Shown: positions 1-64,000 of the stretch, one piece after another
How positions within the stretch are numbered: position 1 is the stretch's first letter
Layout: the number at the start of each line of letters is the position of its first letter
Assembly: GCA_041611735.1 (NCBI GenBank)
Contig: JBFIML010000006.1
Location: 32,001-96,000 of the forward strand
From: Myxococcota bacterium
GTDB lineage: Bacteria; Myxococcota_A; UBA9160; PR03
DNA: 64,000 nucleotides
Direction of reading: 5' to 3'
Position numbers and translations under genes: made by a program
Notes under the pieces: generated by a model
The model's input: only the letters and a program-made list of their open reading frames with translations
Told to the model about the DNA's origin: nothing
Databases searched by the model: none

Positions 1-1
1 T

Positions 2-523
2 GGGCTGGCCTACCAGCGCGCGCCCGGGCTCTACGGGCTGCGAAGACCCTCCGGGCTCGACTGGCTCTGGCTCGTCCCCGTGGCCCTCGCCGGCGCTCTG
101 CTGGGGGGCGTGTGGCTGCCGGAGTCCGGGGCGGGCGGCGCCCTGGCGCCACCCGGACCAGCCGCCTGGCTGCCCCTCCTGACGCTTCCCCTGGCCGCCG
201 AGGTCTGGTTCCGGGGTCTGGGGCATGGCCACCTGGCTTCGAGCTTTCCCATCCAGCACGCCGGCGGACCCTGGTTCGTCTCGGTACCGGTCGTCGCATC
301 GGCCGTGCTCTACGCGGGGGTCGTCGGCGTGCTCGCGATCCTCGCCCCGCCCGTGGCGCCGGCCCCGCCATTGGACCAGGCGGCGCTGGGCAGCATGGGC
401 GCTCTCCTGTTCGGCCTGGCCTCCGGCCTGGCCCGCGAGCGCTCCGAGAGCCTGCTGCCGCCCTTGCTGCTGCTCGGCCTCGGCCTCGCCGCCGTCGGGC
501 TCGTCGCCACCCACGGCGGCTGA
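2..523 (+). CDS. CPBP/CAAX-protease-like intramembrane protein, 5'-partial, catalytic motifs degenerate
   Basis: Frame open from window edge; multiple hydrophobic helices; AEVWFRG resembles EExxFRG and 'ARERSESLLPP' resembles the CPBP C-terminal motif. Confidence 0.6.
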   Translation, partial: GLAYQRAPGLYGLRRPSGLDWLWLVPVALAGALLGGVWLPESGAGGALAPPGPAAWLPLLTLPLAAEVWFRGLGHGHLASSFPIQHAGGPWFVSVPVVASAVLYAGVVGVLAILAPPVAPAPPLDQAALGSMGALLFGLASGLARERSESLLPPLLLLGLGLAAVGLVATHGG

Positions 524-702
524 GCCCCGTCCCGGCGCGCCAAGTTCCCAAGAACCGGTCCTTTTCACGGCCACCGCCAGTGCGGGGAAGCCGCCGCATC
601 CGTGCGCTGGGATTTCCGGGGTTGCCCTGGGCCTCCGCATGGGACCATGATGTCCGAGCACTCGCACCGGGTTCGGTGAGGGGCCACGAGGAGGGATCGG
701 AC

Positions 703-1380
703 ATGCAGCACACATCGAGTCGCGTCGGGATCGCCCTGCTGCTGGCGGGAGCCGTGGCGGTCGTGGCCGGGGCGGATTCGCACGAGAAGGCCGAAGGCGA
801 AGCAGCCATGGAAGTGACGGAGGGAGAGGCGACGGTCGAGCTGTGCGACGAGGGTGACGCGCGCCCCGAGTGCCAGCAGACACCGCCGCAGGAGGGCGAG
901 GTCAAGGAGCGCGGCGTGTGGATCGGCATCCCCGGCATCCCCATCAAGCTTGCCAACGAGGGTGTGAACCGCTGCCTGCGCCCGCAGAACGGCTCGCGGA
1001 TCGAGGGCAGGCCGGTGGTGCTCGATACCTGCGCGAGCACCACGAGCCGCTACTGGATCACCAAGGAGGAGCGCGGCAGCTCGTCCCTGCCGGGAGGCCG
1101 GTTCCTGTATCGCTTCAAGAACCAGTTCACCGGCTTCTGCCTCGAGAAGCGTCCGGACGGGAGCTTCATCCAGAAGGCCTGCACGGACAATCTGAACGCC
1201 CCGCAGTGGTTCTCGTTCGAGCCGGCCCCGTGGCCGCCCTTCGCCGGGGAGTTCCTGTACGCCAACTCCTACCTCGGGGGCCGGCGCTGCCTGCGCGGAC
1301 GCACCAACGGCACACTCACCGCCACGGAGGCGAACTGCCCGAATTTCGCGAGCCGGCGCTGGCGCCGCAACCTGTTCTAG
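703..1380 (+). CDS. Secreted ricin-B (beta-trefoil) lectin-like protein
   Basis: GAGGAGG RBS at 688-694, ATG 703; signal peptide; three Cys-paired repeats (RCLRP..DTC..YW; FCLE..KAC..PQW; RCLR..NC..RW). Confidence 0.7.
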   Translation: MQHTSSRVGIALLLAGAVAVVAGADSHEKAEGEAAMEVTEGEATVELCDEGDARPECQQTPPQEGEVKERGVWIGIPGIPIKLANEGVNRCLRPQNGSRIEGRPVVLDTCASTTSRYWITKEERGSSSLPGGRFLYRFKNQFTGFCLEKRPDGSFIQKACTDNLNAPQWFSFEPAPWPPFAGEFLYANSYLGGRRCLRGRTNGTLTATEANCPNFASRRWRRNLF

Positions 1381-1656
1381 CGCCCCGTCCCAGAGGCTCG
1401 TCACCGATCTCGCAGCCGATCCGGTCGCCGCTGGCTGCGTTGCACTGCCTCGAATCATCGATGGAGGGCGCTTCGCTCGTGCGCCCTTCAGCGGCGTGTC
1501 TCGACTCCCATGTGGGCACCGAACTCATGGGGCAGGGCACGAGCAGCCCCATCGGGGGTCGCGCGCCAGGAGGGTCCGGGCCGGGGGTCCGGCCCGGGCG
1601 CTGCGTCGCGCCGTGCCCCGTGGCGCGGGCCGGGAATCCCGGTAGCATCCGCCCGC

Positions 1657-2415
1657 GTGCGACGAGCCTATTCGACCGTCTTCTGGGCCTTCCTGGCGAC
1701 CAGCGCTTTCGCCCTGTTCCCGGTCGCCGTGGCCCTCTGGGCCGTCACCCGTCCCTTCGACCGCCGCAAGGTGGTGCTGCACCGCTTCACCTGCTTCTGG
1801 GCCTCCCTCTACACCTGGTTCAACCCGGCCTGGCCGGTGACGGTGGAGGGACGCCAGCGGATCCGCCCCGGCGTCGCCTACGTCATGGTGGCCAACCACC
1901 TCTCGCTGCTCGACATCCTGGTGCTGTTTCGGCTCTTCGCCCACTTCAAGTGGGTGTCGAAGATCGAGAACTTCCGGGTTCCCCTGATCGGTTGGAACAT
2001 GTCGCTGAACGGCTACATCAAGCTGCGGCGGGGAGACGGGGCGAGCGTCCGGCGCATGCTGCGCGCCTGCCAGGAGACCCTGGCAGCGGGCAACTCGATC
2101 ATGATGTTCCCGGAAGGCACGCGCTCGCCCAGCGGCCGGCTGCGCGCCTTCAAGCCAGGGGCCTTCGAGCTCGCGCTCCGCACCCGGAGCCCGATCCTGC
2201 CCATCGTCCTCCAGGGCACCGCCGACGCCCTGCCCAAGCGCGGCTTCGTGCTACGCGGCCGGCACCCGATCCGGGTGCAGGTGCTGGACGAAATCCCCTA
2301 CGACAGCTTCCGGGCGCTCTCGGCCGCGGAGCTGACGGAGGCCGTGCGGGAGCGCTTCGCCCGGCTCGTTCCCGCCGAGGACGTGAAGCCGCTGACGCCC
2401 GTGGCGTCGGGCTAG
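1657..2415 (+). CDS. 1-acyl-sn-glycerol-3-phosphate (lysophospholipid) acyltransferase, PlsC family
   Basis: NHLSLLD and FPEGTRS motifs, N-terminal TM helix; GTG start estimated. Confidence 0.9.
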   Translation: MRRAYSTVFWAFLATSAFALFPVAVALWAVTRPFDRRKVVLHRFTCFWASLYTWFNPAWPVTVEGRQRIRPGVAYVMVANHLSLLDILVLFRLFAHFKWVSKIENFRVPLIGWNMSLNGYIKLRRGDGASVRRMLRACQETLAAGNSIMMFPEGTRSPSGRLRAFKPGAFELALRTRSPILPIVLQGTADALPKRGFVLRGRHPIRVQVLDEIPYDSFRALSAAELTEAVRERFARLVPAEDVKPLTPVASG

Positions 2416-2442
2416 CCCGGCCTCTGCTAGCCTGCCGCGCCC

Positions 2443-4245
2443 ATGCGAGAGCCCCGCAAGGACCTGCGCAACGTCGCGATCATCGCGCACGTGGACCACG
2501 GCAAGACCACCCTGGTCGACGGTCTCCTGCGCCAGACGGGCGCCTTCCGCGCCAATCAGGTGGTGGAGGAGCGCGTGCTCGACAGCGCCGACCTGGAGCG
2601 GGAGCGCGGCATCACGATCCACGCCAAGGACACCGCCATCGAGTACCAGGGCGTGCGCATCCACCTGGTCGACACGCCGGGCCACGCGGACTTCGGGGGA
2701 GAGGTCGAGCGCGTGCTCGGCCTGGTGGACTCCGCCCTCCTCCTGGTGGACGCCGTGGACGGCGTGATGCCCCAGACGCGCTTCGTGGTGGGCAAGGCCC
2801 TCCAGCACGGCCTGCGCCTGCTGCTCGTCGTGAACAAGGTGGATCGCTCCGAGCAACGGGCCCATGCGGTCGTGGACGAGGTCTTCGACCTGCTGGCGAC
2901 GCTCGGCGCAAGCGACGAGCAGCTCGACTTCCCGGTGGTCTACGCCTCGGCCAAGCAGGGGACGGCGAGCCTCGAGCTCGAGGCTCCGCGCAGCGACCTG
3001 CGGCCCCTGCTGCGGACCATTCTCGAGCAGGCCCCCGCGCCTCGGGTGGACCTCACGGGACCGCTCCAGTTCCAGGCGGTGACGCTGGACTACGACGACT
3101 ATCTGGGGCGTCTGGTCATCGGGCGGGTGGAGCGGGGCGAGCTGGCCCGCGGCGCCCAGGTGGCCCGCGTCCCCCGGCAGGGCCCCCCCGAGCTGTTTCG
3201 GGTCTCCAAGCTGCTCGGTTCCCGGGGCCTCCAGCGCGTGGAGCTCGAGCGCGCCCGGGCCGGCGACCTGGCTGTGATCGCCGGCGTGGACTCGATCGAG
3301 ATCGGCGACACCCTGTGTGCCCCGGGCTGCCTGGAGCCGCTCCCGCGCATCGAGGTGGACCCGCCCACCCTGCGCGTGCGCTTCTCGGTCAACAACTCGC
3401 CCCTGGCGGGGCGCGATGGGCGCTTCCTCACCAGCCGCCAGATCGGCGAGCGTCTGCACCGCGAGGCGCTCGGCAACGTCTCGTTGCGCCTCGAGGAGGC
3501 CGACACCCCGGAGACCTTCGTGGTGGCGGGTCGCGGAGAGCTCCAGCTCGCCATCCTGATCGAGACCCTGCGGCGCGAGGGCTACGAGTTCAGCGTCTCC
3601 CGGCCCGAGGTCATTGCCCGCGAGATCGACGGCCGCGCCTGCGAGCCCGTGGAGGACGTGGTCGCCGACGTGCCGGACGCGTTCACCGGCGTCGTGCTCG
3701 AGAAGCTCTCGGGGCGCCGCGGTCGCATGGAGGTCATGGAGCAGCGCGGCGAGCGGGTGCGTTTCACCTTCGTGGTGCCGAGCCGGGGCCTCTTCGGCTA
3801 CCGCAGCGAGTTCCTTTCCGACACCCGGGGCGAGGGCGTCCTGCACCGGACCGTGCGCGGCTGGGAGCCCTGGGCCGGTGACCTGCCCACCCGCAAGGTG
3901 GGCGCCGTCGTCGCCACGGAGGCGGGGAAGACCACGGCCTACAGCCTCTACAACATCCAGGAGCGGGCGACGCTCTTCGTGAGGGCGGGCGTGGAGGTCT
4001 ACGAGGGGATGATCGTGGGCGAGAATCGCCGCGTCGGGCACATGAACGTGAATGCCGTGCGTGCCAAGAAGCTCACCAACATCCGCGCCGCCGGGAAGGA
4101 CGAAGCCACGATCCTGTCTCCCCCTCGGGAGGTCGCCATCGAGTGGGCCCTCGAGTGGTTGGGGGAGGATGAGCTGCTCGAGGTGACGCCGAACGCGCTG
4201 CGGCTGCGGAAGCGCGTGCTGCCCGCCAACCTCCGCAAGCGTTAG
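2443..4245 (+). CDS. typA: Translational GTPase TypA/BipA
   Basis: [64 protein letters not shown]. Confidence 0.97.
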
Positions 4246-4261
4246 CTTGTGGTAGCAAGAC

Positions 4262-5845
4262 CTAGGGGAGGGAGGCGGGGAGGGGGCGCTGGCCCGCGGC
4301 CTCGAGCTCGAGAATCTTCTGCCGCCGCTCCTCCCCCCGCCGGCTGCGGACCTCCTGGATCTCCTCCGTCAGGCGCTGCTTGATCCGCGCGATCAGGGCC
4401 TCGTTCTCCACGCGCAGACGGTCCAGCTCGAGGACCAGCTCCTGCTGGGGCACGATGCGCTGGTACTCCACCAGCAGCGTTTCCGAGGCGCGGCGGCCGT
4501 CCCCGAGGACGGCCACCACCCGGATCTCGTTGGCTCCGTCCGCCAGCGGGATCTCTCCGTAGAAGGAGCCGTCGATTCCCGTGGCGATGTAGTCGGTATC
4601 CTGGCCCGTGGTCTGGTTCTCGAGCCGGACCCGGTCCACGAAGGAGAAGGCCGTGGTGTCCAGCAGCGCGACGATCTCGCCCGGGGTGCGCAGCTCGACG
4701 AAGCGGCCGCCGGTGCCGCGCGCCATCTGGCGCAGGGAGGGGTTCGCGGCGCCGGTCACCGCATTGCGGCCCAGGGAGAAGGCGTGCAGCGTGATCCCGG
4801 CTTCACCCGCCATGCGCGCCGCCCGCAGCGCGGCCTTCTCGGCCTGGAGGCGGTCGTAGGGCAGCTGCGCCTTCCCGTCCGTCAGCAGCTGGATCACCTT
4901 CTGCGCACCGGGGCGCGCCTGGCTCCGGGCCCCCTCCGCCGCGGTCAGCTCCACGAAGGCGCGCCCGATCCCCGCGGCGAGGTCCGTCATGCCGGCGGGC
5001 TCGATCCCGGCCAGGCGGTCGAGGGCCCGCTCGACGCGGTCGTAGTCGGAGGTCAAGGCTAGCCGGACCCGGGCATCCCGTTCCGCCAGGGCGAGGATGC
5101 GCTCCGGGGTCGGCGCGAGGTCGCGCTCCTCGCTCCGACGGTGGAAGGCTTCGTCCCCACCCAGCGTGATCAGGCCGACGCGGATGCGGCGTCCAGCTTG
5201 GTTGCCGGGCAGCTCTCGCAAGGCGGTGACGAAGGCGCGCGCCGCGGTGAGCTCGCCCTGGAAGATGGAGTCGTCGCCCTTCCACTCGTCTTCGTCCACT
5301 CCGTCGCCATCCACGTCGGCCTGCGCGTACTCGTTGGTGGAGGTGGAGGCGTCGAGCACGAGCAAGACGTCGTATTCGCCCCGGGAGCCCCGCAGACCGG
5401 CGAGCCCCGCCACCGGGAGCAGCGGGTCCAGGTGCCCGTGGACGCGTCCGAGCGCGGGGCTCTGGATGCGGATCTCGACCTCGGCGGGGGGGCGGAAGAG
5501 CCCCACGACGGCGGAGCGCATGGCGTGCAGGGCGGACGGCGTGGGGTCCACGCGGCGGGTCTCCAGGGCGGACTCCGGTTCCTCGGTCACGACCCGGGTC
5601 CACGCCGTGCTCACGTAGCCCGACGGGCCATCCGCGAGCCGTACGCGGTGCCAGCCCGGGACGGTGGCGACGAGGCGCGCGCGCTCGCCCGCGCGCAGGC
5701 TTCCCAGGTCCGGGCTGCGGCGGCTGGCGCGCTCGCGCACCACCACGCGGCTCACCACCCGGTCCGAGGGCACCACCCAGTCGGCGGCCGCCGCTCCGGG
5801 CAGGAGGATGGCGAGCAGCAGGGCGAGCCGGCACCAGCGGCGCAT
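4262..5845 (-). CDS. Secreted SH3 + von Willebrand factor A domain protein with C-terminal coiled coil
   Basis: Signal peptide; bacterial SH3 pattern (VRERAS...GWHRVRLADG..GYVS); MIDAS DASTS, 'GMTDLAAGI', LLTDG. Confidence 0.8.
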   Translation of the reverse strand: MRRWCRLALLLAILLPGAAAADWVVPSDRVVSRVVVRERASRRSPDLGSLRAGERARLVATVPGWHRVRLADGPSGYVSTAWTRVVTEEPESALETRRVDPTPSALHAMRSAVVGLFRPPAEVEIRIQSPALGRVHGHLDPLLPVAGLAGLRGSRGEYDVLLVLDASTSTNEYAQADVDGDGVDEDEWKGDDSIFQGELTAARAFVTALRELPGNQAGRRIRVGLITLGGDEAFHRRSEERDLAPTPERILALAERDARVRLALTSDYDRVERALDRLAGIEPAGMTDLAAGIGRAFVELTAAEGARSQARPGAQKVIQLLTDGKAQLPYDRLQAEKAALRAARMAGEAGITLHAFSLGRNAVTGAANPSLRQMARGTGGRFVELRTPGEIVALLDTTAFSFVDRVRLENQTTGQDTDYIATGIDGSFYGEIPLADGANEIRVVAVLGDGRRASETLLVEYQRIVPQQELVLELDRLRVENEALIARIKQRLTEEIQEVRSRRGEERRQKILELEAAGQRPLPASLP

Positions 5846-5940
5846 GGAGGATTCCCCCGAAAGGCGCATCGGCCCCGGGGCGGAGCGGGAGCCGTCCCGA
5901 TCTCATCGGAGCGACGGCTCCGGGGGCTTAGTGCGCGGGG

Positions 5941-6885
5941 TCACGGCCCCGGCGTGGCCGGCGCCACGACGAACGGCTCGAAGAGCGTGGGGCGGTGCAG
6001 GCGGACCGGGAGCCCGAGCTGCTCCGCTGCCTCGCGGACCTCGGCCTCGAAGGCCGCGACCTCCTCCGCGTCGGAAGCTTCCCCGGCGCGCGGGTCCTCG
6101 AGGCTTCGGAAGAAGGAATCGAAGTGGTGCGGCACGACGAGGCGGGGCTGCAGCACTTCGACCAGGGTGCGGGCGAAGTCGGCTTCGCGCCCCTGGATGG
6201 CGGTCAGCACCGCGTCCACGCCGGGCTGGATCTGCTCCAGGGCAGGGCGGTGCAGGCCGGCGCTGCTCAGCAGGACGAGACGCACTCCCGTGGGCTCGTG
6301 CCGCACCCGGTAGGCGCGTGCGTCGCCCAGCACGAAGGAGAAGGCGTGCAGCGGGGCGTCCGGCGGCGTTTCGAGCCTGCCCGGAAACGGAACCCGGCCG
6401 AACAGGACGCGTGCATGACGACTCTCCACCGCCCGGATCCGGAAGGCGCCCTCGCCCACTTCCTCCCCGGGCGCCACGACCATGGTCTGAGCCGACGGGA
6501 GTCCGTAGCCCACGGCGATGGCTGCGCTGGTGGCGGACCCGACCAGCCTGGCCCCGATGCGCGTGGCGATCCAGGGCGCGTCGCCCAGGTGGTCGTAGTG
6601 GCTGTGTCCGATCAAGACGAGTCGGGCCGCCGCCGCCTCGGGCGCGGGGCCGTCGGCGGCCAGCAAGCGGGCGAGCACCTGCTCGTCGGGGCGGAAGCGG
6701 CGCAGGAGTGTGCGCAGTACGCCGGGCCGGCTGAGGAAGGGATCGTGGAGCAGGACCGTTTGCCCGTCGGAGATGGAGAAGCCGGCCACACCGAGCCAGC
6801 GCAACCCGAGGGAGCCGGACTCGGCGCGGACCGGAGCGGGCAGGAGCACGATGCTGGTCAGGAAGGCGGCGAGTAGCGGCCTCAT
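5941..6885 (-). CDS. MBL-fold metallo-hydrolase, exported
   Basis: HSHYDH, LHDPFLSR, VVPHHFD motifs; signal peptide. Confidence 0.88.
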   Translation of the reverse strand: MRPLLAAFLTSIVLLPAPVRAESGSLGLRWLGVAGFSISDGQTVLLHDPFLSRPGVLRTLLRRFRPDEQVLARLLAADGPAPEAAAARLVLIGHSHYDHLGDAPWIATRIGARLVGSATSAAIAVGYGLPSAQTMVVAPGEEVGEGAFRIRAVESRHARVLFGRVPFPGRLETPPDAPLHAFSFVLGDARAYRVRHEPTGVRLVLLSSAGLHRPALEQIQPGVDAVLTAIQGREADFARTLVEVLQPRLVVPHHFDSFFRSLEDPRAGEASDAEEVAAFEAEVREAAEQLGLPVRLHRPTLFEPFVVAPATPGP

Positions 6886-7016
6886 GACACGATCATGCAG
6901 AAGGAGCGCTGCTGCCACCAGGCGCATCCGGCTCGCAGGTGCACCGGTCCGAGAAGGCGCTACTCTCCCGCGCTGATTGATCCTTGAGAAGACGGCGCGC
7001 CGTCGGGGGGGTCGTG

Positions 7017-7523
7017 GTGAGCGCGAGACCGTTCCTGATTCTGCTGGTTTCGGGCCTGCTCCTGCTTTCCGGTTCGGCGCAGGGAGAGGAGGAGAAGCCC
7101 GTGGTCATCGAGGACGGACGCAAGGTCTCGCTCGAATACACCCTGAAGCTGGAAGATGGCAGCACCGCCGATACCAACGTGGGTGGCGAGCCCCTGGTCT
7201 ATCAGCAGGGAAGCGGACAGATCCTGCCTGCGCTCGAGCAGGAGCTGCGGGGTCTAAAGACCGACGACCACAAGAAGGTGACCCTGAGCGCCGAACAGGG
7301 CTACGGCGTCGTCAATCCAGAGGCGGTCGTCAAGGTTCCGGTCGACGACATCCCGGACGGCGCTCGCGAGGTGGGAGCGCGGCTGGTGGCCGAGGGGCCC
7401 GAGGGCAGTCAGCGCCTGGTGCGGGTCCGCGAGGTGCACGATACGGAGATCGTGCTCGACCTCAATCACCCGCTGGCGGGCCAGAAGCTCCACTTCGACG
7501 TGCGCGTCCTCGGGGTCGAGTAG
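7017..7523 (+). CDS. slyD: FKBP-type peptidyl-prolyl isomerase, SlyD-like, with N-terminal signal peptide
   Basis: VSLEYTL, GSGQILPALE, DLNHPLAGQKLHFDVRV; GTG start at 7014 or 7017. Confidence 0.85.
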   Translation: MSARPFLILLVSGLLLLSGSAQGEEEKPVVIEDGRKVSLEYTLKLEDGSTADTNVGGEPLVYQQGSGQILPALEQELRGLKTDDHKKVTLSAEQGYGVVNPEAVVKVPVDDIPDGAREVGARLVAEGPEGSQRLVRVREVHDTEIVLDLNHPLAGQKLHFDVRVLGVE

Positions 7524-10149
7524 CGGACGCCGCCGCCCCGGCTGCGTCGAGGGCCTCGCGAACCGCCCGGGCCAGGGCGTCGGGCTGGAACGGCTTGGCC
7601 AGCAGTCTCACGCCCCGCGGGCTCCGCACACGTCTGGGATCCAGGCGTGCGCTCATCAGCACCACGGGCAGCCCGGGTCGCAGGTGCCGCAAGGACGCGA
7701 TGGCGTCCAGGCCGTCGCGGCGGGGCATGCTGAGGTCGAGCAGCGCCAGCGCCACCTCGTTCGGATGCCGGGCCAGGGTCTCGACGGCGGCCTCCCCGTC
7801 GCCGGCCTCGACGACCCGGTAGCCGTAGCGCTCGAGGGTGCGGCGGGCCAGACGCCGGACCGAGGGCTCGTCCTCGGCCAGCAGGATCTTCTCGCCCGAA
7901 CCGGACGGGACGTGGACCGGCAGCTTCGACGCCTGGGGCGCCACTTTCCCCTGCGCCGCCGGCCAGAGCAGGCGCACCGCCGTACCCCGTCCGGGCTCGC
8001 TCTCCACCTCGATCGAGGCGCCGTGGGCCTCGACGACGCCGTACACGATGGCCAGACCGAGCCCCGTTCCCTCCCCCACGGCCTTGGTGGTGAAGAACGG
8101 GTCGAAGAGGTGCTCGCGGGTGCGGGCGTCCATCCCCGCGCCGTCGTCACGAACCGTGAGCGCGACGCGGCCCTCGCCGCTCGTCGCCGCGGGAGCGTTC
8201 TCGGCTTCGAGCACGATGGTGCCCGTTCCCCGCAAGGCGTCGCGGGCGTTCACGGCCAGGTTGATCAGGGCGCGGCGGAGCTGCGAGGGGTCCGCCAGGA
8301 CCGGCCAGGGACGCGGACCCAAACGGATCTCGAGGCGAACCCTCGGCTCGAGGGTGGGACGCAGGACCGTCTCCACCTCGCGCAGGGATTTCTCCACGTC
8401 CACGGCTCGGGGCTCACTGGGGTTGCGTCGGGCGAAGGTGAGCAGCCCCCGCGTGAGCTCCGCGCAGTGCTCGGCCGCCTGCTCCAGATCGGCGAGAGGG
8501 AGCCGCTTCGGATCGTCGGGATCCAGTCCCTCCAGCACCAGTCGGGCGTTGCCGAGGATCGCCGTGAGCTGATTGTTGAAGTCGTGAGCCACGCCGCCCG
8601 CCAGGGTACCCAGGGTCTCCATGCGCTGGGTTTGACGCAGCCGCTCGTCGCGGTGCCGCTCCTCCGTCACGTCCCGAGACATCCAGAGCTCGCCGATCGC
8701 ATCCCCGTCCTCGTCGAGCACGGGATGCGACGAGACCAGCAGCGTGTGCCCTTCGACGCGCACCTCGAAGCCTGCGATGGGAAGCTGCCGCTGCGCCGGG
8801 TCGCGATGGCGGGTGCGATCGAGGAGCTCACGGGCGTCCTCGAGGCGCGCCGCCGCCAGTTCCCGGATCTCCCGGGCCGGGCGACCGACGAGCTTCTCGG
8901 GCGGACCGAGCCCCCACTGCTCGGCGCCCATGCGGTTCTGCATCCGGACGCACCGTTCGCGGTCGATGAGCAGGATCCCGGCGGGGACGCTCTCCAGCAG
9001 TGCCCGCAGCGTCCGCTCCTCCGCGGCCAGCGCGCGTGCCTGCTCGTCGCGCTCCGCGACGGAGCGCACGTGCACGATGGCCAAAGCGATTTCATCGCCG
9101 AGCGCAGCAAGGAAGCGCTTCTCTTCCTGGAGGAACGCGCCCGGTCGGCGGATCCCCGCAGCCAGGAGCCCCAGCGTGCGGCCGCGCCAACGCAGAGGGA
9201 CCAGCGCCATGCCCCGCAGGCCGCTGTGTCGCACCCAATCGTTCACCACACGCGCGTCGGTCTTGAGGTCGTCGACGATCACCGGCTCCAGTGCATTCAG
9301 CGCCTCCTGGCACAGGGGAAGATCCGCGGGCATGCGCTGGATCGGACCGAGCAGGTGGGGCAGGTCGGTCGCCCGGGCCGCGCTCTCGAGGAAGCGGCCG
9401 TCTTCGGAGAGGAGCCACACGCCGTGGAGGTCGAGGCCGCCGCGCTTGCGCAGACCCTCCACGGCAGCCTGGATCAGCCCGGGGACCTCCTGCTGGGTGG
9501 CCGCGGCTCGGATCACGCCGCGCAGCAGGTCGCCCTCCCGGCGCACGCGTGCCTCGCGCTCCCGGGACTGCTCCACGAAGACCAGGATCTGGGCCAGGCC
9601 CAGGCCGAGGGACAACGTGCCCCAGACGACGAGGAGCGGAAGCGTGGCCAGGCCGAGCTGGCGCAGCGAGGGCTCCAGCAGATCGAGCCCGACGACCAGG
9701 GCGAGGCCGACGGCGACGACTCGCTCGGGAGCGATCCCCGAGCGCCCGCCGGCAGCGCGCCACATCACCCCGGCGGCGGCGGCCAGGAGCCCGACCTCCA
9801 GGTAGTGGACGCTCCAGGCGGCGGTCGCTGAGCCCACGGTGCCCAGCGCGCCGCTCAGCGCCCCGCTGCCGAGGCCCGCCAGCACCGGCCAGCGCGGGAC
9901 GCGGCCCCGGCGTCGGTACACCAGCGCACCGGAAAGCTGGAACCCCGAGAAGAGGCCGCTCAGGACGTTCGCCAGCGGGAGGATGGCGACGGGCGCCGCG
10001 ACCCAGGCCGTGACGAGTCCCGCCCCGTAGAGGGCGAGCCAGGCCAGGCCCCAGCAGGTGGCGGCGCCGAGCTCGCTCACCCGGCGCAGGTAGAGCAGGC
10101 CAACCACCACCAGGATGCCCAGCGGCGCGACGAAGACGACCTCGTTCAA
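7462..10149 (-). CDS. Membrane-bound hybrid sensor histidine kinase (multi-TM, GAF, PAS, HisKA, HATPase, REC)
   Basis: H-box GGVAHDFNNQL, NLAVNARDA, DDGAGM, FDPFFTTK, GTGLGL; REC LAEDE...LLDLSMP...KPF; TTG start estimated. Confidence 0.92.
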   Translation of the reverse strand: MNEVVFVAPLGILVVVGLLYLRRVSELGAATCWGLAWLALYGAGLVTAWVAAPVAILPLANVLSGLFSGFQLSGALVYRRRGRVPRWPVLAGLGSGALSGALGTVGSATAAWSVHYLEVGLLAAAAGVMWRAAGGRSGIAPERVVAVGLALVVGLDLLEPSLRQLGLATLPLLVVWGTLSLGLGLAQILVFVEQSREREARVRREGDLLRGVIRAAATQQEVPGLIQAAVEGLRKRGGLDLHGVWLLSEDGRFLESAARATDLPHLLGPIQRMPADLPLCQEALNALEPVIVDDLKTDARVVNDWVRHSGLRGMALVPLRWRGRTLGLLAAGIRRPGAFLQEEKRFLAALGDEIALAIVHVRSVAERDEQARALAAEERTLRALLESVPAGILLIDRERCVRMQNRMGAEQWGLGPPEKLVGRPAREIRELAAARLEDARELLDRTRHRDPAQRQLPIAGFEVRVEGHTLLVSSHPVLDEDGDAIGELWMSRDVTEERHRDERLRQTQRMETLGTLAGGVAHDFNNQLTAILGNARLVLEGLDPDDPKRLPLADLEQAAEHCAELTRGLLTFARRNPSEPRAVDVEKSLREVETVLRPTLEPRVRLEIRLGPRPWPVLADPSQLRRALINLAVNARDALRGTGTIVLEAENAPAATSGEGRVALTVRDDGAGMDARTREHLFDPFFTTKAVGEGTGLGLAIVYGVVEAHGASIEVESEPGRGTAVRLLWPAAQGKVAPQASKLPVHVPSGSGEKILLAEDEPSVRRLARRTLERYGYRVVEAGDGEAAVETLARHPNEVALALLDLSMPRRDGLDAIASLRHLRPGLPVVLMSARLDPRRVRSPRGVRLLAKPFQPDALARAVREALDAAGAAASATRPRGRARRSGASGPPAGD

Positions 10150-10264
10150 GGGGAACCCCCACGTCGCAAGCCAACGCTCGCTGCACTCGGGGGGACGACC
10201 AGCATAGCAGGCGCGGCGCCGGGCAGCCGGAGCCCGGCGCTTCCGTCTGGGATACGATCGCTCC

Positions 10265-11278
10265 GTGCAGCGAGCGGCTGGACTCGAGGACGCATCGATC
10301 CATCTGGGAACCACGCCCTGGCTTTCCGACGGCGACCCGGGCGCCGAGGCGCTGGCGCGGCAGGCCCGGCATGCCGAGGCCCTGGGCTTCCAGTCCTTCT
10401 GGCTCCCCGAGCACCACTTCGCCGAGCGCGGCGCCGTGCCGGCGCCGCTGCTCCTGCTGGCGGCGGTGGCGGCGCGCACGCGCACCCTCGGCCTCGGCAC
10501 CACGTCGTACCTGCTTCCGGTGCGGCATCCGCTCCAGGTGGCCGAGGAGGTGGCGGTGCTCGACCGCCTGTCCGGGGGTCGCGTGATCCTGGGCGTGGGG
10601 CGTGGCTTCCGGAGCGCCGTCTTCCTGGCCTTTGGCGTGCCGGCCGAGGAGAAGCGCGACCGCTTCGAGGCGGCCGTGGCGTTGATGCGTGACGCCTGGA
10701 GCGGGAAGCCCGTGGCCTGGGACGGCGGGGGCGCTGCCGCCGCGACGCCGGTCCGTCTGGCGCCGCTACCCGTGCAGACGCCCCACCCGCCGCTCTGGGT
10801 GGCGGCCTTCGGCCCGAAGGGCGTGGCCCAGGCGGCGCGGTTGGGCCTGCCCTACCTGGCCTCGCCCCTGGAGCCCCTCGACGCTCTCGAGGCCAACGTC
10901 CGCCGGCACCGGGCGGCGCTTCCCGAAGCGGCGCGTGCTGCCGGACTGGCGGTTCCGGTCATGCGCACCGTGTTCGTGAGCGAGGATGCGGGCGTGCTCG
11001 CCCGGGCGCGGGAGGGCCTGGCGCGCCAGGCGCGGGCCCTGACGCACGCGCCGGTGGCCGCCATCCGCCGCGCGGCGCAGGCTCCCCTCGACGAACATGC
11101 CCTGGTGGGCCCGCCGGAGGCGGTGGCCGAGAGCGTCGCGCGCTATCGCCAGCGCCTCGGCATGACGCACCTGATCGTGCGCGCCGCCGTTCCGGGCATC
11201 GCCCCGGAGCAGGCCGAGGCCTCCCTCGCGCTGCTGGCCGAGCGGGTCGTCCGCCCGGCCTCGTCGACGCCGCGCTAG
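10265..11278 (+). CDS. LLM-class (luciferase-like) flavin-dependent oxidoreductase
   Basis: AEALGFQSFWLPEHHF, HPLQVAEEVAVLDRLSGGRVILGVGRG. Confidence 0.92.
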   Translation: MQRAAGLEDASIHLGTTPWLSDGDPGAEALARQARHAEALGFQSFWLPEHHFAERGAVPAPLLLLAAVAARTRTLGLGTTSYLLPVRHPLQVAEEVAVLDRLSGGRVILGVGRGFRSAVFLAFGVPAEEKRDRFEAAVALMRDAWSGKPVAWDGGGAAAATPVRLAPLPVQTPHPPLWVAAFGPKGVAQAARLGLPYLASPLEPLDALEANVRRHRAALPEAARAAGLAVPVMRTVFVSEDAGVLARAREGLARQARALTHAPVAAIRRAAQAPLDEHALVGPPEAVAESVARYRQRLGMTHLIVRAAVPGIAPEQAEASLALLAERVVRPASSTPR

Positions 11279-12069
11279 TGGCTGCGACCCGAGCGGTGCC
11301 CCAGGGCGAACAGGCCCGACAGCCCCGTTCCCAGCAGCAGCAGCGTCCCCGGCTCGGGCACGGTTTGGACGTCCACGTCGACGTCCTGCTTCCCGATGAA
11401 GGCCGCCGTGCCCGCCTCGCTGGTGGCCGCCAGCATGTTGTTCAGGGTGAGCGCCACCTTCGTGGCCCGGCCCGTGATGGCCTGGGACCGGAGCAGCGCC
11501 GTCACGTCGATCACGAGCTCCCCGTTCCAGATCCTGGCCAGGGCGGAGCCGTCGTTGGCCAGATCGAAGTCGCCGTTGGAGGGCGCGAAGACGAGGTTCG
11601 CGTTCAGGTTGATGGGCGTGATCGGGACCCCATCCACCTCGAGCACGTCCAGGTACGCCGCCGCGGCCACCGCCGCCAGCGTCCCGGCCCCTCCGCTTCC
11701 GATCAGCGAATAGTCGCCAGCCTCGCGCAACACGATGCGGGTGATGAACGCACCGCAGCTGGCCTCGATCCCCATGGTGAGGCTGCCCTGGGTGAGGTCG
11801 ATCCCCGCCGCGCCAGTGGCGGAGGCGCCGAAGGAGACGTTGCTGAAGTCCAGGGAGTTTCCGGCGACGCTGGGGGCTCCGTACAGGGCCGGCGGGAGCG
11901 GGTCGGTGGTGGAATCCTCGGTCACGTTGCGGAACGTGACCGTTGCGGCCGAGAAGTCTCCGTAGCCCATGGGCACGGCGCTGGCCGTCCCGGCCGCTCC
12001 CAGCCAGAGCGAAGCGGCGAGCATCCAGATCGGCCAGGCGCGTGCAGCGGTTTTCTGGTGAAGCAACAT
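11275..12069 (-). CDS. PEP-CTERM sorting-domain surface protein
   Basis: Signal peptide; C-terminal VPEPGTLLLLGTGLSGLFALGHRSGR. Confidence 0.92.
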   Translation of the reverse strand: MLLHQKTAARAWPIWMLAASLWLGAAGTASAVPMGYGDFSAATVTFRNVTEDSTTDPLPPALYGAPSVAGNSLDFSNVSFGASATGAAGIDLTQGSLTMGIEASCGAFITRIVLREAGDYSLIGSGGAGTLAAVAAAAYLDVLEVDGVPITPINLNANLVFAPSNGDFDLANDGSALARIWNGELVIDVTALLRSQAITGRATKVALTLNNMLAATSEAGTAAFIGKQDVDVDVQTVPEPGTLLLLGTGLSGLFALGHRSGRSH

Positions 12070-12238
12070 GAACCTCTCCCTCGGTGTTTTCCGTCCTGAT
12101 GCCTCCTTTCGTCCGGGAACGGTCCCGAGAGCGTGACGGGGCTAACGGCAACTCCGACGGGGAGCTGACCGCCTTGCACCTGGCCTGCACGGGAGTTGCG
12201 CCAGGCCGGCAGCCGAGCGGGCAGGGAAGGGGCGGGGG

Positions 12239-12691
12239 TCAGCCCGCGGCGAGCCGCTCCGCGGCCAGGCGGCGGGCCAGCTTCCCGTCCAGCTCGCCCC
12301 GGTGCGCGGTCATGAGGGCACCCATGACCTTGCCGAGGTCCCGAGGGCCCGAGGCGCCGCTCGCCTGGATGGCCTCCTCGACCCAGGCGCGGGTCTGGGC
12401 CTCGTCGGCGAGCCGAGGAAGGAACTCGTGGATCACGGCGAGCTCCGCGCGCTCCGCCTCGGCGAGCTCCTTGCGACCGCCTTGCTCGTAAGCCTCGATG
12501 CTCTCCCGGCGCTGCTTCTCGAGGCGGCGCAGGAGGGTCTCACAGACTTCGTCCGGGAGCGTGTCGGCGCCGTTCTTCTTCATCTCGTTGAGGAAGGCGG
12601 CGCGGATGTTGCGCAGGGCGGTGAGGCGTGCCTGGTTCCGGGCGCGCAGGGCGTCCTTGATCTGGCTGCTGACCTTCTCCACCAGCGACAC
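12239..12691 (-). CDS. GatB/YqeY domain protein
   Basis: KDALRARNQARLTALR, KQRRESIEAYEQGGR, DLGKVMG; GGAGG RBS before GTG. Confidence 0.92.
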   Translation of the reverse strand: MSLVEKVSSQIKDALRARNQARLTALRNIRAAFLNEMKKNGADTLPDEVCETLLRRLEKQRRESIEAYEQGGRKELAEAERAELAVIHEFLPRLADEAQTRAWVEEAIQASGASGPRDLGKVMGALMTAHRGELDGKLARRLAAERLAAG

Positions 12692-12726
12692 GGCACATCC
12701 TCCCCCCCGCGACGCGTGTGGCCGCC

Positions 12727-13086
12727 TCAGGAGCGGGCGAGGCCGAAGAGCGCCAGCCAGCCCCCGATCAGGCACAGGCCGCCGAGCGGCGTCACGGGTC
12801 CCAGCCAGCGCGGCCCTTCCAGCAGGAGCAGGTAGATCGAGCCGCAGAAGAGCGCAATCCCCGCGGTCCACAAGCCAGCCGGTAGCGTCACGCTACGGGC
12901 CGCGTGGCTCGCCCACAGGCCGAGGGCGAGGAGCGCCACGCTGTGGAAAAGCTGATAGTGGACGGCCGTGCTCCAGCTGGCGAGCTGCTCCGGACCGAGG
13001 CGCGCACGCAGGCCGTGTGCGCCGAAGGCGCCGAGCAGGACGCCTGCCGCGCCGAGCCCCGCCGCCACCCGGACCCAGCGGCTCAC
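12727..13086 (-). CDS. DUF423 (YgdD/TMEM256) small membrane protein
   Basis: LGAFGAHGL, TAVHYQLFHS, LFCGSIY, LGPVTPLGG. Confidence 0.92.
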   Translation of the reverse strand: MSRWVRVAAGLGAAGVLLGAFGAHGLRARLGPEQLASWSTAVHYQLFHSVALLALGLWASHAARSVTLPAGLWTAGIALFCGSIYLLLLEGPRWLGPVTPLGGLCLIGGWLALFGLARS

Positions 13087-13273
13087 TGGAGGCCTCGCGC
13101 CCGCTCCGGCCGCAGCGGCACCACCGCGCCGGCCCGGGGACGGGGCGCGGCGACGTCGGGCTCGTCCGGCGGCCGCAAGATCGTGCCCGCGTGAAACACG
13201 GAGTTCCGAGCCTAGCGGATCCTGGTAGGATTCCGGCGGCCCCCGGGGCCGGGAAGGAGGCAGGGCAGGGAGC

Positions 13274-13825
13274 ATGGGCGCAGGGAAGGCCTTCTCGGTC
13301 GGGATCGTGGTCGCTTCGCTCCTGGGGGTCGGCTTGGTGGACTGGGCGACGGGCGAGAACCTCGGCTTCTTCGTCTTCTACTTCGCGCCGGTCGCCATCG
13401 CCGCCTGGCTGCTGGGTGGGTTCGGAGGCGTCACGGTCGCCCTGGGCGCAGCGTTCCTCTGGCTGGGGATCGAGTCCGTAGAGCGGGATCTCGCTCCGAC
13501 TCGCTTCCATCTGTACTGGAACGGGAGCATCCGCCTGGCCTCGTTCCTCATCATCGCGTTGGCCGTCGCGCGCCTCCACACCCTGCTCATGCGCGAGCGC
13601 GAGCTCAACACCGAGCTCGCCGAGGCGATGGCGAAGGTCAAGCAGCTCCACGGCCTGCTTCCGATCTGCGCGACGTGCAAGAAGGTCCGCAACGACCAGG
13701 GCTACTGGGAGCAGATCGAGCTCTACATCGAGAGCCATTCGCACGCTGCGTTCAGCCACGGCATCTGCCCGGAATGCCTGAAGCAGCTCTACGCCGAGAT
13801 CGACCGCCAGGAGCGCCCGGGCTGA
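13274..13825 (+). CDS. Membrane sensor-like protein (DUF4118-like TM region, coiled coil, C-terminal CxxC...CxxC domain)
   Basis: Four TM segments then LLPICATCKKVRNDQGYWEQIE...FSHGICPEC. Confidence 0.8.
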   Translation: MGAGKAFSVGIVVASLLGVGLVDWATGENLGFFVFYFAPVAIAAWLLGGFGGVTVALGAAFLWLGIESVERDLAPTRFHLYWNGSIRLASFLIIALAVARLHTLLMRERELNTELAEAMAKVKQLHGLLPICATCKKVRNDQGYWEQIELYIESHSHAAFSHGICPECLKQLYAEIDRQERPG

Positions 13826-13839
13826 CGGCTGGTCCCCAG

Positions 13840-15201
13840 TCAAGGACCCATCTGGTCACTTCTTCCGCCGCGGGGTCCCTTCGCCAGGCGCCGGCGGATC
13901 TCCAGCTCCAGGCGCCACAGACGGTCCTGGCCCCAGGTGGTCCAGTCCGGCTCGCCCGCTCGGCCCCGGAGCCGGAAGCTCGGCACGCCCCACAGCCCCA
14001 GGGCCAGGAGCGCCTCGCGGTTGACCTCGAGCTCGTCCCGCCAGCCGCCCTCCCGGCCCAGCCGGGTCCGGGCCTGGCTCCAGGGCAGACCGGCACCCTC
14101 CACCACACGGCGCAGGCCCGCATCCGTTCCCGCGTCGATCCCCTGGGCGAAGGCCGCGCGGGCGAAGCTGTGCAGGAGCTGCGCGGCCCGGCCCCGTTGG
14201 CGGGCCCACGGGAAGAGCGCGAGGCCCCGCTCCACGGGCCGACCCAGCGGGTCGCACACCCTCCCGAACGGCACGCCGGCCGCCTCGGCCTCGCGCTGGG
14301 TGTCGAGCACGATGTAGAGGCGCTTCTCCCGCGGCACCGGGAGCCCCCGCATCACCATGGGGAGCACCGGCCGCAGCACGAGATCCACCGGCAGGCGCCC
14401 CGGCAGCCGGAAGAGCCGCTCCATGGCCACGTAGCTGTAGGGACTGCGCAGCGAGAGGTAGGCCTCGAGGGTGAGGCGACCGGCTTGCGGGGCGATCGCG
14501 CCGTCACCGGAGAGCGGTGGCGTCACCAGGGGCGCGGCCTGCGCGCCGGGGCGGCGGACTCCCAGGGCGTCCAGGCGCCGCTCCAGGTAGTGGAGCCGGT
14601 CCACGCCCCAGTACCACTCGCCGCCATAGTGGAACATGGCGCCTAGGTAGTGGCCGAGGCGTCGCCGCCGCGCCTCGCCTTCGCTCAGCGCGCCCGCCGT
14701 CGCGGTCGCATCGGCGGGCGCGCATGCCCGGGCCAGGCCTTCCAGGGCCACCCCGTCGTCCGCCCAGAGCGCTTCGCCCACCCGGGGCGCCAGGGCCGCG
14801 AACGCGGCGCCCTCCCGGGCAGCGGCCAGCATCTGCGTGGCCCGCATCGACAGCTCTCGCGGGGGCTGCCGCCCGGGATCCCGGAACCGCAGCCCCAGAA
14901 AGGGCGCGACGTCCGCGGCGTCCCGCCGCGACCAGGCCACGAGCCGTTCCCGCTCCGGGGCCGCCGCGTCCGGCGGTGGACCCACTAGCAGCGGCACGAG
15001 CTCGACGTCGTACTTCGCCTGCAAGCGCTCCAGCACCTGGGCGGCCAGCTGGCTGTAGGGATCGTCCACCTGGTGGAAGTAGAGGATCCGGTGTGGGGCG
15101 CGCCCCAGGCGCCGGCGGCCCTCGACGAGCCAGCGGCGGGCGGCCCGCGTGCGCGGGCTCGTCAGGGCGGCGACCAGAACGGGAGCGACGCGGCGTGTCA
15201 C
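13840..15201 (-). CDS. Tandem DsbA-like / 2-hydroxychromene-2-carboxylate isomerase (kappa-GST) family protein
   Basis: Two repeats: YFHQVDDPYS...WYWGVDRL and YLSLRSPYSY...WGVPSF...WGQDRL. Confidence 0.82.
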   Translation of the reverse strand: MTRRVAPVLVAALTSPRTRAARRWLVEGRRRLGRAPHRILYFHQVDDPYSQLAAQVLERLQAKYDVELVPLLVGPPPDAAAPERERLVAWSRRDAADVAPFLGLRFRDPGRQPPRELSMRATQMLAAAREGAAFAALAPRVGEALWADDGVALEGLARACAPADATATAGALSEGEARRRRLGHYLGAMFHYGGEWYWGVDRLHYLERRLDALGVRRPGAQAAPLVTPPLSGDGAIAPQAGRLTLEAYLSLRSPYSYVAMERLFRLPGRLPVDLVLRPVLPMVMRGLPVPREKRLYIVLDTQREAEAAGVPFGRVCDPLGRPVERGLALFPWARQRGRAAQLLHSFARAAFAQGIDAGTDAGLRRVVEGAGLPWSQARTRLGREGGWRDELEVNREALLALGLWGVPSFRLRGRAGEPDWTTWGQDRLWRLELEIRRRLAKGPRGGRSDQMGP

Positions 15202-15329
15202 GGTCAGGGGTGGATCCTCCAGCCGTCGGCCGTCCTTGAACCTACCACCGAGGCGGTCTACACAGGACGCGGAGTCGCTGGCCGGGATGACGTCCGGACG
15301 CCGGGGGGCTCGTAGCCGGATCCCATGTC

Positions 15330-15893
15330 ATGACGGGCCGTGTCGTCCGTGGCCGGCGGCTGCGCCGCCTCGCGCGCTGGATCCTGCGGCTGCGCGGCTC
15401 GCCGGAGGCCGTCGGTCTCGGTGTCGCAATCGGCACCTTCGTCGCCTTCACCCCCACCATCGGCTTCCAGATGCTGCTGGCCGCCCTCCTCGCCACCCTC
15501 CTGAATGCGAACCGGCCCGCGGCCCTCGTCCCGGTCTGGATCACGAACCCGCTGACCATTCCGCCGATCTACGGGTTCACCTACTGGGTGGGGAGCTGGT
15601 TTCGGGCCGGCCCGTCGCCGGAGCGGGTGCGGGAGGTGCTGGAGGGTCTCGTGAGCCGCCTGGGGCAGCACGACGCCTGGTCCGCCCGCGAGCCGCTGAG
15701 CGCGGTGCTGGCCCTGAGCCGGGACGTCCTCGTGCCGCTCTGGATCGGCGGCCTGCTGGTGGGCGTCGGGGCCGGAGCCCTGGCCTATCTTCCCGCCGCC
15801 GAGGCGGTTCGGCGCATCCGCCAGCTCCGCCAGCGGCGCCGGCAGGCACGGCGCCGCCGAGCGGCTGGCGCCCGGGAGCAGCAGTCCTCGTGA
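15330..15893 (+). CDS. DUF2062 membrane protein
   Basis: SPEAVGLGVAIGTFVAFTP, WITNPLTIPPIY. Confidence 0.88.
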   Translation: MTGRVVRGRRLRRLARWILRLRGSPEAVGLGVAIGTFVAFTPTIGFQMLLAALLATLLNANRPAALVPVWITNPLTIPPIYGFTYWVGSWFRAGPSPERVREVLEGLVSRLGQHDAWSAREPLSAVLALSRDVLVPLWIGGLLVGVGAGALAYLPAAEAVRRIRQLRQRRRQARRRRAAGAREQQSS

Positions 15894-16924
15894 ACCCGAT
15901 CCTCCGCGAGCCCTCGACCCCGCCGGCCGCCTGGCGCGGTCCGGACCTGGCGGCGAGCGACGACTGGATCCATCGCCTCTCCCCCGAGGAGGTGGCCGAT
16001 CTGGACGCAGCCCTCGCCCGGGCCCGAGCCTCGCGCAAGCCCCGGGAGGGCCTCACGCCCGAGGACTTCCCGCTCCCGGTGCTCGGGCCCGCCCTGGACG
16101 GCTGGCTCCAGCAGCTCGACCGGGGTCTCGGCTTCCTGCTGGTCCGGGGTGTCCCGGTCCAGCGCTACACGCTGGAGGAGGCGGCGCTCGTCTACTGGGG
16201 CCTCGGTCTGCATCTCGGGACGCCCGTGTCCCAGAACGCGGCCGGCGACCGCCTGGGCCACGTCCGCGACACCGGCGCAGACCCACGCGATCCCGCGGTG
16301 CGGCTCTACAAGACCCGCCAACGCCTCGGCTTCCACTGCGATGGCTCGGACGTGGTGGGGCTCTTGTGCCTGCGCCCCGCGCGCTCCGGCGGCCTGAGCC
16401 GCATCGTGAGCTCGGCCTCGGTCTACAACGAGATCCTGCGCCGCCGGCCCGACCTGGTTCCGCTGCTCTACGAGCCGTTCTGGTTCGACCGCAACGACGA
16501 GCAGGCGCCCGGCGAGCCCCCTGCCTTTCCCCTGCCCTTGTGCCGCTGGCAGGACGGGCGCCTTCGCTTCTTCTACATCGGCTGGTACATCCGCGGCGCG
16601 CAGCGGCATGCGGAGGTGCCGCGTCTCACCCGGGACCAGAGCGCGCTCCTCGACCTGATCGATGCGATCGCCGAGGATCCCGCCTTCCACCTGGACATGG
16701 ACTTCGCTCCCGGCGACATCCAGTGGCTCAAGAACGCCGCGATCCTGCACGCTCGCACCGACTACGAGGACTTCGAGACGCCCGAGCACAAGCGTCATCT
16801 GCTGCGCCTGTGGTTGACGGCGCGCAGCTCGTTTTGCGACGGCGACGCCTTCCTGCAGCAGGGGATCCCGGTCCGGGAGGGCGCCGTGCCGGATGCCGCC
16901 CCTCAGGAGCCCTCGGCCCGGTAG
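15890..16924 (+). CDS. TauD/TfdA-family Fe(II)/2-oxoglutarate dioxygenase
   Basis: HCD facial-triad motif, LHARTDY, RHLLRLWL; GTGA overlap with upstream stop. Confidence 0.9.
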   Translation: MNPILREPSTPPAAWRGPDLAASDDWIHRLSPEEVADLDAALARARASRKPREGLTPEDFPLPVLGPALDGWLQQLDRGLGFLLVRGVPVQRYTLEEAALVYWGLGLHLGTPVSQNAAGDRLGHVRDTGADPRDPAVRLYKTRQRLGFHCDGSDVVGLLCLRPARSGGLSRIVSSASVYNEILRRRPDLVPLLYEPFWFDRNDEQAPGEPPAFPLPLCRWQDGRLRFFYIGWYIRGAQRHAEVPRLTRDQSALLDLIDAIAEDPAFHLDMDFAPGDIQWLKNAAILHARTDYEDFETPEHKRHLLRLWLTARSSFCDGDAFLQQGIPVREGAVPDAAPQEPSAR

Positions 16925-18591
16925 ACGGTCCGTCCGTCCACGATCGTCTCGAGCACCCGGATTCGATCCACGCGCTCCGGATCGCCCAGGGGCGAGGCGG
17001 AGAGGATCACCAGGTCCGCCAGCTTGCCGGGCTCGAGGGATCCCTTGCGATCCTCCTCGAAGTGCTGGAACGCGGCGTCGATGGTGACGGCCCGCAGCGC
17101 CTGCAGGACGGAAATCCGCTGCGCTGCGCCGATCTCCACGCCGCTCGCCGAGCGGCGGTTCACGGCCGCCCAGACCAGCCGGAGCGGCTCCATGGGGACG
17201 ACCGGCGCGTCGCAGTGGAGGGTGAAGCGGACGCCGTGGGCCAGCGCGCTCCGCGCGGGACTCATGCGCGCGGCGCGCTCCGGACCCATGAAGATCGCCC
17301 GGTGCCGGTCTCCCCAGTAGTAGGTGTGCAGGCTGAAGAAGCTCGGGATCGCGCCCAGGCGGCCCATGCGGGCCAGCTGGTCCTCGCGCGCCATCTGGGC
17401 GTGGACGATCACCGGGCGCGCGTCCGCCCGGGGGAGCTCCGCGAAGGCGTGCTCCAGGGCGCCCAGGATGTCGTCGATGGCGGCATCGCCGTTGCCGTGC
17501 ACGGCCACCTGCAGGCCTGCCCGGTGGTAGCGGGTGACGCGCTCGATCAGCTCCGTCCGCGGAATGCGCGGATAGCCCCGATAGGTGGGATCGTCACCCG
17601 GGGGCACGTGATAGGGCTGCGACAGGTAGCCGGTGTAGCCCTGGATCGAGCCGTCGGCCACGAGCTTGACCGCGCCGATGCGCACGCGGTCCTGGTTCCC
17701 CCGGCGGAAGCTCGCCCCGGCAGCCAGCATGGCATCCGCCTCCTCCATGCCCGGCCACACCACGAGCCGCAGCGGCACCAGACCGAGGCGCGAGAGCCAG
17801 GGAAGCAGGCGGAGCTGGCGGGTGTCCGCGAGGCCGACCTGGGCCGTGGTGACGCCGGCCGCTGCATAGCGTCGTACGCCCTCGCGCACGATGGCCAGGC
17901 CGTCCAGCAGGGACGGGTCCTGGATCTCCGCCAGCAGGGGCTCCATGGCGTTCTCCTCCAGCACGCCATCGGGCTCGCCGGTGCCGGGGTCCCGGCGGAT
18001 GCGTCCGCCCGGCGGGTCCGGCGTGCGGGCGTCCACGCCGAGCCGGACGAGGCCGGCGCTGTTCACCGCCGCGAGATGCCCCGAGACGTGCACCACCCCC
18101 ACCGGATGCTCCCGGGATACCCGGTCGAGATCCAGGCGCGCCGGATGACGGCGCTCGGAGAGGAGCGTGTCGTCGTAGCCGAGGCCCAGCACCCATTCCC
18201 TGCCCGGCGTGGCGTCGGCCTTGCGGCGCATCCGCGCCACGAGCTCGTCCATGTCGGCGACGTTCCCGATGGGCGGCGCGTTCAGGTCCACCACCCGGGC
18301 GAAGATTCCCGAGCCGGGGAAGTGCCCGTGGGCGTCCACGAAGCCCGGCAGCAGGGCGCGGCCGGCGAGGTCCACCACCCGGGCTCGGGGACCCGCCCAG
18401 GCGCGCACCTCCCCCTCGCTGCCCACGGCGCCGATGCGCGAGCCCTGGATGCCGATCGCTTCGACGATCCGATTCCGCGCATCCAGGGTCAGGATGGGTC
18501 CGCCGCGGAACACGGTGCGCGCGAGCGGGCGGGGCAGGAGCCACGCGACCATCGCCAGCACGAGGACGACGAGCGCGATGCGCAGCCGCAT
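16903..18591 (-). CDS. Amidohydrolase (YtcJ-like), N-terminally anchored
   Basis: PGFVDAHGH, KLVADGSIQG, VAVHGNGD, HCDAPV, GSLEPGKLADLVIL. Confidence 0.92.
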   Translation of the reverse strand: MRLRIALVVLVLAMVAWLLPRPLARTVFRGGPILTLDARNRIVEAIGIQGSRIGAVGSEGEVRAWAGPRARVVDLAGRALLPGFVDAHGHFPGSGIFARVVDLNAPPIGNVADMDELVARMRRKADATPGREWVLGLGYDDTLLSERRHPARLDLDRVSREHPVGVVHVSGHLAAVNSAGLVRLGVDARTPDPPGGRIRRDPGTGEPDGVLEENAMEPLLAEIQDPSLLDGLAIVREGVRRYAAAGVTTAQVGLADTRQLRLLPWLSRLGLVPLRLVVWPGMEEADAMLAAGASFRRGNQDRVRIGAVKLVADGSIQGYTGYLSQPYHVPPGDDPTYRGYPRIPRTELIERVTRYHRAGLQVAVHGNGDAAIDDILGALEHAFAELPRADARPVIVHAQMAREDQLARMGRLGAIPSFFSLHTYYWGDRHRAIFMGPERAARMSPARSALAHGVRFTLHCDAPVVPMEPLRLVWAAVNRRSASGVEIGAAQRISVLQALRAVTIDAAFQHFEEDRKGSLEPGKLADLVILSASPLGDPERVDRIRVLETIVDGRTVYRAEGS

Positions 18592-18654
18592 GGATCCCGA
18601 GGCTAGCGCGGTCGTGTTAGGCTCGGACGGAGCCCAGGCGGTGGGGGCGATGGC

Positions 18655-19101
18655 ATGTCCCTGAACATGACCCGGCCGGAGCGAGAGGCCTTCCTGGCCG
18701 ACCGGCACGTGGGGATCCTGAGCGTGGCGCAGCCCGGGCGCGGCCCCCTGACCGTGCCCATCTGGTACGACTACGAGCCGGGCCGCGAGCTCTGGCTGAT
18801 CACCAGCCGCTCCTCGCGCAAGGGCAGGCGGCTCGCCGAGGCGGGCCGCTTCAGCCTGTGCGCCCAGACCGAGACCCCGCCCTACTGCTACGTGAGCGTC
18901 GAGGGACGGGTGGCGGCCATGGAGCCGGCCGATCTGGAGCGGCACGTCCGTCCCATGGCCCACCGCTACCTGGGGCCCGAGCTCGGAGACCGCTACGTGG
19001 AGGCGACGGCGGACGAGCGCGGCTCCAGCGACGTGGTGGTGGTTCGCATGCGCCCGGAGCACTGGCTCACGGTCGACTACGCCAAGCAGTTCCGGGTCTG
19101 A
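18655..19101 (+). CDS. Pyridoxamine 5'-phosphate oxidase-like (split-barrel flavin/F420) protein
   Basis: EREAFLA..HVGILSVA..GRGPLTVPIWY, YVSVEG. Confidence 0.85.
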   Translation: MSLNMTRPEREAFLADRHVGILSVAQPGRGPLTVPIWYDYEPGRELWLITSRSSRKGRRLAEAGRFSLCAQTETPPYCYVSVEGRVAAMEPADLERHVRPMAHRYLGPELGDRYVEATADERGSSDVVVVRMRPEHWLTVDYAKQFRV

Positions 19102-19127
19102 GCGTCGCTGCGGCGTTCAAGCCGGAC

Positions 19128-20408
19128 TCACGGCGTGCGCGCCCATCGCCACAGCTCTCGCAGGGTCGGCCGTTTGCCGTGCATCAGGATGCCGATGCGG
19201 TAGATGCGGGCGCAGGTCCAGACCATGAAGGCCACGAAGCCGAGGGCGAGGGCATACGAGAGCGCAATCTGCCACGCGGGGGGCGTCTTCACGCTGATGC
19301 GCAGCATCATCACCAGCGGACTGAACAGCGGGATCAGCGACGCGGTCACCGAGAGGGTCGAGTCGGGGTCGTTCACCACGGGAAGGAACAGCATGAACGA
19401 CGCCAGCAGCACGAAGACGGCCACGAAGGCGAGCTGCTGCGCCTCCTGGAGGTTGCTGGAGGCGGCGCCGATCGCCGCGTAGAAGCTCGCATACAGGAAG
19501 TAACCCACCACGAAGAGCGCGAAGAAGTGCAGGGCGAGGCCCGCGTCCAGCACGGGCAGCTCCACGTTGGGGAGGCGGCCCCCCAGGGCGCCCGCGCCCA
19601 GGGGCCCGATGACCAGCAGCAGCAGCCCGATCCAGATCGCCAGCTGCGTCAGCCCCACGAGGCCGATTCCGATCAGCTTGCCGGCCATCAGGTCCAGCGG
19701 GCGTACGGTGGAGAGGACCAGCTCCACCACGTGTGAGTTCTTCTCCTCGAGTACCCCGTTCATCACCTGGGCGCCGTAGATGGCGAGCACCGCGTAGAGC
19801 AGGAAGGCGAGGGCATAGGCCAGGAAGAACTGCGCCTGGCCGCCCTGGACCCGGCTTCCCTGGGCGGACACCCGCACGCTCTCCAGGCGCACCGAGCGGA
19901 CCAGCGGGTCCACCGCCGTCTCGTCGTAACCGGCCTCCTGGAGCCGTGCCCGGCGCACGGCCCCCGACAGCTCCACCTCCAGCAGCTGCTGGGTCAGCAG
20001 GTTGGACACGTTGTCGGAGCGATACTCGACGCGGTTGTGCGCGAGCCCCTCCGAATCGATGCGCAGCCAGGCGTCGATCTGCTGGCCCAGCACGCGGGCA
20101 TCCAGGGCGTCGTGCTGGGCCGCGGCGTCGGGCTCCGCGGCAGCCAGCGTGATCTCGAAGCGCGCGCCGCGCCGGCCCTCGCGCTCGCGCTCGGCCAGAC
20201 GTTCGAGGAGAAGCGGGGCCACGTGGCCCGTGGTGTCCACTACCACGAGGCGGTGGCTGGTGGTGGAGCGCGTGAGTAGCAGCACCGGCAGCGTCACGAT
20301 CAACAGCGCCAGCAGCGGAAAGCCGAACGTGCTGATCCAGAATGCACGGGTCCGCAGCCGCACCCGGTACTCGCGGCGCAGGATCACGAAGACGTGGCTA
20401 GCCGGCAT
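19128..20408 (-). CDS. ABC-2 type transporter permease (NatB/YhaP-like)
   Basis: ILRREY, GVLEEKNSHVVELVLS, LMAGKLIG, IPLFSP, RIYRIGILMHG. Confidence 0.9.
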   Translation of the reverse strand: MPASHVFVILRREYRVRLRTRAFWISTFGFPLLALLIVTLPVLLLTRSTTSHRLVVVDTTGHVAPLLLERLAEREREGRRGARFEITLAAAEPDAAAQHDALDARVLGQQIDAWLRIDSEGLAHNRVEYRSDNVSNLLTQQLLEVELSGAVRRARLQEAGYDETAVDPLVRSVRLESVRVSAQGSRVQGGQAQFFLAYALAFLLYAVLAIYGAQVMNGVLEEKNSHVVELVLSTVRPLDLMAGKLIGIGLVGLTQLAIWIGLLLLVIGPLGAGALGGRLPNVELPVLDAGLALHFFALFVVGYFLYASFYAAIGAASSNLQEAQQLAFVAVFVLLASFMLFLPVVNDPDSTLSVTASLIPLFSPLVMMLRISVKTPPAWQIALSYALALGFVAFMVWTCARIYRIGILMHGKRPTLRELWRWARTP

Positions 20409-21300
20409 CCCGCACCGCGTCCACGAAGATCTCCTCGAGCGTCGCCTCCTGGGGGCGGAACTCGACGACCTCCAGGAAGTCGACCAGCTCCCGCAGGAGC
20501 GCCGGGCCGGGCACCTGCGGTCGCAGCACCAGCTCGACGGCGTCATCGGTCTTGCGCCAGCGTTCCACGGCGTCCACGGCGTCGAGGCGTGCGACGTCGC
20601 CCTGGGCCACGAGGCGGTAGCGCCGGCTGGCGAAGCGCCGCTTCAGGTCCTCCAGGGCACCGATCAGGATGGACTGTCCGTCCCGGATCAGTCCGATGTC
20701 GTCGCACAGCTTCTCCGCCTGCTCGAGCACGTGGGTCGAGAAGAGGATCGTCCTCCCGTCGCGTCGGTACTCCAGGAGCAGGTCCATGAAGAGGCTCTGG
20801 TTCAGGGGATCGAGCCCCGTGAAGGGTTCGTCCAGGATCAGGAGCTCCGGCTCGTGTAGCAATGCGGCCGCGAGCTGCACCTTCTGCTGCATGCCCTTCG
20901 AGAGCTCCTCGACGCGACTCCGGGCGCGTCGGGCCAGGTCGAGCCGTTCGAGCCACGGGCCGACGCGACGACGCGCCTCGCGGCGGCCCAGCCCGCGCAG
21001 CTCGCCGAGAAAGACCAGATGGTCGAACACGCTCATCCGCTTGTAGAGCCCGCGCTCCTCGGGGAGGTATCCGATGCGCGCGCCGTCTTCCGGGCGCAGG
21101 GGGTGCCCGTGCAGCAGCACCTGCCCCGCGTCGGGGGCGACGATGTTCAGGATCATGCGCAGGGTGGTGGTCTTGCCGGCCCCGTTGGGGCCGAGGAGAC
21201 CGAAGACGCTGCCGGATGCCACGGCCAGGGAAAGGCGGTCCACCGCGCGGAATCCGTCGTAGCTCTTGGTGAGGTCGCGCAGCTCGAGGCCCGGCGGCAT
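20398..21300 (-). CDS. ABC transporter ATP-binding protein
   Basis: GPNGAGKTT, LSKGMQQK, LILDEPF, STH. Confidence 0.95.
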   Translation of the reverse strand: MPPGLELRDLTKSYDGFRAVDRLSLAVASGSVFGLLGPNGAGKTTTLRMILNIVAPDAGQVLLHGHPLRPEDGARIGYLPEERGLYKRMSVFDHLVFLGELRGLGRREARRRVGPWLERLDLARRARSRVEELSKGMQQKVQLAAALLHEPELLILDEPFTGLDPLNQSLFMDLLLEYRRDGRTILFSTHVLEQAEKLCDDIGLIRDGQSILIGALEDLKRRFASRRYRLVAQGDVARLDAVDAVERWRKTDDAVELVLRPQVPGPALLRELVDFLEVVEFRPQEATLEEIFVDAVRDAG

Positions 21301-21383
21301 GGGCGGAGGCTAACCCAGGGCCATTTGGGCGGCCCGGGTTTCCGGCGGCTTGGGTACCTTGCGGTCCGAGGGGAGGGGCTTCC

Positions 21384-22391
21384 ATGAAGACGCGACGGCT
21401 GGGACGTCACGGGCTCGAGGTGCCGGTCCTGTGTCTCGGAACGATGACCTTCGGGCTCCAGAGCGACGAGCAGACCTCCTTTGCCATCCTGGACCGGGCC
21501 TTCGAGGCCGGCCTGGGCTTCCTCGACACCGCCGACATGTATCCCCTCGGTGGAGAGCTCGAGACCCTGGGCCGCACCGAGGAGATCCTGGGCGCCTGGA
21601 TGCGCGAGCGGCGCAACCGGGACGCGGTGCTCCTGGCGAGCAAGTGCTGGGCCCCCACCGGACGCGGTCCCAACGCGGCGGGCCTCTCGCGCCAACACGT
21701 GCTCGAGGCGGCCGAGGCGAGCTTGCGGCGACTCGGCACCGACCGCCTCGACCTCTATCAGGCCCATGCCTACGACCCGTCCACCCCCATCGAGGAGACC
21801 CTGCGCGCCTTCGAAGACCTGCAGCGGTCCGGCAAGGTGCGCTACGTGGGATGCTCCAACTATCCGGCCTGGCGTCTGGCCGGGGCCCTGGCGGCGGCCG
21901 AGCGTCTCGGCGTCGAGGGCTACGTCTCGGTGCAGCCGCGCTACAACCTGCTGTATCGGGAGATCGAGCCCGAGCTGCTGCCGCTGTGCCGCGCCGAGGG
22001 CCTCGGCGTCCTGGTCTACAACCCGCTGGCGGGTGGACTGCTGAGCGGGAAGTACCGCGCGGGCGAGGCGCCGCGCCAGGGGACCCGCTTCACCCTGGGC
22101 ATGGCCGCCGGACGCTACCAGCGGCGCTACTGGCAGCAGGCCCATTTCGAGGCGGTGGAGACCCTGCGCAAGGCCGTGGAGCCCCGTGGCCTCGAGCTCG
22201 CGGCCGTCGCGGTGGCCTGGGTCCTGGCCCAGCCGGGGGTGAGTTCGGTCCTGCTCGGAGCCAGCCGGCCCGATCAGCTGGCTCCGTTGCTGGCCGCGCC
22301 CGGACTGGAGCTCGACGACGAGCTGCTGCGCGTCTGCGACGCTCTCTGGTGGACCCTGCCGCGGCGGTCCGTGGAGGAGGGCTATCGCTGA
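21384..22391 (+). CDS. Aldo/keto reductase
   Basis: LGTMTFG, DTADMY, SLRRLGTDRLDLYQAH, GKVRYVGCSN, YNPLAGGLLSGKY. Confidence 0.95.
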   Translation: MKTRRLGRHGLEVPVLCLGTMTFGLQSDEQTSFAILDRAFEAGLGFLDTADMYPLGGELETLGRTEEILGAWMRERRNRDAVLLASKCWAPTGRGPNAAGLSRQHVLEAAEASLRRLGTDRLDLYQAHAYDPSTPIEETLRAFEDLQRSGKVRYVGCSNYPAWRLAGALAAAERLGVEGYVSVQPRYNLLYREIEPELLPLCRAEGLGVLVYNPLAGGLLSGKYRAGEAPRQGTRFTLGMAAGRYQRRYWQQAHFEAVETLRKAVEPRGLELAAVAVAWVLAQPGVSSVLLGASRPDQLAPLLAAPGLELDDELLRVCDALWWTLPRRSVEEGYR

Positions 22392-22398
22392 GGGCCCC

Positions 22399-23448
22399 TC
22401 AAGCGGGCTTGCGGGCCACGACCACCTTGGACACGAAGTGGGGCTCGCTCGATTCGACCTGGAAGCCGCGCTGGGCGAGGGCTTCGCCGATGTCGTCGCC
22501 CACGTAGTCGCGGTGGAAGGGCTCGTGGAAGTCCTTGGAGAAGCGTCCGAGCAGTTGGGCGATCTCGCCGCTGTCCGAGCGCTGGGCCGAGTCCTCGATC
22601 ACGAGCAGACCGCCCGGTCGCAGCACGCGCCAGAACTCGGCGTGGACCTGCTGCCGGATGGGCCGCGGCAGCTCGTGGAGCAGGTGGACGCTCGTCACCA
22701 CGTCGAAGAAGCCATCCCGGAAGGGCATCTGCTCGGCGTGATCGGCCACCAGCGACACGTGCTCCACGGGCGCCAGGAGCTCCCGGGCATGATCGAGGTA
22801 ATAGGGGCTCAGGTCGAGGCCGTAGAAGCGCAGACTGGGGTGCGCGAGGGCCAGCTGGTGCAGCATGCGCCCCGTCCCGCACCCCACGTCGAGCAGCCGC
22901 AGATCGTCGCCGTGGCTGCGAAGGAAGCGCGTGACGGGCGGAATCACCATGCGGCGCATCACGTCCGCCGTGCCCAGGAACAGGAACTCGACCGCCACGT
23001 CGTAGAGGTCGGCCGACCTTCGGCTCAGGTACCCGTCCGTCTGCCAGTGGAAGTTGCGGCGGAAGTAGGCCGGGTAGCGGCCGAGATCCACGCCCGGCGG
23101 CAGATCCTGGAAGTTGCGCCGGCGCATGCGCCACCAGCTGCGAGGCATGTCCAGCAGCAGTGCCGGCGTGCTTCGCAGGTAGCCGGCCAGCGGATACTGG
23201 AAGAGCAGGCTGCGGGGATATGCGCCCTCGGCTACGTGACGCAGATCGCGTTCCAGCAGCGCCTCGTAGCGGCGCTGGATCTGCCGTTCGACTTTCCGAC
23301 TGACGCGGCGATTGCGGGGCGAAAGCAGGCGCAGTACCTGGTGGCCCGCCAGGCAACCGAGCAGCAGACCCTTCTGCTGGACCCGGTAGGCGACCTCGTG
23401 GACGGGTGCGGGGATGCGTTCGGCGAGCTGCATGGCGAGCGACGTCAT
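22399..23448 (-). CDS. Class I SAM-dependent methyltransferase
   Basis: LLDVGCGTG, GLDLSPYYL, NFHWQTDGYLS, RVLRPGG. Confidence 0.9.
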   Translation of the reverse strand: MTSLAMQLAERIPAPVHEVAYRVQQKGLLLGCLAGHQVLRLLSPRNRRVSRKVERQIQRRYEALLERDLRHVAEGAYPRSLLFQYPLAGYLRSTPALLLDMPRSWWRMRRRNFQDLPPGVDLGRYPAYFRRNFHWQTDGYLSRRSADLYDVAVEFLFLGTADVMRRMVIPPVTRFLRSHGDDLRLLDVGCGTGRMLHQLALAHPSLRFYGLDLSPYYLDHARELLAPVEHVSLVADHAEQMPFRDGFFDVVTSVHLLHELPRPIRQQVHAEFWRVLRPGGLLVIEDSAQRSDSGEIAQLLGRFSKDFHEPFHRDYVGDDIGEALAQRGFQVESSEPHFVSKVVVARKPA

Positions 23449-23565
23449 GGGGTCGAGCATAACGAAGGCCGCTCGCCCCGGCCGGGAGGGCCCGGGGCGG
23501 GGTAGAATGCGGCTGGAGCGAAACCGCGTGAGCGAGATCTCCGATTCCGGGAACGCCGGGTAGCT

Positions 23566-24060
23566 GTGGGCGTGCGCCCCAGCGGGCTCGCCCTCGCCGT
23601 CGCCGGCACCCTGGCAGGGCTTGCCATCGTCTGGAGTCTCCGGGAACGCGAGGTGCCGCGGCGCGCGCCGTTCCCCTCCTCCGCCGGCTTCGCTTCGCCC
23701 GAACGGGCAGCCACCGACGCGGAGCTTCCGGACCCCGGGGCCCTCCTCTCGCGTCAGGATCCCGCGGCGCGCTCCGGCGCCGCGCCGCGCGACGAGCGCC
23801 AGCGCCTCGCCGAGGGGCTGCGTCGGACCCTCGGGCCGGACCTGCCGGCGGACGACCTGGAGCGGCTGGCGAGCCTCGTGCTCGAGAGCCGCGACGTGAT
23901 GCACGGCGAGGAGTCGCCGGTGGTGCGGCAGGAGATCCTGCGCCGCATCGCCCTGGAGTTCGAGCGCCTGGCCGGAGAACCCATGGGCGACGTGATCTCG
24001 CGCCTTCCCCGCCACGAGCCGGACGCGCCGCGCCCCCCGCGAGGGGCGGAGTCCGGGTGA
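23566..24060 (+). CDS. Hypothetical membrane-anchored protein
   Basis: N-terminal TM helix; GTGA overlap with next gene. Confidence 0.55.
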   Translation: MGVRPSGLALAVAGTLAGLAIVWSLREREVPRRAPFPSSAGFASPERAATDAELPDPGALLSRQDPAARSGAAPRDERQRLAEGLRRTLGPDLPADDLERLASLVLESRDVMHGEESPVVRQEILRRIALEFERLAGEPMGDVISRLPRHEPDAPRPPRGAESG

Positions 24061-25433
24061 GACGGGCCGGCCCCGTCCTTCTCGTGGCGCTCGGACTCCC
24101 GGCCTGTTCCGACGGGTCGGCACCCGGCGGCGCTCCGGAGCTCGGCAGCGTGGTGGGCCGGGTGGCGGGCGAGACGGTGACCCTGGCGGAGGTGGACACG
24201 AGGGCGCACGGCGTGGTGACGCGGCTGCTCGGGCGGATCGAAGCGGCACAGCAGGCCACTCGGGCTCGGCTCGCTGCGGAGCGGCTGGCGGCCCGCGAGG
24301 CGGCGGGCGAGCCGGTGCCCGAGGCGTGGCGGGACGCGGGCCGGATCGCGCTTCCCGAGGAGGAAGTGGACGCTGCGTTGCGGGAGAGCGGCCTCACGGC
24401 CGACGACCCCACGGCCCGCACCCTGGTTCGGGCTCTACTCCATCACGAACGCCTTCGAGTCGCCCGCCGCCGCGTGGCGGCGGACCTCGCGGAGCGCGGA
24501 CTCGTCGCGGTGTCGGGGGCGGAGATCGAGCAGGCGGCGCGCTTGGTGCTCTTCCAGCAGCGCGGGCGCATCGTCGCCGAGGCGCGGCGCCGCTTCGAGG
24601 TCATCGCCGACGAGATCCTGCTCCGGCGGGAGGCGGCGCGTCGCGGCAGCGATCCCGCCGCTCTCCTCGCGCTGGTCGAGGCGGGGGCCGCGCCGGTCGC
24701 TGAGGAGGAGGTTCGACGCTTTGCCGCGCAGCGCGGCGCTCCGGATGCCGTGCCCGAGGGCGTGCGTGCGCTCCTCGAGATGCGGGCGCGCCTGCGCGCG
24801 CGAGAGGATCTGCTCGCCACCCTGCGTGCGCGAACGCCCCCCGTCTTCCTGCTGGCCTCGCCGGAGCCGCCGCGGTTCCCGATGGATGTGCAGCGGGCAG
24901 CCGACGCCGCCGGGGTCGCGCTGCTGGTGGTCTTCTCCAACTGGCGCTGCCAGCGCTGCGAGGACACGGAGCGCGTCCTCGACGCTCTCGTCGCCGGGCC
25001 CCTCGGTGCGAGCGTGCGCCTGGTGCGCCGGCCCTTCTCCCTCGCACCGGATCCGGCCTTCTTCGCGGACGCCGTGGCTTGGCGCTGTGTGGTCGAGCAG
25101 GGGCGTGAGGTGGCGTTCCACGCCGGCCTGCGCGAGCTCCTCGGGGGAAGGGGCAGATCCCGCCGGCTGGACGCCCCAGTGGAGCGTGTGTCAGACTCCG
25201 ATGCGCTCGCCGGGGTGCGCCTGGGACGGACCCTGGTTCCGGACACGCGTGGCTACGACGCTTGCCTCGCATCGGCGGCTACGCACGGGCGGGTGCTCGG
25301 CGAGCGGGACGAGGGGGAGCGGATCGGCTTCGCGAGGGTGCCCGCCTTCCTGGTGAACGGCCTGCCGCTGGTGGGCTTCCAGGGTCGGGAACGTCTCGAA
25401 GCCGTGCTGCGCTCCGAAGCGGCCGCGCATTGA
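24057..25433 (+). CDS. Lipoprotein with helical N-terminal region and C-terminal DsbA/thioredoxin domain
   Basis: Lipobox LPAC; FSNWRCQRC; GFARVPAFLVNG. Confidence 0.72.
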   Translation: MRRAGPVLLVALGLPACSDGSAPGGAPELGSVVGRVAGETVTLAEVDTRAHGVVTRLLGRIEAAQQATRARLAAERLAAREAAGEPVPEAWRDAGRIALPEEEVDAALRESGLTADDPTARTLVRALLHHERLRVARRRVAADLAERGLVAVSGAEIEQAARLVLFQQRGRIVAEARRRFEVIADEILLRREAARRGSDPAALLALVEAGAAPVAEEEVRRFAAQRGAPDAVPEGVRALLEMRARLRAREDLLATLRARTPPVFLLASPEPPRFPMDVQRAADAAGVALLVVFSNWRCQRCEDTERVLDALVAGPLGASVRLVRRPFSLAPDPAFFADAVAWRCVVEQGREVAFHAGLRELLGGRGRSRRLDAPVERVSDSDALAGVRLGRTLVPDTRGYDACLASAATHGRVLGERDEGERIGFARVPAFLVNGLPLVGFQGRERLEAVLRSEAAAH

Positions 25434-25459
25434 GCGCTGGCCCGCGGGAGAGGGTCGGG

Positions 25460-26335
25460 ATGCGGTTTCGGCGCTTCGGGCTGCTGGCCCTGGGGATCTC
25501 GCTGGCGCTGCTGGGATCGCACTGCGGCCCCCACAAGCCGCCGCGACTCAACCCACTGCGCCTCTACGCCATGGGAGACTCCATCACCACGGGCTTCGAC
25601 TCCTGGTTCGTGGGCAACAACTCCGCCGTCTCCTGGGTGAACGGCTTCCACGGCTTCTGGGAGAGCCTGCTCGGCATCCCCGACGTCAACAGCGTCAACC
25701 AGCGCATCACGGCTCGCTTCGGCTCGAGCGGCCGCACCAACGTGAGGGCGGCCCAGAACGGTGCGCGCTGGGACGCGGCCCTCTCCCAGGCGGCGAGCGT
25801 GGTGGGCGAGACGCCCCACCTGGTGACCGTGATGCTCGGGGGCAACGACGTCTGTCGCGACTCGATCGCCGACCTGCCCACCGCCGCGGAGATCCAGGGC
25901 CACGTCCGCACGACCCTCGACTGGCTGGACGCCCAGCTCCCGGCCGGCGCCACCGTCCAAGTGATCGGGATTCCGGACGTGAAGCGCCTTCACGACGTTG
26001 CCCGCGACGAGAAGGGCTTGCTCGGCATCGATTGCGAGGCGATCTGGTCCACCGTGGACCTGGGCTTCCCCTGTGGGTCCATGCTCGATCCCGCCAACAG
26101 CGAGCAGGATCGCCTGGCGGTCCAGGCCATGAACCTCCTCTACAACGACGTGATCCAGCAGGAGGTCGTGCTCAAGAACGCGGCGAGCACGCGCGTCTAC
26201 TTCAAGTTCTCGGATGCGGAGTCGGTCCAGTTCACTGGCGACGACGTCTCCTCGATCGATTGCTTCCATCCCTCGGCCCAGGGTCAGGAGTTGATCGCCT
26301 TCTACGCCTGGACCGACGGACCCTTCGGCCCCTAG
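25460..26335 (+). CDS. SGNH/GDSL hydrolase, exported (possible lipoprotein)
   Basis: MGDSIT, LGGNDVC, DCFHPS. Confidence 0.9.
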   Translation: MRFRRFGLLALGISLALLGSHCGPHKPPRLNPLRLYAMGDSITTGFDSWFVGNNSAVSWVNGFHGFWESLLGIPDVNSVNQRITARFGSSGRTNVRAAQNGARWDAALSQAASVVGETPHLVTVMLGGNDVCRDSIADLPTAAEIQGHVRTTLDWLDAQLPAGATVQVIGIPDVKRLHDVARDEKGLLGIDCEAIWSTVDLGFPCGSMLDPANSEQDRLAVQAMNLLYNDVIQQEVVLKNAASTRVYFKFSDAESVQFTGDDVSSIDCFHPSAQGQELIAFYAWTDGPFGP

Positions 26336-26437
26336 CCGGGCCGGCCGCCCCCCCCGGGCCGGCGCCGACCGCGACGCCGGTGGAAGGTCTTGTTTGCTCG
26401 AGATGGGGCCGATCCGCGCCCCGGGGAGTTCGCCGTC

Positions 26438-27547
26438 ATGTCAACGTCGCGCATCGCTGTCCTCGCGCTCCTCGTCACCCTGTTCGCGCCCGGCGTCGGC
26501 GCCCGGGCGGCCCCCGACGAGGATGCCTTCGTGGCGGGTTACGCCACGGCGATCCTGAGCCGCGAGTTCGGCCTGGAGGGAGCGCGGGTTTCCGTCGTGC
26601 ACGGCGTCGTGCGGGTCGAAGCCCGCCGCATCCCGGGGGCCGAGCGCGAGAAGCTCGAGGCGGTGCTCGGGGGGATCCCGGGCGTCGCCGCGGTGGAGCT
26701 GACCGAGGTGGACGGCACGGCGCCGCCGCAGGTGCCCGGGCCGGTGGCGGCCGCCAGCGACAACGGAATGCTCGGGTCGCGGGGCCTCGAGCTCCTGCCC
26801 AAGCGCGAGCTCTTCGACCCGCTGCTGGCCGACCCCCGCTGGCCGCACTTCGCCGCGAGCCAGCACTTCTACCTGGACGACGACGAACTGACGCGAGTGG
26901 CGGGGGTGAGCTTCGGCGAGTCGATCCCGCTGCTCGGCTTCGACATGCCGGGTCCCGGCCGCGGGGAGCTCGGCTTCCAGGCGGCCGTGTTCTCGATCTT
27001 CGATCTCGACTCCGACTCGTTCGACCTGGTGAACTCGGACTTCCTGGTGGGCCTGACCGGGAGCTGGCGGCGCGGCCGGCTGTCGGCGCAGGCGCGCTTC
27101 CTGCACCAGAGCTCCCACCTGGGCGACGAGTTCCTGCTGCGCAGCCGCGTCGATCGCATCAACGTGAGCTACGAATCCCTGGACGTGCTGCTCTCCTTCG
27201 AACCCTGGGACTTCTTGCGCGTGTACGGGGGCGGAGGGGCCCTGCTGCGGCGCGATCCGGAAGACCTGGAGCGGGGCCTGGCGCAGGGCGGTTTCGAGCT
27301 GGTGAGCCCGCGGGCCTTCCTGGCCGGGCACGTGCGCCCGTTGCTGGCCCTCGACGTGCAGGGGCGCGAGGAGAGCGGCTGGGAGGCGGACCTGTCGCTG
27401 CGCGCGGGCGTCCAGATCGAGAGCCCGAGCCTGCTCTCGCAACGCCTGCAGATCCTGCTCGAGTACTACGACGGGCGTTCACCGAACGGCCAGTTCTTCC
27501 GGCGGGAGCTCGAGTACCTGGGCCTGGGAGCCCACCTGCACTTCTAG
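26438..27547 (+). CDS. DUF1207-like outer-membrane protein
   Basis: Signal peptide; LFDPLLADPRWP, LVNSDF, HQSSHLGDEF, GRSPNGQFF; C-terminal Phe. Confidence 0.8.
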   Translation: MSTSRIAVLALLVTLFAPGVGARAAPDEDAFVAGYATAILSREFGLEGARVSVVHGVVRVEARRIPGAEREKLEAVLGGIPGVAAVELTEVDGTAPPQVPGPVAAASDNGMLGSRGLELLPKRELFDPLLADPRWPHFAASQHFYLDDDELTRVAGVSFGESIPLLGFDMPGPGRGELGFQAAVFSIFDLDSDSFDLVNSDFLVGLTGSWRRGRLSAQARFLHQSSHLGDEFLLRSRVDRINVSYESLDVLLSFEPWDFLRVYGGGGALLRRDPEDLERGLAQGGFELVSPRAFLAGHVRPLLALDVQGREESGWEADLSLRAGVQIESPSLLSQRLQILLEYYDGRSPNGQFFRRELEYLGLGAHLHF

Positions 27548-27558
27548 GGACCCCCGCT

Positions 27559-28008
27559 TCAGGCGGCCTCGTCGCCTCCATCGCGTGGGAAGCGGGCCCG
27601 CAGGAAATCGGCGAAGGTGCGGCAGGCGTCCGTCACGGTGAAGATCCCGGCGAGCTTGCCCTTCTTGGTGACGAGGGCCGACCCGATGTGGCGCTCCGCC
27701 ATCTCGAAGAGCACGCGGTCGAGAGGTGCGGCGAGATCCACCACATAGGCGTCCAGCACGCAGGCGTCCGCCACGGTCAGGGCCTCGAGCCGTTCCCGCG
27801 GCTGCCTCGGGTCCAGCAGCAGGGCGATGTCCCGGGCGCTCACCACCCCCACCAGCTTGCCGGCCCGGGTCACCGGCAGGTGGCGGATTCCGTGCTCCTC
27901 CATCACCTCCCGGGCGTGGAGGAGAAGGTCCTCGACGTGGATGAACCAGGGGAAGGGGGTCATCACGACCTTGATGGGCGGGATCCGGTCGCGGTTGTCG
28001 AAAGCCAT
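27559..28008 (-). CDS. CBS-domain pair protein
   Basis: VMTP, MEEHGIRHLPV, LVGVVSARD, HIGSALV, GIFTVTD. Confidence 0.9.
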   Translation of the reverse strand: MAFDNRDRIPPIKVVMTPFPWFIHVEDLLLHAREVMEEHGIRHLPVTRAGKLVGVVSARDIALLLDPRQPRERLEALTVADACVLDAYVVDLAAPLDRVLFEMAERHIGSALVTKKGKLAGIFTVTDACRTFADFLRARFPRDGGDEAA

Positions 28009-28026
28009 GGGAGGCAAGGGTAGGCC

Positions 28027-29370
28027 ATGAGCGGGCTCGGCGCGGTCGCCGCGGTGGGGCTGGGCCTCGGCCTGCTGTGGGGGGGGATCGAGATCGGGCT
28101 GCGCGTGGTGCTGGCGTGGCCGCTCCCAGCCGACTTCTACGGCTCGATCTCGCGCGAGCGGGTGCGCGACCGCCAGAAGCGCTGGGGCGTTCGCGTCGCC
28201 TGCGGTTCGGGCTGGATCCACCTGGGCTGGATCGCCGACCCGGAGCGGGAGCGCTATCGGATCGAGCGGCGCCGGGGAGAGGCCTGGCGTCCGCTCGGCA
28301 CGGTGCGCACGGGCTCGTTCCTGGTCCGCGGCGACGGGGGCACGTTCCGGGTGCTGGCCCTTCCGCGTGGCGGCGACCCGCCCCGGGTGCTCGGCGAGGT
28401 GCGGGCCGAGCCGCAGGGGGGGACGCCGTCCGTCTGGCGACCCGTCCGGGCCGGTTCGTGGCGGCTCCTGTTCCGGCCCCGCCGGCATGGCCGCTACGTG
28501 AACGACCACGCGGTCTATCGCGACGCCGCGGGGCACTGGCGGCTGCTGGGCATCACGGGCCCCGGCGACGGCGACTGGGCCCGGGAGCGCTGGTTCGCGG
28601 CGGGCGCGAGTGACACCTTCCCGCCCCCCGACGGCATGCGGGAGACGGAGCCCGTGGCCGACTTCGGAGAACTCGCCTGGGCGCCCCACGTGATCCGCTC
28701 GGGAGCCCTCTGGCACCTGTTCTGGTCGCCACACGTGCTGCGCCGCATGACCTCGCAGGACGGCGTTCGCTGGACGGACCCACGCGTCGTGATGGCCGCC
28801 CCCCGGCACCGCTTCTTTCGCGACGCCTTCGTGCTCGCGGTGGCCGACGGCCAGTGGCTCCTCTACGCGACCGCGCGGGGGCGCTTCTTCTCTCGTGTGG
28901 ACGTCTACCAGAGCTTCGATCTCGAGCAGTGGCAGTACATCGGGCCGGCCCTGCGCGGAGCCTGGGGCAGCCGCCGCAACGCCGCCTATGCTTCCATGGA
29001 GTCGCCCAGCGTGACTCCCTATCACGGCGGCTTCTACCTGACGATCACCTACAACAACGGCACGGCCTTCTGGCACGCGCTGGCGCTGGCGCTGCACTGG
29101 TGGCCCCGGCCCGCCAGCTATCACGAGAGCCTCGTCTTCCAGGCCGACAACCCCTACGAATTCGGGGTCTACCGGGGGGCCCGGCGCGGGTCGAACCCGG
29201 TGGCCCGGCTCGAGGCCCACGCGCCCCGGCTCGTGCACGATCGCGAGGCCGACACGTGGTGGGTGACGACGGCGGGCTGGCCCTGGGCGGCGACGCTCAC
29301 TCGCGGCGAGGTGGCGGTGGCGCCGCTTCGTTGGGAGCCCGTGGCACCCGGAGACGCCCCACTGCGTTGA
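28027..29370 (+). CDS. Membrane-anchored five-bladed beta-propeller glycoside hydrolase-like protein (GH32/43-like)
   Basis: YVNDH, WAPHVI, FRDAFV, MESPSV, HAPRLV; N-terminal TM helix. Confidence 0.65.
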   Translation: MSGLGAVAAVGLGLGLLWGGIEIGLRVVLAWPLPADFYGSISRERVRDRQKRWGVRVACGSGWIHLGWIADPERERYRIERRRGEAWRPLGTVRTGSFLVRGDGGTFRVLALPRGGDPPRVLGEVRAEPQGGTPSVWRPVRAGSWRLLFRPRRHGRYVNDHAVYRDAAGHWRLLGITGPGDGDWARERWFAAGASDTFPPPDGMRETEPVADFGELAWAPHVIRSGALWHLFWSPHVLRRMTSQDGVRWTDPRVVMAAPRHRFFRDAFVLAVADGQWLLYATARGRFFSRVDVYQSFDLEQWQYIGPALRGAWGSRRNAAYASMESPSVTPYHGGFYLTITYNNGTAFWHALALALHWWPRPASYHESLVFQADNPYEFGVYRGARRGSNPVARLEAHAPRLVHDREADTWWVTTAGWPWAATLTRGEVAVAPLRWEPVAPGDAPLR

Positions 29371-29404
29371 CACGGAGCGCGGATGCGGAACCCTGCGGTT
29401 CAGG

Positions 29405-30151
29405 ATGGCGCCGAGTCCGCTTCGGAACCGGTACGCGAGTCTTCTCGCGTGGGTCGCGCTGGTCGGGATCGCCACGGCGGCCTGTCGCGAGCCGCGGCTG
29501 CCCACCGAGGATGCCTTCGCCGCGGCACGCCGGCGCATGGTGGCCGAGCAGATCGAAGCGCGGGACGTGCGCGACCCGCGCGTGCTCGCGGCCCTGCGAC
29601 GCGTGCCGCGCCACGAGTTCGTGCCGGAGTCGGAGCGGAAACACGCCTACGCGGACCGCCCGCTCGGGATCGGACTCGACCAGACCATCAGCCAGCCCTA
29701 CGTGGTGGCGGCCATGACCGAGCTCGCACGAGCGGGGCCCGACGCGCGGGTGCTGGAGGTGGGGACCGGGTCCGGCTACCAGGCGGCGGTGCTGGCCGAG
29801 CTGGCGGCGGAGGTTTACACCATCGAGATCCTGGAGCCCCTGGCGCGCCGGGCGGAAGGCACGTTGCGACGGCTCGGCTACGCAAACGTGCACGTGCGTC
29901 ACGGCGATGGCTGGCTGGGCTGGCCGGAAGCGGCGCCCTTCGACGCCATCGTGGTGACCGCTGCGCCGCCGCGCGTGCCACCGGCCCTGCTCGAGCAGCT
30001 CGTCGAGGGCGGCCGCCTCGTGATTCCGGTGGGCCGGTCGTGGCAGGAGCTCGAGGTGCACGTGCGCACCCCGGACGGCTTCGAGGTCGAGCGCGTCTTT
30101 CCGGTTCGCTTCGTGCCGATGACCGGCGAGGCGCAGGAGGCGCCGCGCTGA
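29405..30151 (+). CDS. pcm: Protein-L-isoaspartate(D-aspartate) O-methyltransferase with N-terminal signal/lipoprotein-like leader
   Basis: VPRHEFVP, QTISQPYVVA, VLEVGTGSGYQAAVLA, APFDAIVVTAA, VRFVPM. Confidence 0.95.
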   Translation: MAPSPLRNRYASLLAWVALVGIATAACREPRLPTEDAFAAARRRMVAEQIEARDVRDPRVLAALRRVPRHEFVPESERKHAYADRPLGIGLDQTISQPYVVAAMTELARAGPDARVLEVGTGSGYQAAVLAELAAEVYTIEILEPLARRAEGTLRRLGYANVHVRHGDGWLGWPEAAPFDAIVVTAAPPRVPPALLEQLVEGGRLVIPVGRSWQELEVHVRTPDGFEVERVFPVRFVPMTGEAQEAPR

Positions 30152-30191
30152 GCTCGGCCGGCGAGCCCTCCAGGTTTCGCCAGGCGCTTCG

Positions 30192-30419
30192 TCAAACCTC
30201 CACCACCTCACCGCTGATGCGGCTCACGCGGAAGACCCCCCGGCCGGTGCGGATGTAGTAGAGGTTCGAGAGCAGTTCCTTCCGCACCCCCGATTCCGGC
30301 TCGATCCAGATCAGGGCATCCCCGAGCTTCACGTAGCCCCTGCGCTCCAGTTCTTCGCGTTGCTCCGACGTGAGCGAGGCCAGGATCTCCTGGCTCCGCT
30401 CCGGCTGCTCGCTCTGCAT
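30192..30419 (-). CDS. Small hypothetical protein (75 aa)
   Basis: Protein-like composition, GGAGG upstream, fills the gap between pcm and rimK. Confidence 0.6.
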   Translation of the reverse strand: MQSEQPERSQEILASLTSEQREELERRGYVKLGDALIWIEPESGVRKELLSNLYYIRTGRGVFRVSRISGEVVEV

Positions 30420-30556
30420 AGACGCTTTCGACCCTCCCGGCGGCATCCCGCCCGGACGGGAGGATAGTCGGCGGAGCCGACGGCGCCCGTCCCCGTTGTC
30501 GGAACGAGCGCGAGCGGGGTATTCTCCCGCTCGGCGTTCGGCGCCAGGGAGTTCCC

Positions 30557-31768
30557 ATGCGTATCGCCATCCTCTCGCGAGGTTCTCGCCTGTACAGCAC
30601 CCGCCGGCTCAAGGAAGCCTGCGAGATGCGCGGGCACGAGGCCCGGGTGCTCGACACCATGGCCTTCTCGATCGAGGTGGAGCAGGGCAACCCCCGTCTC
30701 TACTACCGGGAGAAGCCGCTCGCCCCCTACGATGCGGTGATCCCTCGCATCGGGGCGTCGATCACGTTCTTCGGCACCGCCGTGGTGCGGCAGTTCGAGC
30801 AGATGGGGGTCTTCTGCCTCAACTCGTCCCAGGCCATCAGCGTCTCCCGTGACAAGCTGCGCTCGATCCAGATCCTGAGCCGACACCGGGTGGGCATTCC
30901 GAAGACCTCCTTCGTGAAGCGCCGCGAGGCGGTGCTCGCCGCCATCGATCGCATGGGCGGGCCGCCGGTGGTGGTCAAGCTGCTGGAGGGAACCCAGGGG
31001 ATCGGCGTGATCCTCGCCGACACCACCAAGGTGGCCGAAGCCATCATCGAGACCCTGCAGAGCGCCGCCCGCCAGAACGTCTTGATCCAGCAATTCGTGA
31101 AGGAGAGCAAGGGGCGGGACATCCGGGCCTTCGTGGTGGGTAACCGCGTCGTGGCGGCCATGCGGCGGGTGGCCCAGGGGGACGAGTTCCGCAGCAACGT
31201 GCACCGGGGGGGGCGCGCAGAGGCCGTGGAGCTCGATCCGGAGTATGCGCGCACGGCGGTGCACGCCGCCCAGATCATGGGGCTCCGCGTGGCGGGCGTG
31301 GACATGCTGGAAGGGGCCACCGGCCCGCGCATCATGGAGGTGAACTCCTCGCCGGGGCTCGAGGGCATCGAGGGCGCCACCGACGTGGACGTAGCCGGTG
31401 AGATCGTGAGGCTGATCGAGGAGGAGGTGCTCTTCCCGGAGATCGACATCCGTCAGCGCATGACGCTCCAGCACGGCTACGGAGTGATGGAGATCCCCGT
31501 GGACGAGGCTTCGGAGCTGTCGCACAAGACCGTGCAGCAGACCAAGCTGCGCGAGCGCGACGTGCTGGTGCTCACCATCAACCGGGGCAGCATCACGATC
31601 CCCAATCCGCGCCAGGACCGGGAGATCCTCCCGGGCGATACCCTGCTCCTGTTCGGGAAGTCGATCACGCTGAAGAGCCTCGCACCGCGTCCCAAGGCGG
31701 GGAGCCGATCGAAGCGCAAGCGGGCGGGCGCCGCGGGGGCGCCCGCCGCGCCGAAGCCGGATGCTTGA
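30557..31768 (+). CDS. rimK: RimK-family alpha-L-glutamate ligase with C-terminal TrkA-C (RCK_C) domain
   Basis: LYSTRRL, VIPRIGASITFFG, KLLEGTQGIGV, FRSNVHRGG, EVNSSPGLEGIE; tail KLRERDVLVLTINRG...PNP...ILPGDTLLLFG. Confidence 0.93.
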   Translation: MRIAILSRGSRLYSTRRLKEACEMRGHEARVLDTMAFSIEVEQGNPRLYYREKPLAPYDAVIPRIGASITFFGTAVVRQFEQMGVFCLNSSQAISVSRDKLRSIQILSRHRVGIPKTSFVKRREAVLAAIDRMGGPPVVVKLLEGTQGIGVILADTTKVAEAIIETLQSAARQNVLIQQFVKESKGRDIRAFVVGNRVVAAMRRVAQGDEFRSNVHRGGRAEAVELDPEYARTAVHAAQIMGLRVAGVDMLEGATGPRIMEVNSSPGLEGIEGATDVDVAGEIVRLIEEEVLFPEIDIRQRMTLQHGYGVMEIPVDEASELSHKTVQQTKLRERDVLVLTINRGSITIPNPRQDREILPGDTLLLFGKSITLKSLAPRPKAGSRSKRKRAGAAGAPAAPKPDA

Positions 31769-32807
31769 ACGGCTGCGCATTGCCGGGATCGACTGTCCGC
31801 ACGGTGCGGCCACACGACTCAGGATCCCGGTGGCACGCCCCTACGGCCAGGCGGAGGTGTTTCTGCCCGCCCAGGTGGTGCGCGGGCGCGAGGATGGCGC
31901 GCGCCTGTTCGTGTCGGCCGCCGTCCACGGCGACGAGATCAACGGGGTCGAGATCATCCGCCGCCTGCTGCGCCTGCGAGTCCTGCGCCGCCTGCGCGGA
32001 AGCTTGCTCGCCGTGCCCGTGGTGAACGTGTACGGGTTCCAGACCCAGAGCCGCTATCTGCCGGACCGTCGCGACCTCAACCGATCCTTTCCGGGCTCGG
32101 CCAAGGGATCGCTCACGGCCCGCCTGGCCCACCAGTTCATGACGGAGGTGGTGGCCCACTCGACCCACGGGATCGACCTGCACACGGGGACCGCCCACCG
32201 GGAGAACCTGCCCCAGATCCGGGCCTGTCTGGACGATGCGGAGACGGAGCGCCTGGCCCAGGCCTTCGGCGCGCCGGTGATCCTGAACGCGAACCTGCGC
32301 GACGGCTCGCTGCGCCAGGCGGTGCTGGAGCGCAAGATTCCCATGCTCGTCTACGAGGCGGGCGAGGCGCTCCGCTTCGACGAGCTCGGCATCCGCGCCG
32401 GAGTGCGCGGAGTGCTGTCGGTGATGCGGGCGATCGGAATGCTTCCCGAACCGCGGCCGGCCCGGGAGCGCGTCGAGCCGTTCGTGGCCCACTCGAGCAT
32501 GTGGGTTCGCGCTCCCGACAGCGGGATCCTGCGCTCGCCCCTGCGGCTGGGGGCCAAGGTGTCCTCCGATCAGGTCCTCGGCACCATCTCGAATCCGCTG
32601 GGCGAGAACGAGGCGCCGGTGCTCTCGCCCCTCTCCGGGGTGATCATCGGACGGCTCAACCTCCCGCTGGTGAACGAAGGCGACGCGCTCTTCCACCTGG
32701 CGAGCTTCGAGTGGCCCGCCACGGTGGCCCAGCAGGTGGAGGCATTCCAGGAGGCGCTGGTGCCGGAGGCCACCACGGCCCCGGCCGGTCCGCTGGAACC
32801 GGCCTAG
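31761..32807 (+). CDS. Succinylglutamate desuccinylase/aspartoacylase (M14) family protein
   Basis: AAVHGDEING, DRRDLNRSFPG, IDLHTG, YEAGE; C-terminal lipoyl-like domain. Confidence 0.92.
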   Translation: MLERLRIAGIDCPHGAATRLRIPVARPYGQAEVFLPAQVVRGREDGARLFVSAAVHGDEINGVEIIRRLLRLRVLRRLRGSLLAVPVVNVYGFQTQSRYLPDRRDLNRSFPGSAKGSLTARLAHQFMTEVVAHSTHGIDLHTGTAHRENLPQIRACLDDAETERLAQAFGAPVILNANLRDGSLRQAVLERKIPMLVYEAGEALRFDELGIRAGVRGVLSVMRAIGMLPEPRPARERVEPFVAHSSMWVRAPDSGILRSPLRLGAKVSSDQVLGTISNPLGENEAPVLSPLSGVIIGRLNLPLVNEGDALFHLASFEWPATVAQQVEAFQEALVPEATTAPAGPLEPA

Positions 32808-32830
32808 ACCCGATGGAGTGACCCGCTCCG

Positions 32831-33307
32831 TCAGTGCCTCGGCGGCCGGCGTGCCGGCCGCGGGCGCACCGGCCGTCCCGTCAGCTGGCGGTGACCCACG
32901 TCGATCAGGAAGTGGGCGGCCAGGGCGGAGCGGCCGAGTAGCATGCGGAAGATCATGCGCTCCCGGTCCACGAGGCTCAGCTCGATCGTACGGCGCACCG
33001 GGCCGATGGCCACTTCCGTCGCCACGAAGATCCGCTCGTTTCGATGACCGGTGCTCGAGCGAACGCGCGCACGACGCCGGATCGCCGTCTCCACCCGCAC
33101 CCGCCGTTCGCGCTTCTGGCGATGCAGGATCACGTCGAAGGCCACCCGGCCGTGGGGCAGCACCTCGATGTCCTCCACGTGAAGGGCGCTGGAGCGCGCA
33201 CCGGTATCGACCTTGGCGCGCAAGCCGTGGATGCCCCACTCGGGCAGGTCCACGTACTCGTTCCAGCCGATCACGAGGACGAGCCGCTGGTCCTTCCGGG
33301 GCGGCAC
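32831..33307 (-). CDS. RimB-like retropepsin-fold protease ('ATP-dependent zinc protease' family)
   Basis: IGWNEYVDLP, AKVDTGARSSALH, VRSSTG, RMLLGR. Confidence 0.9.
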   Translation of the reverse strand: MPPRKDQRLVLVIGWNEYVDLPEWGIHGLRAKVDTGARSSALHVEDIEVLPHGRVAFDVILHRQKRERRVRVETAIRRRARVRSSTGHRNERIFVATEVAIGPVRRTIELSLVDRERMIFRMLLGRSALAAHFLIDVGHRQLTGRPVRPRPARRPPRH

Positions 33308-33379
33308 GGCGCTCCTCCCTGGCGGCGGTCCGCGCCGCGGCCCGGAGCATAGAAGCCTTTGGGACCCCGGGCGAGACGC

Positions 33380-36300
33380 TCAATAGTCGAAACTCCAGAT
33401 CACGTCGGCTCCGGCACTTCCGGAGCTGCCGATCTCGCTCTCGACGCTCCAGCGGGGCAGGAAGCGCCACTCGATGCGCACGCGATCGGTCTGCTCCGTG
33501 CCGAAGCCGCGGCCGTAGCGGACGAAGATGTTCTCGCGCAGGTACTTGCCGACCTCCACCGTGGCCGAGGTGCCGCCGTCGGCGAGGGCGACGTCGAAGA
33601 GATCGAGGGGCAGGGCGGGGGCCAGGGCCGAGACCACGCCCCCGGCCACGATCTGGCCGGCGAGCTGGGTGGCGGCAGCCTCGAGGCGCATCGACTCGCC
33701 GGTGCCGAGCTCGTGGGCCGGGCGGCCGAACGCCAGGTAGGAGAGCAGGTCCGTCGAGTCGAGGGGCGGTTCGCTCTCCAGGGCGAGGCTCGGCGCCGAC
33801 GCGCGTCCGGCCACGCGGGCCCGCAGGGTCACGTCGCGCACGCGGTGGACGGCCACGAAGTCGAGCTCCGGGTCGAGCTCCCGCGTGCCCGTGAAGGTGG
33901 CCACGCCCCGCTCCACCTGAAACGAGCGTCCCTGGAAGCGGTAGCGTCCGCGCACCACCTGCAGCGTCCCGAAGAAGGTGGCTTCCCGCCCCGGCGCCTT
34001 GCGGACGCGCAGCTCGCCCTCGATTTCCACGTCCACTCCCCGGCCCTGCACCCAGGTGTTGCGGGGCACCCGCAACACGACCTCCGCGGCGGATTCGTCG
34101 AGCCAGCCGGGGGAGGGAGCAGCCTGCTCCACGATGCGGGCCGGCTCGTCCGTGTCCGGAAGCCCGAGCACCCGCACTTCCTTCACCAGCGGGTCGCTCT
34201 CCTCGGGGAGGCCGATGCGCGCGTCGGCGAGGGCCAGGTCGCCGTCCACCCGCAGGCGCGGGAACCTGCCCTCCACCTGCAGGGTTCCGTCCAGGTCGGC
34301 GCGCAGGGTCGGGGTGCGCGAGATCGCGAAGCGTTCGAAGCGCGAAACCAGGCGCAGGGCGCCTGGCCCCGCAGCGCTCCAGCCGAGCTCGCCCTCCAGG
34401 GTGGCCTGGCCCGGCTCCGAAGCCACCCGCAGCGAGGCGATCTCGATCCGGCCTGGCCCGAGCCGCGCCACGCCCTGCGCCGGTCCGAACACGAGGCCCA
34501 GGGCCGGCACCTCGAGATGGGCGTCGGCCAGCCGCAGCTCGCCTTCCAGCTCCGGTTCGGGAGTGCCGCCGCGCAGCGTGGCGTCCGCGTCCACCATGCC
34601 GGACGCCCGCGCCAGCTCACGGGGCAGCGTGCGCGCGAGCCAGGCCAGATCCAGGCGTTCCGCCCGCAGGCGCAGGACCGTGTCGGGGCGCTCGAGCAGA
34701 CGGCGAGGCTCCGCCCGGAGCGTCGCGTAGGGAAGCTCGGCCTCGATCCGCAGGCGTTCGCGACCAGCGTCCACCAGGTGCGTCAGGACGAAGACCGTCG
34801 GTCCCTCCGCGTGCGCTTCGATCAGCACGCGCTCGGCCCGGGCCGCTCCGATGCGCGCCTCTTCCCACAGCGCGGCCCCGTCCACCCGCGGCCGGCGCAG
34901 GGGCCCGTGGGCGACGAGCTGCGCCGTGGCGCGCCCGCCCATCTCCACCTCGAGGCCCGCCAGCGCGGCGGCGGCGGCCACGTCGAGGGTGGTCACGTCG
35001 ATGCGCAGGGGCTCGAGCCGGTCGCCTCGGATGCGGCCATCGAGGCCCAGGGCCCCGCCTTCCCAGGCGAGTCGCACCCCCTCCAGGTCGACCCCGCGCG
35101 CATGGAAGCCCACCAGCGCCGGCGCCGTGCTGGTCACCGCGAGCTCTCGCGTGGTGACCTGCAGGCTCTCCAGACGGAAGCGTCGGTCGCCCAGTGCCTC
35201 GCCGGAGAGGGTCACGTCCGCCGGCCCGATTTCGCCGCTTTGCAGGGCGCGGCCTGCGAGCGTGAGGCGTCCGCGCGGGTCGCGCCACGGTCCGCCCAGG
35301 CGCGCCTCGCCGTCCAGCCGGCCCGCCACGCCCGGGCGGGGCCGCCAGGGCGCCGGCAGGCCGGCGAGATCCAGGTCCGCGAGCCGCAACTCCACGTCCT
35401 CCAGGGAGTCGCCGACCCCCCGGCCCACCGCCTCGAGGCGCCCGAGGGCGCCGTGCACCTCCAGGCGCTCCACCCGCCAGGCAGCGGTCGCCGTGGCGTA
35501 CGAGCCGACCAGCTCCGCACCGGCCAGGGTGCTTCCAGCCAGCGTGGAGGCGGTGAGCGTGGCGCGCGCGTGGAGGCCGGTGCCCGCGGCCAGCGACGCG
35601 CCGGCCGGATCCGCGTCGAGCTCCAAGGTGCCGTTCAGGTCCGACGCGAGCTCGCCATCGCCGGTCAACCCGGCGAGATCGAGGCCCGCCACGCGCGCCC
35701 GGCCGGTCGCCCGCACCACCCGCAGGCCGCGGTCGTCCCGTTGCAGCTCCGCCTCGCCTTCGCCCTCGAGCCGGCCGAAGGCGCTTTGAAGGCTGGAGGG
35801 CGCCAGCTTCAGTCGCCCACCCTCGAGCCGGGCGGTGAGAACGCCGCCGTGCACGTCGCGGCCGTGGACGCGGGAGGGGAGCAGCCTGGCCTCCAACGCC
35901 GCCTCGTCGGGCCAGGGGCCCCGGGGCTCGTCCGGCCAGCGCAGGCCCCGGAGGCGCAGGGATGCCCGGGCGGCCACCCGGCTCGTCCCCGCCGCGCCGC
36001 TCCACTCCAGCGCGACCTCCGCGTCGCGGACCTCGAGGAGCTCGAGCTCGACGGCGACGGGGGGAAGCCCCGGCCCGCCACCCGGCTCGGGGCGGCGCTC
36101 CGGCAGGCCGGCGACGCGCCAGCTTCCCGCCGCGTCGCGCAGCACGAGCAGGCGCAGGCCCTCGAGCGTGAGCGCCTCGATCCTCACCACCCGCTCCGAC
36201 CACAGCCGCGACAGATCGAGGCGGGCCTCCAGGGAGGCCGCGTGCAGGTCGCCCACGCGGACGTCGCGGAGAACGAATCCCTCGTGCAGGATGCCCTCGA

Positions 36301-36475
36301 GGCTTCCCACGTGCACCGGCACGTCCAGGGCGCTCTCGAGGCCGCGCTCCGCCAGGCTCCGAACCCGCTCGCGCTGCCAGCCCCGGTCCACGCTCCAGAG
36401 CGCCACGGCCAGGATCACGAGCACCGCCAGGAGTCCCGCCACCCCCCAGGCGAACGTCCGCAGCAGCCGGCGCAT
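33380..36475 (-). CDS. tamB: Translocation and assembly module TamB
   Basis: N-terminal TM anchor, long beta-rich body, DUF490-type end (LLSYLAFGR, VEVGKYL, GADVIWSFDY); TGATG overlap with tamA. Confidence 0.9.
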   Translation of the reverse strand: MRRLLRTFAWGVAGLLAVLVILAVALWSVDRGWQRERVRSLAERGLESALDVPVHVGSLEGILHEGFVLRDVRVGDLHAASLEARLDLSRLWSERVVRIEALTLEGLRLLVLRDAAGSWRVAGLPERRPEPGGGPGLPPVAVELELLEVRDAEVALEWSGAAGTSRVAARASLRLRGLRWPDEPRGPWPDEAALEARLLPSRVHGRDVHGGVLTARLEGGRLKLAPSSLQSAFGRLEGEGEAELQRDDRGLRVVRATGRARVAGLDLAGLTGDGELASDLNGTLELDADPAGASLAAGTGLHARATLTASTLAGSTLAGAELVGSYATATAAWRVERLEVHGALGRLEAVGRGVGDSLEDVELRLADLDLAGLPAPWRPRPGVAGRLDGEARLGGPWRDPRGRLTLAGRALQSGEIGPADVTLSGEALGDRRFRLESLQVTTRELAVTSTAPALVGFHARGVDLEGVRLAWEGGALGLDGRIRGDRLEPLRIDVTTLDVAAAAALAGLEVEMGGRATAQLVAHGPLRRPRVDGAALWEEARIGAARAERVLIEAHAEGPTVFVLTHLVDAGRERLRIEAELPYATLRAEPRRLLERPDTVLRLRAERLDLAWLARTLPRELARASGMVDADATLRGGTPEPELEGELRLADAHLEVPALGLVFGPAQGVARLGPGRIEIASLRVASEPGQATLEGELGWSAAGPGALRLVSRFERFAISRTPTLRADLDGTLQVEGRFPRLRVDGDLALADARIGLPEESDPLVKEVRVLGLPDTDEPARIVEQAAPSPGWLDESAAEVVLRVPRNTWVQGRGVDVEIEGELRVRKAPGREATFFGTLQVVRGRYRFQGRSFQVERGVATFTGTRELDPELDFVAVHRVRDVTLRARVAGRASAPSLALESEPPLDSTDLLSYLAFGRPAHELGTGESMRLEAAATQLAGQIVAGGVVSALAPALPLDLFDVALADGGTSATVEVGKYLRENIFVRYGRGFGTEQTDRVRIEWRFLPRWSVESEIGSSGSAGADVIWSFDY

Positions 36476-38322
36476 CAGAAGCTGTGTCCCACCGAGACGT
36501 GGATACGCGAGCGCTTGACCTGGTCCGGGGCGTTCAGCAGCTGCCCGAAGTCCAGGCGCAGGGGGCCGACCGGCGTGCGGTAGCGGAGGCCCACCCCCGC
36601 GGAGTAGAAGACGTCGTGGAGGCGCCACGTCCAGGGCTCGAGGGCCACCTGCCCGGCGTCCACGAAGACGACCCCGCCGAGCTCCCGCCAGACCGGAAAG
36701 CGCCATTCCAGGCTCGCCTCCAGCAGGCTGGTGCCGCCGAGCGGCGCGTCGTCCACGTCGAGGGGGCCCAGGCGCTGGTACTCGAAGCCGCGCACCGTGG
36801 TGCTCCCGCCCGAAAAGAAGCGCTTTACGATGGGCACCTCGTCGGGGCTCGTCTCGGCGAAGGGATCGATCACGCCGATTCGCAGGCGGCTGGCCAGCAC
36901 GCCCGGGCCCAGCGGCAGGAAGCCGCGCCCCTCGGCCAACAGCCGCAGGTAGGAGGCGCTCGAGCCGATGGCCGGCGAGGAGGGCTCCACGGAGAAGTCG
37001 AGCCAGGTTCCGCGCTTCGGGTCCAGGGGCACGTCGAGGGTGCTGCGTCGCAGGCCGAGCTCGAAGAAGCTCAGCACGAAGGCGCCTTCGGGGTCCTCGA
37101 GCACCGCGCCCGTCTCGTCGGCGGCGTCCTCCACGTCGTTCCACTCGAACTGGTGGGCGAGGCGCGCGCGCCAGCGCGGGTTGAGCGGGCGCGCGAGCTC
37201 GACGCGCGTGAGCAGACGGTCTGCGTCGTAGGCCGGCTCCCGCTCCCGGCGCAGGGAGAGATCGGTGCCGAGGGAGAGCAAGGGGTCCAGGAAGCGCGGC
37301 TGATCCAGGCCCGCGTCGAAGGCGCTCAGCAGCGAGGAGTGACGCAGGGCCAGCTCCAGGCGACGGGCGCCGCCCAGGAAGTTGCGGTGCAGCCAGGAGA
37401 GCCGGCCCCGGAAGCGATCCTCGGTGCCCCAGCCGAGTCCGACGCGGATGCTGCGCAGCGGCCGCTCGGTGAGCTGCACGTCCACCGGCCAGGTCTGCTC
37501 CGCCGGCAGCTGGCCGTCGGGTCCCGCTTCGCCCTCCTCGGGACGCGGCTGCACCACCACGGCCCGGAACAGGCCGAGGCCGTAGATGCCTTCCCGGGTC
37601 TCGCGCAGGGCGTCGAGGGAGAAGCGTTCGCCCGGCTCGAGGGTGACCTCGCGGCGCACCAGGGGCTCGGCGACTGCGTTCAGTCCGGACACCTCGACCG
37701 CTCCGAAGTGCACCCGGGGACCCGGCGCGACGCTCCAACGCACGCTTGCCTCGCGGGAGGCGGCGTCCACCTCGGCGCCGCCCTGGATGGCGGCGCGCGG
37801 AAAGCCCGCGTTCGCCAGCCGCGCCAGGATCTCCTGCTTGGCGGCGCCGTAGCGTCGCAGGGCGAAGATGTCACCCACGCCGAGCGGCAGATCGACCAGC
37901 ATACGCTCGCGTCCGACCTCTTCGTCCAGGGGTGGTGCGAGGTCCACCTCGAAGGCCGCGACGCGCACCGGCTCGCCCTCGTCCACGTGGAAGGTGATCC
38001 GGACGCGACGGCGCCGGCGGCCCCAATCCAGCTCGTGGCGGACCTTCGCATGGTAGTAGCCGTGGCGGCGGTAGAGGGCCGCGATGCGACGCTCGTCCCG
38101 CTCGAGCACTCCTTCGAAGAACTCGGGCTTGGGCTTCCAGGGCTTCCAGCTCGGGGCCTGGCTGAAGATGTGACCCGCCAGCTCCTTGCGGGAGATCGCC
38201 GATACCCCTTCCCACTCGATTCCCCGCACCGTGACGGCCTCGCCCTCGGCGGCCGCCATCGCGGGCGCGAGGGCGGCCAGGCCGAGCAGGACGGCGCGCA
38301 GGCGGCGTCGGTGCACCCGCAT
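36475..38322 (-). CDS. tamA: Omp85-family outer-membrane protein TamA (3 POTRA + beta-barrel)
   Basis: POTRA repeats; RFFSGGSTTVRGF, FVDAG, GVGLRYRTPVGPLRLD, C-terminal GHSF. Confidence 0.92.
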   Translation of the reverse strand: MRVHRRRLRAVLLGLAALAPAMAAAEGEAVTVRGIEWEGVSAISRKELAGHIFSQAPSWKPWKPKPEFFEGVLERDERRIAALYRRHGYYHAKVRHELDWGRRRRRVRITFHVDEGEPVRVAAFEVDLAPPLDEEVGRERMLVDLPLGVGDIFALRRYGAAKQEILARLANAGFPRAAIQGGAEVDAASREASVRWSVAPGPRVHFGAVEVSGLNAVAEPLVRREVTLEPGERFSLDALRETREGIYGLGLFRAVVVQPRPEEGEAGPDGQLPAEQTWPVDVQLTERPLRSIRVGLGWGTEDRFRGRLSWLHRNFLGGARRLELALRHSSLLSAFDAGLDQPRFLDPLLSLGTDLSLRREREPAYDADRLLTRVELARPLNPRWRARLAHQFEWNDVEDAADETGAVLEDPEGAFVLSFFELGLRRSTLDVPLDPKRGTWLDFSVEPSSPAIGSSASYLRLLAEGRGFLPLGPGVLASRLRIGVIDPFAETSPDEVPIVKRFFSGGSTTVRGFEYQRLGPLDVDDAPLGGTSLLEASLEWRFPVWRELGGVVFVDAGQVALEPWTWRLHDVFYSAGVGLRYRTPVGPLRLDFGQLLNAPDQVKRSRIHVSVGHSF

Positions 38323-38545
38323 CCGCTTGGGATCGATCACGGACCTGCAACCCACCCGACGAGCGCGGAGGGCCGCAATCCCTCGGCCCGAGCGTGGACG
38401 GTGGACCTCCGGTGTGTGGGACGCGCGGCGACTCCTCCCCCTTCACGGACCCCCTGGGGTCCCTTCAGCGCCTGGAAGCCGCGGAGTATAAGGAAGGCGA
38501 ACCGGCGTCCCGCCGGGGGTTCGGAGCCGGAACCGGCAGTCCAGC

Positions 38546-38590
38546 GTCTCGCAGGCGGTGCTCGTCACCGGCTGCTCGAGCGGGATCGCA
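38546..38590 (+). pseudogene. Relic of an SDR oxidoreductase N-terminus
   Basis: Intergenic frame reads VSQAVLVTGCSSGI (SDR TGxSSGIG motif) and then loses similarity. Confidence 0.45.
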
Positions 38591-38739
38591 TTCATGGCGC
38601 GCCGGGAGCCGCCCCGGGGTCCGGATTCCTCCCGGCCCGCCGGGCCCCTTGGAGAAGCTGCGCAGCCGCTGCCGGCTGTCTGCCGATCCGACCGGGAGGG
38701 CGCCTCAGGCGGCGGTGCGGCCCGGCCGAAGACGCATGA

Positions 38740-39747
38740 ATGGACTCCGACGCGAGCTCGCGCCGGCCCGCGGGCCCGGTCCAGGCCTTCGACGCCGCGC
38801 TGGCGGCCGAGCGCGCTGCGTGCCTGCGCGCCAACGTGGAGCGCGCCCTGCGCGGCAAGTCCGAGGTCGTGCGCCGGGCCGTCGAGTGCCTGGTGGCGGG
38901 CGGGCACCTGCTGCTCGAGGACGTCCCGGGCGTCGGCAAGACCACCCTGGCCCAGGCGCTGGCCCGGTCCGTGGACGCCCGCTTTCGGCGCATCCAGTTC
39001 ACCAGCGACCTGCTGCCGAGCGATGTGCTCGGCGTCTCGGTGCCCGAGATCGTGGACGGACGGCCCAGCGGGGACTTCACCTTCCAGCCGGGACCGATCT
39101 TCTCCAACGTGATCCTTGCGGACGAGGTCAACCGGGCCAGTCCCAAGACCCAGTCGGCGCTCCTCGAAGCCATGAGCGAGGGCTCCGTGAGCGTGGACGG
39201 TGTTTCGCTCCGGCTCCCGGAGCCCTTCTTCGTGGTGGCGACCCAGAACCCGCTCGAGCAGCACGGGACGCACCCGCTGCCCGAGTCCCAGCTCGACCGC
39301 TTCCTGATGTGCCTGACGCTGGGCTATCCGGAGCCCCAGGACGAGGCGGCGGTGCTGCGCGACGATCCCGCCACCACGGAGCTGCCGCGGCTGACGCCGG
39401 TGGTGGGTCTCGACGAGCTCGGGGCCATGCAACGGCATTCCGCCAGCCTCAAGTTCGACGACGCGCTGGTGGCCTATCTGCTGGCGCTGGTGGAGGAGAC
39501 GCGCCGCCACCCCGCCCTGGAGCTCGGCGTCTCCACCCGCGGCGCGGTGGCCTTGCGACGAGCGGCGCAGGCGCGCGCTCTGGTGGACGGGCGCGACTAC
39601 TGCATCCCCGAAGACGTGCGCGAGCTGGCGGAGGACGTCTGGGCCCATCGCGTGCTGCTCGGGACGGCGGCGGGGCTGCGGCGCGGCAGCGAGGAGAGCG
39701 CGTGGATCGTGCGCGAGATTCTCGACCGGGTGCCGGTACCGCTCTGA
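38740..39747 (+). CDS. MoxR-family AAA+ ATPase
   Basis: LLEDVPGVGKTT, RIQFTSDLLPSD, LADEVNRASPKTQSALLEAM, ATQNP, LPESQLDRF. Confidence 0.95.
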   Translation: MDSDASSRRPAGPVQAFDAALAAERAACLRANVERALRGKSEVVRRAVECLVAGGHLLLEDVPGVGKTTLAQALARSVDARFRRIQFTSDLLPSDVLGVSVPEIVDGRPSGDFTFQPGPIFSNVILADEVNRASPKTQSALLEAMSEGSVSVDGVSLRLPEPFFVVATQNPLEQHGTHPLPESQLDRFLMCLTLGYPEPQDEAAVLRDDPATTELPRLTPVVGLDELGAMQRHSASLKFDDALVAYLLALVEETRRHPALELGVSTRGAVALRRAAQARALVDGRDYCIPEDVRELAEDVWAHRVLLGTAAGLRRGSEESAWIVREILDRVPVPL

Positions 39748-40715
39748 TCCGGCGGCTGGCGAAGGCGCTGCGCCCACCCCGGGTGCTGCGTCCCACCCGG
39801 GCCGGCTGGATCTTCTTCGTGCTGACCCTGGCGGTGGGCTTCGCGGCGCTCAATACGGGCAACAACCTGCTGTATCTGGTGCTCTCGCTGATGTTGTCCT
39901 TCCTGGTGCTGTCCGGTGTGCTCTCCGAGTCGGCGTTGCGGGGCGTGCGGGTGGTACGGCGACTGCCGCGCGAGCTCCACGCCGGGGCCTCGGCGACGGT
40001 CGTCCTGGAGATCGTCAACGCAAAGCGGCGCGTGCCGGCCTTCGCACTCGTCATCGAGGACCGGGTGCGTCCGGCGAGCGGACCGGAGCGGGTCGCGGGA
40101 CGGGTGTTCGTGCTGCGCGTGGCCGCGAACGCCCGCGAGCTCGGCGTCTATCGTTGGCAGGCCTCGGCGCGGGGTCCGGCCCGCTTCACCCGCCTGCGGG
40201 TCTCGACCCGCTTCCCCTTCGGTCTCTTCCTCAAGTCGCTGGTGCTCGAGGAGTCCGGCGAGACGCTCGTCTATCCCGCCCTGGAGCCGGTCGCGCTCGC
40301 CCGCTTGCAGGGCGGCGAGGGAGCGGCCGGGGAGAGCCCGGCACGACGGGGCACGGCGCATGCGGAGGTAGAGGGCCTGCGCGACTTCACGCCGGGCGAC
40401 CCGGTGCGACGCATCCAGTGGCGGACGTCCTTGCGGCGCGGTGCCCTGGTGGTGCGCGACGGCCGGGCCCAGGCGCCCCGGGAGGTGGAGGTGCACCTGG
40501 CCACCCGCGGCGCCCAGGAGGGCGAGGCCTTCGAGCACGGCGTGCGGCAGGCCGCGTCCCGGGCCGTGGCCGAGCTGGAGCACGGTGCCCGCGTGGCGCT
40601 CCGCACCGACTCGCAGCGGCTGTCGGCGGGTACGGGACGGGCCCAGCGCCGGCGGGTGCTCGCCTTCCTGGCCTGCGTCGCTCCCGAGCCGTTGTCGCAG
40701 CGGTTCGACCCGTGA
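39744..40715 (+). CDS. DUF58 protein (MoxR partner)
   Basis: AALNTGNNLLYL, TRFPFGLF, LVYP, LRDFTPGDPVRRIQWRTS; start uncertain. Confidence 0.9.
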   Translation: MIRRLAKALRPPRVLRPTRAGWIFFVLTLAVGFAALNTGNNLLYLVLSLMLSFLVLSGVLSESALRGVRVVRRLPRELHAGASATVVLEIVNAKRRVPAFALVIEDRVRPASGPERVAGRVFVLRVAANARELGVYRWQASARGPARFTRLRVSTRFPFGLFLKSLVLEESGETLVYPALEPVALARLQGGEGAAGESPARRGTAHAEVEGLRDFTPGDPVRRIQWRTSLRRGALVVRDGRAQAPREVEVHLATRGAQEGEAFEHGVRQAASRAVAELEHGARVALRTDSQRLSAGTGRAQRRRVLAFLACVAPEPLSQRFDP

Positions 40716-42838
40716 GCCGACTGGAGTTCCGGGCGGCCCTCGACTCGCCGCGCCCCGCCGCCGCCTGGGCGATGGCCGGCGTGGCGGCGGCGACGCTCTG
40801 GATCACCCGGCAGCTCGAGCCGCTGGCGGTGGTGGCCCAGGCGGCGGCCCTCGGGTTCTCGCTCCGCTTCCGCAACGACCCGCGTGCGTGGCAGCGCAGT
40901 CCGCTGCTGCTGAACCTGGGCATGTTCGTCGTCTCGAGCGCCACCGTCGCGGTGGCCCTGCGCGGGGCCACCTCGCTGGTGGCCCTGGCCCACTTCGCGG
41001 CGCTGGCCCAGGCGCTCCAGCTCCTGGACGCGCGCCCGCGGCGTTCCGAGTTCCTGCTGGTGGCGCTGGCGCTCTTCCAGGTCATCCTGGCCGCCAATCT
41101 GACCGACAGCGTCTTGTTCGTGCCCCTGCTGGCGGGCTTCGTGATTGCCACGACCTGGACGCTGATCGTGCATACGCTGCGGGCCGAGGCGCTCGAGGCG
41201 GGCGTGCCCCAGGCGGCAGGCCGGGCCCTCACGCCGGGTCTGCTGCGCACCACGCTGCTCGCCTCGTGCGGCTGCTTCGCGCTGGCCGTGGTGCTCTTCC
41301 TCCTGCTGCCGCGACTCCAGGGCAGTGTCGTGCGGGGCGTCGGCCTGGGCCCGCTGGCTGGCTCCGGCTTCTCGGACCGCGTCGAGCTCGGCGCGCTGGG
41401 GCGCATCCGCCAGGACCCGACCGTGGCGCTTCGCGTGGAGACCCTGGCGGGACGCCCGCCCCCGCCGCTCGACGCCTACTGGCGTGGGCTCGCCTTCGAC
41501 CGCTTCGACGGCCGCAGCTGGTCCGTGACGCCGTCCCGGCGCTGGGTGGTGCCGGGCACCGCCGAGGTCGGGGTCGTGCTCGCGTCGGGCCCGGCGGATC
41601 TCGAGCAGCGCGTCGTGCGTGAGCCGGTGGCGTCGGGGGTGCTCTTCGTGGCGGGCGAGGCGCACGCCCTCCAGGGCACCGTGCGGCGGCTCCAGCACGA
41701 CGCCAACGAGGGTCTCTACGCGCCCACGCAGGCCGCCGAGCGCGTTCGCTACACGGTGCGCAGCCGCACTCGAGCTCGCGACGACGCGAGCCTCGAGCGC
41801 GACGTGGCGGGTCCCCCCGCCGGCGAGGACGCCGGGCGCTATCTCCAGCTCCCGCGCCTGCGCGAGCCGGTGGCCGAGCTGGCCGCGCGCATCACCACGG
41901 GCCAGCCCAGCGATGCGGGGCGGGCGCGCGCCCTCGAGCAGTGGCTGCGTCGCAAGGGCCGCTACAGCGACGCGCCACCCCGGGACACGGGGCCCACGCA
42001 GCGCACGCCCGTGGAGCGCTTCCTGTTCGGGGACATCGCCGGGCACTGCGAGTACTTCGCCAGCGCCATGGTCGTACTGGCCCGGGCGTCGGGGCTGCCC
42101 TCGCGTCTGGTGAACGGCTTTGCGGGGGGGCGCGAGAACCGCATCGGTGGCTTCGTGGAGCTGACCCGCTCCGATGCCCACGCCTGGGTGGAGGTGCACT
42201 TCGCCCGGGCGGGCTGGGTCCGCTACGACCCGACGCCGCCCGACCGGCGACTGCGCGCCGCCCTGCCGCCGTCGCTCCTGGAGCGCGTCGCCCAGATCGG
42301 GAGTGCCTTCGAGCTCTGGTGGTTCCAGCGCGTGGTGGGCTTCGACCGCTCGGACCAGCTCCACGCCATGAAGCGCGCCTGGCTCGCCTGGCGACGCGTG
42401 CGCCGCGTCTCGCACGAGCCCGGACGCCTCGAGGCCTGGTTCGAGCGCCGGCCCGACCGGGCGGGCGCGACGGCGGCGCTGGGGGCGGGGGTGGTGGCGG
42501 GGGTCGTGGGGCTGTTGCTGCTCAGGCGGCGCCGTCGCAAGCCGGCTCTTCCCGCCGGCTACGACCGGGCCCTGCGGCTCCTCGCGCGCCGCGGCCTGGT
42601 GCGACCGGCCGCCTGCACGGCGCGGGAGTTCGTCCGCCACGCCCGGGCGATGCTACCGGAGGAGGCCGCGGGGGCCTTCCAGGCGCTCACCAGCGCCTAC
42701 CTGGCCCAGCGCTTCGGCGGGCGATCGGCGGCCGATCCGACGGACCTGCGCCGCCTGCGAGCGGCCCTGCGCAGGCGGAGGTGGGCATTCGACCTCCCGG
42801 CGTGGCGCCGATTTCCTTCCCGGGGGCCACGACCCTGA
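40712..42838 (+). CDS. TgpA-like membrane transglutaminase (DUF3488 + TGase + DUF4129)
   Basis: YWRGLAFDRFDG, GHCEYFASAM, AHAWVEV, WVRYDPTP. Confidence 0.93.
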   Translation: MSRLEFRAALDSPRPAAAWAMAGVAAATLWITRQLEPLAVVAQAAALGFSLRFRNDPRAWQRSPLLLNLGMFVVSSATVAVALRGATSLVALAHFAALAQALQLLDARPRRSEFLLVALALFQVILAANLTDSVLFVPLLAGFVIATTWTLIVHTLRAEALEAGVPQAAGRALTPGLLRTTLLASCGCFALAVVLFLLLPRLQGSVVRGVGLGPLAGSGFSDRVELGALGRIRQDPTVALRVETLAGRPPPPLDAYWRGLAFDRFDGRSWSVTPSRRWVVPGTAEVGVVLASGPADLEQRVVREPVASGVLFVAGEAHALQGTVRRLQHDANEGLYAPTQAAERVRYTVRSRTRARDDASLERDVAGPPAGEDAGRYLQLPRLREPVAELAARITTGQPSDAGRARALEQWLRRKGRYSDAPPRDTGPTQRTPVERFLFGDIAGHCEYFASAMVVLARASGLPSRLVNGFAGGRENRIGGFVELTRSDAHAWVEVHFARAGWVRYDPTPPDRRLRAALPPSLLERVAQIGSAFELWWFQRVVGFDRSDQLHAMKRAWLAWRRVRRVSHEPGRLEAWFERRPDRAGATAALGAGVVAGVVGLLLLRRRRRKPALPAGYDRALRLLARRGLVRPAACTAREFVRHARAMLPEEAAGAFQALTSAYLAQRFGGRSAADPTDLRRLRAALRRRRWAFDLPAWRRFPSRGPRP

Positions 42839-42957
42839 GGGCCGAGCCGAGCATCCTCCTGCTCGACGCCGGTGAGCGCCGAGGCGGGGCGCTCGCGGAT
42901 CGTCTCGACGCCCTCGGCTTCCGCGTGCGCGTGGTGGAGACCGCCCTGGTGCTCTGA
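42802..42957 (+). pseudogene. Possible truncated receiver-domain-like gene fragment
   Basis: Reads PSILLLDAGERRGGALADRLDALGFRVRVVET then stops; resembles REC beta1-alpha1-beta2. Confidence 0.35.
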
Positions 42958-42958
42958 G

Positions 42959-43615
42959 TCAGCCCTGCAGGGTCGCCACGAAGTCCTGCGCCTCCCGGAT
43001 CGCAGCCTGCATGTCCTGCACCAGCGCCGCGATGTCGCTCTCCACCGCGGCCACGTTCCCCTCCAGCGAGGCGATGGCCCGGGCGTTCAGGTTGTGCTTC
43101 AGGAACAGCACCTGATCCCGGAACGCCTTCAGCACGGGGTCCATGCGCGACTCGGCGCGGCGCATGGCCGCGATCAGCCCGCCATAGCGGGTTCGGGTCA
43201 GCCGCAAGCTCGCCTGGCTGCGGCGGCGCAGGCTCGCGGTCCCGATTTCCTGGATCTCCCCCTCCCACTCCTCGAACAGATCCTCCGCCACCTGCTGGAT
43301 CGAGGCGATGCGCTCCCGGACCGCTCCGGCCCGGCTCTCGCTGCGCTCGTACTCCGCTTCGAGCCGCCGGTAGAGCTTTTCCAGGTCTCCCGCTTCGAAG
43401 CGCGTCACCTGCTTGAACACCTCGAAGGCACTCAGGAACTGCTCCTGTGCCTGCTGCTGCTCGCGCTGGCTGGCTTCCACCCGCCTGGTCAGGATGTGGC
43501 GTTTCTCCCGCCCGAGCGTCTCCCAGACGTCGTAATACACCGAGCGGCACGCAAACGCGCCGGCGCAGAGGGCCAGGAGGGAGCCCAGGAGGAGTGGCGT
43601 CGGTGCGCGACGCAT
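42959..43615 (-). CDS. DUF2959 family lipoprotein
   Basis: Lipobox-like AFAC; YYDVWETLGREKRHIL, LFEEWEGE, DQVLFLKHNLNARAI. Confidence 0.9.
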   Translation of the reverse strand: MRRAPTPLLLGSLLALCAGAFACRSVYYDVWETLGREKRHILTRRVEASQREQQQAQEQFLSAFEVFKQVTRFEAGDLEKLYRRLEAEYERSESRAGAVRERIASIQQVAEDLFEEWEGEIQEIGTASLRRRSQASLRLTRTRYGGLIAAMRRAESRMDPVLKAFRDQVLFLKHNLNARAIASLEGNVAAVESDIAALVQDMQAAIREAQDFVATLQG

Positions 43616-43753
43616 CGCGTTCCTCCATTCGAGGCCAGGCAACATAGCGGAGTCATGACGAGCCGGAGCCGACACAAGGGCACGAGGCCAGATCAGAGGT
43701 TATCCTGGCCAGCAGCCGCTCGGGAAGCATTGGTCCGGCGGCGGGGGGGATGC

Positions 43754-43975
43754 ATGGCGAGACGCGCGAGACGGCGCTTCGGGCCCTCGGCCCTGGATGC
43801 CTGGCTGGTTCCGCGCTGGGCCACGGACGCCCGCGAGCGCGCCGATTCGGAGCTGCACGCCCTCTGGTTCGGGCTTCCCCTCGGCCCCCACGGCGCCCTC
43901 CGCTTCCGCAAGTGGCTCGGCTGGGCGCTCTTCCGGCTGGCAGTGCGCGTGAACCCGGAGGTGGCCGACCTCTAG
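43754..43975 (+). CDS. Small hypothetical protein (73 aa)
   Basis: G-rich RBS-like run before ATG; fills intergenic gap; 4-nt stop overlap with nuclease gene. Confidence 0.45.
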   Translation: MARRARRRFGPSALDAWLVPRWATDARERADSELHALWFGLPLGPHGALRFRKWLGWALFRLAVRVNPEVADL

Positions 43976-44505
43976 GGGCGCCGGGCGTCGGGTGCCCACA
44001 GCCCCCGGATTGCCTGGCGCGCCTCGTCCTCCGCAGCCTCGAACTCCCGGGCCAGGCGACCGCGGCCATAGCGGGTCCAGAAGCGCGACCATCCCGCGCG
44101 CACCATCTCCACGTTGACGTGGGTCTCGCCCACGTACACGTAGGCCAGCAGGCGTCCGTGGTCGTCGCGCTCTGGACGCGGGTCCTCGAAGGCCAGGGTC
44201 ACCGGGCCGGAGCCCACCAGGCGGCGCAGGGCCCGCGTGGCGCTCCCGTAGCCCGGCTCCTGGCGCTCCGGAGTGTCCACCCGAAGCAGCCGCACCCGCT
44301 CGCGCCCCGCACCGCAGTCCACGTCGAGGGTGTCGCCATCGATCACGCGGCGTACCCGACACGGCCCCAGGGCCGCGGCGGCCGCCACGTCGGTCGCCGC
44401 AGGCCCGGGGCCCGGCGCGAGCCCGAGCGGGTCGAGGAGCCCGTCCCGGGCGAGGAGCAGGCCGGCCACCACGAGGAGGGCCACGGCCAGCACTGCCGTG
44501 CGCAT
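43972..44505 (-). CDS. Thermonuclease (SNase-like), membrane-anchored
   Basis: RVIDGDT, VRLLRVDTPE, DDHGRLLAYV, VNVEMVRAGW, RGLW. Confidence 0.93.
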   Translation of the reverse strand: MRTAVLAVALLVVAGLLLARDGLLDPLGLAPGPGPAATDVAAAAALGPCRVRRVIDGDTLDVDCGAGRERVRLLRVDTPERQEPGYGSATRALRRLVGSGPVTLAFEDPRPERDDHGRLLAYVYVGETHVNVEMVRAGWSRFWTRYGRGRLAREFEAAEDEARQAIRGLWAPDARRP

Positions 44506-44510
44506 GCCCG

Positions 44511-45674
44511 CTATCCCCCCGAGGCGGGATCTTCCGCGGCGGCGTCCGGGGGCGTGGGATCCTCGCGGTCCTCCAGCCAGCCTTTCGGCAAGGCCACGCG
44601 CTGTCGCCCCCCCGACTTGCCGCGCGGAACCCGCAGGGCGTGGGGCGGGAAGGGCTCGTCGGGGTCGAGCTGGGTCAGGATGCCCTCGAGCTCCGCCCGG
44701 GTCTCGATCGTCATGAGCTCGCGTCGCAGCCGAGCGCTGCCCGGAAACCCCTTGGTGTACCAGGCCGCGTGCTTGCGGAAGCCGAGCAGCGCCGTGCGTT
44801 CGCCTGCCCAGTGCGTGAGGAGCTCGGCGTGCTCGCGCATCACCTCCGCCACCTCGCCGAGCCGGGGCGGAGCGCTCGGCGGCCGTCCGGCGAACACGTC
44901 CGCCAGATCGCGGAACAGCCAGGGGCGCCCCAGACAGCCCCGGCCGACCACGACGCCGTCGCAGCCCGTGCTGCGCATGAGGCGCAGCGCGTCGTGGGCC
45001 TCCCAGACGTCACCGTTGCCGAGCACCGGCAGTTGCGGGAGGGCCTGCTTCAGCTCGGCGATGGCCTCCCAGCGGGCCGCGCCGTCGTAGAGCTGAGCGG
45101 CGGTGCGGGCGTGAAGGGAGACCGCCGCACAGCCCTCGTCGGCGGCGATGCGGCCTGCGTCCAGGCAGGTCGGGTGGGCGTCGTCCAGCCCGATGCGGAG
45201 CTTGATGGTGATCGGCACGGGTCCGGCGTTGCCTACCGCGGCGCGTAAGATGTCGCGCAGCAGGCGTCGCTTCCAGGGCAGGGCGGCGCCGCCGCCCCGT
45301 CGTGTGACCTTGCGCACGGGGCAGCCGAAGTTGAGATCGACGTGATCGACCTGGCCCTCGCCGACCAGCCGCGCCACCGCCTCGCCCAGCGTCTGCGGAT
45401 CGACGCCGTAGAGCTGGAGGCTGCGTGGCTTCTCGTCCGGGGCGAAGCGGGCCAGCCGCAGGGTCTTGGCGTGCCCTTCCAGGAGCCCGCGGGCGGTGAT
45501 CATCTCGCTCACGTAGAGGGCGGCCCCGAAGCGCCGGCACAGGGTCCGGAAGGGCGCATTGGTGACACCGGCCATGGGAGCCAGGACCACCGGCGGCCAC
45601 ACGCGCAGCGGACCGATCTGGACCGGCCGGAATGCCTCGGGCCGGGCGGGCGGTGCGGCTCGTTGCGGGATCAC
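44511..45674 (-). CDS. dusB: tRNA-dihydrouridine synthase DusB
   Basis: LAPMAGVTN, DLNFGCPVRKV, TIKLRIG, LHARTA, GNGDV, GRGCLGRPW; GTGA overlap with DUF393 gene. Confidence 0.92.
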   Translation of the reverse strand: MIPQRAAPPARPEAFRPVQIGPLRVWPPVVLAPMAGVTNAPFRTLCRRFGAALYVSEMITARGLLEGHAKTLRLARFAPDEKPRSLQLYGVDPQTLGEAVARLVGEGQVDHVDLNFGCPVRKVTRRGGGAALPWKRRLLRDILRAAVGNAGPVPITIKLRIGLDDAHPTCLDAGRIAADEGCAAVSLHARTAAQLYDGAARWEAIAELKQALPQLPVLGNGDVWEAHDALRLMRSTGCDGVVVGRGCLGRPWLFRDLADVFAGRPPSAPPRLGEVAEVMREHAELLTHWAGERTALLGFRKHAAWYTKGFPGSARLRRELMTIETRAELEGILTQLDPDEPFPPHALRVPRGKSGGRQRVALPKGWLEDREDPTPPDAAAEDPASGG

Positions 45675-46093
45675 GACGAGAGGGTAGGGGGCGTGCAGCG
45701 ATCTGCCTCGCACCCGACATGCCGACCCGTCAGGCGCAAGCGATTGCGGGCGAACCAGCCATAGCCGGCGTCGGCCAGTCGCCGGAGGCCCGGCCAGGCG
45801 GTGGGCGCCAGCAGCCAGCCGAGCCCGACGGCGGCGTAGGCGCGTCTGAATACCTCGACACCCTCGATGATCCGGCCGTCTGGCAGGCGCGCGTGGATGC
45901 GTGCCATCAGGGTGGACGGGTCGACGCCGTAGGGGCCGGCGTCGAAGCCCGCGGCGGCCAGGTTCGTGAAGCGGATGCGTCCGCGCCCGCGGTCCAGGCG
46001 TCGGAGCGCCGCGACCTCCCGGGTGCACAGGGGGCAATCGCCGTCGTAGAGGAGCTCGATCTGCCACACGGGCCTTCCGGAACTGCCTGCCAC
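45671..46093 (-). CDS. DUF393 / DCC-family thiol-disulfide oxidoreductase
   Basis: LLYDGDCPLC, YGWFARNR. Confidence 0.9.
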   Translation of the reverse strand: MAGSSGRPVWQIELLYDGDCPLCTREVAALRRLDRGRGRIRFTNLAAAGFDAGPYGVDPSTLMARIHARLPDGRIIEGVEVFRRAYAAVGLGWLLAPTAWPGLRRLADAGYGWFARNRLRLTGRHVGCEADRCTPPTLSS

Positions 46094-46099
46094 CCCCGC

Positions 46100-46144
46100 A
46101 GGCTAGGCAGTCCCCGCCCGCCGGGCAAGAAAATAATCTAGACA
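46100..46144 (-). promoter_or_regulatory. Putative promoter of DUF393-dusB-nuclease operon (-35 TTGCCC, 17 bp, -10 TAGCCT) with adjacent operator half-site TGTCTAGATTATTT
   Basis: -10 lies 6 nt before GTG; AAATAATCTAGACA at 46131-46144 is identical to 52909-52922. Confidence 0.6.
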
Positions 46145-46214
46145 TGCTTGATATCAGCGCATCAGAAAGACGCAGAAATAACTATAAACAATTGATATAT
46201 ATAGATTATAATGA

Positions 46215-46259
46215 TGTCTAAAAAAAATATAGACAATATTCCATCAAGCCGGGTAGACT
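46215..46259 (+). promoter_or_regulatory. Palindromic operator TGTCTA-N9-TAGACA overlapping putative -35 (TAGACA) of the sigma factor promoter (-10 TAGACT, 18-bp spacer)
   Basis: Perfect 6-bp inverted repeat at 46215-46235 in an AT-rich island; same TGTC-N13-GACA geometry as 52902-52922. Confidence 0.65.
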
Positions 46260-46284
46260 ACACCCTCGGAGATCGGAGGGACCC

Positions 46285-47661
46285 ATGTTCAAAGACCCCG
46301 TCGCTGAGCCTTCGCAAGCGGAGGAAACCGCCGTGCAGACCTGGCCGGGCGGAAGCGTGGAGCGGCCGGCCCGGCACGGACGTGCCGCCCCCCGCGCCCT
46401 CGATTGCTACCTGGCCGAGATCCGGGACATTCCGGTCCTGAAACGCGAGCAGGAGGCCGAGCTGGCCCGTCGCATGCGGCAGGCCGAGGTCGAGCTGCGC
46501 CGGGGCCTGCTCGCCCTCCCGGAAGCGGCGCGTGTGCTCGTCGAACGCTGGACGCGGCTGCGCGCGGCGGGACGCGTGACCGGCCCCTGGAGCGCCCGCC
46601 ACCGGGGCGGCGAGCGTGACGCCAGCCCGCACGTGGATCGCGTGCTGACCCACCTCCAGCGAAGCCTCGAGCGCCTCGAGCGTACAGCACGCGGACCGCG
46701 GGCCGCGCCCGAGCGGCGTCGCCTGGCGGCTCGGATCACCCGCACCCTGGGTAACCTGGATGCAACCCCGGAGCTCCTGCAGGAGATCTACCGGGAGCTC
46801 GAGGCGCGGGGTGGCGTGGCCGCCTCGAGTCCCGGCTGGGTGCGTGCCCGGCGCGCCCATGCGGAGCTCAGCGACGCCAAGAACACCTTCATGCGGCACA
46901 ACCTGCGCCTGGTCGTCTCCGTGGCAAAGGGGTTCCGGAGCCTGGGCGTTGAGTTCGAAGATCTGATCGAGGAAGGCAACCTGAGCCTGATGCGGGCCGT
47001 CGAGAAGTTCGATGCCGAGCGCGGCTTCCGCTTCTCGACCTACGCCGTGTGGTGGATCCGTCAGGCCTGCATCCGGGCGCTCCAGAGGACCTCCCGCACC
47101 ATCCGCCTGCCCTCCCACCTGTACGACCGCCTGCTCCGCTACCGGCGCATCCTGGCCCACTGGTCGCGCGACCACCGGGAGGAGCCGAGCCTCGGCGATC
47201 TCGCCGAGGCCCTGGAGGTCGGCGAGGACGAGCTGACGCAGCTGATCCAGGCCGACCGCCGACCGCTCGGTCTCCACGAGCCGGTGGAGGGCACCGAGAA
47301 GGCAAGCGTGGCCGACCGGCTGTCCAGCGGAGCCGTGAGCGCCGACGAGGCCCTGGACGGGCTGCGTCTGCAGGGTGAGATCCCGACCCTCCTGACCCGT
47401 CTCAGCCGCCGGGAACGCCAGGTGCTCGAATGGCGCTTCGGACTCGCTGAGGAGCAGGAGAAGACCCTGCAGGCCATCGGCGATTCCCTGGGCCTTTCGC
47501 GCGAGCGCGTACGCCAGATCGAGCGCGAGGCCCTGGCCAAGCTGCGCCGGCAGGCCGAGCTCAAGGGGCTCCACGACCTGCTGGGGCGGGTCGCGGCTCA
47601 GCCCGCCGGCTCGACGGAGGAGCCGGGCTCGAAGAGCTTGCGGATGCGTCGGAAGCGGTAG
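46285..47661 (+). CDS. RNA polymerase sigma-70 factor, RpoD/RpoS-like (regions 1.2, 2, 3, 4; no region 1.1)
   Basis: YLAEIRDIPVLKREQEAELA, HNLRLVVSVAK, DLIEEGNLSLMRAVEKFD, FSTYAVWWIRQ, RTIRLP, GLSRERVRQIE. Confidence 0.93.
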   Translation: MFKDPVAEPSQAEETAVQTWPGGSVERPARHGRAAPRALDCYLAEIRDIPVLKREQEAELARRMRQAEVELRRGLLALPEAARVLVERWTRLRAAGRVTGPWSARHRGGERDASPHVDRVLTHLQRSLERLERTARGPRAAPERRRLAARITRTLGNLDATPELLQEIYRELEARGGVAASSPGWVRARRAHAELSDAKNTFMRHNLRLVVSVAKGFRSLGVEFEDLIEEGNLSLMRAVEKFDAERGFRFSTYAVWWIRQACIRALQRTSRTIRLPSHLYDRLLRYRRILAHWSRDHREEPSLGDLAEALEVGEDELTQLIQADRRPLGLHEPVEGTEKASVADRLSSGAVSADEALDGLRLQGEIPTLLTRLSRRERQVLEWRFGLAEEQEKTLQAIGDSLGLSRERVRQIEREALAKLRRQAELKGLHDLLGRVAAQPAGSTEEPGSKSLRMRRKR

Positions 47662-48077
47662 TCGAAGATGGCGGCCAGCGCCGCTCGCACCGCGAGGCCG
47701 TGAGCCAGGCTTCCCAGCGGCCCCAGCGGCAGGGCGTAGCGCACCCGGTCTCCCATCAGGACGCCGCCTCCCAAGGCGCGGAAGCTGTGCGTGTGTTGCC
47801 ACGACGCATAGGGACCTCGCTCCTGCTCGTCCACGAACCCGACCGGCGGGGTCCAGCGAGTGATGCGGGTGCGCCAGCGCACCCACATCCCTGCCAGCCG
47901 CAACCGGTACTCGATGCGGGTGTCCTGGGCCATCTCGATGGGAAGGGGCGTCAGGATCCGAAAGCCGAGCCAGGGCGGCGTGATCACCTCCAGATTGGCG
48001 GCATCGGCGAAGAAGGCGAAGACCCGCTCCAGGGGCGCGGCGATCCATTGCTCGCGCTCCAGCACGTGCACCCTCAC
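47598..48077 (-). CDS. SRPBCC (START-like ligand-binding) family protein
   Basis: VFAFFADAANLEVITPPWL, FVDEQERGPYASWQHTHSF, IFDYR. Confidence 0.9.
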   Translation of the reverse strand: MRVHVLEREQWIAAPLERVFAFFADAANLEVITPPWLGFRILTPLPIEMAQDTRIEYRLRLAGMWVRWRTRITRWTPPVGFVDEQERGPYASWQHTHSFRALGGGVLMGDRVRYALPLGPLGSLAHGLAVRAALAAIFDYRFRRIRKLFEPGSSVEPAG

Positions 48078-49093
48078 CGGGTCGATCCGGCCACCGCGTC
48101 GAGCCACGCGTCGATGCGCTCCCATTGCCCGTACAGCCAGTCGATGCGGCCGGGGCGGTCGCGTGGGATCTCCGTGGCCGGGACCCGCCACAGCATGACC
48201 TCGATGCGCCGGCCGACCAGGGCGCCGTGCCAGAGCTCGCCGAAGCTCGCCGTTCCCTCGAAGCCCGCATGGGCCAGGAACAGCACGTCGGCCTCGGGGC
48301 ACGCTTCCAGCAGGGCCAGGGGGCCGCCGAGCCGCGGCGGGAGCACGTGACGCAGCTTCTGCGCGCGGGCAAGCAGCGCCGCGTCGCCCGAGCGTTCCAG
48401 GCGGGTCAGCACCCGCGCGCGCTTGGCCGGGCTGAAGCGCGTCCCCTCCGGATAGATCAGGATGCCCTCGTCCGGGGCGAGATCCTGGCTCACCTGGCGC
48501 AGCGCCTCGATCTCACGCTGGCGGTCGCCCGAGTCGCGGCGTACGAACAGGTGGGGAAGGCGCTGCCCCACCACGTCCAGGCAGGGATCCCAGAGCAGCT
48601 CCCGCTTGATCACGTAGCGCAGCCGCAGGCCCTGGCGGGCCGAGAGGAGCACCGCCGGGAGGATCGTGTCGCCCACGCTGGCGTGCCGCGCGAAGACCAG
48701 GAGCGGACCGCGCCCCACGCTCTCCGCGCCCTTCTGCTGGAACGCGAGTCCGTAGATGCGTCGCACCCCCAGGAAGAGCGCGCCCGCCCAGGCGTGCTGG
48801 AGACGATGGTTCCAGGCCCGGAAGCGCCGGGGATCCGCGCCGGCCCAGATGCCGCTGGCGAGCCACGCACCGAAGGCGGCGATCAGACCCAGGGTTTCGC
48901 AGAGCAGGTAGAAGGTCAGGAAGGCGAGGATCCGGGTGGTGGGAAGCGGCCGGCGCCGCGCCAGGTCAACCGCCAGGGCCGTCGGGAGCAGCACGGGCAG
49001 GCCGAGCAGGGCGAGCGCGGTCAAGGCGGTGTAGCCGGGCACCGTGATCGCGCGCCGTCCCCAGCGGGCGGCGAGCGACTCGTCGCGCGGCAA
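48074..49093 (-). CDS. PlsC-like glycerolipid acyltransferase
   Basis: RHASVGD (HxxxxD), RYVIKREL, IYPEGTRF; N-terminal TM helices; start uncertain (49093-49105). Confidence 0.85.
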   Translation of the reverse strand: MPRDESLAARWGRRAITVPGYTALTALALLGLPVLLPTALAVDLARRRPLPTTRILAFLTFYLLCETLGLIAAFGAWLASGIWAGADPRRFRAWNHRLQHAWAGALFLGVRRIYGLAFQQKGAESVGRGPLLVFARHASVGDTILPAVLLSARQGLRLRYVIKRELLWDPCLDVVGQRLPHLFVRRDSGDRQREIEALRQVSQDLAPDEGILIYPEGTRFSPAKRARVLTRLERSGDAALLARAQKLRHVLPPRLGGPLALLEACPEADVLFLAHAGFEGTASFGELWHGALVGRRIEVMLWRVPATEIPRDRPGRIDWLYGQWERIDAWLDAVAGSTR

Positions 49094-49101
49094 CGGACCC
49101 T

Positions 49102-50505
49102 TCAGGGCGATCCTCCCTCCCGGCGCAGCGGGTCCGGCGCCTCCCGCCCCGCCCGGCGATCCATCACGGCCTCGCGGATGCGCTGGTGACGGACGCGATC
49201 GATGGGATAGGCGAGGGCGAGGCCGATTGCAATCAGGTTGCATAGGCACGGCACCAGCGCGTAGAGGATGCGCAGCGTGAGGCGGACCCCGGGCGTCTGC
49301 TCCACGTTCGGCTCGTAGCCGGCAGCGCCCAGCACGGCCAGGGCCGCCCCCACGCCCAGGGCGGCTGCGAGCTTGCGGGCGATGGACCAGACGCCGATGT
49401 ACTGCCCCTCGCGCCGCCGGCCGGTGATCAGCTCGTCGTAGTCGATCACGTCCGCCTGCATCGATGAGGGGATGGCGAGGGTGCCCCCCAGGCCCAGCCC
49501 GGAGAGCACCACCAGCACGGCGTAGGCACCCTCGTCCCCCGGGCCCAGGAAGAAGACGCCCAGGAAGGCGCAGGTGTTGACTGCCATGGCGGTGAGCCAG
49601 GCGGGCTTCTTGCCCAGGCGGTGCGCGAGTCCGACCCACGCCGGGAGCAGCGCGATTCCGGTCACGAAGTAGAGCAGCAGGAACAGGTCGGCGCGCTTCG
49701 ACTCGAGCACGTACTCCACGTAGTACAGGATCAACGTAGCGGGGAGATTGCTGCCGAAGGCGGACACGGTGTAGGAGCTCAGCAGGATGCCGAAGGGCCG
49801 GTTGCGCAGCAGCGTGCGCAACTGGGGCCAGGGCGAGGCGCTGCCCGGGCGGCTCGCAAGGCTGCGCTCGGGCACGGCCATCACGCACCAGGCGCACGCC
49901 AGCAGCAGGAGCGGTGCGTAGAGCAGGGCGACGCGCAGGAACTTGGCGCGTTCTCCCGCGGCGTCGTCGGTCAGCCCGAAGGTCCAGGCCACTGCGGCCG
50001 GCGAGCTGGCGGCCACCAGGGTTCCGGCCAGGAGCGCCCCGTCCCTCCAGGCCATCAGCGCGGTGCGGGCGTCGTAGTCGAAGGTGATCTCGGGGCCGAG
50101 CGACTCGTAGGGGACGGTGACGGCGGTCCAGAACAGGAACAGTGCGAATACGGACCCGCCGAACCAGACCGCGGCCCATGGCGGCCCCGTCTCGGGAGGG
50201 ATGAAGAGCAGCAGGATCGCCAGGGCCAGGGGCGGCGTGGCGCCCGCCATCCAGGGACGGCGGCGCCCGAAGCGGGTGCGGGTGGCGTCGGAGAAGGCGC
50301 CGATCAACGGGTCCGTGACCGCGTCGAAGATCCGCACCGCCAGTAGCAGCGAGCCGATGGTCCCGATCCCGACGCCTACCACGTCGGTGTAGAACTTGGG
50401 CAGGTAGACGTAGACGGGGATGCCCACCACGGCCAGGGCAAAGGCCGGGGCCGCGTAGGCCATGCGCCGGCCCGTGGGGACGCGCTCCGGATCCGCGGGG
50501 TTCAC
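49102..50505 (-). CDS. MFS transporter, GPH/MelB (MFS_2) family
   Basis: RIFDAVTDPLIGAFSD, RFGRRRPW, SMQADVIDYDE, RREGQY; about 12 TM helices. Confidence 0.92.
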   Translation of the reverse strand: MNPADPERVPTGRRMAYAAPAFALAVVGIPVYVYLPKFYTDVVGVGIGTIGSLLLAVRIFDAVTDPLIGAFSDATRTRFGRRRPWMAGATPPLALAILLLFIPPETGPPWAAVWFGGSVFALFLFWTAVTVPYESLGPEITFDYDARTALMAWRDGALLAGTLVAASSPAAVAWTFGLTDDAAGERAKFLRVALLYAPLLLLACAWCVMAVPERSLASRPGSASPWPQLRTLLRNRPFGILLSSYTVSAFGSNLPATLILYYVEYVLESKRADLFLLLYFVTGIALLPAWVGLAHRLGKKPAWLTAMAVNTCAFLGVFFLGPGDEGAYAVLVVLSGLGLGGTLAIPSSMQADVIDYDELITGRRREGQYIGVWSIARKLAAALGVGAALAVLGAAGYEPNVEQTPGVRLTLRILYALVPCLCNLIAIGLALAYPIDRVRHQRIREAVMDRRAGREAPDPLRREGGSP

Positions 50506-50588
50506 GCGCTGGCCGCGGGACGCAGGGCGGGGATAGCATGACGGCGGGGCACGCGGCGCAGCACCACCGGCCGCACGGGGAGTGAGGC

Positions 50589-50945
50589 ATGCCGCACGTG
50601 GTGATCGAGGGCTCCGTGGACCCGGGGCGCCTCTTCGAAGAGCTCGAGCCCGTCCACGAGGCTGGCTCGCACGGCGTACGCCGCACCGGTGAAATCTTCC
50701 TGAACCGGCGGCGGGACACGTCGCTGCTCGAGGCGGTGGTGGTGGAGCGCGGCTTGCGCCAGCGCTTCTTCGTGCTGATCTCCCGCAAGGGGGCAGGCGT
50801 GACCGTGAGGCTCGAACCGTCCACGCAGCCCGAGAAGACCGAGGGCGTGAAGCGGCTGCTGGCGGCGGTGGGCCGCCGGGTCCGCACCCATTTCCCGGAC
50901 ACCCGCTACGGACAAACCAACCTCGCCGACTGTCTCGACGCCTGA
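50589..50945 (+). CDS. Hypothetical protein (118 aa)
   Basis: GGGAG/GAGG RBS before ATG; protein-like composition. Confidence 0.65.
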   Translation: MPHVVIEGSVDPGRLFEELEPVHEAGSHGVRRTGEIFLNRRRDTSLLEAVVVERGLRQRFFVLISRKGAGVTVRLEPSTQPEKTEGVKRLLAAVGRRVRTHFPDTRYGQTNLADCLDA

Positions 50946-50962
50946 GGCGCGGGGCAGCCGGA

Positions 50963-51967
50963 TCAGGCGGGCGGGCGCGGCCTGGGGGCGGGTCGCCGCG
51001 GCCGTGCCAGGCGCGTGGCCCGCAGGACGGTCGCGATCCCCGCCAGGCGCTCGCACGCGTCCCACAAGCGTTCGCGGTCCTCCGGGACCTCGCGCGTGAA
51101 GGGCAGCCGGTGGGTGGATGCCGGGGCGCGATCGAACCAGAAGGCCCCACTCTGCAGCGCAGGCCTGGCCGCCGCGGCCAGCCAGACCACCGTGTCCGCC
51201 CCCTGTTCGGCGCAGCGCAGGATGGAGCGCGTCACCCGCCAGAAGCCGGGGAGCGAGCTTCGCACCGCAGGGGTGTCGGCCCAGCCCGGATGCATGGCGT
51301 GCACGACGACGCCAGCCCGGCGCAGGCGCTCGGCGAGCAACTCGGCCAGGACCACCTGCATGCGCTTGGTCTGGGCGTAGGCGCGCGTTCCATCGAAGCG
51401 GCGCTGCTTCCAGTCGAGGTCCGCCAGGGACAGGCGCTGGGTGTACATGCCGCCGGAGGAGACGAAGATCACCCGCGCATGACCGGACGCACGCAGCCGC
51501 GGCTCGAGGAGCCGGGTCAGCAGGAAGGGGCCGACCACGTGGGTCGCGAGCGTGAGCTCGAGGCCCTCCGGGGTCTCCTGCCGCTCGGCGGGCAGCACTC
51601 CGGCGTTGTGGATGAGGACGTCGACGCGCGGCTCGGGAAAGTCCGCCACGAAGGCCCGTACGGAGGCGAGGCTCGACACATCGAGCCGGGCGAGCCGCAC
51701 CTCCCGGTTGCCGGTCTCTGCACGTAGCGAGGCCTCCGCCTCCCGGCCGCGTGCCTCGTTCCGGCACAGCAGCCACACCCGCGCCCCGCGCTGGGCGAGG
51801 GCGCGGGCGGAGGCCCGCCCGATGCCGGAGTTCGCGCCCGTCACCAGACACACCCGGCCGGCGAGATTCACGTCCAGGTCCTCGCTGCGAAAGCCGCGCG
51901 CGTGACGCCGGAAACCGCTCCGGTCGAAGGAGAAGACGATGGAGGCGTCGAGGAGGCGACCGATCAC
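50963..51967 (-). CDS. SDR-family oxidoreductase (DHRS12-like)
   Basis: TGANSGIG, IHNAG, VSSGGMY, YAQTK, MHPGWADTP; ATGA overlap with carH. Confidence 0.93.
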   Translation of the reverse strand: MIGRLLDASIVFSFDRSGFRRHARGFRSEDLDVNLAGRVCLVTGANSGIGRASARALAQRGARVWLLCRNEARGREAEASLRAETGNREVRLARLDVSSLASVRAFVADFPEPRVDVLIHNAGVLPAERQETPEGLELTLATHVVGPFLLTRLLEPRLRASGHARVIFVSSGGMYTQRLSLADLDWKQRRFDGTRAYAQTKRMQVVLAELLAERLRRAGVVVHAMHPGWADTPAVRSSLPGFWRVTRSILRCAEQGADTVVWLAAAARPALQSGAFWFDRAPASTHRLPFTREVPEDRERLWDACERLAGIATVLRATRLARPRRPAPRPRPPA

Positions 51968-52872
51968 GATGCCCGCCTTGCGCGCACGCCGAGCAGGGCC
52001 ACCCGCTGCTCGAGCTCCTCGATGGAGTGCAGCCGCCGTACTCCCGTCGGGAGCGCCAGGGCCTCGCTGGCCCTCCCGCCCACCCAGACCTCCACGGCCG
52101 CGGGCAGCCCGGCGCGCAGGGTGCGCAGCGCGCGTTCGCCCTCGCGCTTGGAGAGCTGGACCACTCCCAGGGCGACGGCATCCGCTTCGAGGGTCTCCGC
52201 GGCGTGCAGCAATTCCGCCGGGGGCAGATCGGGCCCCAGATAGATGGCGTGAGCGCCCGACTCCGTGGCCGCCACCGCACCCATCAAGACCCCCAGCTCG
52301 TGCCGCTCTCCGGGTGGCGTCGTGAACACGACGACGGGCGCTCCGAGCCCGCCGCGCCGGCGCAGGGAGGCACCGAGCAGGCTTCGCACCAGGCTGCTCG
52401 CCAGGTGTTCGGAGGCCATGCAGAGCCGGCCGCCCTGCCAGCGCTCCCCGATCTCGCGCAGCAGCGGAGCCGCCACCGACGCCGCAAAGCGGAGCGGCCC
52501 CAGGGCCGCGAGCTGGAGCGCCAGCAGGCGCTCGGCCTCGGCCGCGTCGAGCCGCTCGACGACGGCGAGGATCGCCGGGATCGGAGCCTCGGGCGGGGCG
52601 GCATGGGCGGCGACGCGGCGCTCGAGCTCCGCATCGTCCAGGCGTGCCGCCTCGGAGATCGAGTGGCCCGCCTCGGTCGCTGCGCGCAGCCGGCGCAAGC
52701 GCCTGACGTCCGCCTCCCGATAGCGGCGCGTGCCGCCCGGGGTGCGCAGCGGCCGTATCGCCTGGTAGCGTCTCTCCCAGGCGCGCAGCACGTGGGGCGA
52801 GAGCCCGGTCAGGCGCGAGACCGCCCCCAGGGAGTAGGTGGGCTCCGGTTTGGCCTCGACCCTGCGACCCAT
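51964..52872 (-). CDS. carH: MerR-family adenosylcobalamin-dependent photoreceptor/repressor (CarH/LitR)
   Basis: MerR HTH (LRAWERRY..RTPGGTRRY); W-x9-EH (RWQGGRLCMASEH); B12-binding ERHELG, YLGPDLP, VWVGG. Confidence 0.9.
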   Translation of the reverse strand: MGRRVEAKPEPTYSLGAVSRLTGLSPHVLRAWERRYQAIRPLRTPGGTRRYREADVRRLRRLRAATEAGHSISEAARLDDAELERRVAAHAAPPEAPIPAILAVVERLDAAEAERLLALQLAALGPLRFAASVAAPLLREIGERWQGGRLCMASEHLASSLVRSLLGASLRRRGGLGAPVVVFTTPPGERHELGVLMGAVAATESGAHAIYLGPDLPPAELLHAAETLEADAVALGVVQLSKREGERALRTLRAGLPAAVEVWVGGRASEALALPTGVRRLHSIEELEQRVALLGVRARRAS

Positions 52873-52878
52873 GGCCGG

Positions 52879-52955
52879 AGCTTCGAGGCTGGCGGGGCAG
52901 TTGTCAATAAATAATCTAGACAGCGGTTGACGGGCCCCGGGCCGGGTGCGAACCT
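52879..52955. promoter_or_regulatory. Divergent carH/phr promoter region with TGTC-N13-GACA operator (52902-52922)
   Basis: Minus strand TTGACA-17-GAAGCT-6-ATG; plus strand TTGACG-17-GAACCT; short AT-rich core TTGTCAATAAATAATCTAGACA. Confidence 0.65.
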
Positions 52956-53004
52956 CCCGGCGAAGGCGCTCCCCCCGGCGGACAGGTCCTCCCGACGAGG
53001 TGTC

Positions 53005-54411
53005 ATGCGCGCGCTCCACTGGTTCCGTAGCGACCTGCGCCTGCGCGACAACGTGGCCCTCTCGGCTGCGGCGGAGGCCGCCGACGAGCTGATCCCCGCC
53101 TTCGTCTTCGACGAGCGCCTGCTGGCTGGGGGCGTCGGTGCGCCCCGGCTGCGCTTCCTGCTGGGCAGCCTGGAGCGCCTGGCGGCGGACCTGGAGGAGC
53201 GCGGCCAGCGCCTCGTCGTGCGGCGCGGCGACCCGCGTCGCGAGATCCCTGCGCTCCTCGAGGAGACGGGCGCCGAGCTCCTCACCCTGAACCGCGACTA
53301 CGGGCCGTATGCGCGCCGGCGCGACGAGGCCGTGCGCATCGCGGCGGAGAAGCGCGGCGTGCGGGTGCACGACTGCAAGGATCGCGTCGTCTACGAGAGC
53401 CACGAGATCCGCACCCGCTCCGGCGATGCGTACCAGGTCTATACTCCCTACCGACGCGCCTGGATGGCGCGCTGGCGCGAGGATCCGCAGGAGCCGCTCG
53501 GGCCGCTCCGACTCCCGCCGCACCCGGAGAAGCTGCGCGCCGGTCGGCTGCCCAGCGAGCAGGAGCTCGGGGTGGCGGACGACGGGGTCGAGATCCCGAC
53601 GCCCGGGGAGTCGGCGGCCCGGCGCAGGCTGGATCGCTTCCTCGAGGTCGGGATCGCCGACTATGCCCGCCGCCGCGACCTCCCGGCCGAGGACGGCACG
53701 TCGCGGCTCTCCCCGTACCTGCGGCTCGGTGTGGTCTCCATCCGCATGTGCCTGGCCGCGGCGCTCGAGCGGGGGCGCGAGGATCGCAAGGCGACCGATG
53801 GCGTGCGAACCTGGGTGGACGAGCTCGTATGGCGCGAGTTCTATCACGCGATCCTCGCCGAGCATCCCCACGTGCTGAGGCGCGCCTTCAAGTCCGACTT
53901 CGATCGGGTGCGCTGGAACGACGACGAGCAAGGCTTCCGGGCCTGGTGTGAGGGGCGCACCGGGTATCCGTTCGTGGACGCCGCCATGCGCCAGTTGGCC
54001 AAGACCGGCTGGATGCACAACCGGGCGCGCATGGCGGTGGCCAGCTTCCTGACCAAGGACCTGTTGGTGGACTGGCGTCGCGGGGAGAGGTTCTTCATGC
54101 AGCGCCTGGTGGACGGCGACCCGGCCTCCAACAATGGCGGCTGGCAGTGGGCGGCCTCCACGGGGACGGATGCGCAGCCGTACTTCCGCATCTTCAATCC
54201 CGTATCGCAGGGGGAGCGCTTCGACCCGGACGGGCGCTACGTGCGCCGCTTCGTGCCGGAGCTCGAGGGGGTCCCGGACCGCTTCGTGCAACGGCCCTGG
54301 CAGGCGTCCGAACCACCCCGGGACTATCCGGCGCCGATCGTGGACCACGCCGAGCGTCGGATTCTGGCGCTGCGCCGCTACGAGGCCGCGCGCCAGGGCA
54401 GGCAGGGGTGA
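53005..54411 (+). CDS. phrB: Deoxyribodipyrimidine (CPD) photolyase, class I
   Basis: WFRSDLRLRDN, TSRLSPYLRLG, ELVWREFY, GWMHNRARM, NNGGWQWAASTG, FRIFNP. Confidence 0.96.
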   Translation: MRALHWFRSDLRLRDNVALSAAAEAADELIPAFVFDERLLAGGVGAPRLRFLLGSLERLAADLEERGQRLVVRRGDPRREIPALLEETGAELLTLNRDYGPYARRRDEAVRIAAEKRGVRVHDCKDRVVYESHEIRTRSGDAYQVYTPYRRAWMARWREDPQEPLGPLRLPPHPEKLRAGRLPSEQELGVADDGVEIPTPGESAARRRLDRFLEVGIADYARRRDLPAEDGTSRLSPYLRLGVVSIRMCLAAALERGREDRKATDGVRTWVDELVWREFYHAILAEHPHVLRRAFKSDFDRVRWNDDEQGFRAWCEGRTGYPFVDAAMRQLAKTGWMHNRARMAVASFLTKDLLVDWRRGERFFMQRLVDGDPASNNGGWQWAASTGTDAQPYFRIFNPVSQGERFDPDGRYVRRFVPELEGVPDRFVQRPWQASEPPRDYPAPIVDHAERRILALRRYEAARQGRQG

Positions 54412-55418
54412 CGGCCGGGCCCGGGGGCGACGGCGGTTCGGCTCCCGGGGCGCGCCCGCTCTGGCACGACGATGCCCCGATCCGGGTCGGCATCTCCACC
54501 TGTCTGCTCGGTCGCAAAGTGCGTTACGACGGCGGGCACAAGCGCGACCGTTTCCTCACCGACGTGCTGGGCCCCTACGTGGAATGGGTGCCGGTGTGCC
54601 CGGAGGTGGAGCTCGGTCTGGGGATCCCTCGCGAGCCGATCCGGCTGGTGCGCGCGGGTGGCGAAGTCCGGCTCGTGGCCGAGCGCAGCGCACGCGACCA
54701 CACCCGCGCCATGCAGAGCTGGGCCGGTCGCCGGGTGCGCGAGCTCGAGAAGCTCGAGCTGTGCGGCTACGTGCTGAAGAAGGGGTCTCCGAGCTGCGGC
54801 ATGGAGCGGGTGCGCGTCTACCAGGAGGGCGGCATGCCGCAACGCGACGGACGCGGCCTGTTCGCGGACGTCCTGATCGGCCACCTGACGAGCCTGCCCG
54901 TGGAGGAGGAGGGGCGACTCCACGATCCCCGGCTGCGCGAGAATTTCGTGGAGCGGGTCTTCGCGTACCGGCGCCTGCGGTCGTTGCTCGCCGCTCGCTG
55001 GAGCGTCGGCTCGCTGGTGACCTTCCACACGGCTCACAAGCTCCAGCTCATGGCGCACTCGCCCGAGGACTACCGGCGCCTGGGCCGGGTCGTGGCGGAG
55101 GCCCGCCGGCTGCCGCGCCGCCAGCTGGCGGAACGCTATGGCGGGGGGTTCATGCGCGCCCTGGCCCGGACCGCGACGGTGCGTCGCAACGTGAACGTCC
55201 TCCAGCACGTGCTGGGACACTTCAAGAAGCGGCTGGACCGGGACGCGCGCGCGGAGGTCCTCCAGCTGATCGAGGACTATCGCCGCGGGCTCGTCCCGCT
55301 CGTCGTCCCCCTCACGCTGATCCGCCACCACGTCCGCCGGCTCGACGTCGACTACCTGGCGGGCCAGGTCTTCCTGGATCCCCACCCCAAGGAGATGATG
55401 CTCCGGAACCACGTCTGA
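54408..55418 (+). CDS. ybgA: YbgA-family DUF523(TudS)-DUF1722 fusion; RudS-like putative tRNA 4-thiouridine desulfidase
   Basis: CLLGRKVRYDGGH, VCPEVELGLGIPRE, KKGSPSCG, VEEEGRL, FHTAHKLQLMAH; GTGA overlap with phr. Confidence 0.9.
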   Translation: MTAGPGGDGGSAPGARPLWHDDAPIRVGISTCLLGRKVRYDGGHKRDRFLTDVLGPYVEWVPVCPEVELGLGIPREPIRLVRAGGEVRLVAERSARDHTRAMQSWAGRRVRELEKLELCGYVLKKGSPSCGMERVRVYQEGGMPQRDGRGLFADVLIGHLTSLPVEEEGRLHDPRLRENFVERVFAYRRLRSLLAARWSVGSLVTFHTAHKLQLMAHSPEDYRRLGRVVAEARRLPRRQLAERYGGGFMRALARTATVRRNVNVLQHVLGHFKKRLDRDARAEVLQLIEDYRRGLVPLVVPLTLIRHHVRRLDVDYLAGQVFLDPHPKEMMLRNHV

Positions 55419-55502
55419 GGGGGGGGCGGGACCCATCGACCTCCCGGGCCGCGTCGTTCCTCGGGAAGTGGATGGGTCCGGGGGTCCCCCCTTGAGTCTC
55501 GA

Positions 55503-55520
55503 ATTGGAACGTGTTCTAAT
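55503..55520. promoter_or_regulatory. KstR-type palindromic operator ATTGGAACGTGTTCTAAT overlapping putative -10 of the P450 gene
   Basis: 55505-55518 TGGAACGTGTTCTA matches TnnAACnnGTTnnA exactly; TTGAGT-17-TCTAAT promoter-like arrangement. Confidence 0.7.
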
Positions 55521-55544
55521 CCTGATCGGTCTGCCGAGGAGTCC

Positions 55545-56759
55545 ATGGCGCTCGACGTCCTCGATCCCGAGCTCTATCGGGGCGATCCCCACCCGGACTA
55601 CGCCTGGCTGCGCAAGAACGATCCGATCCACTGGGACGCGCGTCGCGAGCTCTGGATCCTGACCCGCTACGAGCACGTGGTGCACGTCTCGAAGCACCCG
55701 CGCCTGTTCTGCTCCGGGCGTGGGGTGCGGCCCGGCAATCCCACGCCGCTCTCGATCGTGACCATGGACGAGCCACGCCACACCCAGCTGCGGCGCCTCG
55801 TGAACCGCGGCTTCACCCCTCGCATGGTCGGGCTCCTGCAGCCCCGCATCGAGGCCATCGTCGCCGAGAGCCTGGCCCGGGTGCTGTCGCGCGGGCAGTG
55901 CGACTTCGTGGCCGACGTGGCGGTGGTGCTCCCGCTGCTGGTGATCGCCGAGATGCTCGGCATCCGCAGCGAGGATCGCGAGCGCTTCTGGCACTGGTCC
56001 GACCACATGATCGCGGCCGACGGCCACTACGACGATCCCGAGGTGATGGCCCGCGCCAGCCGGGCCTATGGGGAATACGCCGCCTACCTGAAGGACGTGT
56101 TCGCGGACCGGCGACGACGGCCGCAAGAGGACCTGGTGAGCGTGCTCGTGAATGCGAGTGACGACGGGCTTCTCTCCACCAACGAGGACACGCTGACCGA
56201 CGACGAGCTCGTGATGTTCATGACGCTGCTCCTCGTGGCGGGCAACGAGACCACCCGCAACGCCATCAGCGGCGGGATGATCGCCCTGCTCGAGGATCCC
56301 GAGGAGCGCGCCAAGCTGTGCGCGCGGCCGGAGCTGCTGGCGAGCGCGGTGGAAGAGATCCTGCGCTGGACCTCTCCCGTGATCAACTTCATGCGGACCG
56401 CCACCCAGGACACGAGCCTGGGCGAGAAGCCCATCCGGGCCGGCCAGCGCGTGATGCTCTTCTACGCCTCGGCCAACCGCGACGAGGTGGTCTTCCCGGA
56501 GGCGGACCGCTTCCGGGTGGACCGGCAGCCGAACCCCCACGTGGCCTTCGGGATCGGCAACCACTTCTGCCTCGGAGCAAACCTGGCGCGCCTCGAGATC
56601 CGCAAGATGTTCGAGGCGCTGATCCCGCATCTCGAGGACGTGCGCCTCGCCCCCGGTGGGCAGCCGGTCTACGCGCCATCGTCCTTCGTGCGGGGCGTGG
56701 AGAGCCTGCCCATCGTGTTCGCGTCCGGCGCCGCGCGCGCTCAGGGCTCCGTGCCGTAG
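55545..56759 (+). CDS. Cytochrome P450, CYP142/CYP125-like (sterol side-chain oxidase type)
   Basis: AGNETTR, EEILRW, FGIGNHFCLGANLAR heme motif; overall resemblance to CYP142 by eye. Confidence 0.9.
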   Translation: MALDVLDPELYRGDPHPDYAWLRKNDPIHWDARRELWILTRYEHVVHVSKHPRLFCSGRGVRPGNPTPLSIVTMDEPRHTQLRRLVNRGFTPRMVGLLQPRIEAIVAESLARVLSRGQCDFVADVAVVLPLLVIAEMLGIRSEDRERFWHWSDHMIAADGHYDDPEVMARASRAYGEYAAYLKDVFADRRRRPQEDLVSVLVNASDDGLLSTNEDTLTDDELVMFMTLLLVAGNETTRNAISGGMIALLEDPEERAKLCARPELLASAVEEILRWTSPVINFMRTATQDTSLGEKPIRAGQRVMLFYASANRDEVVFPEADRFRVDRQPNPHVAFGIGNHFCLGANLARLEIRKMFEALIPHLEDVRLAPGGQPVYAPSSFVRGVESLPIVFASGAARAQGSVP

Positions 56760-57346
56760 TCCGAGGCGATGCGCCGGACCAGCTCCTGGATGCGTGCGCG
56801 GCGGGCCGCGTCCGCTTCCTTGCGCTCCAGGGACGCCACGATTCGTCCCAGGCGGCCGGCGGTGCTTGCGCTCTCGAGCTTCTCCCCGCTGGCCGCGTCC
56901 TCGAAGAAGTCCAGGATCGCGTCGCGCAGGGCAGCGTCCTGCACCTCGCCGTAGGCCCGCCACGGCACCGCCAACAGCTTCGCGGCGCGGAAGGAGTTGG
57001 TCAGGTAGTGGCGACCGCCCCGCATCACCTGGGCGCGGTAGTTGAGCTCGAAGTAGGCGATCGCCAGCGCGTTCAGGGCGTCGTAGTTGCGCCGGTCCAC
57101 GGGGTGCCGCTCCAGGTCGTCGCGCAGGGAGCGCAGGTCCAGGTCCTGGGTCTTCTCGGGATCCAGCACCACGGCGAAGAACGCCTGGTGGCGGGGCCGC
57201 ACGTCGTCCAGGACGCGGTCGCGGCCGGAGACGTCCCAGTGGCTGCCGCTCCCTCCCAGGCGGTAGCGCATGGGTTCCGGAGCGGTGGCGCAGGCCCCGC
57301 CGCTCGCGAGCGCGGCCGCGAGCAGGGGAGCGACGAGCCGGCGCAT
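56741..57346 (-). CDS. Hypothetical lipoprotein
   Basis: GGAGG RBS; signal peptide ending GGAC; helical mature region. Confidence 0.65.
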   Translation of the reverse strand: MRRLVAPLLAAALASGGACATAPEPMRYRLGGSGSHWDVSGRDRVLDDVRPRHQAFFAVVLDPEKTQDLDLRSLRDDLERHPVDRRNYDALNALAIAYFELNYRAQVMRGGRHYLTNSFRAAKLLAVPWRAYGEVQDAALRDAILDFFEDAASGEKLESASTAGRLGRIVASLERKEADAARRARIQELVRRIASDYGTEP

Positions 57347-57372
57347 GCGGTCCTCCTGCCTCCCTGCCAGGT

Positions 57373-58677
57373 CTACGTTCCGTCCGGGCGGTCGGTTGCG
57401 GAGGTGTCCCCGCGCCGGCTGCGCGGGGCGACCGGCGCCCTCGTCCCGCCGTCGTCGCGCTGCCAGACCTCGAGGAGCGCGCGCAGCCGCGCGGGCTCGT
57501 TGCAGGACGGATCCCGGATCACGCACTCCGTGAGCCAGTCGAGGGCGCGTCCCACGAGCGGTCCGGGCCGGCAGCCCAGGATCGCCATCACCGCCCGGCC
57601 GTCGAGAGCCAGGTCGTGACGGCGCAGGGCGAGCGCGCCCGCCTGGCGGATCCGTACCACGGCCTGCCGCAGGGCGGCGACCCGCGCCGCCGTCGCCCGG
57701 GCTTCCGTCTGCGGGAGCGATGCCGCCTTCACCTCGGCCTCGCGCAGGGCCAGCAGCGCCGCCAGGTCCTCCTCGCCCGTGCGCCGCAGCAGGCGCCGCA
57801 CCGCCACGGGGTTGGCGGGGTCGACGCCCCGCTCCACGGGGTGGAGCGCGACGAGCCGCGCCACCCGCCGCAGGGTGCGGCGCGGGAAGCGCAGGCGTCC
57901 GAGAATCGCCTCCACGCGGCGCCCCCGGAGCCAGCCGGCCAGGCGCAGGCCCAGGTCGGGCGGCAGGGCCGTCACCACGGCCGCCGCGTCGGGCTCTGCC
58001 TCCGCGCCCAGGATCGCAGCCTCGAGCCCCGTCCTTCGCAGCAGTGCGAGGCCCGCCGCCGGATCCGGCGCCAGGAGCAGCGCCTCGAGCTCGCGCCGGA
58101 TGCGCTCCCGGGACACGCCGGCCAGTGCGGGTGCGCAGTCCGCCAGGGCACGCTCCAGGGCCGGCTCCGCCCGCGCGCCGAGGACGGCCACCAGGCGGGC
58201 AGCGCGCACGGCGCGCAGGGGATCCTCGCCGAGGCGCTCCCGCGCAGCGCCCACGGCGCGCAGCCGCCCCTCGCGCAGGTCCGCGACGCCCTGGTGCGGA
58301 TCGATCACGCGCTCGGAGACCGGGTCCCACGCCAGGGCGTTCACGGTGTAGTCCCGGTGGGCCAGGTCGTCGTGCAGGCTCGGCCCGGCCCGGAAGCTAG
58401 TGACGTCCACGGGGCCGCTGGCGGTGGGCACCATCACGGTGCCGTGGTGCAGGCCGATCGGCACGGAGCGCGGGAACACGGCGAGCACCGCCTCGGGCAC
58501 CGCCGAAGTGGCCACGTCGAAGTCCTCCACCGGCACGCCGCGCAGCAGGTCGCGCACGCACCCCCCCACCAGGAACGCATCGTGGCCGTTCGTCCGGAGC
58601 CGGGCGAGCAGCTCCCGCACCGGGGCGGGAATCGCCGCCGACGCCAGCGAGCGGTCGCTGGTCCGTGAAACCGTCAC
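57373..58677 (-). CDS. cca: Class II tRNA nucleotidyltransferase (probable CC-adding type)
   Basis: LVGGCVRDLL, DFDVAT, RDYTVNALA, EDPLR, SRERIRREL. Confidence 0.88.
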   Translation of the reverse strand: MTVSRTSDRSLASAAIPAPVRELLARLRTNGHDAFLVGGCVRDLLRGVPVEDFDVATSAVPEAVLAVFPRSVPIGLHHGTVMVPTASGPVDVTSFRAGPSLHDDLAHRDYTVNALAWDPVSERVIDPHQGVADLREGRLRAVGAARERLGEDPLRAVRAARLVAVLGARAEPALERALADCAPALAGVSRERIRRELEALLLAPDPAAGLALLRRTGLEAAILGAEAEPDAAAVVTALPPDLGLRLAGWLRGRRVEAILGRLRFPRRTLRRVARLVALHPVERGVDPANPVAVRRLLRRTGEEDLAALLALREAEVKAASLPQTEARATAARVAALRQAVVRIRQAGALALRRHDLALDGRAVMAILGCRPGPLVGRALDWLTECVIRDPSCNEPARLRALLEVWQRDDGGTRAPVAPRSRRGDTSATDRPDGT

Positions 58678-58753
58678 CGACGCCAGTCTACCCGCTGCGT
58701 CGGGCTCGTCGGCGACGGCTTCCTCGGTGGCCGCCCTGGGCTAGCCTGGCCGC

Positions 58754-59290
58754 GTGGCTCCCCGCATCGGGCGCTTCGGTCTCCTCGCGGTGGCAGCGCT
58801 GGCGAGTGGCGCGGGCCCGTCGGACCCGGGCGTCGTGCTCCAGGTGGATCGGAACGAGTTCGCGCTCCAGGCGCGCGACCTGCGCGGCCCGGAAATCGGT
58901 CCGCGCCTCGTCGTCGCCCTGGGCTCGCCGGCGAACCCCACCCCGCGTGGCGTCTTCCGTCTCGACCGGGTGGTCCGCAATCCGGCCTGGTTCCCCGGGA
59001 ACCAGGCCCGGGAGGCCGGGGCCCGTCCCCTGCCGGCGTCGCCCCACGGGCCCCTCGGTGTGGCCAAGATCCCCTTCGCGGAGGGCGGCGCCCTGGCGCT
59101 GCACGGCGGCGCACATCCCCTGGTGCTCGGCAAGCCCGTGTCGCTGGGATGCGTTCGTTCCGCGGACGACGCCCTGCTGGGTCTGATCGCCTGGCTCGAC
59201 ACCCGGGACGCCCTGGCCGAGGTGGGGCCCTCGCAGCAGGGGGAGTTCGAGCGTCGCTTCCGACGCCCGGTCCGGCTCGTCGTGCGCTGA
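58754..59290 (+). CDS. L,D-transpeptidase (YkuD family)
   Basis: VALGSPANPTPRG, NPAW, GPLG, LHGG...VSLGCVR; signal peptide. Confidence 0.85.
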   Translation: MAPRIGRFGLLAVAALASGAGPSDPGVVLQVDRNEFALQARDLRGPEIGPRLVVALGSPANPTPRGVFRLDRVVRNPAWFPGNQAREAGARPLPASPHGPLGVAKIPFAEGGALALHGGAHPLVLGKPVSLGCVRSADDALLGLIAWLDTRDALAEVGPSQQGEFERRFRRPVRLVVR

Positions 59291-59436
59291 GCCGGCCAGC
59301 CGCTTCGCCCCGGCTTCTGGCTGCCACCTGCGCCCGCTCCGCGCCACTTCCTGGCTGAGAACCCTCACGAGGGCGCAGGCCCGGGGGGTAAGTGCGTCCA
59401 CGGCAGCGCTGTGCGGCGGCCCGGGGAGAGGCGGAC

Positions 59437-60195
59437 ATGCACCCGATTCGGACTTCCGGCGCCTCGGTCCGGGTGCTGGGCATCGGCGTCCTCGCGCTGG
59501 CGTGGCTCGTCGCGCCCGCCGCCCAGGCCGTCCCGCTCTACTTGACGGGGGGCAACACGGGCTTCGACCCGGCGGCGGTGGCCGCCGCAGGTCTCGCGCC
59601 GTTCTTCGTGGCCGATCCGAGCGACGTCTTCCTCAGCGCGGGGGCTCCCACCACCGGCTTCAGCCCGCAGCTCTCCGTGGTGGAGACCGCGCGCAGGACG
59701 CGGAGCAATCCCCAGGCCACGGCAGGCACCCCCTCGCTCCTCGATCCTGCCCGGGTGGACGTGACCCTCCGCATCACCAACGAGACGGCGGATGCGCTGG
59801 TGACGCCGGTCCTGCTCTTCCTCGGGGGCAACCCGAACGCGACCCTCGGCGACCCCGCGGTGACCGCCATGGGGCTCGAAGCGGATCTGCTCGACGAGAT
59901 CCTGCGCTTCCGGTCCGCGCCGGACGCCGACCCCCTCCTGTACGGCGTCCTGGCCCTCCCCAGCCTGGCGCCCGGGGATTCCGTGCATCGTGTGATCCGC
60001 TACGTGGTGTCGGACACCATGCGCCTGATCCAGGACCCGACCCGATGCGCTCCCGACCCCTCCCCCTGCGTCGTGGTGCCGCCCTACGTCCTCACCGGGA
60101 TCGACAATCCCACGGTCATCCCGGAGCCGGCGGCCGTCGTGCTCCTGGCGGCTGGCCTGCTGGGGCTCTTCGGGGCACGCCGGCGGTGCGGCTGA
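59437..60195 (+). CDS. PEP-CTERM sorting-domain surface protein
   Basis: Signal peptide (AAQA); C-terminal IPEPAAVVLLAAGLLGLFGARRR. Confidence 0.9.
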   Translation: MHPIRTSGASVRVLGIGVLALAWLVAPAAQAVPLYLTGGNTGFDPAAVAAAGLAPFFVADPSDVFLSAGAPTTGFSPQLSVVETARRTRSNPQATAGTPSLLDPARVDVTLRITNETADALVTPVLLFLGGNPNATLGDPAVTAMGLEADLLDEILRFRSAPDADPLLYGVLALPSLAPGDSVHRVIRYVVSDTMRLIQDPTRCAPDPSPCVVVPPYVLTGIDNPTVIPEPAAVVLLAAGLLGLFGARRRCG

Positions 60196-61826
60196 CGCGC
60201 CGCCCGGGAGGCACCTGGGCGGTCGCCCTGGGCCTCCTGCTCGCTGCGGTGCCGACGGCTCGCGGCGCCGAGGAGGAGACGGTGCTGCGTCTGCGGGGCG
60301 AGCGGCTCGCCGCGCAGGGGCACTGCCAGGAGGCGATTCCGCTCCTCGAGAAGGTCCTGGCGGCCCGCCCTTCCGATGCCCGGGCCGCCTTCGTGGCCGG
60401 CCAGTGCCGCGTCCGTCAGCAGCGCTACACCGAGGCCGCCCAGCTCTTCGAGCGAGCCCGCCAGGCGGATCCCAGCCTCGCCGAAGCCGAGCTCTACCTG
60501 GGCATCGCGCGCTTCCACCAGGGCGACCTGGCGGCGGCGGAACAGGCCCTCGACGCGGCCGCTCCCCGCCTCCCCGATCGGGCCGAGCTGCACCTCTACC
60601 GGGGTCTGGTCCTGCTGCAGCGCGCCCAGTCGCGCGAGGCGGCGACGGCCTTGGAGCGCGCGCGGACCGGCGACCCGGACCTCGACCCGATCGCCTCCTA
60701 CTACGCCGGATTGGCCTGGGCGGACGCGGAGGAGAGGAAGCAGGCCGAGGAGGCGCTGCGGCGGGCCCGCCAGCACGCACCGGGCACCGAGTGGGCGACC
60801 GAGGCCGACCGGGCCCTGGAGCGGCTGGCGGCGGGGGCGACCCCGCCCTGGTGGCTGCGGGCCACGCTGGGTGGCGAGTACGACGACAACGTGGTGCTGC
60901 GCGCCCAGGGAGTGACGCTGCCCGACGAGATCGGGCGCGCCCACGACGTGCGCGCGGTCTGGGAGCTGGAGGCGGGCCGCCAGCTCTGGCGCGGCCGCGA
61001 CTGGGGCCTCGGCGCGCGCCTCGCCTATCGCGGGTCCGCCCACCAGGACCTGGAGGATTTCAACGACCACTACCCGGTCGGCTCCCTGTGGCTCGACCGG
61101 CGCCTGTCGGAGCGGGCCCTGGCCCGGCTCCAGTACGACCTCGGCTACGCCTGGTATCAGGGCGATCCCTTCCTGGTCTCCCACGTCCTGACCCCGGCGG
61201 TCTTCCGCTACTGGGGAGCGGCGGGGCGCACGGAGCTCTTCGCCCGGCTGCGGCGCTACAACTTCCTGTTCGGCAACGACGACGTGGTCGACGCGGGGGC
61301 GGGCGGCGCCTGCCCCCCCGGCTTCCTGACCTGCGGTCCGCCGGGTCTCGACGAGGATTCGGCGCGCAATCGCGACGGGCAGGGCGTCTCGGCGGGTGTC
61401 GAGCACGTGCTTCCCCTGGCCCTGGCCGAGGCCCGCCTGCGCGGTGGCTACACGTACCATCGCTACAGCGCGCGGGGGAGCGAGTACTCGTTCCAGGGTC
61501 ACGAGGTGCACGCGGGGGCCCAGGCGAGCCTGCCCGCGGCCTTCGTGCTCGACGCGCTGGTGAGCTACACCTACCGGCCGTACCGCAACCGCTCCACCTT
61601 CCCCGACCCGGCAGACGTCCGCTTCGACGGAAACCCGTATCCTCTCCAGAACGAGCGCCGCAGCGACGACGCCTGGCGCTTCGAGGTGGGGCTCGGGCGG
61701 GCCGTGACGGAATCGCTCAGCGCGGCGGTGCGCTACGGCTACTACAAGCAGCACTCGAACGCCGCGGTCTTCGACTACGATCGCGAGATCCTGGGCTTCT
61801 ACCTGACCCTGGCCCTGCAGCCCTAG
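60186..61826 (+). CDS. TPR-repeat + C-terminal outer-membrane beta-barrel protein (Slam/DUF560-like architecture)
   Basis: Signal peptide, several TPRs, barrel starting GGEYDDNV with alternating aromatic strands, ends SNAAVFDYDREILGFYLTLAL. Confidence 0.78.
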   Translation: MRLTRRPGGTWAVALGLLLAAVPTARGAEEETVLRLRGERLAAQGHCQEAIPLLEKVLAARPSDARAAFVAGQCRVRQQRYTEAAQLFERARQADPSLAEAELYLGIARFHQGDLAAAEQALDAAAPRLPDRAELHLYRGLVLLQRAQSREAATALERARTGDPDLDPIASYYAGLAWADAEERKQAEEALRRARQHAPGTEWATEADRALERLAAGATPPWWLRATLGGEYDDNVVLRAQGVTLPDEIGRAHDVRAVWELEAGRQLWRGRDWGLGARLAYRGSAHQDLEDFNDHYPVGSLWLDRRLSERALARLQYDLGYAWYQGDPFLVSHVLTPAVFRYWGAAGRTELFARLRRYNFLFGNDDVVDAGAGGACPPGFLTCGPPGLDEDSARNRDGQGVSAGVEHVLPLALAEARLRGGYTYHRYSARGSEYSFQGHEVHAGAQASLPAAFVLDALVSYTYRPYRNRSTFPDPADVRFDGNPYPLQNERRSDDAWRFEVGLGRAVTESLSAAVRYGYYKQHSNAAVFDYDREILGFYLTLALQP

Positions 61827-61846
61827 GCACCCGGAGGAGCACGGCC

Positions 61847-62692
61847 ATGCTGCGGACGATCGGACGACGGAGCGTCCAGGCGGGGGCGTGGCTGCTCGGC
61901 GCGTACCTGCTGGCGCTGGCAGGACCCGCCGCCGCCGGCGACCTGCCCGTGGGCGAGGTGACCGCAGTGACCGGAACCGCCACCGCCGAACGGCCCGGCC
62001 AGCCCCCCCGCCCGCTGCGCTGCGGAGACCCGCTGTTCGCGGGCGAACGCGTCGTGACGGCGCCGGAGGGAAGCGTCGGATTCCTGGCGGGGGAGCACTA
62101 TGCCCAGCTCCACGAGGGCTCGGCGCTGCGCCTCGAGCTCACCCGCGACGGGCAGCCCGATTTCGAGCTCGAAGCGGGGCGCGTGCGGATGATCGACCCG
62201 CGCGCGGACGGAGCAGCGGCGGCGCTGGCGGCGACAGGCGCCCGCGCGCGGCTGGTCGGCACCGACACCGAAGCCTACGTGCTCCCCGAGAAGGTGGCAC
62301 GCTACGCCATGTTCTGCGAGTACGACGCGCCGCTCGAGGTGGCCCGGGGCGAGGAGCAGAAGGGCGTGGGTCCGGGCGAGTGCGTGATTGCCAAGCCCCG
62401 GGAGCCTCTCTACGCCGCCCGGGCCCACGAGGAGCGCATTCCCCTCACCGGCCTCGACGCCTGCGAGGCGCCGCAGGTGGCGCTCGGGCCGGTGGTCTCG
62501 CGCTTCACGGCGCGTGACGTGGCGGCGCCGCCGATTCCGAGCACGCCGTTTCCGGGCCCGCTCGCGGCGGCCGGGATCCTCCGCGACGCGTGCGACGACC
62601 CGGGCTCCGGATGCGCCGGCGGCGCGGGCCTCGGTCTCACCACGTCGCCTCCGGAGCCGGGCTTGCCGCCGGGTGTGGGCGCCCCGCGCTGA
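61847..62692 (+). CDS. Exported FecR-like domain protein with Pro/Cys-rich tail
   Basis: GGAGG RBS; signal peptide; VGEVTAVTGTA..LRCGDPLFAGERVVT, LELEAGRVR-like strand, VGTD. Confidence 0.72.
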   Translation: MLRTIGRRSVQAGAWLLGAYLLALAGPAAAGDLPVGEVTAVTGTATAERPGQPPRPLRCGDPLFAGERVVTAPEGSVGFLAGEHYAQLHEGSALRLELTRDGQPDFELEAGRVRMIDPRADGAAAALAATGARARLVGTDTEAYVLPEKVARYAMFCEYDAPLEVARGEEQKGVGPGECVIAKPREPLYAARAHEERIPLTGLDACEAPQVALGPVVSRFTARDVAAPPIPSTPFPGPLAAAGILRDACDDPGSGCAGGAGLGLTTSPPEPGLPPGVGAPR

Positions 62693-62776
62693 CGTCGGCG
62701 CCCGCGTTGCCCGCGGGCGGTCGCATGGCGCGCCTGGGTTATGCTTGCCGCCTCGACCCGGCACGAGGAGGAAGGC

Positions 62777-63469
62777 ATGGCTGCCAAGCGGGCGGGGCGC
62801 GACATCGATTTCCCGAGCGACGGCGAGCGGGCGCGCGGCTACCTGGCGCTGCCCGCCTCCGGACACGGAACCGGCATGATCGTGATCCAGGAGTGGTGGG
62901 GGCTCGTGGACCACATCCGGGACGTCTGCGACCGCTTCGCCCGGGAAGGCTTCGTGGCTCTGGCACCCGACCTCTACCGTGGCGAGTCCACCACGAGCCC
63001 CGACGAGGCCGGGCGCCTCATGATGGGACTCGAGATTCCGCGCGCCGCCCGGGATCTGGATGGCGCCGTGCAGGCGCTGCTCGGTCACGAGGCCGTGGAG
63101 GGGGGCCGGGTCGGTGCCATCGGCTTCTGCATGGGCGGCCAGCTGGCCCTCTACGCCGCCACCCGCAATGCGAAGATCGGGGCCGTGGCGGACTTCTACG
63201 GCGTGCATCCCAACGTGACGCTCGACTACTCCGGCCTCGAGGCTGCAGTGCTCGGCATCTTCGCCGCGGACGACGAGTTCGTGACGCCCGAGGCCGCCCG
63301 CAAGCTCCAGGCGGACCTGAAGGCCGCCCGCAAGCGCGTGCAGATGGAGATCTATCCCAACGTGGGGCACGCCTTCTTCAACGACACGCGGCCCGACGCC
63401 TTCGACGCCGACGCGGCGGCGCGCGCCTGGGCCGAGACCCTGGCCTTCTTCCGCGCGGAGCTGCGTTGA
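62777..63469 (+). CDS. Dienelactone hydrolase family protein
   Basis: IQEWWGL, ALAPDLY, GFCMGG, GHAFFND. Confidence 0.95.
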   Translation: MAAKRAGRDIDFPSDGERARGYLALPASGHGTGMIVIQEWWGLVDHIRDVCDRFAREGFVALAPDLYRGESTTSPDEAGRLMMGLEIPRAARDLDGAVQALLGHEAVEGGRVGAIGFCMGGQLALYAATRNAKIGAVADFYGVHPNVTLDYSGLEAAVLGIFAADDEFVTPEAARKLQADLKAARKRVQMEIYPNVGHAFFNDTRPDAFDADAAARAWAETLAFFRAELR

Positions 63470-64000
63470 GCCAGGGCGCCCTGGTCCCGGTCGGCCGCCC
63501 GCGCGGCGGCCGGGGCGGCTTGCGGCAGCGCCTGCTGCCCGGGCCGCTGCGGGATCTCGAGGACGAACTCGAGCGCCGGCTGGCCTCCCTGCCCACCCGG
63601 GTGAACGAGTACGGCTACGACGCCTTTGGCTTCGATCCCGAGTACGCGCGGCCCTGGCTGCTGCCCGCCGCATTCCTATACCGCTATTGGTTCCGGGTCG
63701 AGACGCGCGGCCTCGAGCACCTGCCCGAGGGTCGCGTCCTCGTGGTGGGCAACCACGCGGGCAACACCTTTGCCTACGACGCCGCCATGCTCGGCATGGC
63801 GACGCTGCTCGAGGCCCACCCGCCCCGGGTGCTGCGCGGCATGGCCGAGTACTACCTGCCGACGCTTCCCTTCTTCAACGTGTTCATGCAGCGCATGGGA
63901 TCGGTGGTGGGGACCCCCGAGAACTGTGCCCAGCTCCTGGAGCAGGGCGAGGCCATCATGGTGTTCCCGGAAGGGCAGCGCGGCTTCGTGAAGCCCTTCA
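63466..64000 (+). CDS. Lysophospholipid/glycerolipid acyltransferase family protein, 3'-partial
   Basis: TTGA overlap with upstream stop; NEYGYDAFG, VVGNHAG..YD, MVFPEG; runs off window end. Confidence 0.85.
   Translation, partial: MSQGALVPVGRPRGGRGGLRQRLLPGPLRDLEDELERRLASLPTRVNEYGYDAFGFDPEYARPWLLPAAFLYRYWFRVETRGLEHLPEGRVLVVGNHAGNTFAYDAAMLGMATLLEAHPPRVLRGMAEYYLPTLPFFNVFMQRMGSVVGTPENCAQLLEQGEAIMVFPEGQRGFVKPF

Follow-up and report, generated by a model that had tools for sequence, protein, structure and literature searches.

A candidate B12-dependent light circuit linking CarH, photolyase and a primary-like sigma-70 factor in a marine myxobacterium-like bacterium

Introduction

Can a B12-dependent photoreceptor of the CarH type place a full-length sigma factor, and through it a second tier of genes, under the control of light? 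The question is raised by a 64 kb stretch of DNA (72.7% GC; hereafter the window) from an uncultured marine myxobacterium-like bacterium (genome G000), in which a carH gene and a sigma-70 gene are each preceded by a copy of the same palindrome. The B12-photoreceptor circuits described so far lead, to our knowledge, either to carotenoid genes or through small extracytoplasmic function (ECF) sigma factors. In Streptomyces, according to excerpts of PMC11519972, AdoB12-bound LitR represses the bidirectional litR/litS promoters in the dark, and in the light the sigma factor drives downstream promoters. Excerpts of PMC9304148 describe the CarH operators footprinted in Thermus, Bacillus and Cystobacter as three to five tandem 11-bp direct repeats and TnnACA as the half-site defined experimentally for CarH, and the LitR sites of Pseudomonas are given as T(G/A)TACA/TGTACA in part of PMC9758184.

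Results

Gene content of the window and the CarH protein

Pfam and NCBIfam searches confirm the gene calls of a preliminary description of this DNA (DUF393-dus-SNase, sigma-70, CarH, photolyase and YbgA-like). The carH gene (51964..52872, minus strand, 302 aa; Pfam MerR_1, B12-binding_2 and B12-binding) overlaps by four bases a short-chain dehydrogenase gene directly 3' of it (50963..51967, minus; Pfam adh_short), which is also carH's downstream neighbour in the related genome G003 (L034). The same strand continues with genes for an MFS_2 transporter (49102..50463; Pfam MFS_2, 315.8 bits), a PlsC-type acyltransferase (48074..49093, start uncertain; Pfam Acyltransferase, 42 bits) and an SRPBCC/polyketide-cyclase-like protein (47598..48302, start uncertain; Pfam Polyketide_cyc2, 29.9 bits), which ends the run. 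Divergent from carH are a deoxyribodipyrimidine photolyase gene, phr (53005..54411, plus; Pfam DNA_photolyase and FAD_binding_7, and NCBIfam), and a YbgA-like gene (54408..55418, plus; 2-thiouracil desulfurase domain and DUF1722 by Pfam) that overlaps the photolyase stop; many relatives retain the phr-ybgA order. The sigma-70 family gene (46285..47661, plus, 458 aa; Pfam, NCBIfam, PDB alignment and trees) is divergent from a gene for a DCC1-like thiol-disulfide oxidoreductase (DUF393; 45671..46069, minus; Pfam DCC1-like, 103.5 bits), which heads a unit with a tRNA dihydrouridine synthase gene (dus; 44511..45674, minus, start uncertain, 45602-45713; Pfam Dus, 298.7 bits) and, last, an SNase-like nuclease gene (43972..44505, minus; Pfam SNase, 56.1 bits). 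The sigma gene and carH are convergent and 4.3 kb apart, with one predicted operator copy each and no common regulatory region; because they are separated, the link between them would run through the operator alone.

The CarH protein has a MerR_1 winged-helix domain (Pfam 62.6 bits, residues 13-80), a four-helix-bundle domain (B12-binding_2, 31.6 bits) and a B12-binding domain whose score of 30.3 bits is slightly below the 32.1-bit cut-off. Its W-x9-EH motif, at the upper face of AdoCbl, reads 'ERWQGGRLCMASEH' and aligns with 'EAWHRGEIGVAEEH' of Thermus thermophilus CarH (5C8D), and the histidine that is the lower axial ligand (ExHxxG) lies in 'GERHELG', aligned with 'GERHEIG' of the same structure. 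Its 156.4 bits against the NCBIfam CarH equivalog NF052513 are under the 400-bit cut-off, yet this is by far the best-scoring family. The genome holds one single full-length CarH, and a PduO-type adenosyltransferase gene, so that AdoCbl can be made.

A palindrome shared by two intergenic regions

A re-reading of the two AT-rich spots agrees with the preliminary description in sequence and coordinates, and both are spanned by contigs from a separate study, with 0 and 1 differences. Segments of 22 bp with a GC content of at most 32% occur in the 64 kb solely at 46124-46156, 46164-46249 and 52896-52928, as had been claimed for these spots. A weaker third AT-rich spot (55491-55526) shows solely at 30 bp and a GC content of at most 40%. 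The 14-mer said to be shared, AAATAATCTAGACA, is indeed found at 46131-46144 and again at 52909-52922. No other 14-mer with at least 60% AT is repeated in the window, and the 4,086,371 bases of the genome hold exactly these two copies.

The inverted repeat TGTC-N13-GACA is likewise present at both reported places, 46215-46235 and 52902-52922. In this loose form it is weak evidence by itself (two in the window; at least two in 7 of 100 window shuffles). The fuller pattern TGTCWA-N9-TWGACA, set post hoc, after both sites had been seen, also has two occurrences in the window, and none in all 100 shuffles. The genome-wide scan proposed earlier with this pattern returns two sites in 4.09 Mb, both in the window, and none for the reversed control pattern. 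When up to two mismatches are allowed there are nine genome matches. Only the window pair match perfectly, and their spacers are the richest in AT; the seven others are poorer. Matches at C58:169 (one mismatch) and C40:22340 were not counted as sites, on account of a gene-poor, low-GC contig end or a GC-rich spacer. A known RNA or B12 riboswitch in the AT-rich spacer was ruled out, Rfam giving no family at E of at most 1 in 43000-58000, and a LexA/SOS-box reading meets arms unlike what we take to be the LexA motifs.

The site at 46215-46235 is a perfect palindrome, TGTCTA-N9-TAGACA, and on the scan, the shuffles and its conservation is the predicted CarH operator of the sigma gene. That at 52902-52922, TGTCAA-N9-TAGACA, is predicted from the scan and from family-wide conservation to serve the divergent carH and photolyase promoters. 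Each consists of two TnnACA hexamers, inverted and 9 bp apart, and a search of either site for tandem 11-bp repeats (nnnnTnnACAn) found no second TnnACA at an 11-bp step on either strand. With an inverted-repeat operator, CarH would gain a binding mode in addition to that on the tandem direct repeats of earlier studies.

The arms coincide with putative -35 elements. A promoter predicted for the sigma gene by consensus match (46230..46259, plus; -35 TAGACA, 18 nt, -10 TAGACT) takes the right operator arm as its -35 and runs downstream from the palindrome, which lies 50 bp before the gene; G003 retains the layout as TAGACA-17-TACACT. On the minus strand, the left arm of the carH site is, in our own reading, a perfect TTGACA -35, followed after 17 nt by GAAGCT, with the ATG 6 nt on; a consensus promoter scan of the carH-phr spacer found none.

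Conservation of the palindrome upstream of carH

The survey searched 193 genomes, of which 106 are CarH-bearing, and 125 carH loci were fetched; counts for relatives use strict palindromes alone. A TGTNNA-N8/9-TNNACA palindrome is present at most 260 bp upstream of 49 of the 117 assessable carH starts in the order and absent at 68. Its density there is 1.37 per kb, and elsewhere in these loci it is 0.052 per kb. In the window's family, the carH-proximal arm is TTGACA toward carH in all twelve carH-phr loci (L034-L045). The conservation of the palindrome directly ahead of carH, both within the family and outside it, supports the view that it behaves as a carH autoregulatory operator.

These 49 loci also bear on whether the palindrome is bound by some other regulator, with CarH a co-regulated target, which we consider highly improbable. 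One candidate is a MerR-only paralogue (C5:31493-32137) that shares 49% identity with CarH in the DNA-binding domain, and MerR proteins with a CarH-like N-terminus are found here and in relatives, sometimes near carH. However, the palindrome tracks carH itself; the paralogue is without a B12 domain and has its own inverted repeat upstream, GTTCACT-N12-AGTGAAC; and the half-sites fit the published CarH/LitR element, as far as this is given in excerpts of PMC9304148 and PMC9758184.

Linkage of carH to a sigma factor gene

A check of synteny and motif in related genomes, as the preliminary description had suggested, finds that both the carH-sigma linkage and the operator copies recur. At 33 of the 125 loci, each from a different one of the 106 CarH-bearing genomes, a sigma homologue lies within 1.6 kb of carH. 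The pairs are divergent in 21 cases, carH then sigma on the same strand in nine, and otherwise arranged in three. Found in 33/106 carriers of one order and in several layouts, the link is no isolated case. Related genomes do not count as independent: family f10 contributes 19 of the 33, and a single genus 18 of those. A strict palindrome stands between or ahead of the pair at 15 of the 33 linked loci and is absent from 18.

Four genomes (G000, G003, G165 and G027) have the palindrome at both carH and the sigma gene. The sigma factor of G003 is about 64-67% identical to that of the window and its sister in the tree, with the same synteny and with the palindrome upstream. In G027 a single contig carries both sigma and carH, separated by 2.7 Mb, and a 16-base run is common to the two sites. 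The expectation that the motif precedes orthologous sigma genes holds for G003, G165 and G027 but fails for two other members of the sigma subclade, G036/L005 and the MAG locus L064, where there is no carH nearby and no palindrome. Most genera of the window's family keep the carH-phr operator, but their nearest sigma comes from a different subclade and has neither a palindrome nor a link to carH. In the tree, the 35 CarH-linked sigma rows all group within a single clade of 54 rows (SH-aLRT 96), the share of carH-linked rows being biased in the second tree because the added rows were picked as carH neighbours; the clade leaves out a short-branched, housekeeping-like clade and three other G000 paralogues.

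The layouts speak to a second alternative, that the palindromes are simply back-to-back -35 hexamers of divergent housekeeping promoters, alike through the promoter consensus and bound by no repressor. Each window site does lie between divergent genes, its arms match the -35 consensus at five or six of six positions, and TTGACA is common in the genome (128 copies). Nevertheless, the AT-rich spacer stays at a constant 9 bp (or 8 bp) from family to family, the palindrome has only two occurrences among all divergent promoters of the 4.09 Mb genome, and the sigma and carH copies have 14-16 bases in common, spacer included (G000, G027). In L052, L054 and L130, moreover, the palindrome stands between carH and sigma genes that point the same way, where no divergent promoter is needed. 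These observations make it highly improbable that a promoter consensus accounts for the palindromes.

The sigma factor

On its domain content, the window's sigma is a primary-like, non-ECF sigma-70 factor. Pfam places region 1.2 (33.8 bits), region 2 (79.5 bits) and region 4 (61.1 bits) above their cut-offs, and region 3 is divergent (17.9 bits versus a cut-off of 25.3, with profile positions 4-76 of 78 covered). Residues 197-422 align unbroken to SigA 8GZG by phmmer, and the PDB alignment spans residues 197-433. ECF factors consist of regions 2 and 4 alone, in about 170-220 aa, whereas this protein has 458 aa, a region 1.2 and a linker of region 3 length; between regions 1.2 and 2 is a lineage-specific segment of about 130 aa. 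The best NCBIfam matches are RpoD/SigA and RpoS models, all under cut-off, the sigma-70 superfamily model alone passing; among the curated RpoD, RpoS, SigB and cyanobacterial RpoD models none is reached, the best being TIGR02997 with 252.9 versus 384.5. In trees the protein falls in a long-branched clade, and the position of a housekeeping (group 1) factor is taken by another paralogue (contig C26, from 6061), which sits in the short-branch clade common to all families.

Because region 4.2 keeps the RERxRQIE segment of primary sigmas (in our reading of the alignment), a TTGACA-like -35 is plausible for this factor. This is one point for a third alternative, in which the motif serves chiefly as a promoter element that the sigma itself recognises, and sigma, carH and phr form a self-amplifying regulon with CarH acting only at some promoters. 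At both loci the 14-mer has the same orientation, with TAGACA after an AT-rich tract, and sigma-LitS of Streptomyces drives downstream light promoters (PMC11519972, in part). A promoter element needs no two-fold symmetry, however, and the site is kept in most of family f1 without the sigma subclade. We give this reading very little weight as the main function of the motif; it is compatible with a CarH operator and not exclusive of it.

The DUF393 unit

The preliminary description had CarH repressing four promoters. The comparative evidence stands behind this at carH/phr and at sigma, but the DUF393-dus-nuclease unit has a half-site or at best a degenerate palindrome. A second copy of the extended right half-site (46123..46144, plus), which includes AAATAATCTAGACA at 46131-46144, has a degenerate left arm (GGGCAA, spacer 10), and the corresponding position in G003 holds a TAGAC half-site. 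It is possible that 46123-46144 is a weak or remnant operator near the DUF393 promoter.

Of the 33 carH loci with a sigma gene close by, 23 also hold a homologue of the DCC1-like gene, and the DxxCPLC motif of its product is invariant in 34 homologues. Judged by gene neighbourhood, the DCC1-like gene recurs as the module's third member and is a conserved neighbour of sigma. A predicted complex of sigma with the DCC1-like protein scored zero, which counts neither for nor against an interaction.

Discussion

From the two sites, which are conserved and have no further copy in the genome, together with the hallmark residues of CarH and the linkage of carH, sigma and DCC1-like genes across the order, we infer CarH binding, its dependence on B12 and light, the promoters and a second-tier regulon. 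The palindromes are probably CarH operators, from which light would free CarH and so turn on the carH operon, phr-ybgA and the sigma gene. In the dark, AdoCbl-bound CarH would sit on TGTCWA-N9-TAGACA, whose arms would be, or overlap, the -35 elements of phr-ybgA, the sigma gene and a putative operon of carH with the short-chain dehydrogenase, MFS, acyltransferase and SRPBCC genes; the half-site copy may bring the DUF393-dus-nuclease unit under CarH as well. Light would photolyse the Co-C bond, CarH would leave the DNA, and all units would be transcribed. Since one rare palindrome precedes both genes, carH and sigma, the sigma is most likely switched on by light; as a non-housekeeping, primary-like factor it would bind core RNA polymerase and activate a second gene tier.

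We found no description of this arrangement in the literature, but the claim that it is new must be tempered, since its logic is that of the LitR-LitS pair published in PMC11519972, as far as the excerpts go. In both, a gene for a MerR-type AdoB12 photoreceptor and a sigma gene form a dark-repressed pair (here predicted), and the divergent arrangement of Streptomyces, with one regulatory region for both genes, is seen in 21 relatives, though not in the window, where the genes are 4.3 kb apart with an operator copy each. LitS is a two-domain ECF factor, whereas the window's sigma has regions 1.2, 2 and 4 and a putative, divergent region 3 in its 458 aa. The Streptomyces output is carotenoid genes, whereas in the window's genome (95% complete) no crtB was found and no crtI at cut-off; a DCC1-like gene is the added recurrent partner in the window's order. 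The circuit would be a variant of a known light circuit, differing in its primary-like sigma, its inverted-repeat operator and the lack of any carotenoid genes found.

The CarH proteins of T. thermophilus, Bacillus megaterium and Myxococcus/Cystobacter have the same wHTH, four-helix bundle, Rossmann B12 domain, W-x9-EH and histidine ligand, and share with the predicted circuit a TnnACA element overlapping the -35 (PMC9304148, in part) and the inclusion of the regulator's own gene in the regulon. Their operators are direct repeats rather than two inverted hexamers with 9 bp between them, the window's CarH has modest identity to the protein from Thermus (123.5 bits), and their targets are crt genes, as opposed to the photolyase, lipid/transport and sigma genes predicted here. 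CarQ of Myxococcus xanthus is an ECF sigma freed from its anti-sigma CarR by singlet oxygen. It is a precedent within the Myxococcota for light control with an alternative sigma (PMC9304148; see also PMC8156234), but acts upstream of and parallel to CarH/CarA and is not CarH-controlled. Synechocystis SigB and SigD are primary-like, non-essential group 2 sigmas whose genes are high-light induced, according to the abstract of PMC8875361. The window's sigma resembles them in being primary-like and in having a cyanobacterial RpoD/SigA subfamily as its best NCBIfam model, but it falls below the model cut-off and carries the segment of about 130 aa. We know of no control of SigB or SigD by a B12 photoreceptor.

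A bolder and, in our view, unlikely extension is that carH, sigma and the DCC1-like CxxC protein are one three-part module throughout this order, the last, with its gene either divergent from that of sigma or transcribed along with it, tuning sigma by photo-oxidative thiol stress in the style of a redox-sensitive anti-sigma or co-factor. If true, light and oxidation would together reprogramme transcription genome-wide in non-pigmented marine bacteria.

The separation of the two genes makes the window informative, as it narrows the link to one 21-bp element. Operator and sigma are compact and could also find use as a light-switch part. A full-length, primary-like sigma is here the candidate second tier, in a lineage in which no carotenoid genes were found, and light could therefore redirect RNA polymerase far more broadly than in the known cases.

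Two palindromes in a GC-rich draft genome

The Myxococcota genome that carries the locus (G000) is a 4.09 Mb draft in 118 contigs, 95% complete and with 72.7% GC, and matching DNA is present in marine and sediment metagenome runs. Within it the window corresponds to C6:32001-96000. On the minus strand lie genes for an SNase-like nuclease (43972-44505), a Dus protein (about 44511-45674) and a DCC1-like protein of the DUF393 CxxC type (45671-46069), referred to together as the DUF393 unit. A spacer of 215 bp separates this unit from a divergent sigma-70 family gene (46285-47661, plus strand). SRPBCC, acyltransferase and MFS_2 genes, all on the minus strand, are followed by an SDR gene (50963-51967) and carH (51964-52872), also on the minus strand; across a spacer of 132 bp are the plus-strand photolyase gene phr (53005-54411) and a YbgA-like gene (54408-55418), with a P450 gene beyond.

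On re-reading of the sequence, all coordinates of the preliminary description proved correct. It had named two AT-rich spots, and the two spacers do hold the sole 22-bp stretches of the window at GC of 32% or less; the 14-mer AAATAATCTAGACA said to be common to them occurs at 46131 and 52909 and has no other copy genome-wide. The arrangement TGTC-N13-GACA is by itself not rare (at least two matches in 7 of 100 shuffles), and the full palindrome TGTCWA-N9-TWGACA, the predicted CarH operator, is contained in none of 100 shuffles. A genome-wide scan for it returned only 46215-46235, ahead of the sigma gene, and 52902-52922, between carH and phr, with no match for the reversed control; when up to two mismatches were allowed there were nine matches, the only perfect ones being these two. 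Contigs from a second study bridge both spots, identical across 45600-48927 and with a single difference across 52797-53057, which makes the assembly sound here.

A contig from a third study differs at 52918 (A>C), a degenerate half-site position, where TAGACA becomes TCGACA, and also at 52952 (A>G); a TCGACA arm is in use among relatives as well. A one-mismatch copy of the palindrome lies at position 169 of contig C58, in a low-GC, gene-poor contig end (1-1000), and no open frame with the codon bias of the genome was found within 800 bp of it. The third and weaker low-GC spot of the window (55491-55526), between the ybgA-like and P450 genes, contains the short palindrome GAACGTGTTC and no CarH-type half-site.

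CarH and its putative operator across the order

The CarH protein consists of a MerR winged helix-turn-helix domain, a B12-binding_2 bundle and a B12 Rossmann domain, and keeps the W-x9-EH motif and the ExH ligand histidine in alignment with T. thermophilus CarH (5C8D); its score against the NCBIfam CarH model is 156 bits, under the cut-off of 400. It is the one full-length CarH of the genome, which also encodes a PduO-type adenosyltransferase. The second match is a MerR-only protein of 214 aa on contig C5 (31493-32137), which is without a B12 domain and whose DNA-binding domain shares 49% identity with that of CarH. Directly ahead of its start is another inverted repeat, GTTCACT-N12-AGTGAAC, and comparable short MerR-only paralogues are found near carH in two related genomes (G026 and G037). 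In this 95% complete genome, searches found no phytoene synthase (PF00494) and no CrtI-family match reaching cut-off, so this CarH apparently does not regulate carotenoid genes. The genome looks like a case of CarH without carotenogenesis, in which the predicted operator is borne by photolyase, lipid/transport and sigma genes.

CarH was found in 106 of 193 genomes of the order, and 125 carH-containing loci were examined. With at most one arm mismatch permitted, the palindrome TGTNNA-N8/9-TNNACA occurs within 260 bp upstream of 49 of the 117 carH starts with sufficient upstream DNA, at a density of 1.37 per kb upstream of carH versus 0.052 per kb in the remainder of the same loci; the strict palindrome is absent at 68 of the 117. 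In all twelve carH-phr loci of the window's own family (L034-L045) the carH-proximal arm reads TTGACA toward carH. A distribution of this kind is typical of autoregulation. In the available parts of the two papers concerned, its half-site fits both the footprinted CarH element TnnACA (PMC9304148) and the TGTACA-type sites of LitR, the CarH relative of Pseudomonas (PMC9758184).

A consensus promoter scan of the carH-phr spacer found none. The carH promoter can be read as TTGACA-17-GAAGCT (52872-52907), which would put transcription initiation at the ATG or a few bases from it and, if true, give a leaderless mRNA; the spacing is equally tight in relatives from another family (f10). Some families have a spacer of 8 rather than 9 between the arms (L052, L054, L061, L130, L120 and L125). 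These sites mostly belong to a carH copy that adjoins a sigma gene, and a spacer of 8 may mark a second CarH subtype.

The sigma gene as a predicted CarH target

Regions 1.2, 2 and 4 of the sigma factor score above Pfam cut-offs and region 3 is weak; residues 197-433 align with primary sigmas in the PDB, and the top-scoring NCBIfam models, RpoD/SigA and RpoS, all stay under their cut-offs. Among 5.8 billion proteins, a single cluster exceeds 60% identity to this sigma factor. Next come about 20 full-length metagenomic proteins (38-47%), and after these group-2 "nonessential primary-like" sigmas, which match the C-terminal half.

Comparison among genomes supports the proposal that carH and the sigma gene share an operator: in four genomes (G000 and its relatives G003, G165 and G027) the sigma gene has its own copy. 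Of 33 linked pairs, with carH and a sigma homologue within 1.6 kb of each other, 18 are without a strict palindrome. The sigma of G003 is 67% identical to that of the window (64% by other alignments), is its sister in trees and shares its synteny; its gene has TGTCTAAATATTTTATAGACA about 50 bp ahead of the ATG, and the predicted promoter is kept, with the right arm as -35 and TAGACT/TACACT as -10. G165 has one palindrome ahead of the sigma gene and another ahead of carH, and in G027, where the two genes are 2.7 Mb apart on one contig, the sites have 16 consecutive bases in common.

The 33 linked genomes come from six families other than the window's, 19 of them from a single family, so that they are not independent. 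Their pairs are divergent in 21 cases, run from carH to sigma on the same strand in nine and are otherwise arranged in three. A strict palindrome lies in or adjoining the spacer in 15 of them, one of these being GC-rich and doubtful; at L052, L054 and L130 it is between co-directional carH and sigma genes. The common layout in family f10 has a single palindrome whose arms read TTGACA in the direction of the sigma gene and TTTACA in that of carH; amine-oxidase-like, phr and ybgA genes follow downstream.

Phylogenetic trees were built after removal of three rows that duplicated twice-fetched genes and, for the larger tree, of one betaproteobacterial row. In the careful tree (39 rows), the six linked sigmas then known form one clade with two unlinked rows (support 91/81). 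In the quick tree (67 rows), 35 of 35 linked rows fall within one clade of 54 rows (SH-aLRT 96); outside it lie the three other G000 paralogues and the housekeeping-like clade (G000 contig C26). The proportion of linked rows is biased because the 29 added rows were picked as carH neighbours. In the window's family the carH-phr operator is retained by most genera, yet their nearest sigma belongs to another subclade, is unlinked and has no palindrome. Two members of the window sigma's own subclade (L005 and L064) lack both a nearby carH and a palindrome. Operator copies, gene linkage and phylogeny point the same way, to the sigma gene as a probable CarH target.

The DUF393 unit and the DCC1-like protein

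A fourth CarH-controlled promoter had been suggested for the DUF393 unit. The DCC1-like gene is indeed a conserved member of the module; the site itself is a copy of the right half-site only (46131-46144), the left arm being degenerate. At the equivalent position G003 carries a TAGAC half-site. DCC1-like homologues, with D9, C12, P13, C15, H59 and C120 invariant among 34 of them, are present in 33 of the 125 carH loci and in 23 of the 33 sigma-linked ones. In 16 of these 23 the gene comes straight after the sigma gene in the same orientation, the matched stretches being 29-131 bp apart; in the other seven, it and the carH-sigma pair are divergent. In G036, another relative, the DCC gene lies on the upstream side of the sigma gene, which is also the window's arrangement, and no CarH was found in that genome. 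From gene context, the DCC1-like protein is a predicted constant partner of the CarH-linked sigma (window 45671-46069; L116 and L149-L175). The half-site copies and the conserved DCC1-like gene make CarH control of the DUF393 unit plausible, with weaker sequence support than at the other promoters.

A proposed two-tier light switch

The best reading of the locus is a two-tier light switch. In the dark, AdoCbl-bound CarH would block the carH, phr and sigma promoters at their -35 elements; light would release CarH, and the sigma factor would then widen the light response. As there are only two good sites in the genome, we infer that any wider response would pass through the sigma factor. The same logic is seen in Streptomyces, where, in the portion of the source available, AdoB12-LitR is the repressor of the bidirectional litR/litS promoters and transcription of crtE is driven by sigma-LitS (PMC11519972). 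Unlike that system, the window has a primary-like rather than an ECF sigma, an inverted repeat as predicted operator, outputs other than carotenoid genes, and a DCC1-like partner. Published CarH operators are made of 11-bp direct repeats in tandem (PMC9304148, in the part available), and the one predicted here differs in being a pair of hexamers in inverted orientation. A pairing of CarH or LitR with a non-ECF sigma was not found in the full-text literature searched, including the accessible parts of PMC9304148, PMC9758184, PMC12627116 and PMC11519972, with incomplete coverage of LitR. What the window adds is the separation of the carH and sigma genes, so that the link between them would be carried by the operator alone.
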